Part shown: positions 1 to 33,215 of the stretch, piece after piece
How the letters are laid out: each line of letters begins with the position of its first letter
Numbering within the stretch: the first letter of the stretch is position 1
Virus genome (UHGV): UHGV-1507039
Reading direction: 5' to 3' (one strand)
DNA: 33,215 nt
Origin: a virus
Notes under the pieces: model-generated
Database searches by the model: none
Told to the model about the DNA's origin: nothing
The model's input: the letters and a program-made list of their open reading frames with translations, nothing else
Program-made: the position numbers and the translations under genes

Positions 1-25
1 GCGGTTTCACATAAAACATTTTGCA

Positions 26-697
26 TCAGCGACCAATCACCACAACCTGACCACCGTCCCCTTCGTCTGCCGTGCTGATCTCCTGAGAAACCACGCGTGA
101 CCCCACGCGCATTTCACCGTACAGAACCGGCAGAACATTGCCCTGGGCAACCATGTTATCCAGTGAGGAGAAATAGGTGTTCTGTTTGCCGTTATCCGTT
201 GTCTGTGTACGGGGAGTTCTGGCTTTCGGTGCCAGCATCTGCGCCACACCACCGAGCACCATACTGGCACCGAGAGAAAACAGGATGCCGGTCATACCAC
301 CGGCCCCAATGGCTGCCCCCCATGCTGCAAGGGTGGCTCCGGCGGTAAAGAATGATCCGGCAATGGCGGCAGCCCCCAGGACAATCTGGAATACGCCACC
401 TGACTTGGCCCCGGCGACTCTGGGAACAATATGAATCACAGCGCCATCAGGCAGAGTCTCATGTAACTGCGCCGTTAACCCGGACGTGCTGACGTCCCGC
501 CCGGCAATCCGTACCTGATACCAGCCGTCGCTCAGTTTCTGACGAAACACCGGGAGCTGTGTGGCCAGTGCGCGGATGGCTTCAGCCCCCGTTTTCACAC
601 GAAGGTCGATGCGGCGGCCAAATCGTTGCAAATCCCCGTAAAGGCAGATGCGCGCCATGCCCGGTGACGCCAGAGGGAGTGTGTGCGTCGCTGCCAT
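26..697 (-). CDS. I: Tail tip assembly protein I
   Basis: 223 aa ORF, near-identical to lambda I as recalled; overlaps K as in lambda. Confidence 0.9.
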   Translation of the reverse strand: MAATHTLPLASPGMARICLYGDLQRFGRRIDLRVKTGAEAIRALATQLPVFRQKLSDGWYQVRIAGRDVSTSGLTAQLHETLPDGAVIHIVPRVAGAKSGGVFQIVLGAAAIAGSFFTAGATLAAWGAAIGAGGMTGILFSLGASMVLGGVAQMLAPKARTPRTQTTDNGKQNTYFSSLDNMVAQGNVLPVLYGEMRVGSRVVSQEISTADEGDGGQVVVIGR

Positions 698-1338
698 TTG
701 TCGGTATACCTCTCTCGTTTGCTCAGTTGTTCAGGAATATGGTGCAGCAGCTCGCCATCACCACAGTAAATGGCGGCATGATTCGGCACCGATGAACCAA
801 AACAGCACAGCAGCACATCGCCCGGCTGCGCCGCTGACAACGGCACCTGATACAGCCCTGTGGCCTCCAGATTATCCAGATAGAGATTCTGACCGTGACG
901 CCACCAGTCATCCTCGCGATGAAAATCCGGCATCTCAATCCCCGCCAGATGGTAAGCATCCCGGAACAGCGTGTAACAGTCCGTCACCCCGTGCTCAAAG
1001 CGCCGCCCGGTGAGATGCGGCACACAGCGGAACTTATGAATCGTCCCCCGGCAGACCAGCCACCACGGCAAATCACTCTGCACCTGCAGCCGCCGGTCGG
1101 CCTCACTCAGCCAGGGCAGACCACCGGGGTGGCTGTGGACCAGTGCCACAATCTCACCCTGCATCTCTGCCTGCAGCCAGTCTTCCGGCGACATACGGAA
1201 ATACGCCTCCGGCTCACCGGAGATATTCACGCAGGGGAAATATCTTTCCCCCTCCGGCGTGCTTACCACGAAACCGCACGACTCCGCTGGCGCACATCGC
1301 CGGGCGTGCGCCAGAATCGCTGATTCTGTCTGTGTCAT
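595..1338 (-). CDS. K: Tail tip assembly protein K (JAMM/MPN plus NlpC/P60-like); long form 247 aa, alternative internal start near 1194
   Basis: Matches lambda K; N-terminal extension carries HSHPGGLPWLSEAD (HxH..S..D JAMM motif); long ORF begins 5 bp after L stop. Confidence 0.85.
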   Translation of the reverse strand: MTQTESAILAHARRCAPAESCGFVVSTPEGERYFPCVNISGEPEAYFRMSPEDWLQAEMQGEIVALVHSHPGGLPWLSEADRRLQVQSDLPWWLVCRGTIHKFRCVPHLTGRRFEHGVTDCYTLFRDAYHLAGIEMPDFHREDDWWRHGQNLYLDNLEATGLYQVPLSAAQPGDVLLCCFGSSVPNHAAIYCGDGELLHHIPEQLSKRERYTDKWQRRTHSLWRHRAWRASAFTGICNDLAAASTFV

Positions 1339-1343
1339 GGGAT

Positions 1344-2042
1344 TTACTGCGAAAGTTTGTTAATGGAAAGGAAGCCGCCAAAGTTGCCGACGTTATTGCG
1401 AAACTTACAGCCACTCAGGCATTTGCTGCATTTATCCTTCGTGATATCGGACGTTGGCTGGTCATATTCATCCGCGACCGCCGGACCGTGATAACCGCAC
1501 TCATCGCCGCGATAGGTCCAGGTGCAGGTGTTGGCCAGCATGATACGTCCCGGAAAAACAGCGCCGTCCGTTTCCGTCGGCGTGGACAGTACAAAAGAGG
1601 CACTGACCGCGCTCAGTTCGCTGCACTGCTCGATGCGCCAGCGGCTGATCACCTCCTGCTCCGGATCGGCATCGCTGTTTCCTTTGACGAAGTTCACCGC
1701 ATCCAGAAAACGGGCGTAAACCTTACGCCGGACCACCGTTCCGCTGACCAGACTCTGCAGATCTTCCGCCATCCCGGTGACCATACCGTACAGGTTAGAA
1801 ACCGTCAGCGTGGGGCGCGTACTGGTGCCTTTGCCATTCAGTTCAAAACCACTCCCCTGAATGGGATACGGCTGATACTCTCGCCCCTGCCAGGTGACCG
1901 GCTCACCTTTTTCGTTCTGCTCATTACAGAAAAAATAACGTTCTCCACCGACCTCTGTCAGGTCGATTTCCCAGAGCACCACGCTGGCCGACTGCTCCGC
2001 ACGGGTGCATTCATTCAGTGTTTCCTGCCGGATAACCTGCAT
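1344..2042 (-). CDS. L: Tail tip assembly protein L
   Basis: 232 aa, lambda L-like sequence (MQ.IRQETLNECTRAEQSASVVLWEIDLTEVGGERYFFCNEQ). Confidence 0.92.
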   Translation of the reverse strand: MQVIRQETLNECTRAEQSASVVLWEIDLTEVGGERYFFCNEQNEKGEPVTWQGREYQPYPIQGSGFELNGKGTSTRPTLTVSNLYGMVTGMAEDLQSLVSGTVVRRKVYARFLDAVNFVKGNSDADPEQEVISRWRIEQCSELSAVSASFVLSTPTETDGAVFPGRIMLANTCTWTYRGDECGYHGPAVADEYDQPTSDITKDKCSKCLSGCKFRNNVGNFGGFLSINKLSQ

Positions 2043-2371
2043 CAGTTCACCACCTGTTCAAACTCTGCGCTGAACTCAACACGCAGCATACTGACCCGCG
2101 ACGACCATTTTGCGCAGGTCACCTTTATCTGCCTGTAACCATAAGGCGGCATCCACAGAAAGGCCTTCCAGCCCCCGTGCTCAGCCAGAAACGACTCCAG
2201 CGCCGTGGCCTCCTCACGGGAGACAGACAGCGTCACGCTGTACGTTTTCAGGTTGGCATTCAGCCCGGCAGGCGCTCGCTGGGAATAGCCATCACCAAAG
2301 CGCACCTTTCTTACAGAAGGGGCCGAAGCCACATCCATACCGGGTTTCACTTTCCAGCAGAAGGTTTTCAT
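2042..2371 (-). CDS. M: Tail tip assembly protein M
   Basis: 109 aa, lambda M-like; overlaps L start and H end. Confidence 0.92.
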   Translation of the reverse strand: MKTFCWKVKPGMDVASAPSVRKVRFGDGYSQRAPAGLNANLKTYSVTLSVSREEATALESFLAEHGGWKAFLWMPPYGYRQIKVTCAKWSSRVSMLRVEFSAEFEQVVN

Positions 2372-4947
2372 CGTCCACCTCCGGAGAACAGACCACCATC
2401 GCGCATCTGCCCGGTCACAACATCCATTGCCGCCTTACGGGCTACGTCATAAACCGCCTTCAGCGCCTGTGGCCCTATCTGACCGTTCGTGCCGTCGTTG
2501 TTAATCACCACATGGTTATTCTGCTCAAACTTCCCGGACGCCTGCGAGCGGCTGTCCGCCATGCTGCCCGGTGTACCGACATAACCGCCGGTGGCATAGC
2601 CGCGCATCAGCCGGTAGAGATTCCCCACGCCAATCCGGCTGGTTGCCTCCTTAGTGAAGACAAATTCACCACGGTGAACAATCCCCGCTGGCTCATATTT
2701 GCCGCCGGTTCCCGTAAATCCTCCGGTCGCAAAATGGAATTTCGCCGCAGCTGCCTGAATGGCTGTACCGCCTGACGCTGATGCGCCGCCACCAACAGCC
2801 CCGCCAATGGCGCTGCCGATACTCCCGACAATCCCCACCATTGCCTGCTTAAGCAGAATTTCTGTCATCATGGACAGCACGGAGCGGGTGAAGCTGCGCC
2901 AGTTCTGTTCACTGCCGGTCAGCATCGCCGCCATATTCTGCGCAATACCATCAAAGGTCTGCGTGGCTGCACTTTTAACCTGCGACATACTGTCCGTGGC
3001 GCTCTCTTCCCACTCACTCCAGCCGGACTTGAGGCCTGCCATCCAGCTCCCGCGAAGCTGGTCTTCAGCTGCCCAGGTCTTTTTCTGCTCTGACATGACG
3101 TTATTCAGCGCCAGCGAATTATCGCCATACTGTTCCTTCAGGCGCTGTTCCGTGGCTTCCCGTTCTGCCTGCCGGTCAGTCAGCCCCCGGCTTTTCGCAT
3201 CAATAGCGGCCCGTTTTGCCCGTTGCTGCTGTGCGAATTTATCCGCCTGCTGCGCCAGCGCGTTCAGGCGCTCCTGATACGTAACCTTGTCGCCAAGTGC
3301 AGCCAGCTGGCGTTTGTACTCCAGCGTCTCATCTTTATGCGCCAGCAGGGATTTCTCCTGTGCAGACAGCTGGCGACGTTGCGCCGCCTCCTCCAGTACT
3401 GCGAACTGACTCTCCGCCTTCCACAAATCCCGGCGCTGCTGGCTGATTTTCTCATTTGCTCCGGCATGCTTCTCCAGCGTCCGGAGTTCTGCCTGAAGCG
3501 TCAGCAGGGCAGCATGAGCACTGTCTTCCTGACGATCGCCCGCAGACACCTTCACGCCGGACTGTTTCGGCTTTTTCAGCGTCGCTTCATAGTCCTTTTT
3601 CGCCGCCGCCATCAGCGTGTTGTAATCTGCCTGCAGAATTTTCCCGTCCTTCAGTGCCTTGTTCAGTTCTTCCTGACGGGCGGTATATTTCTCCAGCGGC
3701 GTCTGCAGGCGTTCGTAAGCCTTCTGCGCCTCTTCGGTATATTTCAGCCGTGATGCCTCAGACTCGGCCCAGTCCTTTGCTGCCATCTCTCTGGCCTTTT
3801 CAAGATCGGCCTGCAACGTGGCGGCTGAAAGCCCAAGTTGCGCATTCGCTCTGTCCTCCCATGCTCCCCGGAGATTGGCAAGAAATGCTGAGGTTTTACC
3901 GCGCCGGTGGCTCCGGCTCTGATACCACTGCCATTTTTTGTCCGCCTCATCAAAAGCCTTTTCTGCTTTCTCCAGCATTCCCTGGGCAGTGTCCGGGCGA
4001 CCAATATCCAGCACCGAATCCCACATGGATTTGAATGCCCGTGCTGTCCTGTCTGCCCAGGCCTCCAGCGTGCCCATGTTCTCTTTCAGGCGGCGGGTCT
4101 GGTCATCAAACCCTTTCGTCGCGGCCTCGTTCGCCGCCTGCAATGCCCCGGCTTCATCTCCGGAACGCTGCAACTGAGCAACATACGCAATCTGCTCCGC
4201 CGTCACGTTATGGAACTGACGTGCCATCGCTGTCAGTCCCGACGTCGGGTCTGTGGTCAGCTTCCCGAAGGCTTCAGCGACCTTGTCCACCTCCACGCCG
4301 GATGCAGAGGAGAAACGCGCCACACTCTGGCTGATCGCCTCAAACTGCTCACCACCACGCACACCGGCATTCACCAGCGCCGTCAGTGACTCGCTGGTCT
4401 GGTTAAACGTCAGCCCTGCCGCCTGCCCGGCTCTGGACAGGACCAGCATACGATCTGCCGTCAGTCCCGCCTGATTGCCGGAAAGGACCAGCGTTTTGTT
4501 GAAATCGGACAGGGTTGAGTTGCCCTGATACCAGGCATACGCCAGCGCACCGGTCGCCACCGCCAGCGAGGTGGCCCCCACCATGTTCAGGGTGATCGCA
4601 CCGGCAAGCCCCCTGAACATGGGGATCATCCCGCCGAAGGAGTCCTTAACCTGACCACCCTGTTGCAGCAGGATCAGCCACGGACTTTGCCCGCCTGCAA
4701 GCTGCGTGGCCACGTCAGTGAACTGTGCAGGCAGCATACGCATGGCGGCTTTATACTGCCCGACGGAAATTCCCGCTTTCTGTGCAGCCAGCGCCTGTCG
4801 GCTCAGCGACTGTTCAACGACTGCCGCTGTTTTTTTCGCATCACTTTCCGTACCGGAAAAATGACGCCTGACTCTGGCCATCTGCTCGTCAAATCTGGCC
4901 GCATCCAGACTCAAATCAACGACCAGATCGCCTACCGGTTCAGCCAT
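2368..4947 (-). CDS. H: Tail tape measure protein H
   Basis: 859 aa, lambda H-like start MAEPVGDLVVDLSLDAARFDEQ, Gly-rich C-terminal region; position after G/T. Confidence 0.93.
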   Translation of the reverse strand: MAEPVGDLVVDLSLDAARFDEQMARVRRHFSGTESDAKKTAAVVEQSLSRQALAAQKAGISVGQYKAAMRMLPAQFTDVATQLAGGQSPWLILLQQGGQVKDSFGGMIPMFRGLAGAITLNMVGATSLAVATGALAYAWYQGNSTLSDFNKTLVLSGNQAGLTADRMLVLSRAGQAAGLTFNQTSESLTALVNAGVRGGEQFEAISQSVARFSSASGVEVDKVAEAFGKLTTDPTSGLTAMARQFHNVTAEQIAYVAQLQRSGDEAGALQAANEAATKGFDDQTRRLKENMGTLEAWADRTARAFKSMWDSVLDIGRPDTAQGMLEKAEKAFDEADKKWQWYQSRSHRRGKTSAFLANLRGAWEDRANAQLGLSAATLQADLEKAREMAAKDWAESEASRLKYTEEAQKAYERLQTPLEKYTARQEELNKALKDGKILQADYNTLMAAAKKDYEATLKKPKQSGVKVSAGDRQEDSAHAALLTLQAELRTLEKHAGANEKISQQRRDLWKAESQFAVLEEAAQRRQLSAQEKSLLAHKDETLEYKRQLAALGDKVTYQERLNALAQQADKFAQQQRAKRAAIDAKSRGLTDRQAEREATEQRLKEQYGDNSLALNNVMSEQKKTWAAEDQLRGSWMAGLKSGWSEWEESATDSMSQVKSAATQTFDGIAQNMAAMLTGSEQNWRSFTRSVLSMMTEILLKQAMVGIVGSIGSAIGGAVGGGASASGGTAIQAAAAKFHFATGGFTGTGGKYEPAGIVHRGEFVFTKEATSRIGVGNLYRLMRGYATGGYVGTPGSMADSRSQASGKFEQNNHVVINNDGTNGQIGPQALKAVYDVARKAAMDVVTGQMRDGGLFSGGGR

Positions 4948-5374
4948 ACCGGACTCCTCCTGCGATCCCTTCTGATACTGTCATCAGCATTACGTCATCC
5001 TCCGTCATGTCCGCCACATCCGGGGAAGCGGGGATAACTTCATTCCCGTCCGGGCCAAAACGAACGCCTCCGGCAAGCCCTGCCGCTTTCTGCATCAGCA
5101 CATCATCTTCAGGCTCTTCGTCAGCCTCGCGCCGGTTCAGCAGACTGAAATCCAGCGGATGCATATCCGGATCGCTGAAAAACAGGCTGAGCACGGTGTA
5201 CGTCAGCCCGGAAAAGTGCATATCCAGCAGAACATCATGAAAATAATGGGTACTGTAAAAGCGGTGCCAGTCGGCATACTCCGTGGATGACATCCCGGCA
5301 AGCATGGCGCGCCAGTCGGGTCGCCCCATCTCACGCGCCAGTTTCAGGGCAAAACTCAGCTCACCGTCGAACAC
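4940..5374 (-). CDS. T: T portion of the G-T tail assembly chaperone, made only by -1 frameshift from G
   Basis: 144 aa ORF in -1 frame relative to G; lambda T-like; slippery heptamer at the G/T junction. Confidence 0.85.
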   Translation of the reverse strand: MFDGELSFALKLAREMGRPDWRAMLAGMSSTEYADWHRFYSTHYFHDVLLDMHFSGLTYTVLSLFFSDPDMHPLDFSLLNRREADEEPEDDVLMQKAAGLAGGVRFGPDGNEVIPASPDVADMTEDDVMLMTVSEGIAGGVRYG

Positions 5375-5778
5375 TTTCCCGCAGAAACAGGCTCTGCAGG
5401 CCCGGCGTCCTCTGCCTGTTCAGGGGCATCATTCACCACAAACTCATACATACCGGACAGCCGGTACACCACGTTTTCAGCATGAGAAATTGCCTCTGTA
5501 GGCCAGGTGGTAAGCACTTCCTGCTCAATCTGTTTAACGGCTTCATTCATGGAAGGCTGCTTTGTCTTCTGCGGATGGTTATGCCACAGGGACATCGCCA
5601 CCACAAAAGCAGCGGTTCTGATGGCGTCTTCCACAGTAAACTTCCGGTTGCTGTCTGACTCCGCCTGTTCTGCCTGTCGTTTCATCAGGGCGAGATGCTC
5701 AATACGCTGCAGGGCTGACAGTTCAGAAAGCGTGACGGTCACACCGTTATGTTCAAATGATTCGGTTTTCAGGAACAT
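5356..5778 (-). CDS. G: Tail assembly chaperone G
   Basis: 140 aa, lambda G-like; directly upstream of T and H. Confidence 0.92.
   Translation of the reverse strand: MFLKTESFEHNGVTVTLSELSALQRIEHLALMKRQAEQAESDSNRKFTVEDAIRTAAFVVAMSLWHNHPQKTKQPSMNEAVKQIEQEVLTTWPTEAISHAENVVYRLSGMYEFVVNDAPEQAEDAGPAEPVSAGKCSTVS
5374..5380 (-). promoter_or_regulatory. Programmed -1 ribosomal frameshift slippery site GGGAAAG (G to G-T)
   Basis: Minus-strand GGGAAAG (plus strand ctttccc) near the 3' end of G where the T frame opens. Confidence 0.8.
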
Positions 5779-5793
5779 CGCTGACTCTCCGGA

Positions 5794-6534
5794 TTAACTG
5801 GCGGTGACGTTGATTTCTGCAACCGCAGCAAACTCACCATTACCGGATACGACCGGAATGTTGACCTTGCCTGCAGCAACACCTTTCACGGTGATGGTCA
5901 TACCACTGACCGACACGGTGGCTTTTGTTTTATCCGCAGACACCGCACGGAAGCTCTTGTCGGTTGCGCCTTCCGGCTGGAATGCCACGGTCAGCGTCGT
6001 GCTCTGCCCTTTCACCACCGAGGTGCTGGCAGGCGTCACGGTCATGCCGGTTGCCGCTGTTGCCGTGCTGCGATCTTCTGCCATCGACGGACGTCCTACG
6101 TTGGTGACTTTCACCGTGCGGGTAATCACTTCCTTCGCCGTCACCGCCTTACCGATACTGCTGACCCAGCCGCGGAACACATCGACCGTGCCGTTCGGGA
6201 AGCGGATTTTATAGGCACGGGTATCACCTTCATTAAACCACGCCAGCAGCGCCTGCTGCCCCTGCTCTCCGGGCATCCACGCCAGCGTGAAGCTGGTATC
6301 TCCGGCAGATTTCTGCCCCTGCCCGGTCGCAGTCCAGTCTGCATCTTCATCATCGAGATAGCTGTCGTCATAGGACTCAGCGGTCAGTTCGCCGGGCGTC
6401 AGGTCTTTAACTTTTGCCAGACGCGACCAGTCAACGTCTGAAAGCGGGTTCGCATAAGGGTCACCGCTCCCCTTATAAACCCACAGGGTGGTCCCGGCAC
6501 CTTTCACCGGCATTACAGGATTTGGTACAGGCAT
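5794..6534 (-). CDS. V: Major tail tube protein V
   Basis: Lambda V-like from MPVPNP; C-terminal Ig-like region; ORF extends 10 codons upstream to 6564. Confidence 0.92.
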
Positions 6535-6541
6535 AGCGTCC

Positions 6542-6937
6542 TCACATTTCATAGGTAATGACATACGTCAGATCGGCTGAACTCCACAGGCCCGCATCAT
6601 CGTCGCGCCGGTAGTCATAGCCACTGGCCACCATACTGGTGATCAAATCTGACAGTGCCGGGATATCGCTCATCACCGGATAAATCCGGGACTCCATCCA
6701 CGAATCCAGCTCTGAATCCGGCACCTGAGCAGGCAGGAAAACTTCAATATGCAGCTCCGCCTGCCAGGTATCGCTGTCCAGCTCTTCGCCCGTGTATTCA
6801 GCGCCGGTGAGATAAACGGCAATTGCCGGAAAATCTTCCTCATCAAAAACAGCGGGGCGACCATCAAAAAGCGTCGCCCCGGTGTCATGCTTCTCCAGTG
6901 CATCCAGTACGGCTGCACGGAGTTCAGTATGTTTCAT
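6542..6937 (-). CDS. U: Tail terminator protein U
   Basis: 131 aa, lambda U-like ([22 protein letters not shown]). Confidence 0.92.
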
Positions 6938-7512
6938 CGCTTTATTACCATTCTCAGTTGATGCTGCAGCGCATAGCCCAGCTCTTTCGGAAGACGTTCA
7001 CGCCGTATCCGTTCAATATTCTGTTTAAACGCCGTGGTCAGCGGCACCGCCATCGGGATTTTCACCACATCAATGGGGTAACGGTTTTTCCCGGCCACAC
7101 GCTGCATGACATGCCACCGGCCATTTTTCAGTTGCTGAATAAACGCGCCGGGAATACGACGGTTTCCCACCACAAGCGCACTGCCGCCACCTTTCAGGGC
7201 TGAACGCTGCCCCTTTTTACGACGCCTGCGTCGGGACAGGACAACCCGCGCGTTACCCAGCTTTATTACGGGCAAATCCCCCCGGTTAACCTTGATTCTG
7301 GCCTGCGGATTTTTGACCGTGGCCCTTTTCAGCCTGGCCCTTTCCTTTACCAGTTTCCGGCGTACCTTTGTCTCACGGGCAACCTGTGCCACCGACTGCG
7401 ATATCGCGGATGAAGCAACGCGGTTAATGGCCATTGCGGCGGCACCGGGCACCGCCGTTCTGCTGATACGGCTGAGGTTTTCAACGGCCTGCTCAAGACC
7501 TTTTATGGCCAT
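6934..7512 (-). CDS. Z: Tail completion protein Z
   Basis: 192 aa, lambda Z-like; ATGA overlap with U. Confidence 0.92.
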   Translation of the reverse strand: MAIKGLEQAVENLSRISRTAVPGAAAMAINRVASSAISQSVAQVARETKVRRKLVKERARLKRATVKNPQARIKVNRGDLPVIKLGNARVVLSRRRRRKKGQRSALKGGGSALVVGNRRIPGAFIQQLKNGRWHVMQRVAGKNRYPIDVVKIPMAVPLTTAFKQNIERIRRERLPKELGYALQHQLRMVIKR

Positions 7513-7523
7513 ACATCCCCCTT

Positions 7524-7877
7524 TCAGCGGCGACGGTTAACGGCAGGCGGTACGCCCCGCCCAAGCCAGAGATGACAGCTTCCGCCATCATCCGGCGAAA
7601 TCCGGTCTATCCAGAAGTTTTCCTCACCGATGGTCAGCGTGTCGCCGCGCCGCAGCTGCCGCACATCATCAGTCCGGACAAACAGGGACGGGCTGGAGCC
7701 TTCAACGCGCACGCCCTGTCCGGCATAGCTGATATTTTCAGGGTCATCAAAAACACCACGTATCACAGCACCGGACTGCTCACCGGATGTCATGGTGGCT
7801 GACGTTCCCATGTACCCGCGTATCGTTTCATCGGCGCAGGCAATGGCAGCATCGAACAGGTTATCGAAATCAGCCAC
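7524..7877 (-). CDS. FII: Head-tail joining protein FII
   Basis: 117 aa, lambda FII-like (MADFDNLFDAAIA). Confidence 0.92.
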   Translation of the reverse strand: MADFDNLFDAAIACADETIRGYMGTSATMTSGEQSGAVIRGVFDDPENISYAGQGVRVEGSSPSLFVRTDDVRQLRRGDTLTIGEENFWIDRISPDDGGSCHLWLGRGVPPAVNRRR

Positions 7878-7888
7878 AGCGCCTCCCG

Positions 7889-8287
7889 TTATTGCATTCT
7901 GGCCAGGCCGCGCTCTGTCATTTCGGCTGCCACACCGGCAGAGACACGAAACGCCGTTCCCGGCAGCACAAATGCCACAGCCTCATCCCGCGTGGCGTGA
8001 AGTGCATCAGTATGCAGCTTCACCAGTGCCACGACCGTGACCAGTTCAGACGTATCCAGAATCACGGTATCCGGCTGCGCTGATACCACCTCATTTTCAT
8101 GTCCGGTCAGCACATTTTCCGGGCTGAGGGGGGTATCCTGACCGGCAGTGTCGCCCGTGTCATCAAGCTCTTCTTCCAGCTCTGCCACACGGAGCGCCAG
8201 TTCTTCTTTCGTCCCCGTCAGGCTGATATCACGGTTCAGTTGTTCACCCAGCGAGCGGAGACGGGCAATCAGTTCATCTTTCGTCAT
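7889..8287 (-). CDS. FI: DNA packaging protein FI
   Basis: Lambda FI-like from MTKDELIARLRSLGEQL; longer ORF extends to 8326. Confidence 0.88.
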   Translation of the reverse strand: MTKDELIARLRSLGEQLNRDISLTGTKEELALRVAELEEELDDTGDTAGQDTPLSPENVLTGHENEVVSAQPDTVILDTSELVTVVALVKLHTDALHATRDEAVAFVLPGTAFRVSAGVAAEMTERGLARMQ

Positions 8288-8328
8288 GGACTCCTCCACA
8301 GAGAAACAATGGCCCCGAAGGGCCATGA

Positions 8329-9354
8329 TTACGCCAGTTGTACAGACACGAACTCATCAGGGTCAGCCAGCAGCATCAGCGGTGCTGACTGAATCATGGT
8401 GAACTCTCGCGCCGGATCGCCGGATGTCTTCCAGTTTTTCGGATAACGGGGAGACGCATTAATACCCTCACTCAATGCATCCGCATCCTGAATACAGCCA
8501 TAGGTGCGCAGACCGCGTGCATGAGTGTTACCCAGCACCATCGTGTTGTCCGGCAGGAAGTTCTTTTTGACGCCGTTTTCCACGTACTGTCCGGAATACA
8601 CGACGATGGCCACATCGCCATACATCCCCTTATAGGACACCGCTTTACCCAGGTCTTTCACCGCTGTCTCCAGCTCGGAATGAGAGCCACGACGGGTATC
8701 CAGCTTCTCCCTGACGGCTTTGAAGGAACGGAACAGCGCCCAGCCTTTCGGATCGAACACGATGATATTCACCACACCGCTGGCGTTCAGCGCGTAGGCT
8801 TCGATATCGTCGGTCGGGTCATACGTGGACTTGTCACGCTTGCTCCACTCCGTGCCGCCGGACTGCGTGATGTTATTCTCCTCACTGCGGCCCATATCCA
8901 CCTCAACCGGATCGAAGGCTTCACCGGTCATGGTGTATTTGCCCTTAAGCACGGCAGAAACTGCCTGCATCTCTTCGACCTGAGCAATGGCCAGCTCTTC
9001 GTCACGCATGTTCTGCATGATGATGCGACGGCGGCGGTAAGCCGGGTCCGCCAGATTCTGCGGATCTTCATCCGGCAGGCGACGCAGGGTCATCTGCGGA
9101 TTCACTTCATGCTTCGGCTTGACATATCCCGGCGTAAATTCAGAGGTGGAGCCGCCACGGGAACGGATAACCTCACCGGAAACAATCGGCGAAACGTACA
9201 GCGCCATGTTTACCAGTCCCGGAATTTGTGAGAGATAGACTTTCTCCGTGGTGAAGGGATAGCTCTCACGGAAAAAGAGACGCAGAAACAGCGGATCAAA
9301 CTTAAATTTCTGCTCATTTGCCGCCAGCAGCTGGGCGGTTGTGTACATCGACAT
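8329..9354 (-). CDS. E: Major capsid protein E
   Basis: 341 aa from MSMYTTAQLLAANEQKFKFDPLFLRLF, lambda E-like. Confidence 0.93.
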   Translation of the reverse strand: MSMYTTAQLLAANEQKFKFDPLFLRLFFRESYPFTTEKVYLSQIPGLVNMALYVSPIVSGEVIRSRGGSTSEFTPGYVKPKHEVNPQMTLRRLPDEDPQNLADPAYRRRRIIMQNMRDEELAIAQVEEMQAVSAVLKGKYTMTGEAFDPVEVDMGRSEENNITQSGGTEWSKRDKSTYDPTDDIEAYALNASGVVNIIVFDPKGWALFRSFKAVREKLDTRRGSHSELETAVKDLGKAVSYKGMYGDVAIVVYSGQYVENGVKKNFLPDNTMVLGNTHARGLRTYGCIQDADALSEGINASPRYPKNWKTSGDPAREFTMIQSAPLMLLADPDEFVSVQLA

Positions 9355-9409
9355 AAAAAAATCCCGTAAAAAAAGCCGCACAGGCGGCCTTTAGTGATGA
9401 AGGGTCAGG

Positions 9410-9742
9410 TTAAACGATGCTGATTGCCGTTCCGGCAAACGCGGTCCGTTTTTTCGCCTCGTCGCTGGCAGCCTCCGGCCAGAGCACATCCTCATAACGG
9501 AACGTGCCGGACTTGTAGAACGTCAGCGTGGTGCTGGTCTGGTCAGCAGCAACAGCAAGAATGCCAACGGCAGCACCGTCGGTGGTGCCATCCCACGCAA
9601 CCAGCTTACGGGTGGAGGTATCCGGCATCAACGGAGTCATTGCTGGCGTTTTCTTACTCAATCCGCCGGGCGCGGTTGCGGTATGAGCCGGGTCACTGTT
9701 GCCCAGCGGCTGGTAATGGGTAAAGGTTTCTTTGCTCGTCAT
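9410..9742 (-). CDS. D: Head decoration protein D
   Basis: 110 aa from [12 protein letters not shown], lambda D-like. Confidence 0.92.
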
Positions 9743-9751
9743 AAACATCCC

Positions 9752-11051
9752 TTACACTGGTGTGTTCAGCAAATCGTTAACGGCATCAGATGCCGGGTTA
9801 CCTGCAGCCAGCGGTGCCGGTGCCCCCTGCATCAGACGATCCAGCGCAGTGTCACTGCGCGCCTGTGCACTCTGTGGTGCTGCGGCCAGAATACGGCGGG
9901 CCGTTTCCACGGTCATACCGGGGGTTTCGGCCAGCACGCGTGCCTGTTCTTCGCGTCCGTGAGCCTCCTCACAGTTGAGGATCCCCATAATGCGGCTGTT
10001 TTCTGCCGCAACCGCTGCGGTGATCTGCGCGTTCACGTCCGGCTGCGCCGCGCTGGCGTTTTCGCCCTCCGTCGCTGGCACCACGTCAGTAACGTCAGCC
10101 TGCGAAGCAGTGGCTGAAACAGTTGTTGATTGAGTCTCTTTGGTCATTCGCCCTCCTGAGAGACGGGATTTACGTGCATCCAGTGCATCACGCATGACGG
10201 TGATCGCATCGGTACTGTTAACAAGTTCATCAGCCAGTCCGGCATCAATGGCCTCCTGACCGCTGTACACTGCAGCCTCGGTATCCAGCACAGCCTGCAC
10301 GGACAGGCCGGTATATGCCGACACCTTCTGTGCAAACATCCGGCGGGTTGCATCCATCCGGGACTGCAGTGTTTCCCGGACATCATCCGGTAGATGGCTG
10401 TAGGGGTTGCCATCCACCTTATGGCTGCCGCTGTAAATCAGCGTGATTTCCACGCCCTGTTTCTCCAGCGCAGCACCGTAATTACTGTGAGCCATCATGA
10501 CGCCGATGGAGCCTGTCCGGGCGGTCTGCGTGACCAGACGCCGGGAGGCGGCACTGGCAAGCAGCTGACCTGCGCTGCAGTTCATGTCATTGGCCAGCGC
10601 CCATACCGGCTTTATGTCACGCACACGGGCGATGATGTCAGCGCAGTCAAATGCCCCTGCCACCATTCCGCCGGGCGTGTCCATATCCAGCAGAATGCCG
10701 TCCACCATCGGGTCGCTGGCAGCCTGTTGCAGACGGGCGATAATGCCGTTGTAACCGGTCATCCCCGAATACGGCTGCAGCGCCCGCGTCCGGCTGACCA
10801 GCGTGCCGGAAACCGGCAGCACGGCGATGCCGTTCATGACCTGATAACTGCGGGCCTGTCGTGGTCCGTCATCATCACCGGATAACGCCAGCGTCGCGGG
10901 TGCCTCTCCGGCAGTCAGGCTGTCGCCGGACACCGCATCCGTCAGGCGACTGATCCCAAGCTGGCCTGCAAGCGCACAAAAGAAAACCCGCGCATAGGCG
11001 GGTTCAAGCATCAGCGGCTCATTAAAAGCCATGCTGGCAATATGCGGGAGA

Positions 11052-11071
<20 letters not shown>
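9752..11071 (-). CDS. C: Head maturation protease / scaffold C, with nested in-frame Nu3 scaffold in the 3' part; GTG start
   Basis: Lambda C-like from (V)TAELRNLPHIASMAF; GTG preceded by strong SD AGGAGGAG; ClpP/SppA-like serine protease region. Confidence 0.88.
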
Positions 11072-14752
<3,681 letters not shown>

Positions 14753-14778
<26 letters not shown>

Positions 14779-15298
14779 TCAGCAACCCCGGTATCAGTTC
14801 ATCCAGCGCGGCTGCTTTGTTCATGGCTTTGATGATATCCCGTTTCAGGAAATCAACATGTCGGTTTTCCAGTTCCGGAAAACGCCGCTGCACCGACAGG
14901 GGGATCCCGTCGAGAATACTGGCAATTTCACCTGCGATCCGCGACAACACGAAAGTACAGAATGCGGTTTCCACCACTTCAGCGGAGTCTCTGGCATTCT
15001 TCAGTTCCTGTGCGTCGGCCTGCGCACGCGTAAGTCGATGGCGTTCGTACTCAATAGTCCCTGGCTGGAGATCTGCCTCGCTGGCCTGCCGCAGTTCTTC
15101 AACCTCCCGGCGCAGCTTTTCGTTCTCAATTTCAGCATCCCTTTCGGCATACCATTTTATGACGGCGGCAGAGTCATAAAGCACCTCATTACCCTTGCCA
15201 CCGCCTCGCAGAACGGGCATTCCCTGTTCCTGCCAGTTCTGAATGGTACGGATACTCGCACCGAAAATGTCAGCCAGCTGCTTTTTGTTGACTTCCAT
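14753..15298 (-). CDS. Nu1: Terminase small subunit Nu1
   Basis: 181 aa, lambda Nu1-like (MEVNKKQLADIFGASIRTIQNWQEQGMPVLRGGGKGNEVLYD). Confidence 0.95.
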
Positions 15299-15475
15299 TG
15301 TTCATTCCACGGCCAAAAACAGAGAAAGGAAACGACAAAGGCCCAAAAGCTCGTTTTCAGCACCTGTCGTTTCCTTTCTTTTCAGGGGGTATTTTAAATA
15401 AAAACATTAAGTTACGACGAAGAAGAACGGAAACACCTTAAACCGGAAAATTTTCATAAATAGCAAAAACCCGCG

Positions 15476-15487
15476 AGGTCGCCGCCC
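15476..15487. other. cos: cosN cohesive-end site (12-nt 5' overhang GGGCGGCGACCT on the minus strand); cosB lies toward Nu1, cosQ on the other side
   Basis: Plus strand aggtcgccgccc is the reverse complement of the lambda cohesive end; about 180 bp upstream of the Nu1 start. Confidence 0.85.
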
Positions 15488-15686
15488 CGTAACCTGTCGG
15501 ATCGCCGGAAAGGACCCGCAAAATGATAATAATTATCATCTACATGTCACAACGTGCATCTACGCCATCAAACCACGTCAAATAATCAATTATGACGCAG
15601 GTATCGTATTAATTGATCTGCATCAACTTAACGTAAAAATAACTTCAGACAATACAAATCAGCGACACTGAATACGGGGCAACCTC

Positions 15687-15920
15687 ATGTCAACTAAGAA
15701 CAGAACCCGCAGAACAACAACCCGCAACATCCGCTTTCCTAACCAAATGATTGAACAAATTAACATCGCTCTTGATCAAAAAGGGTCCGGGAATTTCTCA
15801 GCCTGGGTCATTGAAGCCTGCCGCCGGAGACTGTGCTCAGAAAAAAGAGTTTCTCCTGAAGCAAACAAAGAAAAGAGTGACATTACTGAATTGCTCAGAA
15901 AACAGATCAGACCAGATTGA
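15687..15920 (+). CDS. Small ribbon-helix-helix (Arc/CopG/ParD-like) protein, function unknown
   Basis: 77 aa; N-terminal NIRFPNQMIEQINIALDQKGSGNFSAWVIEA fits a beta-strand plus two-helix RHH fold; AT-rich locus next to cos. Confidence 0.6.
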   Translation: MSTKNRTRRTTTRNIRFPNQMIEQINIALDQKGSGNFSAWVIEACRRRLCSEKRVSPEANKEKSDITELLRKQIRPD

Positions 15921-15976
15921 AGCAATTTAGATAATCGTGCAGACTACACCCCTCATATCACATGGAAGGTACTACA

Positions 15977-16387
15977 ATGGCTCAGGTTGCCATTTTTAAA
16001 CAAATATTCGATAAAGTGCGAAATAATTTAAACTATCACTGGTTTTATTCTGAACTAAAACGTCACAATGTCTCACATTACATTTACTATTTAGCCACAG
16101 AGAATATTCATCTTGTTCTTGAAAACGATAATACGGTTTTAATAAAAGGACAGGGTAAGGTTGTAAATGTAAGATTTTCAAAAAATAAATGCCTTATAGA
16201 AGCCACCTTAAAAGGATTCAAATCAGGAGAGTTATCATTTTACGAATACAGGAAAAATCTTGCTACAGCAGGGGTTTTCAGATGGATTACAAATATCCAC
16301 GAAAACAAAAGGTATTACTATACCTTTGATAATTCATTACTCTTTACTGAGAACATTCAGAACACTACACAAATATTTCCGCACTAA
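15977..16387 (+). CDS. ybcV: DUF1398 family protein, YbcV-like
   Basis: From [18 protein letters not shown]; resembles E. coli DLP12 YbcV as recalled; ORF could start 5 codons earlier at 15962. Confidence 0.7.
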
Positions 16388-16644
16388 ATCATAACGTCCG
16401 GTTTCTTCCGTGCCAGAACCGGACTCGCTGGCATGATGAAATATGTGTACCCGGTAACCCCGGTGTGCATCGTTTTTGATTATTCCCGCACACTCGCGCA
16501 GAAGGAGTTCCCCGTCGGGCTACGGTCTCTGTTAATACGGGAATACGGCGACGATACAGCGCATGATGTGTCAGGCTTGAATACCTTTATCCTTTAAAAG
16601 GGATATCAGTTAAGTTATCCCGTGTAGGGTATAAGCCATTATCA

Positions 16645-16675
16645 AAGCCACTCTGTAGGAAGTGGCTTTTGTAAT
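16645..16675 (+). terminator. Candidate intrinsic terminator downstream of the ybcV-like gene
   Basis: Hairpin AAGCCACT-ctgtagga-AGTGGCTT followed by a short T-run. Confidence 0.4.
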
Positions 16676-16878
16676 GGCAATAAAAAGCCCCGCGAATGCG
16701 AGGCTAAATCCTGGTATTTGTAATGACTGGCTCTTATCTCAACGCAGCCCCTTACCGCGCGCAAAATGCTCAATATCAAGCATCAGCAATGAGATGTTTA
16801 ATCTGGATTCACTCCAGAAGTGAGCACCACCCTGTCTACAGAGCCAGATGTGAAGGATGATGAGTAAAATTATCGCTA

Positions 16879-17346
16879 TCATCGAAGGCATTGCGTCCTG
16901 ATGTATTCCTGAAGCGTTCTCAGTGCTGTTTGGTCGCGGATAATTCCGTCCCGGATACCGAGAACGTTTCGTCCAGCAACTGGAGAGAGTTCGACGGTGG
17001 CATCATTGCCCATGCCGGAGGCGCTGGAGGTTTCGGCTGAGGATGGCACAGGGCATTTTCCTTTGACGAGCACCCGACCACCATTATCAAGCTTGCGCCG
17101 AAGAGCATCATTTTCAGCTTTCGCATCAGCTAACTCCTTCGTATATTTATCATCGAGTGCATCAGCATCACGCTGGCGCTGCTGCATGTCAGTAATGGTG
17201 GCGTTCGCCTTCTCCAGTTCACTGGCCTTGTTATCGCGCTGTTCTTTGTAGGCGATTGCATTATCACGGTAATGATTAACAGCCCATGACAGGCAGACGA
17301 TGATGCAGATAACCAGAGCGGAGATAATCGCGGTTACCCTGCTCAT
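16879..17346 (-). CDS. Rz: Spanin inner-membrane subunit Rz
   Basis: Start overlaps endolysin stop (ATGA); N-terminal TM helix then coiled-coil; Rz1 embedded in +1 frame. Confidence 0.88.
16920..17126 (-). CDS. Rz1: Spanin outer-membrane lipoprotein Rz1, embedded within Rz
   Basis: ORF nested in Rz in another frame; signal peptide with lipobox MVVGC and Pro-rich mature part. Confidence 0.8.
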
Positions 17347-17840
17347 TGTTGCCCCCACAAACAGACCTCACGCTCAATCTCACGACGAGTCATCAGGCCT
17401 TTCCATTGCTTACCGCCAGCGTATGCCCAGCGACGTAGCTGGTCACATGCGCCCTTGATATCGCCCTGGTTTATTTTGCGAAGAAGAGTAGATGTTCTGA
17501 AATTGCCTGCGCCCACGTTATAGACGAACGAGTAAAGAGCGCCGCGCGTTGTTTCCGGTATATCGACTTTGATGTACGGGTTAATTTGTCTGGCTACCGT
17601 GGCAAGGTCTTTATTCAGGAGGGCTTTGCATTCTGCTTCGGTATACGTTTTACCGGGAATGATGTCTTTTCCTGTATGCCCGTGACATACAGTCCATACG
17701 CCAACGATATCTTTGTATGGTATGTAGCTGACACCTTCCAGACCATCGTTACCACTTGGGCCAGTGATTAACACTGATGCTATAGCAATTGCTCCGCCAC
17801 CAATAGCAGCAGCAACGGCTTTTCGTAATGATGGAGGCAT
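17343..17840 (-). CDS. R: SAR (signal-anchor-release) endolysin, phage 21 R / DLP12 RrrD-like lysozyme
   Basis: 165 aa; N-terminal Gly/Ala-rich weakly hydrophobic SAR segment then a lysozyme-like domain. Confidence 0.88.
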
Positions 17841-18055
17841 TATTCACCTCTCGCAGCCTTGCGCTTATCTTCTTTAATCTTGAAATAAAGGTTTGTCAGG
17901 TACGTCAGCAGGCCAAATACCAGGCTACCCAGCACACCTATTGCTGCCCACTGTGAGGGCGTGACTTTATCGAGCAGCTGTAAAAACCAGTAACCGGCAC
18001 TACCTGCTGAGGTGCCATAGGCGACACCCGTTGTTAACTTATCCATGGATTTCAT
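17840..18055 (-). CDS. S: Class II pinholin, phage 21 S / EssD-like, with dual-start motif MKSM
   Basis: 71 aa from [26 protein letters not shown]; two TM segments; stop shares one base with the endolysin start. Confidence 0.88.
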
Positions 18056-18180
18056 AACCCCACCTCGCAGACAAAGCGGGTGTAAATTGAGGGAATACAA
18101 CGTATCGCAAAAAAGCAGAAACGTAACAGACTCGGAGTCAGTGAATAACTCAGGTATTGGGTTATCAGCTAATATCGAGA

Positions 18181-18216
18181 CTCAAAAAATGGAAAAACCC
18201 GCTCGACGGCGGGTTT
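18181..18216 (-). terminator. Intrinsic terminator on the minus strand upstream of the holin
   Basis: Minus-strand hairpin AAACCCGC-cgtcga-GCGGGTTT followed by TTCCATTTTTT. Confidence 0.65.
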
Positions 18217-18644
18217 AAGCTGTGTGACGAAGTAACCACTCTTAACAGCATAACCAATTTTTTACGTACGTAAACCACTAAATGATATTTGCGAGAATGC
18301 TACCGAGTATTGAAAACACCACTACGAATACATAAGCAAATCTCAACAAATAACCAACAAATAATTTCCAGCGTTATTTTTAGCTGGTTTAAATTGAACC
18401 TTCAAATTATAGAGCACTTATAAATAACAGCCATTAATATAAATTGACTAATAGATTTATTTTTATTCAGCCAAGAGCCATGAATAGGATTCGATAGAAA
18501 AAAGTTCAGATAAAAATAGAGATCTACTTCACAAATCAAACGAGAAACCAAAACTTACATCTTGAAATAATCACATTGATTAGATGAATATTTATCGCGC
18601 AGTGACATCATTTTTTAATAATAGTTCAAAAAAAAGGGCTCACG

Positions 18645-19727
18645 ATGAAAAAATTAACAGTGGCAATTTCTGCTGTAGCTGCATCAGTACTGATGGCGAT
18701 GTCTGCTCAGGCAGCTGAAATTTATAATAAAGACAGTAACAAGCTGGATCTGTACGGGAAAGTTAATGCTAAGCACTACTTCTCCTCTAATGATGCAGAT
18801 GATGGTGATACTACTTATGCCCGTCTTGGCTTCAAAGGTGAAACCCAAATCAACGATCAACTGACTGGTTTCGGTCAGTGGGAATATGAATTCAAAGGCA
18901 ACCGCGCTGAATCTCAAGGTTCCTCCAAAGACAAAACCCGTCTTGCATTTGCAGGCCTGAAATTCGGTGACTACGGCTCAATCGATTACGGCCGTAACTA
19001 CGGTGTAGCATACGACATCGGTGCGTGGACTGACGTTCTGCCAGAATTCGGTGGCGATACCTGGACCCAAACAGATGTGTTCATGACTGGTCGCACCACT
19101 GGTGTTGCAACCTATCGTAACAACGACTTCTTTGGTCTGGTCGATGGCCTGAACTTTGCTGCTCAGTATCAGGGTAAAAATGACCGCACTGACGTAACTG
19201 AAGCCAATGGTGATGGTTTCGGTTTCTCCACTACTTATGAGTATGAAGGATTCGGCGTGGGTGCAACCTATGCTAAATCAGATCGCACTGACGGTCAGGT
19301 CGCCTATGGTAAGAGCAAATTCAATGCCTCCGGCAAAAATGCGGAAGTATGGGCTGCAGGCCTGAAATATGATGCGAACAATATCTATCTGGCTACCACA
19401 TATTCTGAAACTCAGAATATGACCGTTTTTGGTAATAACCATATTGCAAACAAAGCACAAAACTTTGAAGCAGTAGCACAATATCAGTTTGACTTCGGTC
19501 TGCGACCATCTGTTGCTTACCTTCAGTCAAAAGGTAAAGACCTTGGTGTTCATGGTGACCGAGACTTAGTCAAGTATGTCGATGTCGGTGCTACTTACTA
19601 CTTTAATAAAAACATGTCCACTTTTGTTGATTACAAAATCAACTTAATTGACGATAGTAAGTTTACCAAAACAGCTGGTATTGATACCGACGACATCGTC
19701 GCTGTAGGTCTGGTGTATCAGTTCTAA
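18645..19727 (+). CDS. nmpC: OmpC/OmpF-family general porin, NmpC/Lc-like lysogenic-conversion moron, intact
   Basis: 360 aa; signal peptide ending AQA|AEIYNK; porin hallmarks including C-terminal VYQF; AT-rich; opposite strand to flanking Q and lysis genes as in DLP12. Confidence 0.9.
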
Positions 19728-19864
19728 TCTGATTACGAAAAAGATATGTTGCGGGAGGCTTTGCCTCCCCAACATATAAGTGGCTCCCTCAAGCCACTTC
19801 CTTTAGGAGCACAACCTTGCTTCTAACTATATAAACCTTCTGTTATATATTACCCTTTATTTTT
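19728..19864 (+). ncRNA. Structured porin 3' UTR, candidate IpeX-like regulatory RNA element
   Basis: Two stable hairpins (19744..19777 and 19778..19799) between the porin stop and its terminator; position matches where IpeX was described for nmpC/lc. Confidence 0.3.
19736..19777 (-). terminator. Candidate tR'-like late terminator downstream of Q on the minus strand (same palindrome as the porin 3' UTR hairpin)
   Basis: Minus-strand hairpin ATATGTTG-GGGAGGC-aaa-GCCTCCC-G-CAACATAT followed by CTTTTT, about 140 nt downstream of the Q stop. Confidence 0.4.
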
Positions 19865-19899
19865 GGGGGCGTCTCAACGCCCCATTTTTAATAATTTTT
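19865..19899 (+). terminator. Intrinsic terminator of the porin gene
   Basis: GGGGCG-tctcaa-CGCCCC followed by ATTTTTAATAATTTTT. Confidence 0.75.
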
Positions 19900-19916
19900 A
19901 GTAAACAATTGGCATA

Positions 19917-20300
19917 TTAATTAGAGTTATTAACAACGATATCCATCTCTAACCGGATATCTAATGCCATTAACATCCCTTCAATTATACCCTCAGCCTT
20001 CTGTAACCTTTTCCCGATATAACCATCAGAGCAGCAATGCTTACCTGCCAGTGACATGAATGTCATACCGACTACATAATAATCTACTAATAAATCGTGC
20101 AAATCGCTGTTGTTCTTTTTCAGACGGGCCATGCACCCGCAAATGATCATCGCGTCATCGTCACAACATTGTGGGCGAGATTTTACTTTTGAAGGAATTA
20201 ATCCCTTAAAACCGGCGGCAATGGACGACCAGGTCACATCTTCATGATTATTAGCCGCCCACGCTCCCCAACGCTCAAGAACCATCTGAATATCACGCAT
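19917..20300 (-). CDS. Q: Late-gene antiterminator Q, phage 21 / DLP12 QuuD type
   Basis: 127 aa from [26 protein letters not shown] with Cys-rich zinc-binding region; position between rusA/ylcG and the lysis genes. Confidence 0.9.
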
Positions 20301-20385
20301 CAACTTACTCCACAAAACTCAGACCAGAACGCCAATTACAAGCAAAAATCAATAAAACAGTATTAGTTGATTGTTATCTCTGACT

Positions 20386-20526
20386 TCATACTCCTGCTCC
20401 TGTCAGGGTTTTGGCGTAATTCCTCAGTATTCGGTAATCGGTCAAAACAGAACTGGGGAAACGATATAAGCGCAGGCGCATCCAGCGGTGGCGAAGAAGT
20501 TCTACCATATAAAACTCAAACATCAT
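20386..20526 (-). CDS. ylcG: Small protein YlcG-like (46 aa)
   Basis: [46 protein letters not shown]; ATG overlaps rusA stop (ATGA); not in the ORF track because under 60 aa. Confidence 0.7.
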
Positions 20527-20885
20527 TCATCTCCCTGTTCAGTGATGGTCAGTTCCAGCTTTCCACCTTTGACAACCGGCATCTTCACAACGCGGTAATC
20601 AACGACCTGAGCATCATCCAACCAGAAACCTGCTTTGGTGAGTGCGTCAAAAGCGGCCTTTTGTAGATTATCCAGGTCACGGCGACGGCGATCCGGCATG
20701 TGACACTCAATGCGGATTTTCACAGGCATAGCCAGGCCGATATCCAGCATTGCGTTTTTAATGATTCGGGCGACGTTTTCGCGGTATGCCTGCCCCTCTG
20801 CGCTGATGTGCGTGCGCCCGCGATTATGGCGGTAATAGCGATTATTGCTCGGCGGCCAGGGTAATGTGATATTGTAGGTATTCAC
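20523..20885 (-). CDS. rusA: Holliday junction resolvase RusA; GTG start
   Basis: 120 aa ([26 protein letters not shown]...), RusA-like; first codon is GTG overlapping the upstream remnant stop (GTGA). Confidence 0.9.
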
Positions 20886-21010
20886 GCCTTAATAACCCCC
20901 TCTTTCAGCCAGATAACCTGTGTTCTCGCCATACCTTCCAGCGCGCATTCTTTTGCATATGCAGCATCGACTTGCTTGGCATGCCCTTTACCGGCAATCT
21001 TCTGTATGCG
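20882..21010 (-). pseudogene. ybcO: ybcO-like (DUF1364) C-terminal remnant, 42 codons, preceded by in-frame stops; an overlapping 64-aa ORF (20905..21099) in another frame
   Basis: Frame ending ...[25 protein letters not shown] coupled to rusA as in DLP12, but only about 200 bp available where an intact gene needs about 290 bp. Confidence 0.35.
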
Positions 21011-21091
21011 CTAAACCTAGATAGAATCCACTCTGTGCACATTGAAGCCCGCTCTATGCTTCCTTTCAGGTATTGAAGGGATTGAGATGGG

Positions 21092-21439
21092 CTAAGCATT
21101 ATTGGCCTCCTGCATCAGGAGAAAGACAATCATGGCGGCGCGGAGAGGTCTGGTATCAAATATTGGGCTTACGCCTTTTGCATCCACACACCATTCAGTT
21201 AACTGGTCTAAGATAGAAATCCTGTATTTCTCAATAATCGGCCATGAAGCGCTCGGATCATTGCAGTAGTCAGGCAAATGATTTAATGGCTCAAAAGTTG
21301 TATCAGCATTTCCGTAATACCATTTGTTGGTGTTATTCCCTGATGTTTCCGGTTTACTTGCCCAAAGGCCTTTAAAAATTATGTCTCCTACCATTCTGTT
21401 AATTTCAAAATCACTTAACTGTGAATAATCCATTGTCAT
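21092..21439 (-). CDS. nin-region hypothetical protein, possibly NinX/DUF2591-like
   Basis: 115 aa from [21 protein letters not shown]; ATGA-coupled to ninE stop; family name is a low-confidence recollection. Confidence 0.6.
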
Positions 21440-21612
21440 TTCCTCGCACGATATCTTAGCCACCGGATATCCCACAGGTGAGCTGTGTAATTGAAGGTTT
21501 TTACGTCAGATTCTTTTGGGATTGGCTTGCGTTTATTTCTGGAGCGTTTCGTTGGAAGGTATTTGCAGTTTTCGCAGATGATGTCGGTGAAACTTCGTCG
21601 CTGTCGCCTCAT
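21436..21612 (-). CDS. ninE: NinE
   Basis: [52 protein letters not shown], lambda NinE-like; ATGA-coupled to the upstream methyltransferase. Confidence 0.85.
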
Positions 21613-22136
21613 GCCGCCCTCCTGACGCCCTGCCCGATCGCCATCAATGCCGCTTTGGATACGGTAGTAAACATCCGTCGAGGACTGATGAACGGTCGCC
21701 AAATCAGCAGCATGGAGCCTTTGCTGTTTCCCTTCTTCTCCAGCCCTGTCGATGGTTCGATAAAATTAATCCGTCCATCAGTGATAATGCGAACTTCGTC
21801 GACACTCTCCAGAGCCTTGCTGAACCATCCGACTGACATATCCTCTGGCACAAGCATAACTACCGTCTGTCGCTGTTGTATGCACTGCTCAGCGGCTTTT
21901 TCCACCCACGGCCTGATATTGCTGTACGGTGGGTTATTCCAGATTGCACCGTGGCTTACCCACTCAGAATTGAGCGCGTCGTCGGCCTCAGTTAGCCAGT
22001 GAGCACACAGAGCATTTTTGTCGCTCGCTGCCGAATCCAGCCAGAATCCAAACTCAATATCCAGTGCATCAAAAAGCCAAAGCGGCGTTTGCCAGCAGTC
22101 CTTGTCGTGTGCTGGCGTATTTGATTTGATAGTCAT
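21609..22136 (-). CDS. Phage Dam-type DNA N6-adenine methyltransferase (nin region, in the position of lambda ninC)
   Basis: 175 aa from [29 protein letters not shown]; catalytic NPPYS (DPPY-type motif IV); ATGA-coupled to ninB. Confidence 0.8.
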
Positions 22137-22573
22137 GCAGCCCGATCTCCCCATCTCGCTTTCCACTCCAGAGCCAGTCTCGCTTCGTCTGACCACTTAA
22201 CGCCACGCTCTGTACCGAATGCCTGTATAAGCTCTAATAGCTCCGCAAATTCGCCTACACGCATCCTGCTGGTTGACTGGCCTATTACCACAAAGCCATT
22301 CCCGGCAAGGTTAGGAACAACATCCTGCTGCTTTAATGCTGCGGTAAACACACACTTCCAGCTTTCTGCATCCAGCCAGCGACCATGCCATTCAACCTGA
22401 CGAGAGACGTCACCTAAGCAGGCCCATAGCTTCCTGTTTTGGTCTAAGCTGCGGTTGCGTTCCTGAATGGTTACTACGATTGGTTTGGTTGGGTCTGGAA
22501 GGATTTGCTGTACTGCGTGAATAGCGTTTTGCTGATGTGCTGGAGATCGAATTTCAAAGGTTAGTTTTTTCAT
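22133..22573 (-). CDS. ninB: NinB (Orf-family recombination mediator)
   Basis: 146 aa from MKKLTFEIRSPAHQQNAIHAVQQILPDPTKPIVVTIQERNRSLDQNRKLWA, lambda NinB-like. Confidence 0.9.
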   Translation of the reverse strand: MKKLTFEIRSPAHQQNAIHAVQQILPDPTKPIVVTIQERNRSLDQNRKLWACLGDVSRQVEWHGRWLDAESWKCVFTAALKQQDVVPNLAGNGFVVIGQSTSRMRVGEFAELLELIQAFGTERGVKWSDEARLALEWKARWGDRAA

Positions 22574-22585
22574 GACTTCCCTCTC

Positions 22586-22621
22586 CCCCAAATAAAAAGG
22601 CCTGCGATTACCAGCAGGCCT
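22586..22621 (-). terminator. tR2-like intrinsic terminator between ren and ninB
   Basis: Minus-strand hairpin AGGCCTGC-tggtaatc-GCAGGCCT followed by TTTTTATTT. Confidence 0.65.
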
Positions 22622-22646
22622 GTTATTAGCTCAGTAATGTAGATGG

Positions 22647-22937
22647 TCATCTTTTAACTCCATATACCGCCAATACCCGTTTCATCGCGGCACTCTGGCG
22701 ACACTCCTTAAAAATCAGGTTCGTGCTCATCTTTCCTTCCCGTTCTTCCCTGGTAGCAAACCGGTAATACACCGTTCGCCAGACCTTACCTTCGATAACC
22801 AGAAGACCTGCCCGTGCCATTTTAGCCGCGGCCTGATTTATGCTGGTTACTGTTGCGCCTGTTAGCGCGGCAACGTCCGGCGCACAGAAGCTATTATGCG
22901 TCCCCAGGTAATGAATAATTGCCTCTTTGCCCGTCAT
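22647..22937 (-). CDS. ren: Ren
   Basis: 96 aa, lambda Ren-like (MTGKEAIIHYLGTHNSFCAPDVAALTGATVTSINQAAAKMARAGLLVIEGKVW). Confidence 0.92.
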   Translation of the reverse strand: MTGKEAIIHYLGTHNSFCAPDVAALTGATVTSINQAAAKMARAGLLVIEGKVWRTVYYRFATREEREGKMSTNLIFKECRQSAAMKRVLAVYGVKR

Positions 22938-23635
22938 ACACTTGCTCCTTTCAGTCCGAACTTAGCTTTAATTTCTGCGATCTTCGCCAGAGCCTGTGCA
23001 CGATTTAGAGGTCTACCGCCCATAACAGGAAGTTGTTTTACTGGTTCAGGTATCGTCTCACCACGGTTAATTCGCGCTGTCATACAGGTCAGTTCATCGG
23101 CAGCCTTGCGCCGTAATTCCGCATCAGTAAGCGCATTGGCCCGCATGTTCTGATACAGGTTGGTAACCAGCCAGTAGTGCGCGTTTGATTTCCACGGATA
23201 AGACTCCGCATCCGGATACAGGCCTCGCTTCCGGCAATACTCGTAAACCATATCAACCAGCTCGCTGACGTTTGGCAGTCCGGCGATAACGGATGCTTCT
23301 TCCCGGCACCATGCAACAAACTGCCCGGGTGATGGCAGAAATGGTCGATTCTGCCGACGGGCTACGCGCATTCCTGCGTTAACCTGTTCCATTGTGGTGA
23401 TCCCGTTTTCCCGGAAAGCCAGAACCCACTGGCGGCGGATTTCGTTCAGTTCGTTCTGGTCACGGTTAGCCAGACTCGCCGGGAAAGTTGCCAGTAACTG
23501 GCTGAACACACCGTTGATGATCTGCGCTACCTGCTGTACCTGTGGCTTTTCGTCGTACTGTTCCGGCATGTTGTTGGCGATCCGACGCATCTGCTCACGG
23601 TCAAAGTTAACCATCTGTGCGGCGATGTTTTTCAT
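22934..23635 (-). CDS. P: Replication protein P (DnaB helicase loader)
   Basis: 233 aa, lambda P-like (MKNIAAQMVNFDREQMRRIANNMPEQYDEKPQVQQ). Confidence 0.95.
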   Translation of the reverse strand: MKNIAAQMVNFDREQMRRIANNMPEQYDEKPQVQQVAQIINGVFSQLLATFPASLANRDQNELNEIRRQWVLAFRENGITTMEQVNAGMRVARRQNRPFLPSPGQFVAWCREEASVIAGLPNVSELVDMVYEYCRKRGLYPDAESYPWKSNAHYWLVTNLYQNMRANALTDAELRRKAADELTCMTARINRGETIPEPVKQLPVMGGRPLNRAQALAKIAEIKAKFGLKGASV

Positions 23636-24531
23636 AGATCCACCCCGTAAATCCAGTCAGTGTTTGTCAGGTCGAGTTTTGGTTTTCCGGCTGTCACGCC
23701 AGCCTGTTGCTTGTTACGGTTGATTTCGAGCTGGGTCCACTTGTCGCGGAGTTTGGCCGGACTCAGCACGTTACCGGACCAGAAGTTGTCCTGGCAGGCC
23801 CAGCGGAAAAGCACACACATATCGCGGTGGTTACGTCCGTCACGTTCACGCATCAGGCGGATATCGTTAGCCCACCCAGCAAAATTCGGTTTTCTGGCTG
23901 ATGGCGCGATGGTCTTCACCATGTCAAACATCCACTCTGCGGCGGTCAGGTCTTCTGCTGTTCCCCACTTACTGCCGCTCTGAATTGCAGCATCCGGTTT
24001 AACCACAGAAAGATCGTTTTCTGGCTGGTCAGAGGATTCGCCAGAATTCTCGGACGAATAATCTTTTCTTTTTTCTTTTGTAATAGTGTCTTTTGTGTCC
24101 CCCTGTTTTGAGGGATAGCAATCCCCCAATTTGAGGGATGTTTTATCCCTCGTTTTAGGGGATTTTCCCTCGTTTTGAGGGATACACCATTCTGAGATGT
24201 TTTTATTTGGTCCAAACATGCCGCCTTGCTGCTTGATAATATTCATTCTGACGAGTTCTAACTTGGCTTCATTGCACCGTTTGACAGGTAACTTTGTAAT
24301 CTCGCTAAGTTGAGAATCGGTGATTCTGTCCATTGGTTTATTCCACCCATAGGTTTTACGCAGAATGGCAAGCAGCACTTTAAACTGTCGCTTGGTCAGA
24401 TCTGCGCCTGAATAAGCCTCAAGCAGCATATTTGATAGTCTGGCGTAACCATCATCGAGATCTGCCACATTACGCTCCTGTCCGGTAAAGTTACCTCTGC
24501 CGAAGTTGAGTATTTTTGCTGTATTTGTCAT
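23632..24531 (-). CDS. O: Replication initiator O
   Basis: 299 aa from MTNTAKILNFGRGNF, lambda O-like; ori iterons inside the gene; longer ORF extends to 24576. Confidence 0.95.
   Translation of the reverse strand: MTNTAKILNFGRGNFTGQERNVADLDDGYARLSNMLLEAYSGADLTKRQFKVLLAILRKTYGWNKPMDRITDSQLSEITKLPVKRCNEAKLELVRMNIIKQQGGMFGPNKNISEWCIPQNEGKSPKTRDKTSLKLGDCYPSKQGDTKDTITKEKRKDYSSENSGESSDQPENDLSVVKPDAAIQSGSKWGTAEDLTAAEWMFDMVKTIAPSARKPNFAGWANDIRLMRERDGRNHRDMCVLFRWACQDNFWSGNVLSPAKLRDKWTQLEINRNKQQAGVTAGKPKLDLTNTDWIYGVDL
24040..24183 (-). repeat. ori: ori-lambda: four ~19-bp iterons (24098..24183) followed in the O reading direction by an AT-rich region (24040..24097)
   Basis: Plus strand shows four repeats of the form tccc(c/t)..ttt(t)gaggga; adjacent tcttttcttttttcttttgtaat stretch. 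Confidence 0.9.
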
Positions 24532-24540
24532 AATGACTCC

Positions 24541-24608
24541 TGTGGATTGATCCAGTCTTTCTACATCAGGCCTCAAAACTGTTGCAGCAGTCTTGAGGCT
24601 TTTCTTTT
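24541..24608 (+). ncRNA. oop: OOP-like antisense RNA with promoter pO (-35 TTGAGT 24506..24511, -10 CATAAT 24529..24534) and intrinsic terminator (24570..24608), antisense to the 3' end of cII
   Basis: Near-consensus sigma70 promoter with 17-bp spacer; hairpin GCCTCAA..TTGAGGC then TTTTCTTTT; same layout as lambda OOP. Confidence 0.6.
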
Positions 24609-24844
24609 GTCAGCACCATGGCTACTTTCTTTGCTAGCTTTGCTAATTCCTCGTCTTCAACACCCCACTCCAGCACAGCCAGAAGCATGGCCATCTTTGG
24701 GATAAAGCTGTCTTTCCATCGCGAAATTTGCGATTCATTAATCCCTAATGCATCAGCAACCTTTCGCTGACCACGTACAGCAATTCGATTCAGGATGTTG
24801 CTTGTGATTGCATTCGCTTTCTTGCGAGTACTTGTAAGTTGCAT
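24566..24844 (-). CDS. cII: Transcriptional activator CII (non-lambda allele)
   Basis: 92 aa from MQLTSTRKK; conserved SQISRWK and MLLAVLEWGV motifs; about half identical to lambda CII by eye. Confidence 0.8.
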   Translation of the reverse strand: MQLTSTRKKANAITSNILNRIAVRGQRKVADALGINESQISRWKDSFIPKMAMLLAVLEWGVEDEELAKLAKKVAMVLTKEKPQDCCNSFEA

Positions 24845-24901
24845 ATGTAAGTATTTCCTTAACAAATAAGAAGTTATACGCACCAACTGATGCGCGTTGT
24901 A

Positions 24902-24945
24902 TTCCCGCATTTCGGCGGGAATAAGGACCATGACTGTTAAAGAGC
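24902..24945 (-). promoter_or_regulatory. nutR: nutR: boxA (GCTCTTTAA, 24937..24945) and boxB hairpin (TTCCCGC-cgaaat-GCGGGAA, 24902..24921) between cro and cII
   Basis: BoxA consensus match and stem-loop on the minus strand just downstream of cro; same boxB sequence recurs upstream of N. Confidence 0.7.
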
Positions 24946-24952
24946 AATTTGC

Positions 24953-25138
24953 TTATGCCGCTTTGCGATAAGCACTTTCTTGATACTTCAGGGCGCCAGC
25001 TGTAACGACTTCCAGTCGATAGGCGTCTTTCTCTGGGATGACTTCCTTCCACTGAGAGACTGCTGCATCGCTAATGCCTAACGCTTTAGCTACCGCACGC
25101 TGGGTTCCGAAGTGGTCGATAACATCTTTCTTGTACAT
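24953..25138 (-). CDS. cro: Cro-like repressor
   Basis: 61 aa (MYKKDVIDHFGTQRAVAKALGISDAAVSQWK...), HTH; divergent from cI across an 80-bp operator region. Confidence 0.85.
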   Translation of the reverse strand: MYKKDVIDHFGTQRAVAKALGISDAAVSQWKEVIPEKDAYRLEVVTAGALKYQESAYRKAA

Positions 25139-25218
25139 AGACTCGCTCCGAAATTAAAGAACACTTAAATTATCTATCAAAGGAATCTTAAGTCAAGTTT
25201 ATTTAAGATGTCTTAACT
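25139..25218. promoter_or_regulatory. OR: Right operator/promoter region: candidate pR (minus strand -35 TTGACT 25191..25196, -10 ATAATT 25168..25173), pRM and operators built on CTTAA(A)/TTAAG palindromes
   Basis: 80-bp cI-cro intergenic region; palindrome TTAAGATGTCTTAA at 25203..25216; CTTAAG at 25187..25192; CTTAAATTATC over the pR -10. Confidence 0.6.
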
Positions 25219-25869
25219 ATGAATACACAACTGATGGGTGAGCGTATTCGCGCTCGCAGAAAAGAACTTAAGATTAGGCAGGCTGCCCTTGGCAAGATGG
25301 TTGGCGTGTCTAATGTTGCTATTTCCCAATGGGAGCGTTCTGAAACTGAGCCCAATGGCGAAAACCTATTGGCTTTAGCCAAGGCTTTACAGTGCTCCCC
25401 TGATTACTTGTTGAAAGGAGAAGATAGTCTTTCAAACATTGCCTATCACAGCAGGCATGATCCAAGAGGTTCGTATCCTCTAATTAGTTGGGTAAGCGCA
25501 GGATGTTGGATGGAAGCTGTAGAGCCATATCATAAGCGTGCAATAGATAACTGGTACGATACAACCGTAGATTGTTCAGAAGATTCGTTTTGGCTGGACG
25601 TAAAGGGTGATTCGATGACGGCTCCAGCCGGTCTTAGCATCCCGGAAGGGATGATAATACTAGTCGATCCTGAAGTAGAACCTCGTAATGGGAAGCTGGT
25701 AGTGGCAAAGCTCGAAGGAGAAAACGAGGCAACTTTCAAGAAGTTAGTTATTGATGCTGGCAGAAGGTTTCTAAAACCACTTAACCCACAATATCCGATG
25801 ATTGAGATCAACGGGAACTGCAAAATCATCGGTGTAGTTGTCGATGCAAAAATAGCAAACCTTCCATAA
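25219..25869 (+). CDS. cI: CI-type prophage repressor (N-terminal HTH, C-terminal LexA/S24 autopeptidase domain)
   Basis: 216 aa; HTH near VGVSNVAISQWERSE; Ala-Gly cleavage site (VSAGCW), GDSM serine and downstream Lys; C-terminus like 434-family repressors; no SD before the ATG. Confidence 0.9.
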   Translation: MNTQLMGERIRARRKELKIRQAALGKMVGVSNVAISQWERSETEPNGENLLALAKALQCSPDYLLKGEDSLSNIAYHSRHDPRGSYPLISWVSAGCWMEAVEPYHKRAIDNWYDTTVDCSEDSFWLDVKGDSMTAPAGLSIPEGMIILVDPEVEPRNGKLVVAKLEGENEATFKKLVIDAGRRFLKPLNPQYPMIEINGNCKIIGVVVDAKIANLP

Positions 25870-25890
25870 GGGGCATTCGCCCCTTTTTTT
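25870..25890 (+). terminator. Intrinsic terminator immediately after cI
   Basis: GGGGC-attc-GCCCC followed by TTTTTTT. Confidence 0.75.
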
Positions 25891-25914
25891 CTTTCCTTTA
25901 AAAATCAAAGCAAA

Positions 25915-25995
25915 ACTTAAGCTTCGCAACAAAATTTAAGTTTTCTTCAAAAACACTCTTGACCAATAGTTAAAGAAATCTTAAATTTAAGTCAT
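25915..25995 (+). promoter_or_regulatory. OL: Left operator/promoter region: candidate pL (-35 TTGACC 25959..25964, -10 TTAAAT 25981..25986) overlapped by palindrome CTTAAATTTAAG (25980..25991); further CTTAAG and TTTAAG motifs upstream
   Basis: Promoter-like hexamers with 16-bp spacing upstream of nutL and N; operator-like palindromes share the motif seen in OR. Confidence 0.55.
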
Positions 25996-26033
25996 CGGCA
26001 GGACGCTGGTAGCCAAACGGAACAGATTGGCAG

Positions 26034-26076
26034 GCTCTTTAACATTGATGGGATTGTCCCGCCGAAATGCGGGAAC
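26034..26076 (+). promoter_or_regulatory. nutL: nutL: boxA (GCTCTTTAA, 26034..26042) and boxB hairpin (TCCCGC-cgaaat-GCGGGA, 26057..26074)
   Basis: Same boxA and boxB sequences as the nutR site; about 110 bp upstream of N. Confidence 0.7.
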
Positions 26077-26181
26077 CAAAGAGTAGTTGGCTTTGGGGTG
26101 ACGTGAAGTGCAGCTGCACGACGGCAACCGGAAGATAAGCACCCGGCGCGTCACCGCCAAAGTCAATCATCGGAGGTCAAC

Positions 26182-26454
26182 ATGGCAGTAGTCATTACAT
26201 ATCTGGCTGACGATAACGCCAGAAATCGCCGCAGAGCACGCAGACAGGCTCAACGTGAGCAGGCAATGCAAGAACAGCGACTGGCGCGAAAAATTGCGCT
26301 AAAGCTCTCTGGTTGCGTCAGAGCAGACAAAGCAGCATCACTCGGAAGCCTTCGCTGCAAGAAGGCAGATGAATGCAGTGGAAGTATTTGCCTGCCAAAC
26401 GTAGCCATTTACGCGGCAGGCTACCGGAAATCAAAACAACTGACGGCGAGATGA
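26182..26454 (+). CDS. N: N-type transcription antiterminator (non-lambda allele, P22/21-like)
   Basis: 90 aa; N-terminal arginine-rich motif NARNRRRARRQAQREQ; C-terminus AIYAAGYRKSKQLTAR resembles P22 gene 24 product as recalled; preceded by SD GGAGG. Confidence 0.8.
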   Translation: MAVVITYLADDNARNRRRARRQAQREQAMQEQRLARKIALKLSGCVRADKAASLGSLRCKKADECSGSICLPNVAIYAAGYRKSKQLTAR

Positions 26455-26470
26455 TAAATTAATTTGCTAA

Positions 26471-27052
26471 TTACTTGTTTTTGCCATGCTTATCCTGAGC
26501 GATAAGTTCATCCATAAGACTGTCTTTCTTCCCAGCAAACCTAATGTAGCACTCATTTCTATAGCGTTCCGGGATAACAAAACGGTCGATTTCAGGATAT
26601 CCAGTAGCAGAAGGTACCCGAATAAGAAGCCCTTTTTCGAGCAATGAGATTGCTTCAGGGCTTCCCTTTTCTGTCTTTAGCTGGTTATTAGCGGCTACAG
26701 CGAATGCCAAATACGCTCTTTCTCCAAGAGTTAACGAATCAAACAAATCTTGCACGTATTTCTCTTCTTTAGATTTGCGCTTCTGAGCAGCGAATATCTC
26801 AATTCTTTCAGTCACAGCGTGATAAGCGGAATTAACAACGCCGTTAAGCACATAGCTAACGCAAAACAACAGGATGTAATACATCCAGTAATGAGGAAGG
26901 ATTTCTGGATTATGCAGGTTTATCCATTCTTTTACGCTTACAGGCATAACAATAATCAATATGATCAGGATGATTAGCATATGAATCAACTGTTTAAGTG
27001 TCATTCCTTGCAGGAAAAAATGCATTAGTTCCTGCCACCATGAGTTGTTCAT
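26471..27052 (-). CDS. sieB: Superinfection exclusion protein SieB
   Basis: 193 aa, lambda SieB-like; N-terminal hydrophobic segments; antisense to the pL operon just downstream of N. Confidence 0.85.
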   Translation of the reverse strand: MNNSWWQELMHFFLQGMTLKQLIHMLIILIILIIVMPVSVKEWINLHNPEILPHYWMYYILLFCVSYVLNGVVNSAYHAVTERIEIFAAQKRKSKEEKYVQDLFDSLTLGERAYLAFAVAANNQLKTEKGSPEAISLLEKGLLIRVPSATGYPEIDRFVIPERYRNECYIRFAGKKDSLMDELIAQDKHGKNK

Positions 27053-27266
27053 CGGCGTTTCTCTTTTGCTCTCTGTAGGGGTGAATAGAGTTTATCCGAT
27101 TTCTCGCTGTAGGGGTACACGAGAACCACCGAGCCTGATGTGGTTAAAAGACAGGCATACTAATAAACACTGCACTGTGTATTCATTCCAACGAGTGAAT
27201 ACACTGAGCAATGTCGCTCGTAACTAAACAGGAGCCGACTTGTTCTGATTATTGGAAATCTTCTTT

Positions 27267-27292
27267 GCCCTCCAATGTGAGGGCGATTTTTT
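27267..27292 (+). terminator. Intrinsic terminator upstream of ea10 within the pL operon (tL-type)
   Basis: GCCCTC-caatgt-GAGGGC followed by GATTTTTT. Confidence 0.7.
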
Positions 27293-27312
27293 ATCTGTGA
27301 GGATATGAATAG

Positions 27313-27681
27313 ATGTCAAACATCAAAAAATACATCATTGATTACGACTGGAAAGCATCAATAGAAATTGAAATCGACCATGACGTAATGACAGAGGAAA
27401 AACTTCACCAGATTAATAATTTCTGGTCAGACTCTGAATACCGACTCAATAAACACGGCTCTGTATTAAATGCTGTATTAATCATGCTGGCGCAACATGC
27501 TCTGCTTATAGCAATTTCAAGCGACTTAAATGCATATGGTGTTGTGTGTGAGTTCGACTGGAATGATGGAAATGGTCAGGAAGGATGGCCTCCAATGGAT
27601 GGTAGCGAAGGAATAAGAATTACCGATATCGATACATCAGGAATATTTGATTCAGATGATATGACTATCAAAGCCGCCTGA
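27313..27681 (+). CDS. ea10: Ea10 early protein
   Basis: 122 aa, lambda Ea10-like (MSNIKKYIIDYDWKASIEIEIDHDVMTEEKLHQINNFWSDSEYRL). Confidence 0.85.
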   Translation: MSNIKKYIIDYDWKASIEIEIDHDVMTEEKLHQINNFWSDSEYRLNKHGSVLNAVLIMLAQHALLIAISSDLNAYGVVCEFDWNDGNGQEGWPPMDGSEGIRITDIDTSGIFDSDDMTIKAA

Positions 27682-27753
27682 GCGCGGCGTTACCGCATAC
27701 CAATAACGCTTCACTCGAGGCGTTTTTCGTTATGTATAAATAAGGAGCACACC

Positions 27754-27918
27754 ATGCAATATGCCATTGCAGGGTGGCCTGTTGCTGGCTGCCCTTCCGA
27801 ATCTTTACTTGAACGAATCACCCGTAAATTACGTGACGGATGGAAACGCCTTATCGACATACTTAATCAGCCAGGAGTCCCAAAAAATGGATCAAACACT
27901 TATGGCTATCCAGACTAA
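27754..27918 (+). CDS. cIII: CIII (FtsH inhibitor, 54 aa)
   Basis: [54 protein letters not shown], lambda CIII-like; below the 60-aa ORF-track cutoff. Confidence 0.85.
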   Translation: MQYAIAGWPVAGCPSESLLERITRKLRDGWKRLIDILNQPGVPKNGSNTYGYPD

Positions 27919-28030
27919 ATTCACTATCGCCACTTTTATTGGCGATGAAAAGATGTTTCGTGAGGCCGTCGACGCTTATAAAAAATGGATATTAATACTG
28001 AAACTGAGATCAAGCAAAAGCATTCACTAA
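27887..28030 (+). CDS. kil: Kil (host killing / FtsZ inhibitor, 47 aa)
   Basis: [47 protein letters not shown]; overlaps cIII and gam as in lambda. Confidence 0.85.
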
Positions 28031-28401
28031 CCCCCTTTCCTGTTTTCCTAATCAGCCCGGCATTTCGCGGGCGATATTTTCACAGCTATTTCAGGAGTTC
28101 AGCCATGAACGCTTATTACATTCAGGATCGTCTTGAGGCTCAGAGCTGGACGCGTCACTACCAGCAGATCGCCCGTGAAGAGAAAGAGGCAGAACTGGCA
28201 GACGACATGGAAAAAGGCCTGCCCCAGCACCTGTTTGAATCACTCTGCATCGATCATTTACAACGCCACGGGGCCAGCAAAAAAGCCATTACCCGTGCGT
28301 TTGATGACGATGTTGAGTTTCAGGAGCGCATGGCAGAACACATCCGGTACATGGTTGAAACCATTGCTCACCACCAGGTTGATATTGATTCAGAGGTATA
28401 A
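27985..28401 (+). CDS. gam: Gam (RecBCD inhibitor); long form 138 aa, short GamS from internal Met at 28105
   Basis: Lambda Gam-like ([55 protein letters not shown]). Confidence 0.95.
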
Positions 28402-28406
28402 AACGG

Positions 28407-29192
28407 ATGAGTACAGCACTCGCAACGCTGGCTGGGAAGCTGGCTGAACGCGTCGGCATGGATTCTGTCGACCCACAGGAACTGATCACCACTCTTCGCC
28501 AGACGGCATTTAAAGGTGATGCCAGCGATGCGCAGTTCATCGCATTGCTGATCGTCGCCAACCAGTACGGCCTTAATCCGTGGACGAAAGAAATTTACGC
28601 CTTCCCTGACAAGCAGAACGGCATCGTTCCGGTGGTGGGCGTTGATGGCTGGTCCCGTATCATCAATGAAAACCAGCAGTTTGATGGCATGGACTTTGAG
28701 CAGGACAATGAATCCTGCACATGCCGGATTTACCGCAAGGACCGCAATCATCCGATCTGCGTTACCGAGTGGATGGATGAATGCCGCCGCGAACCATTCA
28801 AAACCCGCGAAGGCAGAGAAATCACGGGGCCGTGGCAGTCGCATCCCAAACGGATGTTACGGCATAAAGCCATGATTCAGTGTGCCCGTCTCGCCTTCGG
28901 ATTTGCTGGTATCTATGACAAGGATGAAGCCGAGCGCATTGTCGAAAATACCGCATACACTGCAGAACGTCAGCCGGAACGCGACATCACTCCGGTTAAC
29001 GATGAAACCATGCAGGAGATTAACACTCTGCTGATTGCCCTGGATAAAACATGGGATGACGACTTATTGCCGCTCTGTTCCCAGATATTTCGCCGCGACA
29101 TTCGCGCATCGTCAGAACTGACACAGGCCGAAGCAGTGAAAGCTCTTGGATTCCTGAAACAGAAAGCCACTGAGCAGAAGGTGGCAGCATGA
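28407..29192 (+). CDS. bet: Bet (Red-beta single-strand annealing protein)
   Basis: 261 aa, lambda Bet-like ([72 protein letters not shown]). Confidence 0.95.
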
Positions 29193-29869
29193 CACCGGAC
29201 ATTATCCTGCAGCGTACCGGGATCGACGTGAGAGCTGTCGAACAGGGGGATAATGCATGGCACAAATTACGGCTCGGCGTCATCACCGCTTCAGAAGTTC
29301 ACAACGTGATAGCAAAGCCCCGATCAGGAAAGAAGTGGCCTGACATGAAAATGTCCTACTTCCACACCCTGCTGGCTGAGGTTTGCACCGGTGTGGCTCC
29401 GGAAGTTAACGCTAAAGCGCTGGCCTGGGGAAAACAGTACGAGAACGACGCCAGAACCCTGTTTGAGTTCACTTCCGGCGTAAATGTTATTGAATCCCCG
29501 ATCATCTATCGCGACGAAAGTATGCGCACCGCCTGCTCTCCCGATGGTTTATGCAGTGACGGCAATGGCCTTGAGCTGAAATGCCCGTTTACCTCCCGGG
29601 ATTTCATGAAATTCCGGCTCGGTGGTTTCGAGGCCATAAAGTCGGCTTACATGGCCCAGGTGCAGTACAGCATGTGGGTGACGCGAAAAGATGCCTGGTA
29701 CTTTGCCAACTATGACCCGCGTATGAAGCGTGAAGGCCTGCATTATGTCGTGATTGAGCGGAATGAAAAGTATATAGCGAGTTTTGACGAGATGGTGCCG
29801 GAGTTCATCGAAAAAATGGACGAGGCACTGGCTGAAATTGGTTTTGTATTTGGGGAGCAATGGCGATGA
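29189..29869 (+). CDS. exo: Exo (lambda 5'-3' exonuclease, Red-alpha)
   Basis: 226 aa, lambda Exo-like ([93 protein letters not shown]). Confidence 0.95.
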
Positions 29870-30024
29870 AACATCCTCACGATAATATCCGCGTAGGCAC
29901 GATCACTTTCGTCTACTCCGTTACGAAGCGAGGCTGGGTATTTCCCGGCCTTTCTGTTATCCGAAATCCCCTGAAAGCACAGCGGCTGGCTGAGGAGATA
30001 AATAATAAACGGGGAGCTGTATGA
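29866..30024 (+). CDS. Small early protein, lambda orf60a-like (52 aa)
   Basis: [52 protein letters not shown]; ATGA-coupled to exo stop and to the next gene start. Confidence 0.6.
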
Positions 30025-30578
30025 CTGATTTCACCGGAAGCAATACTCCTGCCGAACATCGCGACAGCTGGCGCACACCACCAGAGATTTTTGCTGCGCT
30101 TAATGCAGAGTTCGTTTTTCAACTTGATGCTGCCGCCAGCGAAAAAAACCGACTATGTCGGCTTTTTATCTCACAGGAGCAGAACACATTAACCACTTCA
30201 TGGCCTGAAGCAATGGGATATGCCTCTGGTTATGTCTGGTTGAATCCACCATACAGCAATATTTCCCCTTTTGTGAAAAAGGCAGCCACTGAAAACAAAT
30301 TCAGCAGTGTGGGATGTGTAATGTTATTACCTGCTGACACATCTGTCGGATGGTTTCATGAAGCGATACAAACCGCCAGTGAGGTCAGATTCATCACGGC
30401 AGGACGACTGGCATTTATTAACCCACTCACCGGGAAACACGTCAGTGGAAATAATAAAGGCTCGATGCTCATTATCTGGCACCCATACCCCCGTACACAC
30501 TGCCACTTTACGACCGTTGATCGTGGAGAGTTGATGGCGTTCGGCTCAAGGATTCTTGCCCGTCGGGAGGCTGCATGA
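30021..30578 (+). CDS. Second phage Dam-type DNA N6-adenine methyltransferase (early-left operon)
   Basis: 185 aa; NPPYSNI motif, W.TP and VGWF motifs shared with the nin-region methyltransferase; clearly homologous but divergent. Confidence 0.8.
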   Translation: MTDFTGSNTPAEHRDSWRTPPEIFAALNAEFVFQLDAAASEKNRLCRLFISQEQNTLTTSWPEAMGYASGYVWLNPPYSNISPFVKKAATENKFSSVGCVMLLPADTSVGWFHEAIQTASEVRFITAGRLAFINPLTGKHVSGNNKGSMLIIWHPYPRTHCHFTTVDRGELMAFGSRILARREAA

Positions 30579-30658
30579 CAACCACGGAATGCATTTTTCT
30601 GGCAGCGGGCTTCATATTCTGTGTGCTTATGCTTGCCGACATGGGACTTGTTCAATGA
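30575..30658 (+). CDS. Micro-ORF encoding a 27-aa hydrophobic peptide (MTTTECIFLAAGFIFCVLMLADMGLVQ)
   Basis: ATGA-coupled on both sides; single predicted TM helix; no homology assessed. Confidence 0.4.
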   Translation: MTTTECIFLAAGFIFCVLMLADMGLVQ

Positions 30659-30870
30659 CACCTCAGCAGGAAAACGCCCTTCGCAGCATAGCCCGTCAGG
30701 CTAATTCTGAAATCAAAAAAGCCAGACAGCAGTTTCCGGATAAAAACGTCGATGACATTTGCCGTAGCGTACTGAAGAAGCACCGCGAAACGGTAACGCT
30801 GATGGGATTCACACCGACTCATTTAAGCCTGGCGATCGGCATGTTAAACGGCGTCTTTAAGGAGCGATGA
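30655..30870 (+). CDS. Hypothetical early protein (71 aa)
   Basis: MTPQQENALRSIARQANSEIKKARQQF...; coupled within the operon; ORF track shows a longer 104-aa frame from 30556. Confidence 0.55.
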   Translation: MTPQQENALRSIARQANSEIKKARQQFPDKNVDDICRSVLKKHRETVTLMGFTPTHLSLAIGMLNGVFKER

Positions 30871-30962
30871 ACATGAAAAGCAAAATCATCAGGGAGCTAC
30901 AGGCTCCTTTTTTATTATTCGCATTCACCCTCAAGCGTATTAACCAACAATTCAGGGATTAA
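30867..30962 (+). CDS. Micro-ORF (31 aa, MNMKSKIIRELQAPFLLFAFTLKRINQQFRD)
   Basis: ATGA-coupled to the preceding ORF; speculative. Confidence 0.3.
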   Translation: MNMKSKIIRELQAPFLLFAFTLKRINQQFRD

Positions 30963-30968
30963 TGGAAG

Positions 30969-31187
30969 ATGGCAGACATCATTGATTCAGCATCAGAAAT
31001 CGAAGAATTACAGCGCAATACAGCAATAAAAATGCGTCGTCTGAACCACCAGGTTATATCTGCCACTCATTGTTGTGAGTGTGGCGATCCCATAGATGAA
31101 CGAAGACGCCTGGCCGTTCAGGGTTGTCGGACTTGTGCAAGCTGCCAGGAGGAGATCGAACTTAAGAACAAACAATGGGGATTGTGA
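30969..31187 (+). CDS. TraR/DksA-family C4 zinc-finger protein
   Basis: 72 aa with CxxC(17)CxxC (CCECGDPIDERRRLAVQGCRTCASC) preceded by a helical segment. Confidence 0.7.
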   Translation: MADIIDSASEIEELQRNTAIKMRRLNHQVISATHCCECGDPIDERRRLAVQGCRTCASCQEEIELKNKQWGL

Positions 31188-31234
31188 TGGCCTCAAAGCA
31201 GCAAATTTCAACATCGTCCAACTGAGGTGTAAAA

Positions 31235-31513
31235 ATGTTCAGAATCATTTTGCCTAACACCTGGTACGTCGACCACCACGGCACTCCCTGCAAAATCCTG
31301 CGTTCTACCCACAACAAAGTTCACTACATCCGAAAAGGCAGAACATGTATCGCCAGCATGTTCCGCTTTAATCATGACTTTGAACCTGTGAATAAAGCTG
31401 ATGCAGATCGGATAGCAGAAGAGATCGAAACGGCAGAACACATTAAGAAGTTACGTGACATGCGTTCAAAAAGCAGAGGTAACCATGGAATCATACAGCC
31501 TCACACTCGATGA
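31235..31513 (+). CDS. Hypothetical protein (92 aa)
   Basis: Open frame between the zinc-finger gene and xis; overlaps the proposed xis start by about 28 bp; no recognised motif. Confidence 0.45.
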   Translation: MFRIILPNTWYVDHHGTPCKILRSTHNKVHYIRKGRTCIASMFRFNHDFEPVNKADADRIAEEIETAEHIKKLRDMRSKSRGNHGIIQPHTR

Positions 31514-31856
31514 GGCCTGTCAGTTTCTTAAGATATCCAGACCAACCGCCACCAACTGGATACGAACAGGCCGCCTACAGGCAACACGTAAAGATCCAAC
31601 CAAGCCAAAATCTCCTTACCTCACAACACGGCAAGCCTGCATTGCGGCGCTTCAGTCTCCGCTGCATACTGTCCAGGTGAGCGCGGGTGATGGCATAACA
31701 GAGGAAAGAAAATGTCACTCTTCCGCAGAAATGAAATATGGTATGCCTCGTATTCGCTCCCGGGCGGGAAACGAATTAAGGAATCTCTTGGCACAAAGGA
31801 CAAGCGGCAAGCTCAGGAGTTGCACGACAAGCGAAAAGCAGAACTCTGGCGAGTAG
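31485..31856 (+). CDS. xis: Excisionase, AlpA/MerR-like HTH; 3' end uncertain because the frame overlaps int by about 145 bp
   Basis: From [36 protein letters not shown] (excisionase-type winged HTH); position immediately upstream of int. Confidence 0.55.
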
Positions 31857-32875
31857 AAAAGCTAGGGGATTTACCTGATGTCACTTTTGAAGAGGCCTGC
31901 CTAAGATGGCTTGAGGAAAAAGCTGATAAAAAATCTCTCGATTCAGATAAAAGCCGGATTGAGTTCTGGCTTGAACATTTTGAGGGTATAAGGCTTAAAG
32001 ATATCTCGGAGGCAAAGATTTACTCTGCTGTAAGCAGAATGCATAACAGAAAGACGAAAGAAATATGGAAACAGAAAGTTCAGGCCGCCATCAGGAAAGG
32101 TAAAGAACCGCCTGTTTATGAACCAAAGCCAGTATCAACTCAGACAAAGGCAAAGCATCTTGCCATGATAAAGGCCATTCTCCGTGCTGCAGAACGCGAC
32201 TGGAAGTGGCTGGAAAAAGCGCCTGTCATCAAGATACCAGCGGTCAGAAACAAGCGAGTCAGATGGCTGGAAAAGGAGGAAGCAAAACGCCTTATTGATG
32301 AGTGCCCCGAACCACTGAAATCTGTCGTCAAGTTTGCGCTGGCAACTGGTCTGAGAAAGTCGAACATCATAAATCTGGAATGGCAACAAATCGACATGCA
32401 GCGACGAGTTGCCTGGGTGAATCCAGAAGAGAGCAAATCAAACCGCGCCATTGGTGTGGCGCTGAACGATACCGCCTGTAAAGTGTTGCGTGATCAAATA
32501 GGCAAGCATCACAAATGGGTGTTTGTACATACCAAGGCGGCTAAGCGAGCAGATGGAACATCAACGCCTGCGGTCAGGAAGATGCGCATCGACAGCAAGA
32601 CATCATGGCTATCAGCTTGTCGTCGTGCAGGAATTGAAGATTTCCGTTTCCATGACCTCAGACACACCTGGGCAAGCTGGCTGATTCAGTCAGGCGTCCC
32701 ATTATCAGTGCTTCAGGAAATGGGCGGATGGGAGTCCATAGAAATGGTTCGTAGGTATGCTCACCTTGCGCCTAATCATTTGACAGAGCATGCGAGGAAA
32801 ATAGACGACATTTTTGGTGATAATGTCCCAAATATGTCCCACTCTGGAATTATGGAGGATATAAAGAAGGCGTAA
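31712..32875 (+). CDS. intD: Tyrosine integrase, DLP12 IntD-type
   Basis: 387 aa; C-terminal catalytic region with HDLRHT and RRYAHL(a)P motifs; adjacent to tRNA-Arg. Confidence 0.93.
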
Positions 32876-32890
32876 CTGATTGAATTGTAA

Positions 32891-32967
32891 TGGCGCGCCC
32901 TGCAGGATTCGAACCTGCGGCCCACGACTTAGAAGGTCGTTGCTCTATCCAACTGAGCTAAGGGCGC
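32891..32967 (-). tRNA. argU: tRNA-Arg (anticodon UCU), argU-type; likely carries the prophage att core at its 3' end
   Basis: 77-nt minus-strand sequence GCGCCCTTAGCTCAGTTGGATAGAGCAACGACCTTCTAAGTCGTGGGCCGCAGGTTCGAATCCTGCAGGGCGCGCCA with cloverleaf features, anticodon loop CTTCTAA and encoded CCA. Confidence 0.9.
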
Positions 32968-33215
32968 GTTGATACCGCAATGCGGTGTAATCGCGTGAAT
33001 TATACGGTCAACCCTTGCTGAGTCAATGGCTTTTGATCTGGTTGCTGAACAAGTGAACGACCGCGTCTGATTTTCTGATTTATTTCGCTATAGTGGCAAA
33101 CAAACGCACACCGCTGCGCGTCTGAATCAAGAAAACCCGTATTTTCATGTATCAAAGTACAGGTGATGCTGCCAACTTACTGATTTAGTGTATGATGGTG
33201 TTTTTGAGGTGCTCC

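What the first reader, a model, noticed from the sequence alone, without database searches (positions are those of the whole stretch)
15687..16387. RHH protein plus DUF1398 (YbcV-like) pair in an AT-rich island beside cos
A 77-aa ribbon-helix-helix-like protein is followed 41 bp later by a DUF1398/YbcV-like protein, both on the strand opposite to the flanking late genes and in a region of clearly lower GC. This site, between cos and the lysis cassette, is a classic moron position, and lambda bor is absent here. A small RHH DNA binder followed by a protein of unknown function resembles toxin-antitoxin or abortive-infection modules, but there is no direct evidence for that.
Basis: inference. Interest (0 to 1): 0.5.

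Follow-up and report, generated by a model that had tools for sequence, protein, structure and literature searches.

The report
Known lambdoid ynfO–ydfO gene pair
The two genes are real, but they are the long-annotated and still uncharacterised ynfO–ydfO pair found in phage lambda and most E. coli prophages, and they behave as two independent accessory genes rather than a toxin–antitoxin module.

Summary
Both ORFs exist as described. They lie on the strand opposite the late genes, 200 bp from cos, in a 32–44% GC patch.

- **Identity.** ORF1 (15687-15920) is a YlcI/YnfO-family protein (DUF3950). ORF2 is a DUF1398 protein, 79% identical to E. coli YdfO (PDB 2HH8). Its likely true start is 15977. 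The arrangement equals ynfO–ydfO of the K-12 Qin prophage.
- **Origin of the adjacency.** Lambda and DLP12 carry the same two genes, separated by about 600 bp holding an opposite-strand gene (ybcW). The adjacency here is a deletion form.
- **Ribbon-helix-helix (RHH) call.** It is plausible but not proven.
- **Toxin–antitoxin reading.** It is not supported:
  - YnfO mostly occurs without DUF1398, always as a lone gene between the lysis cassette and the first packaging gene.
  - DUF1398 occurs alone on chromosomes.
  - The YnfO tail is hypervariable.
  - The two genes reassort.
  - Published overexpression and knockout strains of DUF1398 genes exist.
  - There are no defence-family hits.
- **YnfO core.** The 50-residue core is under very strong purifying selection. 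Its function remains unknown.
- **Side observation.** A conserved, apparently structured RNA element lies at 16397-16583 on the late-transcript strand.

The parts
15476..15487 (.). cosN cohesive-end sequence (AGGTCGCCGCCC, the reverse complement of the lambda 5'-GGGCGGCGACCT). The right end of the linear phage genome corresponds to 15488.
   Evidence: Sequence read. blastn homology to the right end of linear lambda-type genome O276 starts at window 15488. The identity of the cohesive end rests on established knowledge of lambda.
15687..15920 (+). ynfO/ylcI-family gene (77 aa): a small basic protein and probable ribbon-helix-helix DNA binder
   Evidence: Pfam DUF3950 4.9e-21; NCBIfam YlcI_YnfO_N 35.7 bits against a cutoff of 30; PHROG 949 7.9e-34; annotated as ynfO in a 99.9%-identical RefSeq prophage; 98% nucleotide identity to K-12 Qin ynfO.
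15687..15836 (+). Conserved core of YnfO (codons 1-50): basic N-terminal arm (MSTKNRTRRTTTRN), predicted beta-strand NIRFP, helix A, GSGN turn and helix B
   Evidence: Residues 1-50 are nearly invariant across 32 homologues, while residues 51 onward are hypervariable. dN/dS is 0.04-0.05 against HK97-type copies. DNA homology to HK97-type loci spans exactly 15687-15833. AF2 predicts helices 19-32 and 34-52.
15850..15903 (.). Mosaic junction: 54 bp here replace a 613-bp segment of lambda/DLP12 that carries ybcW/lambdap79 on the opposite strand. This segment encodes most of the non-conserved YnfO tail.
   Evidence: blastn of window against O276: 15488-15849 matches 1-362 (95%) and 15904-16563 matches 976-1635 (82.5%). 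O276, DLP12 and O157 annotations show the order ylcI, ybcW(-), ybcV.
15977..16387 (+). DUF1398 (YdfO/YbcV-like) gene, 136 aa. An upstream in-frame ATG at 15962 gives the 141-aa ORF of the finding.
   Evidence: PF07166 3.3e-43. PDB 2HH8 (E. coli YdfO, NMR) 1.4e-69 with 79% identity. The RefSeq start corresponds to 15977. GC is 0.32, no hydrophobic segment is present (maximum KD19 0.39) and dN/dS is 0.2-0.37.
16397..16583 (-). Conserved non-coding block bordering the cargo slot: a candidate structured RNA in the sense of the late transcript. It is not part of the gene pair but forms the other constant border of the slot.
   Evidence: Present in lambda, DLP12 and HK97-type loci with or without DUF1398. 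At least 120 IMG/VR contigs carry it. 97.6% of cells are paired over 77 distinct sequences, 10 pairs show double-sided changes, 0 of 500 shuffles reach the observed values, and slid controls give 38-61% paired. No Rfam match.
14753..15298 (-). Nu1 (small terminase subunit), the first packaging gene, divergent from ynfO across cos
   Evidence: Pfam Phage_Nu1 9.2e-101.
16879..17358 (-). Rz spanin, the last gene of the lysis cassette
   Evidence: Pfam Phage_lysis 4.1e-29.

Best explanation
These are two independent accessory genes sitting in the variable slot that lambdoid phages keep between the lysis cassette and the packaging genes, read antisense to the late transcript.

**YnfO-family gene.** This is the near-constant occupant of the packaging-proximal edge of the slot. 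It most likely encodes a dimeric ribbon-helix-helix DNA-binding protein with a basic N-terminal arm. That protein would act as a small transcriptional repressor or autoregulator expressed from the prophage.

**DUF1398 gene.** This is optional AT-rich cargo of the moron type. It encodes a soluble cytoplasmic protein with the YdfO fold. Published work reports that its K-12 copies are stress- and regulator-responsive and tolerated when overexpressed. It most likely benefits the lysogen rather than killing it.

**Why they are adjacent here.** The tight spacing is the Qin-type deletion form of the lambda/DLP12 arrangement ylcI-ybcW-ybcV. Because of that deletion, the DUF1398 gene here is probably co-transcribed with ynfO.

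**Shown:** family identities, positions, selection, mosaic structure and lack of obligate pairing.

**Inferred:** RHH dimer and DNA binding, repressor role, expression in the lysogen, co-transcription and benefit to the host.
For: **Identity**
- establish the families and the Qin and DLP12 equivalents.
- Lambda has both genes.

**Deletion form**
- One search shows that 54 bp here replace 613 bp carrying ybcW.

**YnfO without DUF1398**
- Loci L187, L189-192 and L194-L197 show one lone + strand gene between Rz-side genes and Nu1, TerS or HNH.
- In 56 loci sampled independently of either gene, YnfO is present in 25 and DUF1398 in 8. Seven of those 8 also have YnfO.
- In E. coli genomes the ynfO core matches 9861 places, up to 12 per genome.
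- Full-length DUF1398 is found in 3011 genomes, with at most 6 places per genome. Listed O157 records show 7-10 ynfO places, against 1 DUF1398 place in other O157 records.

**DUF1398 without YnfO**
- Twenty chromosomal loci in Kluyvera, Klebsiella, Salmonella, Raoultella and Pseudocitrobacter have no DUF3950 ORF within 4 kb.
- ycgX of E. coli is another lone copy.

**Selection and reassortment**
- Core dN/dS is 0.04-0.05 and the tail is hypervariable.
- ynfO is 98% identical to Qin ynfO, while the adjacent DUF1398 is only about 81% identical (dS 0.67). The two genes therefore reassort.

**RHH-compatible model and hits**
-.

**Not toxic, and regulated**
- An ASKA ybcV overexpression clone gave a glycogen phenotype (PMC2853380).
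- A Keio ybcV::kan strain exists (PMC3945230).
- ydfO is induced 12- to 116-fold by ionic-liquid shock.
- YdfO overexpression is reported to raise oxidative-stress resistance (both PMC4077768).
- ybcV mRNA falls 10-fold in a pdhR mutant (PMC7660256).

**No defence or toxin signal**
- PADLOC gave no credible hit.
Against: - No direct evidence exists for DNA binding, a target operator, a promoter or expression of YnfO. The promoter scan found no convincing + strand promoter upstream of ynfO, and no operator motif is shared between lambda-type and HK97-type upstream regions.
- The RHH assignment is not statistically established.
- Phage-borne DUF1398 was accompanied by YnfO in 7 of 8 sampled loci. 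A one-sided dependence of DUF1398 on YnfO is therefore not excluded.
- The DUF1398 structure prediction failed (pLDDT 46.5), so its fold gave no functional clue.
- The extreme conservation of the YnfO core and its fixed position next to the packaging genes hint at a more specific role than generic autoregulation.
Confidence: 0.7

Rival explanations
1. Toxin-antitoxin or abortive-infection module. YnfO would be an RHH antitoxin and autorepressor, and DUF1398 the toxin or effector released on phage attack.
For: - In this window the order is small RHH-like gene first, then a co-oriented second gene 56 bp downstream with no terminator found between them.
- PHROG HicB-like scores E=0.007.
- 7 of 8 phage-borne DUF1398 genes had YnfO nearby.
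Against: - Most YnfO copies have no DUF1398 partner.
- DUF1398 stands alone in 20 chromosomal loci and as ycgX.
- In lambda and DLP12 a convergent gene and about 600 bp separate the two.
- The YnfO C-terminal tail, the part that neutralises toxins in RHH antitoxins, is the non-conserved part and is created by the mosaic junction.
- The same ynfO allele is paired with DUF1398 alleles about 20% apart.
- ybcV and ydfO overexpression strains and a ybcV knockout are used in published work without reported lethality.
- PADLOC and Pfam give no toxin or defence hit. HEPN_AbiA_CTD scores 15.8 bits against a cutoff of 27.
Confidence: 0.07
2. YnfO is functionally tied to the packaging module rather than to DUF1398. 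It is always divergent from the first packaging gene (Nu1, TerS or HNH). It could silence terminase expression or cos cleavage in the lysogen, or act on incoming related phages. DUF1398 would be an unrelated passenger.
For: - YnfO holds a constant position directly upstream of and divergent from Nu1, TerS or HNH in every context examined, across two different packaging systems.
- YlcI/YnfO genes are also listed among accessory genes of capsid-forming PICI satellites that carry their own TerS and TerL (PMC13612085).
- The DNA-binding core is under extreme purifying selection.
- A near-consensus promoter-like site points toward cos and Nu1 and overlaps a perfect 8-1-8 palindrome at 15524-15540.
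Against: - No shared operator was found between lambda-type and HK97-type contexts.
- The palindrome is retained in a phage that lacks ynfO (L222), so it is more likely a cos-associated feature.
- 11 of 56 sampled loci have Nu1 but no YnfO, so it is dispensable.
- Position alone may simply reflect a recombination hotspot.
Confidence: 0.15
3. The ORFs are decaying remnants or conserved only as DNA (cos-flanking or recombination boundary sequence), not as functional proteins.
For: The cos-to-ynfO spacer is almost invariant among lambda-type phages, and the region is a mosaic junction hotspot.
Against: - Synonymous sites of the YnfO core are saturated (dS 1.4-1.6) while the protein is kept (dN/dS 0.04).
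- In HK97-type contexts, homology covers exactly the coding core and not the upstream DNA.
- DUF1398 has dN/dS of 0.2-0.37, and a homologue was stable enough for an NMR structure.
Confidence: 0.03

Closest known systems
E. coli K-12 Qin prophage ynfO-ydfO
   Same: The gene order is identical: nohA(-), ynfO(+, 77 aa), a 57-bp gap, then ydfO(+, 136 aa). ynfO is 98% identical at the nucleotide level, including the tail. Homology runs 15300-16425 at 90% overall.
   Different: The DUF1398 allele is divergent (79% aa, dS 0.67). Downstream, Qin has gnsB and the cold-shock genes, and lacks the conserved RNA block. This window goes from that block to Rz.
Phage lambda right end and K-12 DLP12: ylcI - ybcW(-) - ybcV - bor (lambdap78, lambdap79 and an ynfO-like ORF unannotated in NC_001416)
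   Same: The same two families sit in the same order and orientation between cos and Rz. The cos-proximal 362 bp are 95% identical and the DUF1398 block is 82.5% identical. The conserved block follows DUF1398 in both.
   Different: Lambda and DLP12 have an extra 613 bp with ybcW on the opposite strand between the genes, a different 64-aa YnfO tail, and bor downstream. All of these are absent here.
P22 Arc and Mnt (ribbon-helix-helix repressors in a phage late region)
   Same: Both are small, have a basic N-terminal arm, and share the motif hydrophobic-R-aromatic-P, then helix, G-x-S/N turn and helix. hhalign places NIRFP on Arc NLRWP. Both genes are embedded in a late operon region.
   Different: There is no significant sequence or structure score. 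No antirepressor target lies next to it here. DNA binding is untested.
Type II toxin-antitoxin modules with RHH antitoxins (ParD/ParE, RHH-type MazE, HicB)
   Same: In this window the layout is a small RHH-like gene followed by a second small gene. There is low-Z structural resemblance to the RHH domains of MazE and ParD.
   Different: The pairing is not obligate, the tail is not conserved, the second gene has no toxin family hit, and the literature uses overexpression clones without reported toxicity.
lambda bor and other 'morons' of the late region
   Same: DUF1398 lies in the same slot and on the same strand as bor. It has low GC and is present in only some related phages (8 of 56, against Bor in 15 of 56).
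   Different: It has no signal peptide or lipobox and is predicted to be cytoplasmic. No phenotype is known.

Membership tests
YlcI/YnfO family (Pfam DUF3950, NCBIfam NF041551) | Profile match above the curated cutoffs | tested here: met
   PF13132 scores 74.8 bits against a cutoff of 25. NF041551 scores 35.7 bits against a cutoff of 30. All 24 aligned homologues hit PF13132.
YlcI/YnfO family (Pfam DUF3950, NCBIfam NF041551) | Position in lambdoid prophages next to the first packaging gene, on the opposite strand | tested here: met
   The gene is divergent from Nu1 across cos here. The same holds in Qin, DLP12, O157 and HK97-type loci.
DUF1398 / YdfO-like (Pfam PF07166) | Profile match above the cutoff, and similarity to the solved member YdfO (2HH8) | tested here: met
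   147 bits against a cutoff of 22. phmmer against 2HH8 gives 1.4e-69 over residues 1-140.
DUF1398 / YdfO-like (Pfam PF07166) | YdfO-like fold | tested here: inconclusive
   The AF2 model has mean pLDDT 46.5 and was not used for fold search. The fold is inferred only from 79% identity to 2HH8.
Ribbon-helix-helix (Arc/MetJ/CopG) superfamily | Beta-strand, helix A, G-x-S/T/N turn and helix B within about 45 residues | tested here: met
   Predicted extended segment 1-18, helix 19-32 and helix 34-52, with pLDDT 72-86 over 11-50. The sequence is R13-N-I-R-F-P18 ... K32-G-S-G-N-F-S38.
Ribbon-helix-helix (Arc/MetJ/CopG) superfamily | Significant sequence-profile or structural similarity to a solved RHH protein | tested here: inconclusive
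   - hmmsearch against PDB: no hit.
- hhalign against Arc and Mnt: correct register, but probability 2.8% and 0.3%.
- Foldseek: nothing below E=4.7.
- PHROG HicB-like: E=0.007.
Ribbon-helix-helix (Arc/MetJ/CopG) superfamily | Dimerisation through an intermolecular beta-ribbon, and operator DNA binding | not testable with these tools
   Only monomer prediction was available. No operator motif was found.
Type II toxin-antitoxin module | The two genes co-occur as an obligate, adjacent, co-oriented pair | tested here: not met
   They are adjacent only in the Qin-type deletion form. In lambda and DLP12 an opposite-strand gene separates them. 17 of 25 sampled YnfO loci lack DUF1398. 20 chromosomal DUF1398 loci lack YnfO.
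Type II toxin-antitoxin module | Antitoxin C-terminal region conserved and co-evolving with the toxin | tested here: not met
   The tail from residue 51 is hypervariable and is generated by the mosaic junction. ynfO is 98% identical to Qin while the neighbouring DUF1398 is about 81% identical.
Type II toxin-antitoxin module | The second protein is growth-inhibitory when expressed alone | not tested
   Only indirect literature exists. An ASKA ybcV clone was scored for a glycogen phenotype. YdfO overexpression is reported to raise oxidative-stress resistance. A Keio ybcV::kan strain is viable. The allele in this window was not tested.
Known anti-phage defence systems (PADLOC-DB v2) | Match of either protein to a defence-system model | tested here: not met
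   YnfO has no hit. DUF1398 has only Csx23 at E=0.025 and 12.6 bits.
Moron / lysogenic-conversion cargo of the lambdoid late region | Located between late-operon modules, with deviant base composition and patchy presence among close relatives | tested here: met
   DUF1398 has GC 0.32 against 0.51 for the window. It is present in 8 of 56 sampled slots. It lies between Rz and cos on the antisense strand.
Moron / lysogenic-conversion cargo of the lambdoid late region | Own promoter and terminator, and expression from the repressed prophage | tested here: inconclusive
   No convincing + strand promoter or terminator turned up in the consensus scan. The literature shows that the K-12 copies are transcribed and regulated.

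The most novel reading that the evidence does not exclude
The YnfO family would be a dedicated, so far unrecognised regulator of the boundary between the lysis and packaging modules of lambdoid phages and their satellites.

- It lies about 200 bp from the right-hand genome end in lambda-type phages. From textbook knowledge, not tested here, that end is held to enter the cell first.
- It is always divergent from the first packaging gene.
- It may keep terminase and cos cleavage silent in lysogens, or interfere with related incoming phages.
- It may work together with the neighbouring conserved late-strand structured RNA (16397-16583).
- DUF1398 would be a stress-responsive effector placed under its control in the Qin-type arrangement.
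Probability: 0.12. Interest if true: 0.6.

Novelty: already known. Interest (0 to 1): 0.25.

Why it matters
As a discovery it matters little. The pair is the annotated ynfO–ydfO (ylcI/ybcV) gene set, present in phage lambda, in two K-12 prophages and in most E. coli genomes.

What remains of interest is that both genes are still listed as uncharacterised in the E. coli 'y-ome' (PMC11551758). They sit in the best-studied phage of all.

The YnfO core is one of the most strongly conserved small ORFs of lambdoid phages. Its dN/dS is about 0.04, and some genomes carry up to 12 copies. It also keeps a fixed position beside the packaging genes.

This analysis removes the toxin–antitoxin idea. It separates the constant element (YnfO) from the optional cargo (DUF1398). 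It points experiments toward YnfO DNA binding and toward an adjacent conserved RNA structure.

Tried and rejected
- **DUF1398 structure prediction.** The AF2 run from a 21-sequence alignment gave pLDDT 46.5.
- **Structure and profile searches for YnfO.**
  - Foldseek against PDB found nothing significant.
  - hmmsearch of the YnfO profile against PDB sequences gave 0 hits.
- **Related-locus scan, diverse alignment.** The search for related loci with the diverse DUF1398 alignment failed because it had no conserved stretch. A subset worked.
- **Related-locus scan, viral contigs.** Scans seeded with the two proteins returned only near-identical loci. They were useless for co-occurrence. A scan seeded with the neutral non-coding block replaced them.
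- **Operator motif.** The only shared word between lambda-type and HK97-type ynfO upstream regions was one 11-mer, absent from a third locus. It was judged to be chance.
- **HEPN_AbiA_CTD (Pfam) and Csx23 (PADLOC).** Both weak hits on DUF1398 were rejected as sub-threshold noise.
- **Product labels.** PHROG 413 'head protein' and the old 'putative envelope protein' label were rejected. There is no hydrophobic segment, the gene is not in a head module and it lies antisense to the late operon.
- **Known prophage small RNAs.** AgvB and AsxR were checked as candidates for the conserved block. They lie 3' of PR', not at this site.
- **Small ORF 16433-16597.** It was rejected as coding because an indel shifts the frame between this window and lambda.
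Full report
**1. Observation**

The window is a lambda-like prophage with its late genes on the - strand.
- TerL is at 12853-14778.
- Nu1 is at 14753-15298 (Pfam Phage_Nu1, 9e-101).
- Rz is at 16879-17358 (Phage_lysis, 4e-29).
- The endolysin is at 17343-17840 and the holin at 17840-18100.

The reverse complement of the lambda cohesive end lies at 15476-15487. Homology to the right end of a linear lambda-type genome begins at 15488.

Both ORFs of the finding are present on the + strand: 15687-15920 (77 aa) and 15962-16387 (141 aa). GC falls to 0.32-0.43 across 15300-16350, against 0.52-0.58 on either side. By gene, GC is 0.44 and 0.32, against 0.51 for the window. No Bor-sized ORF is present.

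One correction applies. The second gene most likely starts at the ATG at 15977 (136 aa). A GGAAGG lies 6 nt upstream of it, and RefSeq uses that start. The gap between the genes is then 56 bp, not 41.

**2. Identity**

- **ORF1.** It matches Pfam DUF3950 (4.9e-21), NCBIfam YlcI/YnfO (35.7 bits, cutoff 30) and PHROG 949 (7.9e-34).
- **ORF2.** It matches Pfam DUF1398 (3.3e-43). It is 79% identical to E. coli YdfO, whose NMR structure is PDB 2HH8 (1.4e-69).
- **Spread in E. coli.**
  - A 1.6-kb query around the pair matches 4898 of 5426 complete E. coli genomes.
  - 1013 of those genomes hold at least 80% of the query.
  - The RefSeq annotation there reads 'YlcI/YnfO family protein' followed by 'DUF1398 domain-containing protein'.
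- **Qin.** The K-12 Qin prophage has the same layout: nohA(-), ynfO (77 aa), a 57-bp gap, then ydfO (136 aa).
- **DLP12, an O157 prophage and lambda.** They have the order ylcI, ybcW (opposite strand), ybcV, bor, Rz.
- **Lambda annotation.** In NC_001416 the DUF1398 gene is lambdap78 and the ybcW homologue is lambdap79. The ynfO-like ORF is not annotated there, but it is gp68 in phage O276.

The pair is therefore not a peculiarity of this phage. It is part of the classical lambda right end.

**3. How the adjacency arose**

blastn against O276 gives two matching blocks.
- Window 15488-15849 matches 1-362 at 95%.
- Window 15904-16563 matches 976-1635 at 82.5%.

Between these blocks the window has 54 bp where lambda has 613 bp, including ybcW. 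The YnfO tail beyond about residue 54 is read from this junction.

Across 32 homologues, residues 1-50 of YnfO are nearly invariant. Everything after residue 50 differs from one mosaic type to the next.

Compared with K-12 Qin, ynfO differs at 4 of 231 nucleotides. The neighbouring DUF1398 gene differs at about 19% of nucleotides (dS 0.67). The two genes therefore have separate histories even within the same layout.

**4. Co-occurrence**

*YnfO without DUF1398.*
- L187: YnfO, a 46-aa ORF, then lysozyme and holin.
- L189-192, L194 and L197: HNH endonuclease(-), YnfO(+), then Rz-side genes(-) in HK97-type packaging contexts.
- L195: TerS(-), YnfO(+), PerC-family(-), Rz(-).
- L196 has the same kind of layout.
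- In every case YnfO is a lone + strand gene between the lysis cassette and the first packaging gene.

*An unbiased sample.* I scanned IMG/VR with a 17-nt pattern from a neighbouring non-coding block and typed the 56 loci that had long flanks.
- YnfO is present in 25 loci.
- DUF1398 is present in 8, of which 7 also have YnfO.
- Bor is present in 15.
- 11 loci have Nu1 without YnfO.

*E. coli genomes.*
- The 147-bp ynfO core has 9861 places in 4184 genomes, up to 12 per genome.
- Full-length DUF1398 occurs in 3011 genomes, with at most 6 places per genome.
- O157:H7 records listed for the ynfO search show 7-10 places. Other O157:H7 records listed for the DUF1398 search show 1 place.

*DUF1398 without YnfO.*
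- Twenty chromosomal loci in Kluyvera, Klebsiella, Salmonella diarizonae, Raoultella and Pseudocitrobacter encode a DUF1398 protein.
- These proteins score about 1e-30 against a profile of the phage-borne group.
- None has a DUF3950 ORF within 4 kb.
- E. coli ycgX is another lone copy.

**5. Are they real genes?**

Between lambda-type and HK97-type copies, the YnfO core has saturated synonymous sites (dS 1.4-1.6) but dN of only 0.06-0.08. That gives dN/dS of 0.04-0.05.

In HK97-type contexts, DNA homology begins exactly at the ATG and ends at codon 49. The protein is what is conserved, not the flanking DNA.

DUF1398 has dN/dS of 0.2-0.37.

**6. Is YnfO a ribbon-helix-helix protein?**

For:
- The AF2 model (mean pLDDT 69, with 72-86 over residues 11-50) shows an extended N-terminus followed by helices 19-32 and 34-52.
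- The sequence NIRFP-helix-KGSGNFS-helix aligns in register with Arc (NLRWP...NGRSVNS) and Mnt.
- PHROG HicB-like scores E=0.007.

Against:
- Foldseek, the PDB profile search and Pfam give nothing.

I rate the RHH assignment as likely (about 0.75) but unproven.

**7. The DUF1398 protein**

It has no hydrophobic segment, so the old 'envelope protein' and PHROG 'head protein' labels have no support. Structure prediction failed (pLDDT 46.5).

An exhaustive phmmer search of 1.84 billion cluster representatives found only 196 hits. Most are fragments, and the few full-length relatives are at 26-57% identity.

Literature:
- Both genes are still listed as uncharacterised (PMC11551758).
- ybcV and ybcW mRNAs fall about 10-fold in a pdhR mutant (PMC7660256).
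- ydfO is induced 12- to 116-fold by ionic-liquid shock.
- YdfO overexpression was reported to raise oxidative-stress resistance (both PMC4077768).
- An ASKA ybcV clone changes glycogen content (PMC2853380).
- A Keio ybcV knockout is in use (PMC3945230).
- ybcW and ylcI form a convergent overlapping transcript pair (PMC12288877).

None of this suggests a toxin. PADLOC gives no credible hit.

**8. Interpretation**

The best reading is two independent accessory genes in the variable slot between the lysis and packaging modules.
- YnfO is the near-constant, strongly constrained, probably DNA-binding element.
- DUF1398 is optional low-GC cargo.
- In the Qin-type deletion form it has come to lie directly behind ynfO and is probably co-transcribed with it.

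The toxin-antitoxin or abortive-infection idea fails on five counts:
- co-occurrence;
- the non-conserved antitoxin tail;
- reassortment of the alleles;
- the absence of any toxin or defence family signal;
- indirectly, the published overexpression strains.

It is not strictly excluded. Phage-borne DUF1398 almost always has YnfO nearby, and this allele was never tested.

A more interesting rival is that YnfO is tied to the packaging module. It is always divergent from Nu1, TerS or HNH. It is also listed in capsid-forming PICI satellites (PMC13612085). I found no operator, so this stays speculative.

**9. Side observation**

Directly downstream of DUF1398 lies a conserved non-coding block at 16397-16583.
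- **Distribution.**
  - It is present in lambda (between lambdap78 and bor) and in DLP12.
  - It is present in HK97-type loci that lack DUF1398.
  - It is absent from K-12 Qin.
- **Coding.** It is not coding: an indel shifts the frame between this window and lambda.
- **Structure.**
  - On the - strand, the sense of the late transcript, 77 distinct sequences keep a multi-hairpin structure.
  - 97.6% of cells are paired and 10 pairs have changes on both sides.
  - 0 of 500 shuffles reach the observed values, and slid controls give 38-61% paired.
- **Strand.**
  - About a tenth of the cells are U-G wobbles on this strand. They would be C-A mismatches on the other strand.
  - RNAalifold also favours the - strand (-27 against -7 kcal/mol).
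- **Known families.** Rfam has no match. The prophage small RNAs AgvB and AsxR lie elsewhere.
- **Caveat.** The sequences are closely related, and I derived the structure from them.

**10. Verdict**

The family calls are right, RHH is plausible and the toxin-antitoxin reading is not supported. The feature is already known as a pair of annotated but uncharacterised gene families.

Noticed in passing
window 16397-16583 (- strand): A conserved non-coding block of about 190 nt borders the cargo slot. It is present in lambda, DLP12 and HK97-type prophages whether or not DUF1398 or YnfO is there. On the late-transcript strand it keeps a multi-hairpin structure: 97.6% paired over 77 distinct sequences, 10 pairs with double-sided changes and many U-G wobbles specific to that strand. 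It has no Rfam family. It may be an undescribed RNA element of lambdoid late transcripts.
   Followed up: partly
window 15524-15540: A perfect 8-1-8 palindrome, ATGATAAT-A-ATTATCAT, lies 37 bp beyond cosN. It is overlapped by the best sigma-70-like site of the region (GTGACA-16-TATCAT, 10/12), which points toward cos and Nu1 on the - strand. The palindrome is retained in an IMG/VR phage (L222) in which the conserved block abuts cos with no room for ynfO. It therefore looks cos-associated rather than a YnfO operator.
   Followed up: partly
window 15903-15920: The 3' end of ynfO carries CAGATCAGACCAGAT. In K-12 Qin the same spot reads CAGGTCAGACCAGAT and was reported as a PdhR box bound in genomic SELEX. 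Here one half-site has a G-to-A change (PMC7660256).
   Followed up: no
window 18645-19727 (+), AT-rich patch 18150-18750: A 360-aa ORF on the opposite strand lies between the Q antiterminator region and the holin. It corresponds to the gene annotated 'porin OmpC' in the 99.9%-identical RefSeq prophage. It looks like an nmpC-like moron in the PR' slot, preceded by a 29-35% GC patch.
   Followed up: no
window 16739-16891 (-): A 50-aa hydrophobic ORF overlaps the 3' end of Rz on the late strand. RefSeq annotates it as a hypothetical protein (WP_001139678.1) in the near-identical prophage.
   Followed up: no
window 16646-16705: Two convergent terminator-like hairpins sit between the conserved block and Rz. 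One is AAAGCCACT...AGTGGCTTTTGT on the + strand (read by eye). The other is AGCCTCGCATTCGCGGGGCT followed by TTTTTATT on the - strand.
   Followed up: no
window 15962-16387 (product labels in public records): The DUF1398 protein is labelled 'head protein' (PHROG 413 and RefSeq phage records) and 'putative envelope protein' (older lambda records). Neither label fits a soluble protein encoded antisense to the late operon outside the head module. They look like propagated annotation errors.
   Followed up: partly
window 27741-27799 (+) and 32894-32967 (-): Rfam finds the lambda cIII thermoregulator element (88.5 bits) and a tRNA gene near the end of the window. The tRNA gene is possibly the integration site of the prophage.
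   Followed up: no

Follow-up and report, generated by a model that had tools for sequence, protein, structure and literature searches.

The locus described here lies in a window of 33,215 nucleotides of viral DNA (UHGV virus genome UHGV-1507039), the window being the whole stretch that was analyzed and the reference for all coordinates. This DNA represents a DLP12-like lambdoid prophage adjoining tRNA-Arg(UCU). A porin gene on the plus strand is followed by a structured 3' untranslated region (UTR) and a terminator. This unit converges with the antiterminator gene Q, and the lysis cassette is also encoded on the minus strand:

18645..19727, plus strand: porin gene (NmpC/Lc/OmpD type), 360 aa, uninterrupted ORF
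18645..18713, plus strand: signal peptide of the porin, 23 aa
19728..19892, plus strand: 3' UTR, corresponding to the IpeX RNA region (approximate ends, from the stop codon to the terminator U-run)
19744..19777, plus strand: hairpin 1, a 34-nt near-palindrome with 15 bp, one bulged C, and a 3-nt loop
19778..19799, plus strand: hairpin 2, with 8 bp and a 6-nt loop
19803..19826, plus strand: hairpin 3, with 9 bp; G19807 gives a G-U pair where K-12 has A-U
19828..19849, plus strand: hairpin 4, with a weak stem made entirely of A-U pairs; its loop, ACCUUCUG, is an anti-Shine-Dalgarno sequence
19866..19889, plus strand: Rho-independent terminator of the porin/IpeX transcript (GGGGCGU CUCA ACGCCCC AUUUUU; stem 19866-19883)
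19917..20300, minus strand: Q, late antiterminator of the QuuD/Q933 type
17840..18055, minus strand: holin S (phage 21 type), the first lysis gene
17343-17840, minus strand: R, the endolysin gene of the lysis cassette
16879-17358, minus strand: Rz of the lysis cassette

For the porin gene, an earlier note made from the sequence alone had described an intact member of the NmpC/Lc type. This description agrees with the Pfam search, in which Porin_1 (PF00267) is matched along its full model (positions 1-337 of 337, E=1.9e-151), and with an amino acid identity of 91% to both PA-2 Lc and K-12 NmpC. The signal peptide that had been proposed is likewise confirmed. Residues 1-60 are those of PA-2 Lc, whose 23-aa signal peptide (residues 1-23) is annotated in J02580. 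Moreover, the mature chains of OmpC, OmpK36, and PhoE in the PDB align to residues 24-360 of the window porin (E ~1e-137). The C-terminus reads ...VYQF, with an aromatic last residue. The ORF is continuous, as the same note had stated in describing a gene free of IS interruption, whereas K-12 nmpC carries IS5 after codon 346, 58 bp ahead of the stop codon. Transcription against Q and the lysis genes was also correctly recognized; the porin is convergent with Q and opposite to S, R, and Rz, and all four of these genes are on the minus strand. NmpC of DLP12 and Lc of PA-2 have the same signal peptide and N-terminal half as the window porin. The differences from PA-2 Lc, which comprise changes and short indels, fall at residues 181-230, 263-267, and 335-346. 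An identical porin is encoded at all of the 80 IMG/VR loci (80/80). The chromosomal porins of Salmonella, Citrobacter, and Enterobacter have 74-81% amino acid sequence identity to the phage porin and are probably of the OmpD type.

For the 3' UTR, the distance from the stop codon to the U-run is 165 nt in the window. The predicted fold has an energy of -62.4 kcal/mol, compared with -31.4 +/- 3.1 kcal/mol for 200 dinucleotide shuffles (z = -9.95), and consists of four consecutive hairpins and then the intrinsic terminator. Two strong hairpins had been noted here previously; both are real, including the 34-nt near-palindrome at 19744-19777, but two more (19803-19826 and 19828-19849) had been missed. 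When hairpin 1 is read on the minus strand, the U-run CUUUUUCG comes next, which makes the structure terminator-like for transcripts running in the direction of Q. Hairpin 1 could therefore stop early rightward transcripts that run past Q. In E. albertii, this hairpin has one compensatory change, from C-G to U-A.

Position of the module relative to the predicted late promoter

Q of the window has 79% amino acid sequence identity to Q of 933W and matches the Pfam family Phage_antitermQ (E=1e-53), and the Q21 structures are a distant match. The candidate late promoter and terminator, both on the minus strand, were found beyond the porin gene as seen from Q:

18247..18274, minus strand: predicted pR', with -35 TTTACG (18274-18269), a 16-nt spacer, and -10 TATGCT (18252-18247); predicted start at about 18240
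18188..18216, minus strand: candidate tR', a terminator-like hairpin (18216-18195) and U-run 3' of pR'

The minus strand of the window at 18275-18193 is 77% identical over 83 nt to the pR' region and first hairpin of 933W/Sp5. In 933W, this region is annotated as pR' with a terminator, directly 3' of Q. The pR' start of Sakai Sp5 was mapped by dRNA-seq, at a distance of 258 nt from the StxS 3' end determined by Term-seq (Sy et al., 2020). The Sp5 promoter TTTACG-16-TATCAT sits 258 nt upstream of the second terminator, matching this mapped distance. The -10 element of the window, TATGCT, is weaker than the TATCAT of the Stx phages. Based on this homology, pR' is predicted to lie between the porin start and the holin gene, not beside Q.

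This placement bears on an earlier claim that late transcripts, in order to reach the holin, have to run through about 1.7 kb in antisense orientation to the porin gene. Such a layout, in which pR' would directly follow Q and all late transcripts would run antisense through IpeX and the porin for about 1.7 kb, has a precedent in lambda and the Stx phages, where pR' is located directly 3' of Q. However, for the window it is very unlikely, since the homologous promoter at 18274-18247 is on the far side of the porin gene and a search of the minus strand from Q to the porin stop (19916-19728) found no promoter-like site. The claim is accordingly not supported. With the porin/IpeX module of about 1.65 kb placed between Q and the predicted pR', there is no need for late transcripts to traverse the porin gene; the opposite orientation of the module suggests an autonomous unit outside the late operon. 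Only early rightward transcripts reading past Q would enter the module antisense. This arrangement, which corrects the assumed transcriptional layout, differs from that of the Stx phages 933W and Sp5, where the promoter abuts the Q stop codon without an intervening module.

The pR'-tR' region of Stx phages is also the source of the small RNA StxS. In comparison, the window lacks the 3' 74-nt part of StxS and the second terminator. When the 311-nt Sp5 query (L171 1000-1310) was compared with the window, only positions 12-93 matched, which correspond to the promoter and first hairpin, and the StxS 3' sequence was not found. The only nearby match in Rfam, a weak one to Trp_leader (18189-18311, minus strand), reflects nothing more than the tR'-like hairpin. 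Two records that might have provided comparisons for the layout were set aside. The genome H70, considered as a natural porin-less arrangement, shares no more of the porin-Q spacer than its Q-proximal third and represents an IS-mediated deletion instead. Phage 434B carries the DLP12 segment itself, and its record has no pR' annotation. In Lambda_2E9, Q is directly followed by a lipocalin (Blc) gene in antisense orientation, suggesting that other cargo can sit beside Q.

Identity and conservation of the IpeX element

According to reviews, ipeX is located on DLP12 and PA-2 and its RNA of 167 nt is produced from the porin promoter, within the porin transcript. This RNA is described as repressing OmpC and OmpF post-transcriptionally. 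Lysogens have been reported to express the porin, and IpeX to be made as the 3' end of its transcript. In the window, the porin and Q stop codons are separated by a spacer of 189 nt, which shares 187 of 189 positions with the nmpC-quuD spacer of DLP12 and with the sequence 3' of lc in PA-2, where ipeX was defined; the sequences of DLP12 and PA-2 are identical to each other there. In both, IpeX is likewise situated between the porin stop and the terminator and is convergent with Q, and the hairpins and terminator are shared. One of the two differences is a U in place of G at 19760, in the loop of hairpin 1; the other is a G in place of A at 19807, which converts an A-U pair of hairpin 3 to G-U. 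The earlier suggestion that this UTR may have the function of IpeX is thereby strengthened, since the UTR is more than a candidate by analogy and represents a near-identical copy of the published element. A 2006 abstract on IpeX reportedly refers to a 247-bp region.

The spacer is present in 2,510 of the 5,426 complete E. coli genomes. Additionally, 36 phage records carry it; more divergent phage copies were sought, and the UTR is 93-99% identical in all of these records. The homologue search found IpeX copies only in E. coli and E. albertii. The chromosomal porin homologues of other genera (74-81% amino acid sequence identity) differ from the phage porin in lacking an IpeX-like 3' UTR, and the element was found 3' of none of these genes (0/79 loci). 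The UTR (19728-19892) matched no Rfam family in a gathering scan covering the whole window or in a scan of 18000-20500 at E<=10. Rfam 15 appears to have no IpeX model, and for this reason the missing match was not counted against the identification. The main finding at this locus is already known, in that the gene is a classical lysogenic-conversion porin with the published IpeX 3' UTR. Given that this textbook module is found in almost half of the complete E. coli genomes, its re-identification adds little.

The degree of conservation differs along the module. Compared with PA-2, DNA identity is 98% for the first 540 nt of the porin gene, decreases to 74.6% in the divergent 3' half (19185-19727), and is 98.9% for the UTR from the stop codon onward. 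The high identity of the UTR beside a diverged coding half suggests that the 3' half of the porin gene was exchanged or diversified while the UTR was kept.

These observations are relevant to whether the UTR hairpins are only structural, serving as 3' stabilizers of the porin mRNA and as terminators that keep the convergent transcription units of Q and the porin apart, with no role in trans in this phage. Features consistent with a purely structural role include the U-run after hairpin 1 on the minus strand and the standard terminator formed by the last hairpin. In addition, a conserved RNA structure is not supported by covariation. Only one compensatory pair was found among 14 distinct UTR variants, which is within the range of shuffles (192/500), although these variants are 87-99% identical, such that the covariation analysis has no power on the hairpins. 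Nevertheless, a purely structural role is improbable, given the 99% identity to a fragment that reviews describe as inhibiting OmpC and OmpF and the retention of the UTR next to diverged coding sequence.

Complementarity to ompC and ompF

The lead to a possible pairing came from the homologue search, in which the sole matches other than IpeX were on the reverse strand, at the starts of ompC-type genes from other Enterobacteriaceae. A segment spanning hairpin 4 was then delineated as the proposed target-pairing region:

19829..19860, plus strand: proposed target-pairing segment, complementary to E. coli ompC mRNA from -31 to -3, with helices of 9 + 15 + 3 bp

The central helix is formed by IpeX 19834-19848 (5'-AACCUUCUGUUAUAU) and positions -21 to -7 of K-12 ompC (AUAUAACAGAGGGUU), which pair over 15 contiguous bp, including one G-U. 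On the IpeX side, this stretch comprises the last nucleotide of the hairpin 4 5' arm, the 8-nt loop, and most of the 3' arm; on the ompC side, it includes the Shine-Dalgarno sequence GAGGG. Among 1000 dinucleotide shuffles of IpeX compared with ompC, the longest pairing run had a mean of 9.6, and a run of 15 was reached in four (4/1000). All pairing energies are from windowed calculations, as duplex folding of whole RNAs gave meaningless long-range duplexes. For the ompC translation-initiation region, the energy is -23.5 kcal/mol, compared with -15.6 +/- 2.2 kcal/mol for shuffles (z = -3.6). This value was equalled or beaten by 4 of 1000 IpeX shuffles and by 3 of 500 shuffles of the target. 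The complementarity of IpeX to ompC is beyond chance at the translation-initiation region. The match to the ompC ribosome-binding site is apparently unreported; reviews state that IpeX was not found to be complementary to ompC and consider an indirect regulation possible.

For the seed region of IpeX, the energy is -26.4 kcal/mol with ompC, -18.6 kcal/mol with ompF, -9.6 kcal/mol with ompA, and -11.9 kcal/mol with the phage porin's own ribosome-binding site. The two best-scoring targets, ompC and ompF, are the two named in the literature. A scan of the seed region against 93,646 windows of Enterobacterales DNA found that the best match other than IpeX itself (-25.7 kcal/mol) is the ribosome-binding site of an ompC orthologue, and the best site outside porin genes reaches -24.7 kcal/mol. 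In ompF, positions -14 to +2, which include the Shine-Dalgarno sequence and the start codon, are complementary to IpeX 19842-19857, but this pairing is weaker and interrupted and is not significant alone, with 101 of 1000 shuffles doing as well. When the cost of opening both RNAs is included, about -10 kcal/mol remains for ompC and ompF alike. Most nucleotides of the hairpin 4 loop and of the linker are unpaired, and the opening cost is 3.4 kcal/mol.

Sequence variation among the UTR copies was compared with this pairing. The pairing segment is variable at 2 of 24 columns, compared with 33 of 142 elsewhere, and this difference is not significant (p = 0.076). The changes that occur in the 5' arm of hairpin 4 among UTR variants are not compensated, which fits a constraint acting on the loop and 3' arm at the level of primary sequence.

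The IpeX segment also resembles the 5' seed of MicC, an E. coli small RNA that represses ompC. IpeX 19842-19861 (GUUAUAU-AUUA-CCCUUUAUU; seed GUUAUAU..CCUUUAUU) is similar to the MicC seed (GUUAUAUGCCUUUAUU), through which MicC reportedly pairs with ompC. The two RNAs are complementary to the same nucleotides of the ompC leader, and the predicted duplex energies are equal, the extended IpeX-ompC duplex having -26.7 kcal/mol and the MicC-ompC duplex -26.5 kcal/mol in the same calculation. Outside of the seed, no homology exists between IpeX and MicC. Furthermore, MicC is a free-standing small RNA that pairs by its 5' end, upstream of the Shine-Dalgarno sequence. In contrast, the IpeX seed is an internal stretch of an mRNA 3' UTR, is interrupted by an insertion of 4 nt, and extends over the Shine-Dalgarno sequence.

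Direct pairing as a candidate mechanism

Based on these patterns, IpeX may act directly, as an antisense RNA. Pairing with the ompC leader from -31 to -3 would involve the hairpin 4 loop and the adjoining nucleotides of the segment, and the resulting duplex would cover both the Shine-Dalgarno sequence and the MicC site, such that ribosome binding would be blocked. On ompF, a weaker and interrupted pairing would involve the Shine-Dalgarno sequence and the start codon. The ribosome-binding site of the phage porin is not complementary to IpeX and would be spared. The net effect may be that the OmpC and OmpF of the host are replaced by the porin of the phage.

Alternatively, IpeX may be functional but act indirectly, for example by titrating a protein factor or through another regulator, and the complementarity to ompC would then be fortuitous. 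The reviews, which report no base pairing and describe a mechanism beyond simple complementarity, are consistent with this alternative. In addition, AU-rich anti-Shine-Dalgarno sequences can pair with many ribosome-binding sites, and 15 bp is occasionally reached by shuffled sequences. However, a fortuitous match would have to coincide precisely with both the Shine-Dalgarno sequence and the MicC site of the known target, equal the MicC duplex in predicted energy, and outrank all 93,646 background windows except IpeX itself. The ranking of targets (ompC above ompF, and both far above ompA and the phage porin) also places the two targets named in the reviews first. An indirect action is therefore tenable but somewhat improbable.

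Taken together, the window most likely (with a probability of roughly 0.8) carries an intact allele of the Escherichia lambdoid conversion porin module, represented by DLP12 nmpC and PA-2 lc, and with it IpeX; the module would be situated between Q and the predicted pR', and IpeX may pair directly with ompC. For the more specific proposition that IpeX is a direct antisense regulator after all, acting through an interrupted ompC duplex of 27 bp that joins a MicC-like seed to an anti-Shine-Dalgarno loop and is both real and previously undescribed, the chances appear to be about even.

Since IpeX is complementary to the ribosome-binding site and MicC site of ompC, direct pairing is testable by a few point mutations. 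If direct pairing is true, it would overturn the statement of no complementarity that has been in reviews since 2006. The 2006 abstract is also said to report that OmpA is unaffected and that the effect on ompC is Hfq-independent, with only the effect on ompF needing Hfq. Under direct pairing, differences in duplex strength would explain the reported need for Hfq at only some IpeX targets. Finally, a phage would then have acquired, by evolution or by capture, a seed that mimics one of a host small RNA, and this within the 3' UTR of the very porin that replaces the target.

Mosaic porin allele and its flanks

Judged by its sequence, the porin gene in the window is a mosaic allele. Identity to lc, the porin gene of phage PA-2, is only 74.6% in the 3' half of the gene (19185-19727), compared with 98% in the 5' half and 98.9% in the 3' untranslated region (UTR), which corresponds to the IpeX RNA region. 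The amino acid changes relative to PA-2 Lc are located at residues 181-230, 263-267, and 335-346.

A motif consisting of GTTTAC with an A-rich run after it is present in two minus-strand copies, one next to the convergent late antiterminator gene Q and the other at the predicted late promoter pR'. These paired motifs, despite their weak likeness, may be the remnant of the junction at which the porin module (i.e., the gene and its 3' UTR) was inserted.

19897-19909, minus strand: GTTTAC motif copy right after the Q stop codon, GTTTACTAAAAAT
18263-18275, minus strand: GTTTAC motif copy at the -35 of predicted pR', GTTTACGTACGTAAAAAAT
19736-19777, minus strand: hairpin 1 (19744-19777), the 34-nt near-palindrome of the UTR, together with the CUUUUUCG that follows it

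Because hairpin 1 is followed on the minus strand by CUUUUUCG, it resembles a terminator for transcripts leaving Q. Such transcripts would run antisense to most of IpeX before stopping.

A pR' homologue upstream of the holin gene

The predicted pR' and its first hairpin have homologues in the Stx phages 933W and Sp5. In the window, this element is located directly upstream of the holin gene rather than beside Q, and would produce a short constitutive transcript of approximately 50 nt.

18188-18274, minus strand: stretch homologous to pR' and its first hairpin in 933W and Sp5 (77% identity over 83 nt)

The 74-nt 3' part of StxS, a small RNA from the pR'-tR' region of Stx phages, is missing from the window. 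Separately, a 26-nt match (92% identity) to the tR'-type hairpin sequence of Sp5 was found at 10980-11005 (minus strand), amid long minus-strand ORFs.

Prophage layout and cargo beside Q

Several features match the layout of DLP12, the cryptic prophage of Escherichia coli K-12, or that of lambda.

32891-32967, minus strand: tRNA-Arg (anticodon UCU), adjoining a 387-aa ORF
31712-32875, plus strand: 387-aa ORF in the integrase position, beside tRNA-Arg
27741-27799, plus strand: Rfam RF01804 match at 88.5 bits, the lambda cIII thermoregulator element
15962-16387, plus strand: DUF1398 (YbcV-like) gene, oriented opposite to the lysis cassette and downstream of it

The arrangement of the tRNA gene and the integrase-position ORF is the same as in DLP12 at argU, and the DUF1398 gene has its counterpart in DLP12, likewise in that position and orientation. 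Q and the cIII element are encoded on opposite strands, which is what a lambda-like layout predicts. The long minus-strand ORFs at 26-15298 occupy the position expected for head/tail genes, and for this reason DLP12 may be the less complete of the two prophages.

Lambda_2E9 (LR595860.1) has a Q gene related to that of the window (87.5% DNA identity), with different cargo in the place of the porin gene.

1802-2326 of Lambda_2E9, antisense: lipocalin Blc gene directly downstream of Q

The presence of Blc there, versus the porin in the window, suggests that the Q-adjacent region takes varied cargo.

Follow-up and report, generated by a model that had tools for sequence, protein, structure and literature searches.

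We found that the window, the whole 33,215-nucleotide stretch of the virus genome UHGV-1507039 that was analysed, carries two members of the phage N-6-adenine-methyltransferase family, both of the HP1-T1-VT2 Dam type, in an E. coli prophage of the lambda type that occupies the tRNA-Arg (argU, DLP12) site. The first, MT1, lies in the nin region and matches a known enzyme, while the second, MT2, is a new, uncharacterised member of the known family from a separate, widespread enterobacterial subclade. Judged by sequence comparison, the pair is a mosaic, in which a common nin module with MT1 has been joined to a left arm whose variable slot holds MT2. As a whole explanation, we lean moderately towards two functional phage Dam methyltransferases of mosaic origin, MT2 having GATC as its target, that are expressed as delayed-early genes and protect the progeny. 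The two genes are as follows.

21609..22136, minus strand: MT1, phage Dam-family N6-adenine DNA methyltransferase, 175 aa (PF05869, TIGR01712; 175/175 identity with the dam product of phage VT2-Sakai)
30021..30578, plus strand: MT2, phage Dam-family N6-adenine DNA methyltransferase, 185 aa, uncharacterised enterobacterial subclade (PF05869, TIGR01712)

Both open reading frames, which a first-pass annotation had called as Dam-type methyltransferases, are intact. MT1 is 175 aa long from its ATG, and a GTG located 60 nt upstream would give a 195-aa protein. The Pfam profile PF05869, ‘DNA N-6-adenine-methyltransferase (Dam)’ with a cut-off of 28.1 bits, spans the whole of MT1 (E 6.4e-65, 218 bits) and the whole of MT2 (E 1.7e-56, 191 bits) and is the sole Pfam match of each. 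The NCBIfam model TIGR01712, ‘phage N-6-adenine-methyltransferase’, scores 266 bits for MT1 and 169 bits for MT2 against a cut-off of 97 bits, and both proteins match PHROG 111; the HMM searches thus bear out the proposed placement in the phage Dam family. NPPYS is present in both proteins as the catalytic (D/N)PPY motif IV, and upstream of it both have an LD(S/A)AAS segment, whose conserved LD.AA is probably the AdoMet-binding motif I. The alignment of MT1 and MT2 with T1 Dam and HP1 Dam shows no variation at D34 or N68-P-P-Y-S72, and D36 and N75-P-P-Y-S79 of MT2 are likewise kept in all of 20 MT2-clade homologues. Of the remaining motifs that had been described as shared, W.TP and VGWF are found in both proteins, while NKGSML is exact only in MT2 and reads SKGSML in MT1. 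MT2 also has a 5-residue insertion just ahead of the NPPY strand.

MT1 and MT2 have the small single-domain Rossmann-type amino-methyltransferase fold of the family, which lacks a separate target-recognition domain. The AF2 model of MT2 (pLDDT 87) has structural matches with the N6-adenine methyltransferase fold; a sequence search found no PDB chain related to MT2. Neither protein is of the MT-A70 type, which has a DPPW motif and an MT-A70 domain, as both window proteins contain NPPY and match PF05869 only. Both appear to be minimal AdoMet-dependent amino-methyltransferases with an NPPY catalytic loop. We also noticed that residues 12-91 of MT2 weakly match positions 302-382 of the 495-position profile phrog_33262 (phosphoadenosine phosphosulfate reductase), which suggests a fused Dam-family N-terminal segment in some phrog_33262 proteins.

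Among the closest known systems, M.EcoT1Dam of phage T1 and HP1 Dam (orf13 of the Haemophilus phage HP1) belong to PF05869 and have the same conserved core motifs, although T1 Dam differs by a ~45-aa N-terminal extension and a 14-aa insertion, and the C-terminal FTTV...LMA.G helix common to MT1 and MT2 is absent from both T1 and HP1 Dam. The genome contexts are also different, T1 being virulent and HP1 P2-like. Host E. coli Dam, which is larger and has a separate DNA-binding domain, belongs to a different Pfam family (PF02086, alpha class). Phage and host Dam enzymes of different classes have been seen as convergent in specificity, in a statement that concerned an MT-A70 phage enzyme (PMC7556043). 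Two further candidate relatives, M.EcoGIX, which is plasmid-borne, and M.EcoGII, which is described as beta-class, were set apart by description, as neither is of the HP1/T1/VT2 Dam type.

MT1 is already a named enzyme, which the first-pass annotation had not recognised. In addition to the complete identity of the proteins, the gene order ninB-dam-ninE is common to the window and VT2-Sakai, and we assign MT1 by sequence to the cloned enzyme M.EcoVT2Dam (VT2-Sakai / 933W L0094), from which it differs neither in protein nor in its ninB and ninE neighbours. The two neighbouring genes are listed here.

22133..22573, minus strand: ninB, Orf-family recombination mediator (PF05772, E 2e-54); its stop overlaps the MT1 start (ATGA), junction GCATGACT
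21436..21612, minus strand: ninE (weak NCBIfam NinE match); its start overlaps the MT1 stop (ATGA), junction GGCATGAGG; same order in VT2-Sakai

We take this position between ninB and ninE to be the ninC/ninD slot of lambda. The target of M.EcoVT2Dam is GATC according to PMC6602927, which cites Radlinska & Bujnicki 2001, and at 100% identity the same specificity is the reported one for MT1. The MT1 gene is present at at least 95% identity in 244 phage records and in 1566 of 5426 complete E. coli genomes (29%), with up to 5 copies per genome. MT1, named already and so common in E. coli, therefore adds nothing new.

MT2 is clearly a different protein. Its identity to MT1 is 47% (84/178, E 6e-57, BLASTP), in agreement with the 40-50% estimated earlier by eye; relative to M.EcoVT2Dam it is 47-49% identical and lies in the other early operon. 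A rough, midpoint-rooted NJ tree of 115 sequences, built without bootstrap support, does not place MT1 and MT2 as sisters, and the smallest clade to include them comprises 28 tips, each representing one 50%-identity cluster. A local duplication is therefore not the source of the pair. Neither near-identity nor loss of a catalytic motif in one copy was seen, and the first-pass view of the two genes as divergent paralogues and not a recent duplication agrees with both the alignment and the tree. The whole family comprises 8463 clusters at 50% identity (E <= 1e-3).

Only one phage record, PhiR30_1, contains a near-identical MT2, and the gene is present in 312 of 5426 complete E. coli genomes (5.7%), where the protein is identical across many independent genomes. 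Its usual setting is in DLP12-like prophages beside an IntD-type integrase; these occupy either tRNA-Arg or a second site close to proA. Relatives at 66-84% identity are abundant, the named ones being in Klebsiella, Enterobacter, Citrobacter and other Enterobacteriaceae. A target motif for MT2, once defined, would improve methylome annotation for E. coli, Klebsiella, Enterobacter and Citrobacter. A frameshifted or truncated copy of MT2 exists elsewhere (L079), and partial matches are also found among the E. coli genome results. Several MT2-clade homologues are longer, at 253-663 aa (P0050, P0060, P0067, P0068, P0071, P0088 and P0121-P0125), and the first six of these (253-284 aa) also match the C5-cytosine methyltransferase profile PF00145; the long homologues could be fusion methyltransferases of dual specificity, or their gene starts may have been called wrongly.

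The literature searched (PF05869, HP1 Dam, exo-xis region) yielded no experiment on MT2 or on its subclade and close relatives, and we infer its specificity from three reference enzymes with a reported or name-implied GATC target, VT2, T1 and HP1 Dam, all of which are more than 50% diverged from MT2. M.EcoT1Dam is described as modifying G(m6)ATC (PMC4996451), and PMC7556043 lists Dam-like genes for VT-2 and HP1, the HP1 Dam gene having been cloned. The pairwise identities of the references are 31% (VT2-T1), 35% (VT2-HP1) and 36% (T1-HP1), while the identity of MT2 is 49% with VT2 Dam, 44% with T1 Dam and 37.5% with HP1 Dam. All three references agree at 37 aligned positions, and MT2 has the same residue at 36 of them, the exception being a change of Q to E, and it lies inside the smallest NJ clade that contains them. 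By parsimony, these identities, the shared positions and the nesting make GATC the default prediction and the most likely target of MT2, perhaps with some relaxed activity. M.Btr190III, a prophage-encoded enzyme 35% identical to T1 Dam, methylates GATC with marked off-target activity when cloned; specificity in the phage Dam family can therefore be loose.

The first-pass annotation had suggested instead that the two enzymes could differ in target, for example to evade distinct host restriction systems or to control phage genes epigenetically. On this reading, GATC would be the target of MT1 only, MT2 would recognize another motif or a relaxed one, and the pair would guard the phage DNA against restriction systems of two classes. 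In its favour, the two proteins are just 47% identical, MT2 has an insertion before the NPPY strand, off-target activity is possible in the family, some prophage methyltransferases of unrelated families are non-specific, and to keep two isospecific enzymes together would seem a waste. However, enzymes of this family that are only 31-36% identical to one another are all reported to be GATC-specific, MT2 keeps nearly all of the positions common to them and nests among them, and the rarity of the pairing, described below, argues against a selected two-enzyme strategy. We therefore do not favour different targets for MT1 and MT2 and regard this reading as doubtful, though conceivable.

The window itself contains 86 GATC sites against ~129 expected from base composition, so that the site is under-represented, and GATC-free regions in prophages have been noted in published E. 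coli methylome papers. This under-representation does not separate the hypotheses.

We then located the junction at which the two genes came together in the left arm of the prophage, which contains the following features.

29860..30024, plus strand: DUF1317 gene, lambda orf60a-like (PF07026, E 1.8e-34); its stop overlaps the MT2 start (ATGA), junction GTATGACT
31712..32875, plus strand: IntD-type integrase (ORF list; same arrangement in DLP12-like prophages)
32891..32967: tRNA-Arg(tct) attachment site, beside the integrase

Among the best 60 matches, E. coli prophages match the window from position 21609 on, the best at 99.6% identity, and nearly all of these 60 matches end at query positions 8415-8426, which correspond to window positions 30023-30034, exactly where the DUF1317 gene stops and MT2 starts. 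The LWY6 prophage, one of these matches, shares the tRNA-Arg site and MT1 with the window and differs in the gene that fills the slot after DUF1317, and phage 2G7b has a DUF1382 gene in this slot. Conversely, eleven sampled prophages with MT2 lack MT1, in a sample that covers PhiR30_1, two E. coli chromosomes and 9 of the 10 distinct contexts. The tenth context, L006 (GCA_977066885.1), is the window’s own lineage, being 99.98% identical over window positions 20021..33161. The mosaic origin stated above follows from the end of the matches at the MT2 start, the alternative slot genes of LWY6 and 2G7b and the MT2 prophages without MT1.

The slot gene of LWY6 (L098:12413-13165, 250 aa), the equivalent of window positions 30021-30578, matches phrog_887, ‘queuine tRNA-ribosyltransferase’ (E 2e-99), covering only the N-terminal half of the profile, and has no Pfam match. 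Since the slot holds MT2, a phrog_887-type gene or DUF1382 in sibling prophages, it may be a hotspot for alternative DNA-modification or anti-restriction cassettes in lambdoid phages, and we propose it as a candidate. DUF1317 was considered as a PNB-2-like partner subunit and rejected, as it is also present in the 2G7b and LWY6 prophages without MT2.

The presence of two adenine methyltransferases on one lambdoid prophage is already known, and it is the two PF05869 paralogues that are unusual. The Stx2 prophage Phi14 of E. coli 95NR1 likewise has two GATC-assigned adenine methyltransferases, M.EcoVT2Dam and an M.EcoGV homologue; in contrast to the present pair, in which both are PF05869, its second enzyme is of the unrelated MT-A70 family (DPPW). 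We judged co-occurrence from the best 60 E. coli matches, the 10 distinct contexts, the phage records and 56 IMG/VR loci. When 50,697 phage records were searched with MT2 by tblastn, 2044 places in 2043 records matched, leaving a single record with two family members. Of 80 MT2-like loci in IMG/VR, 56 extend at least 8.5 kb upstream, and a second copy within 10 kb is absent from all 56. Two PF05869 paralogues in one phage thus look like a rare arrangement that is explained by ordinary lambdoid mosaicism. The single two-copy phage record would be the closest precedent for the arrangement of MT1 and MT2.

The two genes lie in different early operons. The cI gene (25219..25869) is flanked by pR-like and pL-like promoters, and a lambda-type N gene is located after pL. 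The elements relevant to expression are listed below.

25169..25196, minus strand: pR-like promoter of the cro to nin operon with MT1 (TTGACT-16-GATAAT, 10/12; position relative to cI/cro)
25959..25987, plus strand: pL-like promoter of the N to exo to int operon with MT2 (TTGACC-17-TAAATT, 9/12)
26182..26454: N gene, lambda-type (PF25694)
22598..22621, minus strand: strong intrinsic-terminator-like hairpin at the tR2 position, between ren and ninB and upstream of MT1 (8-bp stem with 6 GC pairs, then TTTTATTT)
30575..30658, plus strand: 27-aa hydrophobic small ORF, MTTTECIFLAAGFIFCVLMLADMGLVQ, possibly coding, with ATGA overlaps with MT2 and the orf61-like gene
30655..30870, plus strand: orf61-like gene (phrog_303, E 4.7e-36), followed by a terminator-like hairpin at 30891..30909

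Reading of the sequence revealed ATGA stop/start overlaps at ninB/MT1, MT1/ninE and DUF1317/MT2, as had been noted earlier for the coupling of each gene into its own operon, and another at the MT2 stop. Tightly packed nin regions show such coupling in general (PMC8022706). The placement of MT2 between exo and xis holds in part: MT2 directly follows exo and DUF1317, and between it and int come the orf61-like, DksA-like and DUF4222 genes, none of them identified as xis by name. The 27-aa ORF, which has no match in family profile searches, is present in the E. coli copies as ~80 extra bases and absent at the loci of 72-84% identical MT2 relatives; in six relatives (74-84% identical to MT2), the orf61-like gene directly overlaps the stop of the MT2-like gene. 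The genes beside MT1 (ninB and ninE) and beside MT2 (exo, DUF1317 and orf61-like) include no annotated restriction endonuclease, and the annotations of the sibling prophages contain no restriction-modification nuclease either, so that both enzymes are orphans, as first described.

A terminator scan also found several terminator-like sites between N and gam, upstream of MT2. Because both genes are downstream of terminator-like sites in the pR and pL operons and a lambda-type N gene is present, MT1 (from pR) and MT2 (from pL) are predicted, by analogy with lambda, to be N-dependent delayed-early genes that loss of CI would derepress at the same time. This prediction lends no support to the first-pass proposal of different expression timing.

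From this arrangement, we infer the biological role of the pair. The lambdoid prophage at tRNA-Arg would possess two functional single-domain N6-adenine methyltransferases with no annotated restriction partner, both genes being silent under CI repression. In the lytic cycle, N-antiterminated transcription would reach MT1 from pR and MT2 from pL, and translation would be coupled to recombination genes, with ninB for MT1 and with exo and DUF1317 for MT2. Virion DNA of lambda and P22 is undermethylated by host Dam, possibly because replication outpaces modification (PMC8022706). A phage methylase could complete the methylation of the fast-replicating phage DNA that host Dam leaves undermethylated, and full GATC methylation would shield the progeny in the next host from methylation-sensitive restriction at GATC-containing sites. 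The chief effect of having two copies would be extra dosage and redundancy, and the double genotype is a natural test of the effect of phage Dam dosage on progeny protection or recombination. The role of phage Dam is described as poorly understood (PMC7556043), and as the host already has Dam, even a single phage GATC methylase is of uncertain selective value, and a pair still more so. Nothing that we found points to a new mechanism.

More speculatively, over-methylation might blunt MutH-directed mismatch repair and thereby favour recombination between diverged phages, an idea that comes from the coupling of both genes to recombination genes (ninB and exo/bet). In a stronger form, MT2 and its subclade would have a target or role other than GATC protection, either a relaxed or different DNA motif or a deliberate over-methylation. 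The latter would blind mismatch repair that depends on MutH, leaving the neighbouring Red (exo/bet) and NinB functions free to recombine diverged DNA. We consider this stronger form unlikely; if it were true, the methylase coupled to each recombination module would be there for a reason and not by accident.

Protection of the progeny by two active enzymes also has to be weighed against the possibility that one copy is dead or irrelevant, a passenger of recombination that will be lost and contributes no methylation. The combination is indeed very rare, prophage methyltransferases are often transcriptionally silent in lysogens, and MT2 is frameshifted or truncated elsewhere, as in L079 and the partial matches. 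Yet neither ORF of the window is broken or lacks a catalytic or cofactor motif, the MT2 protein is unchanged across many independent E. coli genomes, and both genes are ATGA-coupled within expressed operons, which makes a dead copy quite improbable. It is scarcely credible that MT2 is not primarily a DNA methyltransferase and instead modifies RNA, perhaps rRNA, with the help of a small coupled partner protein and thereby modulates induction, by comparison with the MT-A70 enzyme M.EcoPA8orf6770P near the int end of Stx2 prophages. M.EcoPA8orf6770P, gp5 of its Stx prophage and a close relative of M.EcoGV, has the DPPW motif of MT-A70 enzymes and was reported to methylate 16S rRNA with a partner subunit (PMC10810198).

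In addition to the two methyltransferase genes, the window contains an OmpC/NmpC-type porin gene (18645-19727, plus strand; PF00267, E 2e-151) that, as in DLP12, separates the Q-like antiterminator gene from the lysis genes and is lysogenic-conversion cargo.

Follow-up and report, generated by a model that had tools for sequence, protein, structure and literature searches.

The region at positions 25139-26454 of the 33,215-nt stretch of viral DNA analyzed here (the window) is, with a probability that we put at about 0.93, a classical repressor-Cro-operator switch of the phage 21 / P22 type in a lambda-like E. coli prophage. At this same probability, and judged by sequence comparison, the primary immunity region of the prophage would have the immunity specificity of coliphage 21 and of Salmonella phage P22 immC. 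In the region lie cro and cI as a divergent pair, OR and OL with three parts each, pL, nutL, and the N gene, and the early genes are all full length. The phage 21 / P22 immC switch found here is real and intact; it is well known and common, not a new immunity type. The earlier note on this DNA had described the region as heteroimmune to lambda, which agrees with the low identity to lambda of cI (35%), cro (26%), cII (48%), and N (22%) vs 98-99% for O, P, and ren. It had also proposed to assign the immunity type by sequence comparison of cI, cro, and N; this comparison leads to the long-known phage 21 / P22 immC type, which the note had missed. The operators, repressor, and Cro of P22 and phage 21 have been under study since about 1980, and structures have been solved. 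Poteete and colleagues reportedly found in 1980 that the repressors of the two phages are interchangeable, as work on lambda immP22 hybrids reportedly did; an explicit statement that the two repressors share specificity was searched for in the literature and was not found.

What was observed directly comprises the identities of the genes, the sequences and positions of the operators, the hexamers of the promoters, the selective constraint, and the mosaic map. The 216-residue cI repressor (25219-25869, + strand) consists of a helix-turn-helix domain and an S24 autocleavage domain (Pfam HTH_3 and Peptidase_S24, the latter with an E value of 6e-31). Its amino acid identity is 99% to the cI of phage 21 (213/216) and of HK629, 97% to that of JEP4, and 93% to P22 C2, from which it differs at 15 of 216 residues. 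Only three substitutions relative to P22 C2 (K16E, S54A, and D68E) lie in the 68-residue domain crystallized with operator DNA (2R1J), and seven separate residues 1-76 from the P22 C2 N-terminal domain 1ADR. The recognition-helix segment VGVSNVAISQWERS is unchanged, i.e., the P22 C2-type helix-turn-helix domain that marks the phage 21 / P22 immC group is present with its recognition helix intact. An Ala-Gly cleavage site and a Ser/Lys dyad are present as well, with A94-G95, S132, and K174 aligning with the cleavage site and catalytic dyad of lambda cI. At the nucleotide level, cI is 90% identical to phage 21 cI, and the differing 10% is nearly all synonymous (dS = 0.62 vs phage 21 and 1.48 vs P22; dN/dS 0.01-0.03). 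Despite this cI dS of 0.62-1.48, the non-coding OR is 95-97.5% identical, and its preservation while cI synonymous sites diverged by 0.6-1.5 substitutions per site illustrates the tie between repressor and operator. On the 3' side of cI, a terminator scan located an intrinsic terminator (AAGGGGC-attc-GCCCCTT followed by a T run; 25868-25892, + strand), where the phage 21 record annotates a terminator too.

The P22 repressor binds as a dimer to an 18-bp site and contacts its outer bases, not the central four (PMC4267663). In the window, the operator unit is 18 bp long, with two 7-bp half-sites around 4 central bp (ATTTAAG-N4-CTTAAAT type), and all six such operators, three each in OR and OL, lie at the positions annotated in the P22 and phage 21 records. 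Scanning the 33-kb window with the complete 18-bp pattern ATTTAAGNNNNCTTAAAT and at most three mismatches returned 8 matches vs 1.12 ± 1.14 in shuffled sequence (0 of 100 shuffles reached 8); five of the eight are OR1, OR2, OR3, OL2, and OL1. OR1 (ATTAAAGAACACTTAAAT; 25153-25170), at an annotated operator position and with one mismatch to the 18-bp consensus, is identical in P22, phage 21, JEP4, and HK629. OR2 (ATCAAAGGAATCTTAAGT; 25176-25193; three mismatches) aligns with the P22 and phage 21 operators, as does OR3 (ATTTAAGATGTCTTAACT; 25201-25218), which was also recovered by the motif scan and ends 1 bp before the cI ATG. On the other side of cI, OL2 (ATTTAAGTTTTCTTCAAA; 25934-25951; two mismatches) is identical to P22 OL2, and OL1 (GTTAAAGAAATCTTAAAT; 25969-25986), mapped from the phage 21 and P22 annotation and by the motif scan, spans the pL spacer and five of the six bases of the -10 element. 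The weakest match, OL3 (TCAAAGCAAAACTTAAGC; 25905-25922), was placed by column mapping from the operators annotated in phage 21 and P22 and is consensus-like in its right half only. The CTTAA(A)/TTAAG half-site of the earlier note is the true operator half-site. The palindromes quoted with it are present at the places given, but they are fragments of the 18-bp units, not whole units: TTAAGATGTCTTAA (25203-25216) lies within OR3, CTTAAATTTAAG (25980-25991) comprises the right half of OL1 and the next 5 bases only, and CTTAAG occurs in OR2 (25187-25192) and OL3 (25916-25921). A further copy of CTTAAG inside cI (25267-25272) is probably due to chance.

Over its 80 bp, OR differs from phage 21 at two bases and from P22 at four. 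An outer base of OR2 is changed compared with P22 and phage 21, and the left half-site of OL1 reads GTTAAAG here vs AATTAAG in both phages; the relative operator affinities may therefore differ from those of P22 and phage 21. Across 32 distinct OL variants, 21 of 36 spacer columns, 11 of 42 half-site columns, and 0 of 6 columns of the -35 element are variable. Across 16 OR variants, the corresponding values are 7/42 for half-sites vs 5/26 for spacers, a variation too small to separate the two, and the OL signal is the clearer one. The exact OR variant of the window recurs in 26 other loci, each with a cI protein 99-100% identical to that of the window, and another 38 loci, largely drawn from the same retrieved set, have the phage 21 OR variant.

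Operator copies had been placed over pR and pL, and our promoter scan bears this out, with OR1 and OR2 on pR and OL1 on pL. pR (25169-25196, - strand; TTGACT - 16 bp - GATAAT, 10/12 matches) lies where the early right promoter is annotated in P22; OR2 overlaps its -35 element by 3 bp, and OR1 overlaps its -10 element by 2 bp. For pL (25959-25994, + strand; TTGACC - 17 bp - TAAATT), the putative start at 25994 was carried over from the annotated starts in phage 21 and P22. The hexamers of both promoters, although obtained from an independent scan, lie exactly at the positions of the P22 record. PRM (25181-25215, + strand) was transferred from P22, with a -10 element TAAGAT at 25204-25209 and a predicted 5' end at 25215. 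In the P22 record (BK000583), the promoter is annotated together with a "5' nt of RM transcript" that lies 4 nt upstream of the c2 ATG, and the stretch from -10 to ATG differs from P22 by one base; a mapped P22 PRM start was sought in the literature and was not found. As had been noticed from the sequence, cI lacks a Shine-Dalgarno sequence (anti-Shine-Dalgarno duplex of -1.4 kcal/mol vs -5.8 for cro, -6.1 for cII, and -10.2 for N). However, the suggestion of a leaderless cI transcript as in lambda may have to be relaxed: with the 5' end taken from the P22 GenBank annotation, 4 nt before the AUG, the transcript would be near-leaderless, not strictly leaderless, with a 4-nt leader AACU.

The 61-residue Cro (24953-25138, - strand; Pfam P22_Cro, E 8.7e-28) is identical at 58 of 61 positions to the solved P22 Cro (1RZS) and 97% identical (59/61) to phage 21 Cro; the all-alpha P22-type Cro, divergent from the repressor, that also marks the phage 21 / P22 immC group is present. 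The cII-type activator (24566-24844, - strand; 92 residues; Pfam Phage_CII, E 2.4e-44) is the P22 c1 allele, with an identity of 89% to P22 C1, 48% to lambda CII, and 24% to phage 21 CII. A candidate pRE activator site directed towards cI, TTGC-N6-TTGT (24822-24835, + strand), was read from the sequence at the position of the annotated P22 C1 binding site / PRE, with P22 positions 1802-1815 mapped by offset from the blastn alignment. By analogy with P22, phage 21, and lambda, on whose biology our view of binding, cooperativity, PRM activation, transcript 5' ends, and RecA cleavage is built, dimers of the 216-residue repressor would occupy the 18-bp operators in a lysogen, three at OR and three at OL. 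Occupation of OR1 and OR2 would block pR, and that of OL1 would block pL, while PRM, with its -10 element inside OR3, would keep cI made from a transcript starting about 4 nt before the AUG and lacking a Shine-Dalgarno sequence. Upon DNA damage, RecA-stimulated self-cleavage at Ala94-Gly95 by the S24 domain (Ser132/Lys174) would inactivate the repressor, whereupon Cro, with its P22_Cro fold, could bind the same operators. N, the HK620 allele, would read boxA/boxB at nutL and nutR, leading to antitermination of the two early operons, and the P22-c1-type CII would activate pRE through TTGC-N6-TTGT, thereby establishing lysogeny.

The N/nut module is the only part without a characterized counterpart. 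The 90-residue N antiterminator (26182-26454, + strand; Pfam N_peptide, E 2.1e-15) is the HK620/mEp213/JEP4 allele, 99% identical to JEP4 N at the amino acid level and 97.8-98.9% identical to HK620 and mEp213 N at the nucleotide level. nutR (24903-24945, - strand), found by aligning the window with the nutR sites that are annotated in phage 21 and P22, consists of boxA GCTCTTTAACA followed by a boxB stem-loop, UUCCCGC-CGAAAU-GCGGGAA, whose hairpin folds with -13.7 kcal/mol (z -2.4). nutL (26034-26077, + strand) has the same boxA, followed by UCCCGC-CGAAAU-GCGGGA, a boxB shared with JEP4 and distinct from the phage 21 and P22 ones. A common boxA and an identical boxB core at both sites are what is expected of a lambdoid N/nut system. 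The boxB loop has 6 nt, CGAAAU, i.e., GAAA between an unpaired C and U, and the arginine-rich motif of N, NARNRRRARRQAQREQ, has lambda-like spacing without an equivalent of Trp18. The module recombines freely with the imm21 switch: among 85 compared loci with this cI, about half carry this N/nut type and about half the phage 21 type, and the type of the arginine-rich motif and the type of boxB co-occur without exception. We see an even chance that this motif and the CGAAAU boxB form a distinct, biochemically undescribed peptide-RNA specificity.

The mosaic junction proposed between cII and O is real and lies at about 24532-24556. The one proposed between N and sieB is not a junction with lambda, and sieB does not belong to the lambda-like part: this gene (26471-27052, - strand; Pfam SieB, E 1.1e-25), outside the coordinates covered by the earlier note and inside the non-lambda block, is the P22 allele, with 84% identity to P22 SieB and 23% to lambda SieB. 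Lambda homology is absent between 24557 and 27072 and starts again only from 27073 and 27162; on the lambda map, the junction with lambda is to the left of sieB, within the shared promoter block of this gene (27073-27157), and the prophage lacks lambda ral/orf28. Near the end of N, on its 3' side, a sub-junction (26392-26450) separates HK620/JEP4-like from P22-like sequence. By sequence, the non-lambda block is itself mosaic, with P22-type cII, 21-type cro/cI, HK620-type N/nut, and P22-type sieB. It provides a clean example of sub-module lambdoid mosaicism, with separate known phage lineages as the sources of cII, the cro/cI switch, N/nut, and sieB. The reported absence of rexAB stands, with no + strand open reading frame of at least 40 aa between cI and N, and P22 and phage 21 are likewise without rexAB. 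A PADLOC scan of ten accessory open reading frames returned an orphan methyltransferase only and no further exclusion system, and an Rfam scan of 22.0-28.5 kb returned the lambda cIII thermoregulator only, with no nut, oop, or other family.

Among the matches listed, the segment is present at 99.9-100% identity in 15 of 15 complete E. coli genomes, and many wild animal and human isolates of E. coli have it in their chromosome. The prophage adjoins tRNA-Arg at the argU site, where K-12 has the cryptic prophage DLP12. In E. coli LWY6, this prophage is 12.8 kb shorter through loss of head and tail genes that are present in the window. Colinearity of the window with LWY6 throughout proved wrong outside 17.2-30.0 kb, and gene coordinates borrowed from the LWY6 record are valid only within these limits.

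The changes in the OL1 left half-site, the OR2 outer bases, and the OR3 central bases relative to P22 and phage 21, together with the 15 of 216 residues at which cI differs from P22 C2, could be taken to indicate a novel specificity of immunity that is heteroimmune towards phage 21 and P22 as well, if such few repressor and operator differences were enough to change recognition. We consider this very improbable, as the helix-turn-helix residues are those of P22 C2 and the substitutions in the DNA-binding domain fall outside the recognition helix, OR1 is identical in all five phages compared, and the half-site cores are the least variable columns. Moreover, the exact OR variant accompanies a 99-100% identical cI in 26 other loci, and the phage 21 OR is found in 38 more. 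Only slightly less improbable is an inert relic of a decaying prophage, whose intact-looking genes would have ceased to be expressed or needed. The LWY6 copy lacking its 12.8 kb and the argU location, where K-12 has cryptic DLP12, would fit such decay, but the early genes are all full length, dN/dS is 0.01-0.03, OR is near-invariant across deep synonymous divergence, and the window still has the head and tail genes that LWY6 lacks; even a defective prophage with kil and N would still need a repressor.

The chance that a laboratory lambda imm21 or lambda immP22 hybrid contaminated an assembly is negligible. Lambda O, P, ren, bet, and exo do stand here beside 21/P22-type immunity, as in the classical hybrids, but none of the sequenced hybrids combines P22-type cII with HK620-type N/nut and P22-type sieB, cI is only 90% identical to phage 21 in nucleotides, and the segment, which lies beside tRNA-Arg, is part of the chromosome in many wild animal and human isolates. 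The phage 21 / P22-type switch places a common lambda-like E. coli prophage, integrated at argU, in the imm21/P22 immC immunity group, an assignment that predicts which superinfecting phages the host resists; its worth as a discovery is small, and its practical value lies in annotation.

With lambda, the prophage shares the divergent cI/cro, the tripartite OR and OL, the PRM -10 element in OR3, a cI start without Shine-Dalgarno sequence, N/nut antitermination, and the cII/pRE logic, and its flanking genes O, P, ren, ea10, cIII, kil, gam, bet, and exo are 97-100% lambda. In contrast, the lambda cI and Cro, 17-bp operators, and rexAB next to cI that define imm lambda are absent: the repressor is 35% identical, Cro belongs to another fold family (P22_Cro) at 26% identity, the operators are 18 bp long and of other sequence, rexAB, ral, and orf28 are missing, and the putative cI leader has 4 nt vs 0. 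Phage 21 (imm21, OL657228) has nearly the same cI (213/216), Cro (59/61), and OR (78/80); its six operators, pR, pL, and the terminator that follows cI are arranged and spaced as in the prophage, and it has no rexAB. However, its boxB at both nut sites and its N arginine-rich motif are of another type, its cII allele is unrelated (24%), and it carries ral where the prophage has P22-type sieB. P22 immC (BK000583; 1ADR, 2R1J, 3JXB, 1RZS) has a nearly identical repressor DNA-binding domain and Cro, the same 18-bp operator architecture, 76 of 80 bases of OR, an identical OL2, a PRM region one base off between -10 and ATG, and related c1/cII (89%) and sieB (84%). It differs in the cI C-terminal domain, which here is closer to phage 21, in N (gene 24) and boxB, in its replication genes 18/12, which are lambda O/P here, and in its immI (ant/arc/mnt) region, of which none was seen in the window, which spans most, not all, of the prophage. 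The HK620/mEp213/JEP4 N-nut module is the same as here, with N 97-99% identical in nucleotides and nutL and nutR boxB as in JEP4. The N genes of HK620 and mEp213 matched, whereas a cro-cI query gave no match to either among the matches listed; in these two phages, the module therefore probably accompanies other immunity regions. Here, HK620-type N-nut is joined to an imm21-type switch, as it is in JEP4, N7, and CUS-3.

The regulatory region at 25139-26454, which the earlier note had proposed to be a heteroimmune immunity region with CTTAAAT-type operators, is real, and that reading was correct and careful; by sequence comparison, its type is that of phage 21 and P22 immC, a textbook and already known switch, here carried by an E. 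coli prophage that is common. Megablast against phage records returned P22 and its relatives, phage 21, lambda imm21, HK629, JEP4, N7 and CUS-3. Both regulators have close matches in these phages: cI (25219-25869, + strand; Pfam HTH_3 and Peptidase_S24), counted from the ATG beside OR3, shares 213 of 216 residues with phage 21 cI, its identity being 97% with JEP4 and 93% with P22 C2, and the product of cro (24953-25138, - strand; Pfam P22_Cro) has 58 of its 61 residues in common with P22 Cro (1RZS). Residues 1-76 of cI can be aligned with the N-terminal domain structure of P22 C2 (1ADR), with three substitutions among the 68 residues whose structure was solved on operator DNA (2R1J, 3JXB) and the helix-turn-helix segment, VGVSNVAISQWERS, unchanged. 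A94-G95, S132 and K174 align with the lambda cI equivalents as the S24 cleavage site and dyad. At the level of sequence, the repressor DNA-binding domains and operators of phage 21 and P22 are near-identical, and the same operators are reportedly recognised by both repressors, a result said to come from Poteete, Ptashne, Ballivet and Eisen in 1980.

Between cro and cI, the 80-bp spacer has two base differences from phage 21 and four from P22. Annotation transferred from the phage 21 (OL657228) and P22 (BK000583) records places OR1 at 25153-25170, OR2 at 25176-25193 and OR3 at 25201-25218 on one side of cI, and OL3 at 25905-25922, OL2 at 25934-25951 and OL1 at 25969-25986 on the other. The 18-bp pattern ATTTAAG-N4-CTTAAAT, allowing up to three mismatches, has eight matches in the window, where shuffles lead one to expect 1.12 ± 1.14 (0 of 100 shuffles attained eight), and five of the eight cluster on both flanks of cI. 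The palindromes quoted in the earlier note are correctly positioned, but are parts of this larger 18-bp unit; CTTAAATTTAAG, for instance, combines the right half of OL1 with the five bases that follow it and stops just short of the inferred pL start at 25994. In the published P22 complex (PMC4267663), the repressor dimer binds an 18-bp site through its outer bases and makes no contact with the central four, which accounts for the CTTAA/TTAAG half-sites and their variable centres. An additional operator-like 18-mer, ATTTCAAGCGACTTAAAT, with two mismatches and a disrupted left half-site, lies at 27514-27531 within the ea10/DUF2528 gene; the number expected by chance covers such a match.

An independent consensus scan and the P22 annotation agree on the positions of both early promoters. 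On the minus strand, pR (TTGACT-16-GATAAT, 25196..25169) is overlapped by OR2 over 3 bp of its -35 and by OR1 over 2 bp of its -10, OR1 also covering the start region. On the plus strand, pL (TTGACC-17-TAAATT, 25959..25987) has its spacer and five of the six -10 bases covered by OL1. A terminator hairpin lies just 3' of cI (25868-25885), and there is no plus-strand ORF between cI and N. In the P22 record, the first nucleotide of the PRM transcript is annotated 4 nt upstream of the c2 ATG, and from the PRM -10 (TAAGAT, 25204-25209) to the ATG the window differs from P22 by one base, which would place the PRM 5' end at 25215 with a leader of AACU. On this best available evidence, the cI transcript would be near-leaderless. 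The description of cI as leaderless-looking is fair for the sequence, although the P22 annotation implies a leader of 4 nt. The anti-Shine-Dalgarno pairing energy upstream of cI is -1.4 kcal/mol (cro, -5.8; cII, -6.1; N, -10.2). The start codon at 25219 is backed by the solved P22 C2 domain, whose N terminus is MNTQL. In the phage 21 record (1858-2430), cI begins at an internal ATG with an annotated ribosome-binding site and is 190 aa long, a form in which the DNA-binding domain would be missing its first helices, whereas the 216-aa form, begun right after OR3, agrees with the solved N terminus. The shorter form is probably an annotation error that arose because cI has no Shine-Dalgarno sequence.

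Despite high silent divergence (dS 0.62 to phage 21 and 1.48 to P22; dN/dS 0.01-0.03), the cI protein remains 99% and 93% identical to the two repressors, respectively. Non-coding OR (25139-25218) is 95-97.5% identical to phage 21 and P22 and thus better conserved than the silent sites of cI, the pattern that would be expected if nearly every base were constrained. A scan of IMG/VR returned 365 relatives of the repressor, the best 80 of them at 99-100% protein identity; among these 80 loci and the reference phages, OR occurs in 16 variants, with the exact OR of the window in 26 other loci and that of phage 21 in 38. Across 32 distinct in-register OL variants, 21 of 36 spacer columns and 11 of 42 half-site columns (mostly in OL3) vary, as do 0 of 6 in the pL -35.

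The window is a lambda-like prophage in the orientation opposite to the lambda map, with tail and head genes at about 1-15.3 kb and the lysis genes, Q and the nin region between these and ren (22647-22937), P (22934-23635) and O (23632-24531), the last three on the minus strand. Lambda homology (98%) extends from ninB as far as 24556, ending in a short block common to lambda and P22 just upstream of O, so that the proposed cII/O junction is borne out, with a crossover between about 24532 and 24556. The junction placed between N and sieB is not: the product of sieB (26471-27052, - strand; Pfam SieB) shares 84% identity with P22 SieB against 23% with lambda SieB, and therefore the lambda boundary lies beyond sieB. 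Lambda homology returns only at 27073-27157, a sieB promoter block common to lambda and P22, and then from 27162. At 27157-27162 that block joins directly to sequence downstream of ral, with 340 bp of lambda (34056-34395) that hold ral and orf28 missing in between. There are additional joints within the non-lambda block. Its phage 21-like portion comprises cro, OR, cI and OL, and the cII-type gene (24566-24844, - strand; Pfam Phage_CII) corresponds to the c1 allele of P22, with 89% identity to it against 24% to phage 21. Beyond sieB follow ea10, cIII, kil, gam, bet, exo and integrase, in that order. The Rfam Lambda_thermo model (cIII thermoregulator RNA) matches at full length at 27741-27799, scoring 88.5 bits where the gathering score is 50.

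Segment 24500-27100 (2.6 kb) is present at full length and 99.9-100% identity in all 15 complete E. coli genomes among the matches listed, and at least 80% of it is covered in 76 of 5426 genomes. The integrase gene and then tRNA-Arg(TCT) (32891-32967) occupy 31712-32967, and in E. coli LWY6 the prophage sits between ompT/appY and tRNA-Arg, which is the argU site, where K-12 carries the cryptic prophage DLP12. The LWY6 prophage, otherwise 98% identical, lacks a 12.8-kb head/tail block (window 1970-14793), the gap being bounded by truncated genes for tail protein L and DNA packaging; the window retains the block and may represent a complete phage. At 30021-30578, an ORF of 185 aa has matches to orphan methyltransferase models of PADLOC (E 7e-33); its LWY6 counterpart, at 750 bp, is longer, and the prophage sequences diverge between 30034 and 30673.

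A loose end worth noting is the HK620-type N/boxB pair. The boxB of each nut site and the first 60-odd codons of N (26182-26454, + strand; Pfam N_peptide) are of the HK620/mEp213/JEP4 type at 97-99% nucleotide identity, and the last 20 codons of N, like sieB, are P22-like. The arginine-rich motif of this N allele is NARNRRRARRQAQREQ, and nutL (26034-26077; boxB 26057-26074) and nutR (reverse strand, about 24903-24945; boxB about 24906-24923) share their boxA, GCTCTTTAACA, as well as a boxB core of CCCGC-CGAAAU-GCGGG. No biochemical study of the NARNRRRARRQAQREQ/CGAAAU boxB pair was found in the literature searched. Among 85 loci sharing the repressor, the pairing of N motif and boxB has no exceptions: about half carry NARNRRRARRQAQREQ, always with CCCGC-CGAAAU-GCGGG at both nut sites, and the other half or so the phage 21 motif, always paired with the phage 21 boxB; P22 has an N motif/boxB pair of its own.

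Follow-up and report, generated by a model that had tools for sequence, protein, structure and literature searches.

A chain of overlapping genes in the exo-xis segment of a lambdoid prophage includes a probable 27-codon gene

Results and discussion

Gene content of the segment

The window, a stretch of 33,215 nucleotides from virus genome UHGV-1507039, contains the lambdoid exo-xis segment of the early-left (pL) operon of a lambda-type prophage whose integration site is tRNA-Arg(TCT). Lambda, 434, 21, and the Stx phages match it at 95–99% DNA identity, with annotations that agree; the cIII thermoregulator, the tRNA-Arg, and the flanking gam, bet, exo, and int genes are all present, and Rfam returned only the cIII thermoregulator and a tRNA in the window. 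With lambda as the model, the operon would be N-antiterminated. The genes run in the order exo, orf60a, Dam methylase, a 27-aa ORF, Orf61 (71 aa), a 29/31-aa ORF, a 7-aa ORF, and Orf73 (Table 1). Most of this block is known lambda biology, and the 27-aa ORF provides one modest lead for re-annotation.

Table 1. Features of the exo-xis segment, in window coordinates.
Feature	Coordinates	Strand	Evidence or remarks
exo (lambda exonuclease)	29189..29869	+	upstream anchor of the chain; PF09588 YqaJ, E=3.3e-29
orf60a-like gene, DUF1317, 52 aa	29866..30024	+	PF07026, E=1.8e-34; phrog_1998 match
Terminator-like hairpin in orf60a, equal to predicted 't1'	29930..29952	+	terminator scan
Phage N6-adenine DNA methyltransferase, Dam family, 185 aa	30021..30578	+	PF05869, E=1.7e-56
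27-aa hydrophobic ORF, MTTTECIFLAAGFIFCVLMLADMGLVQ	30575..30658	+	ATGA overlap with each neighbor; same sequence as lambda 31008-30925 (complement)
Orf61, intact 71-aa form	30655..30870	+	phrog_303, E=4.7e-36, profile positions 23-93 only
31-aa ORF	30867..30962	+	identical to lambda 30715-30620 (complement)
Intrinsic-terminator-like hairpin, AGGGAGCU-ACA-GGCUCCUU then UUUUUUAUUAUU	30891..30918	+	in the 29/31-aa ORF; terminator scan
7-aa ORF, MEDGRHH	30962..30985	+	read from the sequence; fits lambda 'orf2311'
Orf73 orthologue, TraR/DksA-type C4 zinc-finger protein, 72 aa	30969..31187	+	PF01258, 35.2 bits (cutoff 24.9), E=1.2e-8

As in lambda, the segment lies between exo and xis/int, has the predicted terminators t1 and t2, and is 95–99% identical in DNA sequence across orf60a, the 27-aa ORF, orf61, the 31-aa ORF, and orf73. 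It differs from lambda in that a Dam methylase gene stands, as an exact start-to-stop cassette, where lambda has orf63; ea22 and ea8.5 are missing and a DUF4222 gene comes after orf73; and orf61, frameshifted in laboratory lambda, is intact.

The product of the first gene is named 'lambda exonuclease family protein' by PGAP in an identical genome. The orf60a-like gene that follows starts at the ATG of its ATGA overlap and not at the ATG upstream at 29860: the PF07026 alignment begins at residue 3 of the 54-aa form that the upstream ATG would give, a Shine-Dalgarno (SD) sequence, UUGGGGAGC, lies 7 nt 5' of 29866, and PGAP chooses the identical start. The hairpin within this gene has a 9-bp stem with 6 GC pairs followed by a T-rich tail, and its core and tail, GCGAGGCTGGG TATTT CCCGGCCTTTCTGTTATCC, are those of t1 as listed for lambda and phi24B (PMC4195576), where t1 and t2 are predicted terminators and p1 is a predicted promoter (Bloch et al., 2014).

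The methylase matches both PF05869 (191 bits, cutoff 28.1) and the equivalog model TIGR01712 (169 bits, cutoff 97) over its full length, and the catalytic motif NPPY occupies residues 75–78. The gene fills the lambda orf63 slot exactly, with lambda homology ending at its ATG and returning at the ATGA; the Dam methylase has replaced orf63 as a start-to-stop cassette. A full-length query including the Dam gene matched some 244 of the 5426 complete E. coli genomes searched.

Stop/start overlaps link the genes

ATGA overlaps join bet to exo (29189–29192), exo to the orf60a-like gene (29866–29869), that gene to Dam (30021–30024), Dam to the 27-aa ORF (30575–30578), the latter to the 71-aa ORF (30655–30658), and this in turn to the 31-aa ORF (30867–30870). 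A preliminary description of this DNA had drawn the region as a chain of ATGA-overlapping genes, and every feature and all five junctions from exo to the 31-aa ORF are where it placed them; the chain does not end at the 31-aa ORF, however, for a sixth junction of the form TAATG (30960–30964) overlaps the stop of that ORF with the start of the 7-aa ORF, which overlaps the ATG of the TraR-like gene at 30969. Changes from A to G at 30655 and at 30867 both leave a GTG start. Among 317 related loci, the ATGA 5' of the 27-aa ORF is kept in 316 whichever gene precedes it (Dam in about 44, a variant of orf63 in nearly all others).

The pairs trpE-trpD and trpB-trpA are the classical cases of translational coupling at ATGA and TAATG overlaps. 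The present chain resembles these cases of termination-reinitiation in its overlaps of 4–5 nt, in the weak or absent SD of orf61, and in junctions that are kept across differing upstream genes; it differs from them in that two of its links are micro-ORFs of 7–31 codons, one of which spans an intrinsic terminator. These observations support an arrangement of the genes for translational coupling, in which ribosomes ending one cistron would restart on the next through the overlaps. Our favored account, which we regard as probable, is that of a coupled exo-xis operon in which the 27-aa ORF counts as a gene in its own right, the 29/31-aa ORF serves as a relay in cis, and Orf73 binds RNA polymerase.

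Orf73 is the orthologue of a characterized RNA polymerase binder

The last gene of the chain had been described as TraR-like, and this identification is confirmed by the Pfam match, which lies above its cutoff, by phrog_54 ('DksA-like zinc-finger protein', E=2.8e-25), and by a full-length match to F-plasmid TraR (PDB 5w1s_M). The cutoff of the subfamily model TIGR02419 (C4_traR_proteo) is narrowly missed (54.6 bits, cutoff 59.7), which leaves the Pfam assignment unaffected. The protein shares 64 of 71 residues (90%, E=7e-48) with lambda Orf73, which occupies the same place after the 31-aa and 7-aa ORFs and is called Orf2310 by the Gourse laboratory. Its DxxDxA motif, a motif whose requirement has been documented (PMC9239242), reads D3-I-I-D6-S-A8, its zinc site consists of Cys35/38 and Cys56/59, and its omega is 0.33–0.42.

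Lambda Orf73 binds at the secondary channel of RNA polymerase, shuts down both rRNA promoters (rrn P1 is inhibited) and ribosomal-protein promoters, and raises phage yield (PMC9239242). Length class, DxxDxA motif, and the four zinc-binding cysteines are alike in the present protein, lambda Orf73, and TraR, the operon position is that of lambda Orf73, and by analogy the present allele would bind the secondary channel and inhibit rrn P1; its last ~12 residues differ from those of lambda Orf73, the allele from which the binding and promoter data come. With so close a relative of a characterized protein, and with published phenotypes for orf60a and orf61, the earlier statement that none of these genes is functionally defined does not hold.

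The 29/31-codon ORF, terminator t2, and the 7-codon ORF

Sorted by start, the ATG-initiated ORFs on the minus strand of lambda begin at 30613 (73 aa), 30620 (7 aa), 30709 (29 aa), and 30715 (31 aa), a series that matches the numbers 2310–2313 exactly; on this basis of ORF length and numbering, the 31-aa ORF fits 'orf2313' and the 7-aa ORF fits 'orf2311'. The 31-aa peptide is identical in lambda, the 7-aa peptide has a single substitution (E/K; MKDGRHH, lambda 30620-30597), and the overlaps are alike. Ribosome profiling is the source of lambda orf2313 and orf2311 (Liu et al., 2013, cited in PMC8614690 and PMC9239242), and Donaldson's review names these two additions and no others. The preliminary description had taken the stop/start overlaps as an argument that the micro-ORFs are translated, and for the 31-aa ORF this fits the profiled orf2313.

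The start of this ORF is probably the second ATG, at 30873, since 41 of 72 related haplotypes have GTG in place of the ATG at 30867 and an AAGGAG SD precedes 30873 at the ideal 7-nt spacing; a 29-aa product is therefore likelier, and it is the 29-aa form that is annotated in phage 21. In either form the amino acid sequence is without detectable constraint (omega 0.58–0.71, p=0.15–0.35) and non-synonymous variants are frequent, so that the overlap is a weak argument for a functional peptide. Its hydrophobic stretch, FLLFAF, is encoded by the T-run of a terminator, and on the Kyte-Doolittle scale the peptide does not reach transmembrane level.

That terminator, the hairpin at 30891–30918, folds at -10.2 kcal/mol (z=-2.1), has the sequence of t2 as listed for lambda and phi24B, and overlaps the predicted promoter p1 (PMC4195576). 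Its stem core is nearly invariant: across 119 haplotypes there is one singleton, G to A at 30903. We rejected the 31-aa ORF as a leader-peptide attenuator of the classical kind, because 30870–30925 folds only as the terminator hairpin, with no alternative structure, and the terminator lies inside the ORF and not after it.

It is possible, though we think it less likely than not, that the ORF has no role as such, and that the segment is simply t2, possibly with p1, between orf61 and orf73, with incidental ribosome footprints. The mid-ORF position of the hairpin and its T-run, the origin of FLLFAF, the non-significant omega of 0.6–0.7, the GTGA that replaces the ATGA start in most haplotypes, and the fall in lambda mRNA levels downstream of t2 (PMC4195576) are all as expected from a terminator alone. 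Against this stand a 29-aa frame that is open in 218 of 219 loci, with nonsense variants absent there and some present in the other two frames, and a TAATG and 7-aa link to orf73 kept in 217 of 219; the ideally spaced AAGGAG also speaks for translation, although the hexamer encodes the end of Orf61 as well, as does the translation in lambda reported in the review. We therefore prefer a relay in cis, in which ribosomes moving over the t2 hairpin would most likely lower termination or polarity and then pass to orf73 through the TAATG and the 7-aa ORF. Because N antitermination should make t2 largely ignored, any translation-dependent effect at t2 would be of limited value.

Evidence for purifying selection on the 27-codon reading frame

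Open-frame length is uninformative at 27–31 codons, and we therefore used conservation and the substitution pattern. The 27-aa ORF, which is missing from both the lambda RefSeq and the PGAP annotation, is intact in all 219 related loci, with the peptide unchanged in 192, and has the strongest SD in the chain (GGGAGG, -10.3 kcal/mol). In a test that uses some 25 mutations, from DNA that is 95–99% identical, its frame shows 12 synonymous to 7 non-synonymous changes (omega 0.22, p=0.0011), while omega is 1.45 in both other frames, one of which is that of the annotated 93-aa extension of Orf61. Restricting the test among 119 haplotypes to variants seen in at least two (S10:N6, p=0.0036) or at least three (S9:N4, p=0.002) preserves the signal; counting all singletons, including those of low-coverage metagenome contigs, weakens it to p=0.029 by locus or p=0.057 by haplotype. 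Substitutions are codon-periodic, polymorphisms found in more than seven of the 119 haplotypes are all synonymous, and synonymous variants occur at higher frequency than non-synonymous ones (Mann-Whitney p=0.0016). Omega across these analyses, about 0.2–0.4, is comparable to that of the adjacent orf61 and traR genes.

The comparison of synonymous and non-synonymous changes in relatives, which had been suggested as a check on both micro-ORFs, thus comes out for the 27-aa ORF and not for the 31-aa ORF, while the reading frames themselves are conserved in each case. For the 27-aa ORF, own-frame selection also fits the earlier argument from the overlaps that it is translated. Taken together, the data point to a real gene, presumably translated, for which the amino acid sequence of the product is important.

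Searches of Pfam, PHROG, NCBIfam, and PADLOC placed the peptide in no family, and a tblastn search of 50,697 phage records found only the same lambdoid block, in 175 records at no less than 92.6% identity. We found no homologue outside Escherichia lambdoid phages, so that conservation cannot be followed to greater depth. Matches outside Escherichia among GTDB species representatives are nearly all laboratory lambda contamination, recognizable by a lambda-specific frameshift, and add no diversity. Neither micro-ORF peptide is in the Sakai small-ORF supplements, and our literature search found no mention of the 27-aa peptide or of 'orf2321'.

Some relatives can do without the ORF: it is missing from L324-type mosaics, and in one copy from Escherichia sp. 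E1V33 (L009) it is abolished by a 14-nt deletion that also joins the ATGA start to the frame of orf61.

Orf61 begins at the 71-residue start

In the window, Orf61 starts at the ATG (GTG in some relatives) that overlaps the stop of the 27-aa ORF. The 71-aa frame evolves at omega 0.3–0.5, and apart from an extra A in lambda its DNA is 98.6% identical to lambda; in laboratory lambda the true orf61 is a frameshifted pseudogene. Orf61 is widely annotated as a 93-aa protein starting at 30589, an extent that is not supported here.

Were the 93-aa protein the true gene, the 27-aa ORF would be a chance overlapping frame with no product, which we consider very improbable. The longer form appears in the annotation of phi24B, 933W, and many E. 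coli genomes, its exact sequence occurs in about 997 contigs, PHROG 303 was built on it, the classical lambda orf61 annotation also reads its frame, and in E1V33 the 93-aa frame is ATGA-coupled to the upstream gene. Within the overlap, however, omega is 0.9–1.5 in the long frame against 0.2–0.4 in the 27-aa frame, and there is no SD at ATG 30589. The PHROG 303 match and the confident AlphaFold fold (mean pLDDT 86.5, three helices) span only residues 23–93, and Donaldson's model took residues 24–93. Variants that are independent mosaics and have unrelated N-termini start, without exception, at the position of the 71-aa methionine, and PGAP now annotates 71 aa.

The name ZapA given to Orf61 by PGAP is not borne out, as the PF05164 score of 16.1 bits is below the cutoff of 23.8, and a Foldseek search of the model against the PDB, which addressed a homeodomain as well, returned nothing at E<=0.001 and no ZapA. 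The family is limited to Escherichia, with no distant relatives in which the synteny of the small ORFs could be followed; two copies at ~51% identity (L227 and L228) are error-ridden frameshifted versions of the same DNA and not divergent homologues, and were left out of the statistics.

Coupling to orf61

The SD of orf61 itself is weak (-3.9 kcal/mol), and the UGA of the 27-aa ORF overlaps the AUG or GUG of orf61, which suggests that the 27-aa ORF probably hands ribosomes to orf61 as well. A reading in which this is all it does, translation of the 27 codons being a mere coupling spacer from orf63 or Dam to orf61 and the peptide being functionless and degraded, seems to us unlikely. In its favor are the ATGA overlap at each end, the weak SD of the downstream gene, and the loss of the ORF in a few relatives; where orf61 occurs without the 27-aa ORF, it has a GAGG SD of its own before the identical start residue, and the peptide has no family, motif, or homologue beyond the block. 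But a spacer should tolerate amino acid change, and here the peptide is identical at the great majority of loci and its common polymorphisms are all synonymous. The spacer-like 29/31-aa ORF, with its frequent non-synonymous variants in the same genomes, provides an internal contrast. We thus continue to favor a gene whose product matters, with a probable second role in coupling.

A hydrophobic product and the published orf61 alleles

The 27-aa peptide is very hydrophobic, with a maximum of 2.33 in a 19-residue Kyte-Doolittle window (usual cutoff 1.6), and is probably a single-pass inner-membrane peptide. Its membrane insertion and topology are uncertain, since it has no basic residue and a short hydrophobic stretch of about 15–20 residues, with an uninterrupted core of ~15–16.

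Enterobacteria have small single-pass membrane proteins and type I toxins such as KdpF (29 aa), TisB, Ibs, and ShoB. These proteins of 19–35 aa have, like the 27-aa peptide, one strongly hydrophobic segment and few charges, and its hydropathy profile is near that of KdpF; the peptide has no sequence similarity to any family in the searches above. It also differs from the type I toxins, which are standalone ORFs with an antisense RNA overlapping or next to them and are toxic when overexpressed, in lying within a coupled operon. Minus-strand promoter-like sites in the region are at chance level.

Knockdown of lambda orf60a, orf63, and orf61, as annotated, still allows plaques to form, N alone being required in the pL operon. 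The exo-xis region influences prophage induction and hence Shiga-toxin release, and 'orf61' mutants show delayed prophage induction and pro-lytic phenotypes. In lambda and the 175 phage records, the annotated 5' part of 'orf61' would be better read as three units: a hydrophobic 27-aa gene, a distinct Orf61 of 71 aa that is no longer intact in laboratory lambda, and a relay translated over t2. We tentatively propose, as a possibility somewhat against the odds, that the 27-codon ORF (lambda 31008-30925) is an unrecognized gene of lambda and the Stx phages encoding a conserved membrane peptide, and that its loss explains the 'orf61' phenotypes. The published lambda 'orf61' frameshift (delta-C, lambda 30957) is inside the 27-aa ORF, and the published delta-orf61 deletion is mostly within it; both alleles disrupt this ORF, and the phenotypes attributed to them need to be reassigned.

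Organization of the exo-xis block

The tail of a lambdoid early-left operon lies on the plus strand of the window and is laid out in the table below. The stretch from gam to the integrase is preceded by a cI-like repressor, an N-like gene, sieB and the cIII thermoregulator RNA; the match to this RNA (Rfam Lambda_thermo, 88.5 bits) confirms that gam is preceded by a cIII region of the lambda type. All of the ATGA overlaps listed in a preliminary description of this DNA were found (29866, 30021, 30575, 30655 and 30867), and the bet/exo junction is likewise ATGA. One further link had been missed, a TAATG at 30960–30964 in which the TAA of a 31-aa ORF overlaps the ATG of a 7-aa ORF. The coupling architecture of the chain is supported and the earlier observation confirmed; its interpretation was partly right and partly wrong, as detailed for each gene. 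At two junctions ATGA alternates with GTGA (30867, 41 of 72 haplotypes; 30655, 13 of 72), and both changes are synonymous in the upstream gene and leave a usable GTG start.

Features of the early-left operon tail and its surroundings (window coordinates)
Feature	Position	Strand	Remarks
Lambda_thermo RNA	27741–27799		cIII translational thermoregulator
Operon tail	27985–32875	+	gam, bet, exo, DUF1317 gene (orf60a), phage Dam methylase, 27-aa, 71-aa and 31-aa ORFs, TraR-type zinc-finger gene; 3′ part: DUF4222 gene, truncated excisionase-like gene, integrase adjoining tRNA-Arg(TCT)
Hairpin t1	29930–29952		predicted terminator inside orf60a
Dam methylase gene	30021–30578	+
27-aa ORF	30575–30658	+
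Orf61 (71 aa)	30655–30870	+
31-aa ORF	30867–30962	+
Hairpin t2	30891–30918		predicted terminator
7-aa ORF	30962–30985	+	opens at TAATG; crosses TraR-like start (30969)
TraR-like gene (Orf73 orthologue)	30969–31187	+
Excisionase-like HTH gene	31485–31550	+
Integrase region (intD)	31712–32967	+
tRNA-Arg(TCT)	32891–32967	−

The biology of the block is known: it belongs to a very common prophage module on which the Wegrzyn and Donaldson laboratories have published extensively. The sequence at 29800–31300 has matches in 184 phage records and in 3,687 of 5,426 complete E. coli genomes at 90–100% identity, and window 30575–30990 is 98.6% identical to lambda 30592–31008 (complement). Lambda, 434, 21 and the Stx phages share the gene order exo, orf60a, orf63, orf61, orf73, whereas the window has a Dam methylase gene in the orf63 slot. 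The swap is exact: lambda homology ends at a common ATG (window 30021, lambda 31196) and returns at a common ATGA (window 30575, lambda 31008). The methylase gene is a cassette running from start codon to stop codon, a clean case of mosaic exchange at gene boundaries. With the Dam gene included, the full-length query finds matches in about 244 complete E. coli genomes and in a single isolated phage, PhiR30_1. Further downstream, the excisionase-like gene is marked by PGAP as a pseudogene without its C-terminus in an identical genome, so the prophage may be incapable of excision.

A candidate small-protein gene between Dam and orf61

The 27-aa ORF is identical in lambda (31008–30925). Neither the lambda RefSeq annotation nor PGAP includes it; a few GenBank and UniRef entries carry it as ‘hypothetical protein’. 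For comparison we gathered 347 related loci, representing 119 haplotypes, from phage records, IMG/VR and metagenomes; the anchors used to find them lay outside the ORF. The frame is intact in all 219 loci of a first set, with an ATG start and 27 codons, and the ATGA 5′ of it is retained in 316 of 317 loci, behind orf63 or Dam alike. Changes in the first set are mainly synonymous in this frame (12 synonymous, 7 non-synonymous; omega 0.22, p=0.0011). Read in either other frame, one of which is that of the widely annotated 93-aa Orf61, they number 4 and 15 (omega 1.45, p=0.82); own-frame controls gave omega values of 0.41 for orf61 and 0.33 for traR. In an enlarged set, no polymorphism present in more than seven haplotypes alters the 27-aa peptide, and synonymous variants are commoner than non-synonymous ones (p=0.0016). 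Their ratio is 10:6 for variants in at least two haplotypes (p=0.0036) and 9:4 for those in at least three (p=0.002); the signal weakens to p=0.03–0.06 when all singletons, many from contigs of 1–3x coverage, are counted. The intact frame and the own-frame pattern of change support a real gene here. We regard it as a small-protein gene candidate with population-genetic support which, beside a specific re-reading of existing ‘orf61’ mutants, is the residual novelty of the block.

The Shine-Dalgarno sequence of the 27-aa ORF (GGGAGG) is the strongest in the window's chain, and that of the following orf61 is weak; where the 27-aa ORF is missing, orf61 has a GAGG of its own. The peptide would be very hydrophobic (GRAVY 1.62; 2.33 in a 19-residue window). 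It has no family match in Pfam, PHROGs, NCBIfam or PADLOC, and a tblastn search of 50,697 phage records found no homologues outside the lambdoid block. Counter-examples occur: mosaics of the type of locus L324 lack the ORF, and one copy from Escherichia sp. E1V33 (locus L009) has lost it by a 14-nt deletion. In the latter (L009 1400–1720) the deletion joins the ATGA start to the orf61 frame, yielding a 93-aa fusion. Directly upstream is a 355-aa gene whose product has a DGQHR motif, and no TraR gene follows downstream; the locus is perhaps a remnant undergoing decay, or else another kind of mosaic. The 90%-identity cluster of the 27-aa peptide also holds two 428-aa proteins (P0006 and P0007; Logan, ENA assemblies), possibly because of gene fusion, a miscalled gene or an artefact of the clustering.

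Orf61 and the published ‘orf61’ mutants

The 71-aa protein is intact Orf61, matching PHROG 303 at profile positions 23–93. Laboratory lambda has a run of seven A (lambda about 30870–30864), against six in the window (30713–30718) and in almost all relatives, and the extra A shortens the true protein to 29 aa, counted from the real Orf61 start, a truncation noted previously by Donaldson. What is classically annotated as ‘orf61’ (61 aa from lambda 31024) combines an upstream frame not under selection with the truncated gene. The same frameshift (214-nt orf61 match) is borne by GTDB genome contigs (L010–L023) that contain the block at 100% identity in assemblies labelled Shewanella, Bradyrhizobium, Pseudomonas, Paenibacillus, Kitasatospora, Oceanobacillus and others; these public assemblies are apparently contaminated with lambda DNA.

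A 93-aa Orf61 beginning at ATG 30589 is annotated in many databases. Four observations speak against this start: the ATG has no Shine-Dalgarno sequence, mosaic variants with unrelated N-termini all start at the 71-aa methionine, PGAP now annotates 71 aa, and the 71-aa form by itself is predicted with confidence to adopt a three-helix fold (pLDDT 86.5). PGAP and many GenBank records also name Orf61 ‘cell division protein ZapA’. Its score against Pfam ZapA is 16.1, against a threshold of 23.8, and the name is unsupported because the predicted fold has no significant match in the PDB, ZapA-like or other; it looks like an annotation artefact that spread.

The boundaries of Orf61 bear on existing mutants. 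The lambda ‘orf61’ frameshift of the Wegrzyn laboratory, a deletion of C at lambda 30957 (window 30626), falls in codon 18 of the 27-aa ORF, 5′ of the true Orf61 start. The delta-orf61 allele of the same laboratory takes out lambda 30971–30889, comprising codons 13–27 of the 27-aa ORF and the first codons of orf61, a gene already broken in lambda PaPa. The phenotype of the ‘orf61’ alleles is delayed induction (PMC4195576). Since both mutations disrupt the 27-aa ORF, this phenotype could stem from the missing 27-aa peptide or from disturbed coupling, and not from a lack of ‘Orf61’.

The 31-aa ORF and terminator t2

An identical copy of the 31-aa ORF is found at lambda 30715–30620. According to Donaldson's review, lambda ribosome profiling (Liu et al., 2013, as cited in PMC8614690 and PMC9239242) contributed two genes to the conserved block, a 7-aa ‘orf2311’ and a 31-aa ‘orf2313’; Orf73 is ‘Orf2310’ in a paper from the Gourse laboratory (PMC9239242). 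Lambda minus-strand ATG-ORFs ordered by start are 30613 (73 aa), 30620 (7 aa), 30709 (29 aa) and 30715 (31 aa), a series that fits the numbers 2310–2313 exactly. Matched in this way by length and numbering, the 31-aa and 7-aa ORFs of the window appear to be the orf2313 and orf2311 that the review attributes to ribosome profiling.

Inside the 31-aa ORF lies an 8-bp hairpin with a U-run (−10.2 kcal/mol), which Bloch et al. (2014) predicted as terminator t2 and across which lambda mRNA levels drop (PMC4195576). Another hairpin resembling a terminator, in orf60a and with a stem of 9 bp, corresponds to t1, also a published prediction. The frame of the 31-aa ORF is open in 218 of 219 loci. Within it, 6 nt after the start at 30867 that is so often GTG, ATG 30873 has an AAGGAG at 7-nt spacing and opens a 29-aa form annotated in phage 21. 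Constraint on the peptide was not detectable (omega 0.58–0.71, p=0.15–0.35). Non-synonymous variants (S to N, R to M, T to I) are common, and the hydrophobic run is coded by the terminator T-tract, with hydropathy under transmembrane level. The 31-aa ORF is probably a cis-acting translated relay and not a functional peptide.

The TraR-like protein

The preliminary description considered none of these products functionally defined, which is wrong for the zinc-finger protein: it is 90% identical to lambda Orf73, which is well characterised (PMC9239242). The DxxDxA motif and the four zinc cysteines are present, and the protein aligns end to end with F-plasmid TraR (PDB 5W1S). In work from the Gourse laboratory, lambda Orf73 was shown to compete with DksA for RNA polymerase and to inhibit rrnB P1 (IC50 near 50 nM); it also slowed the growth of the host and increased phage yield about fourfold (PMC9239242).
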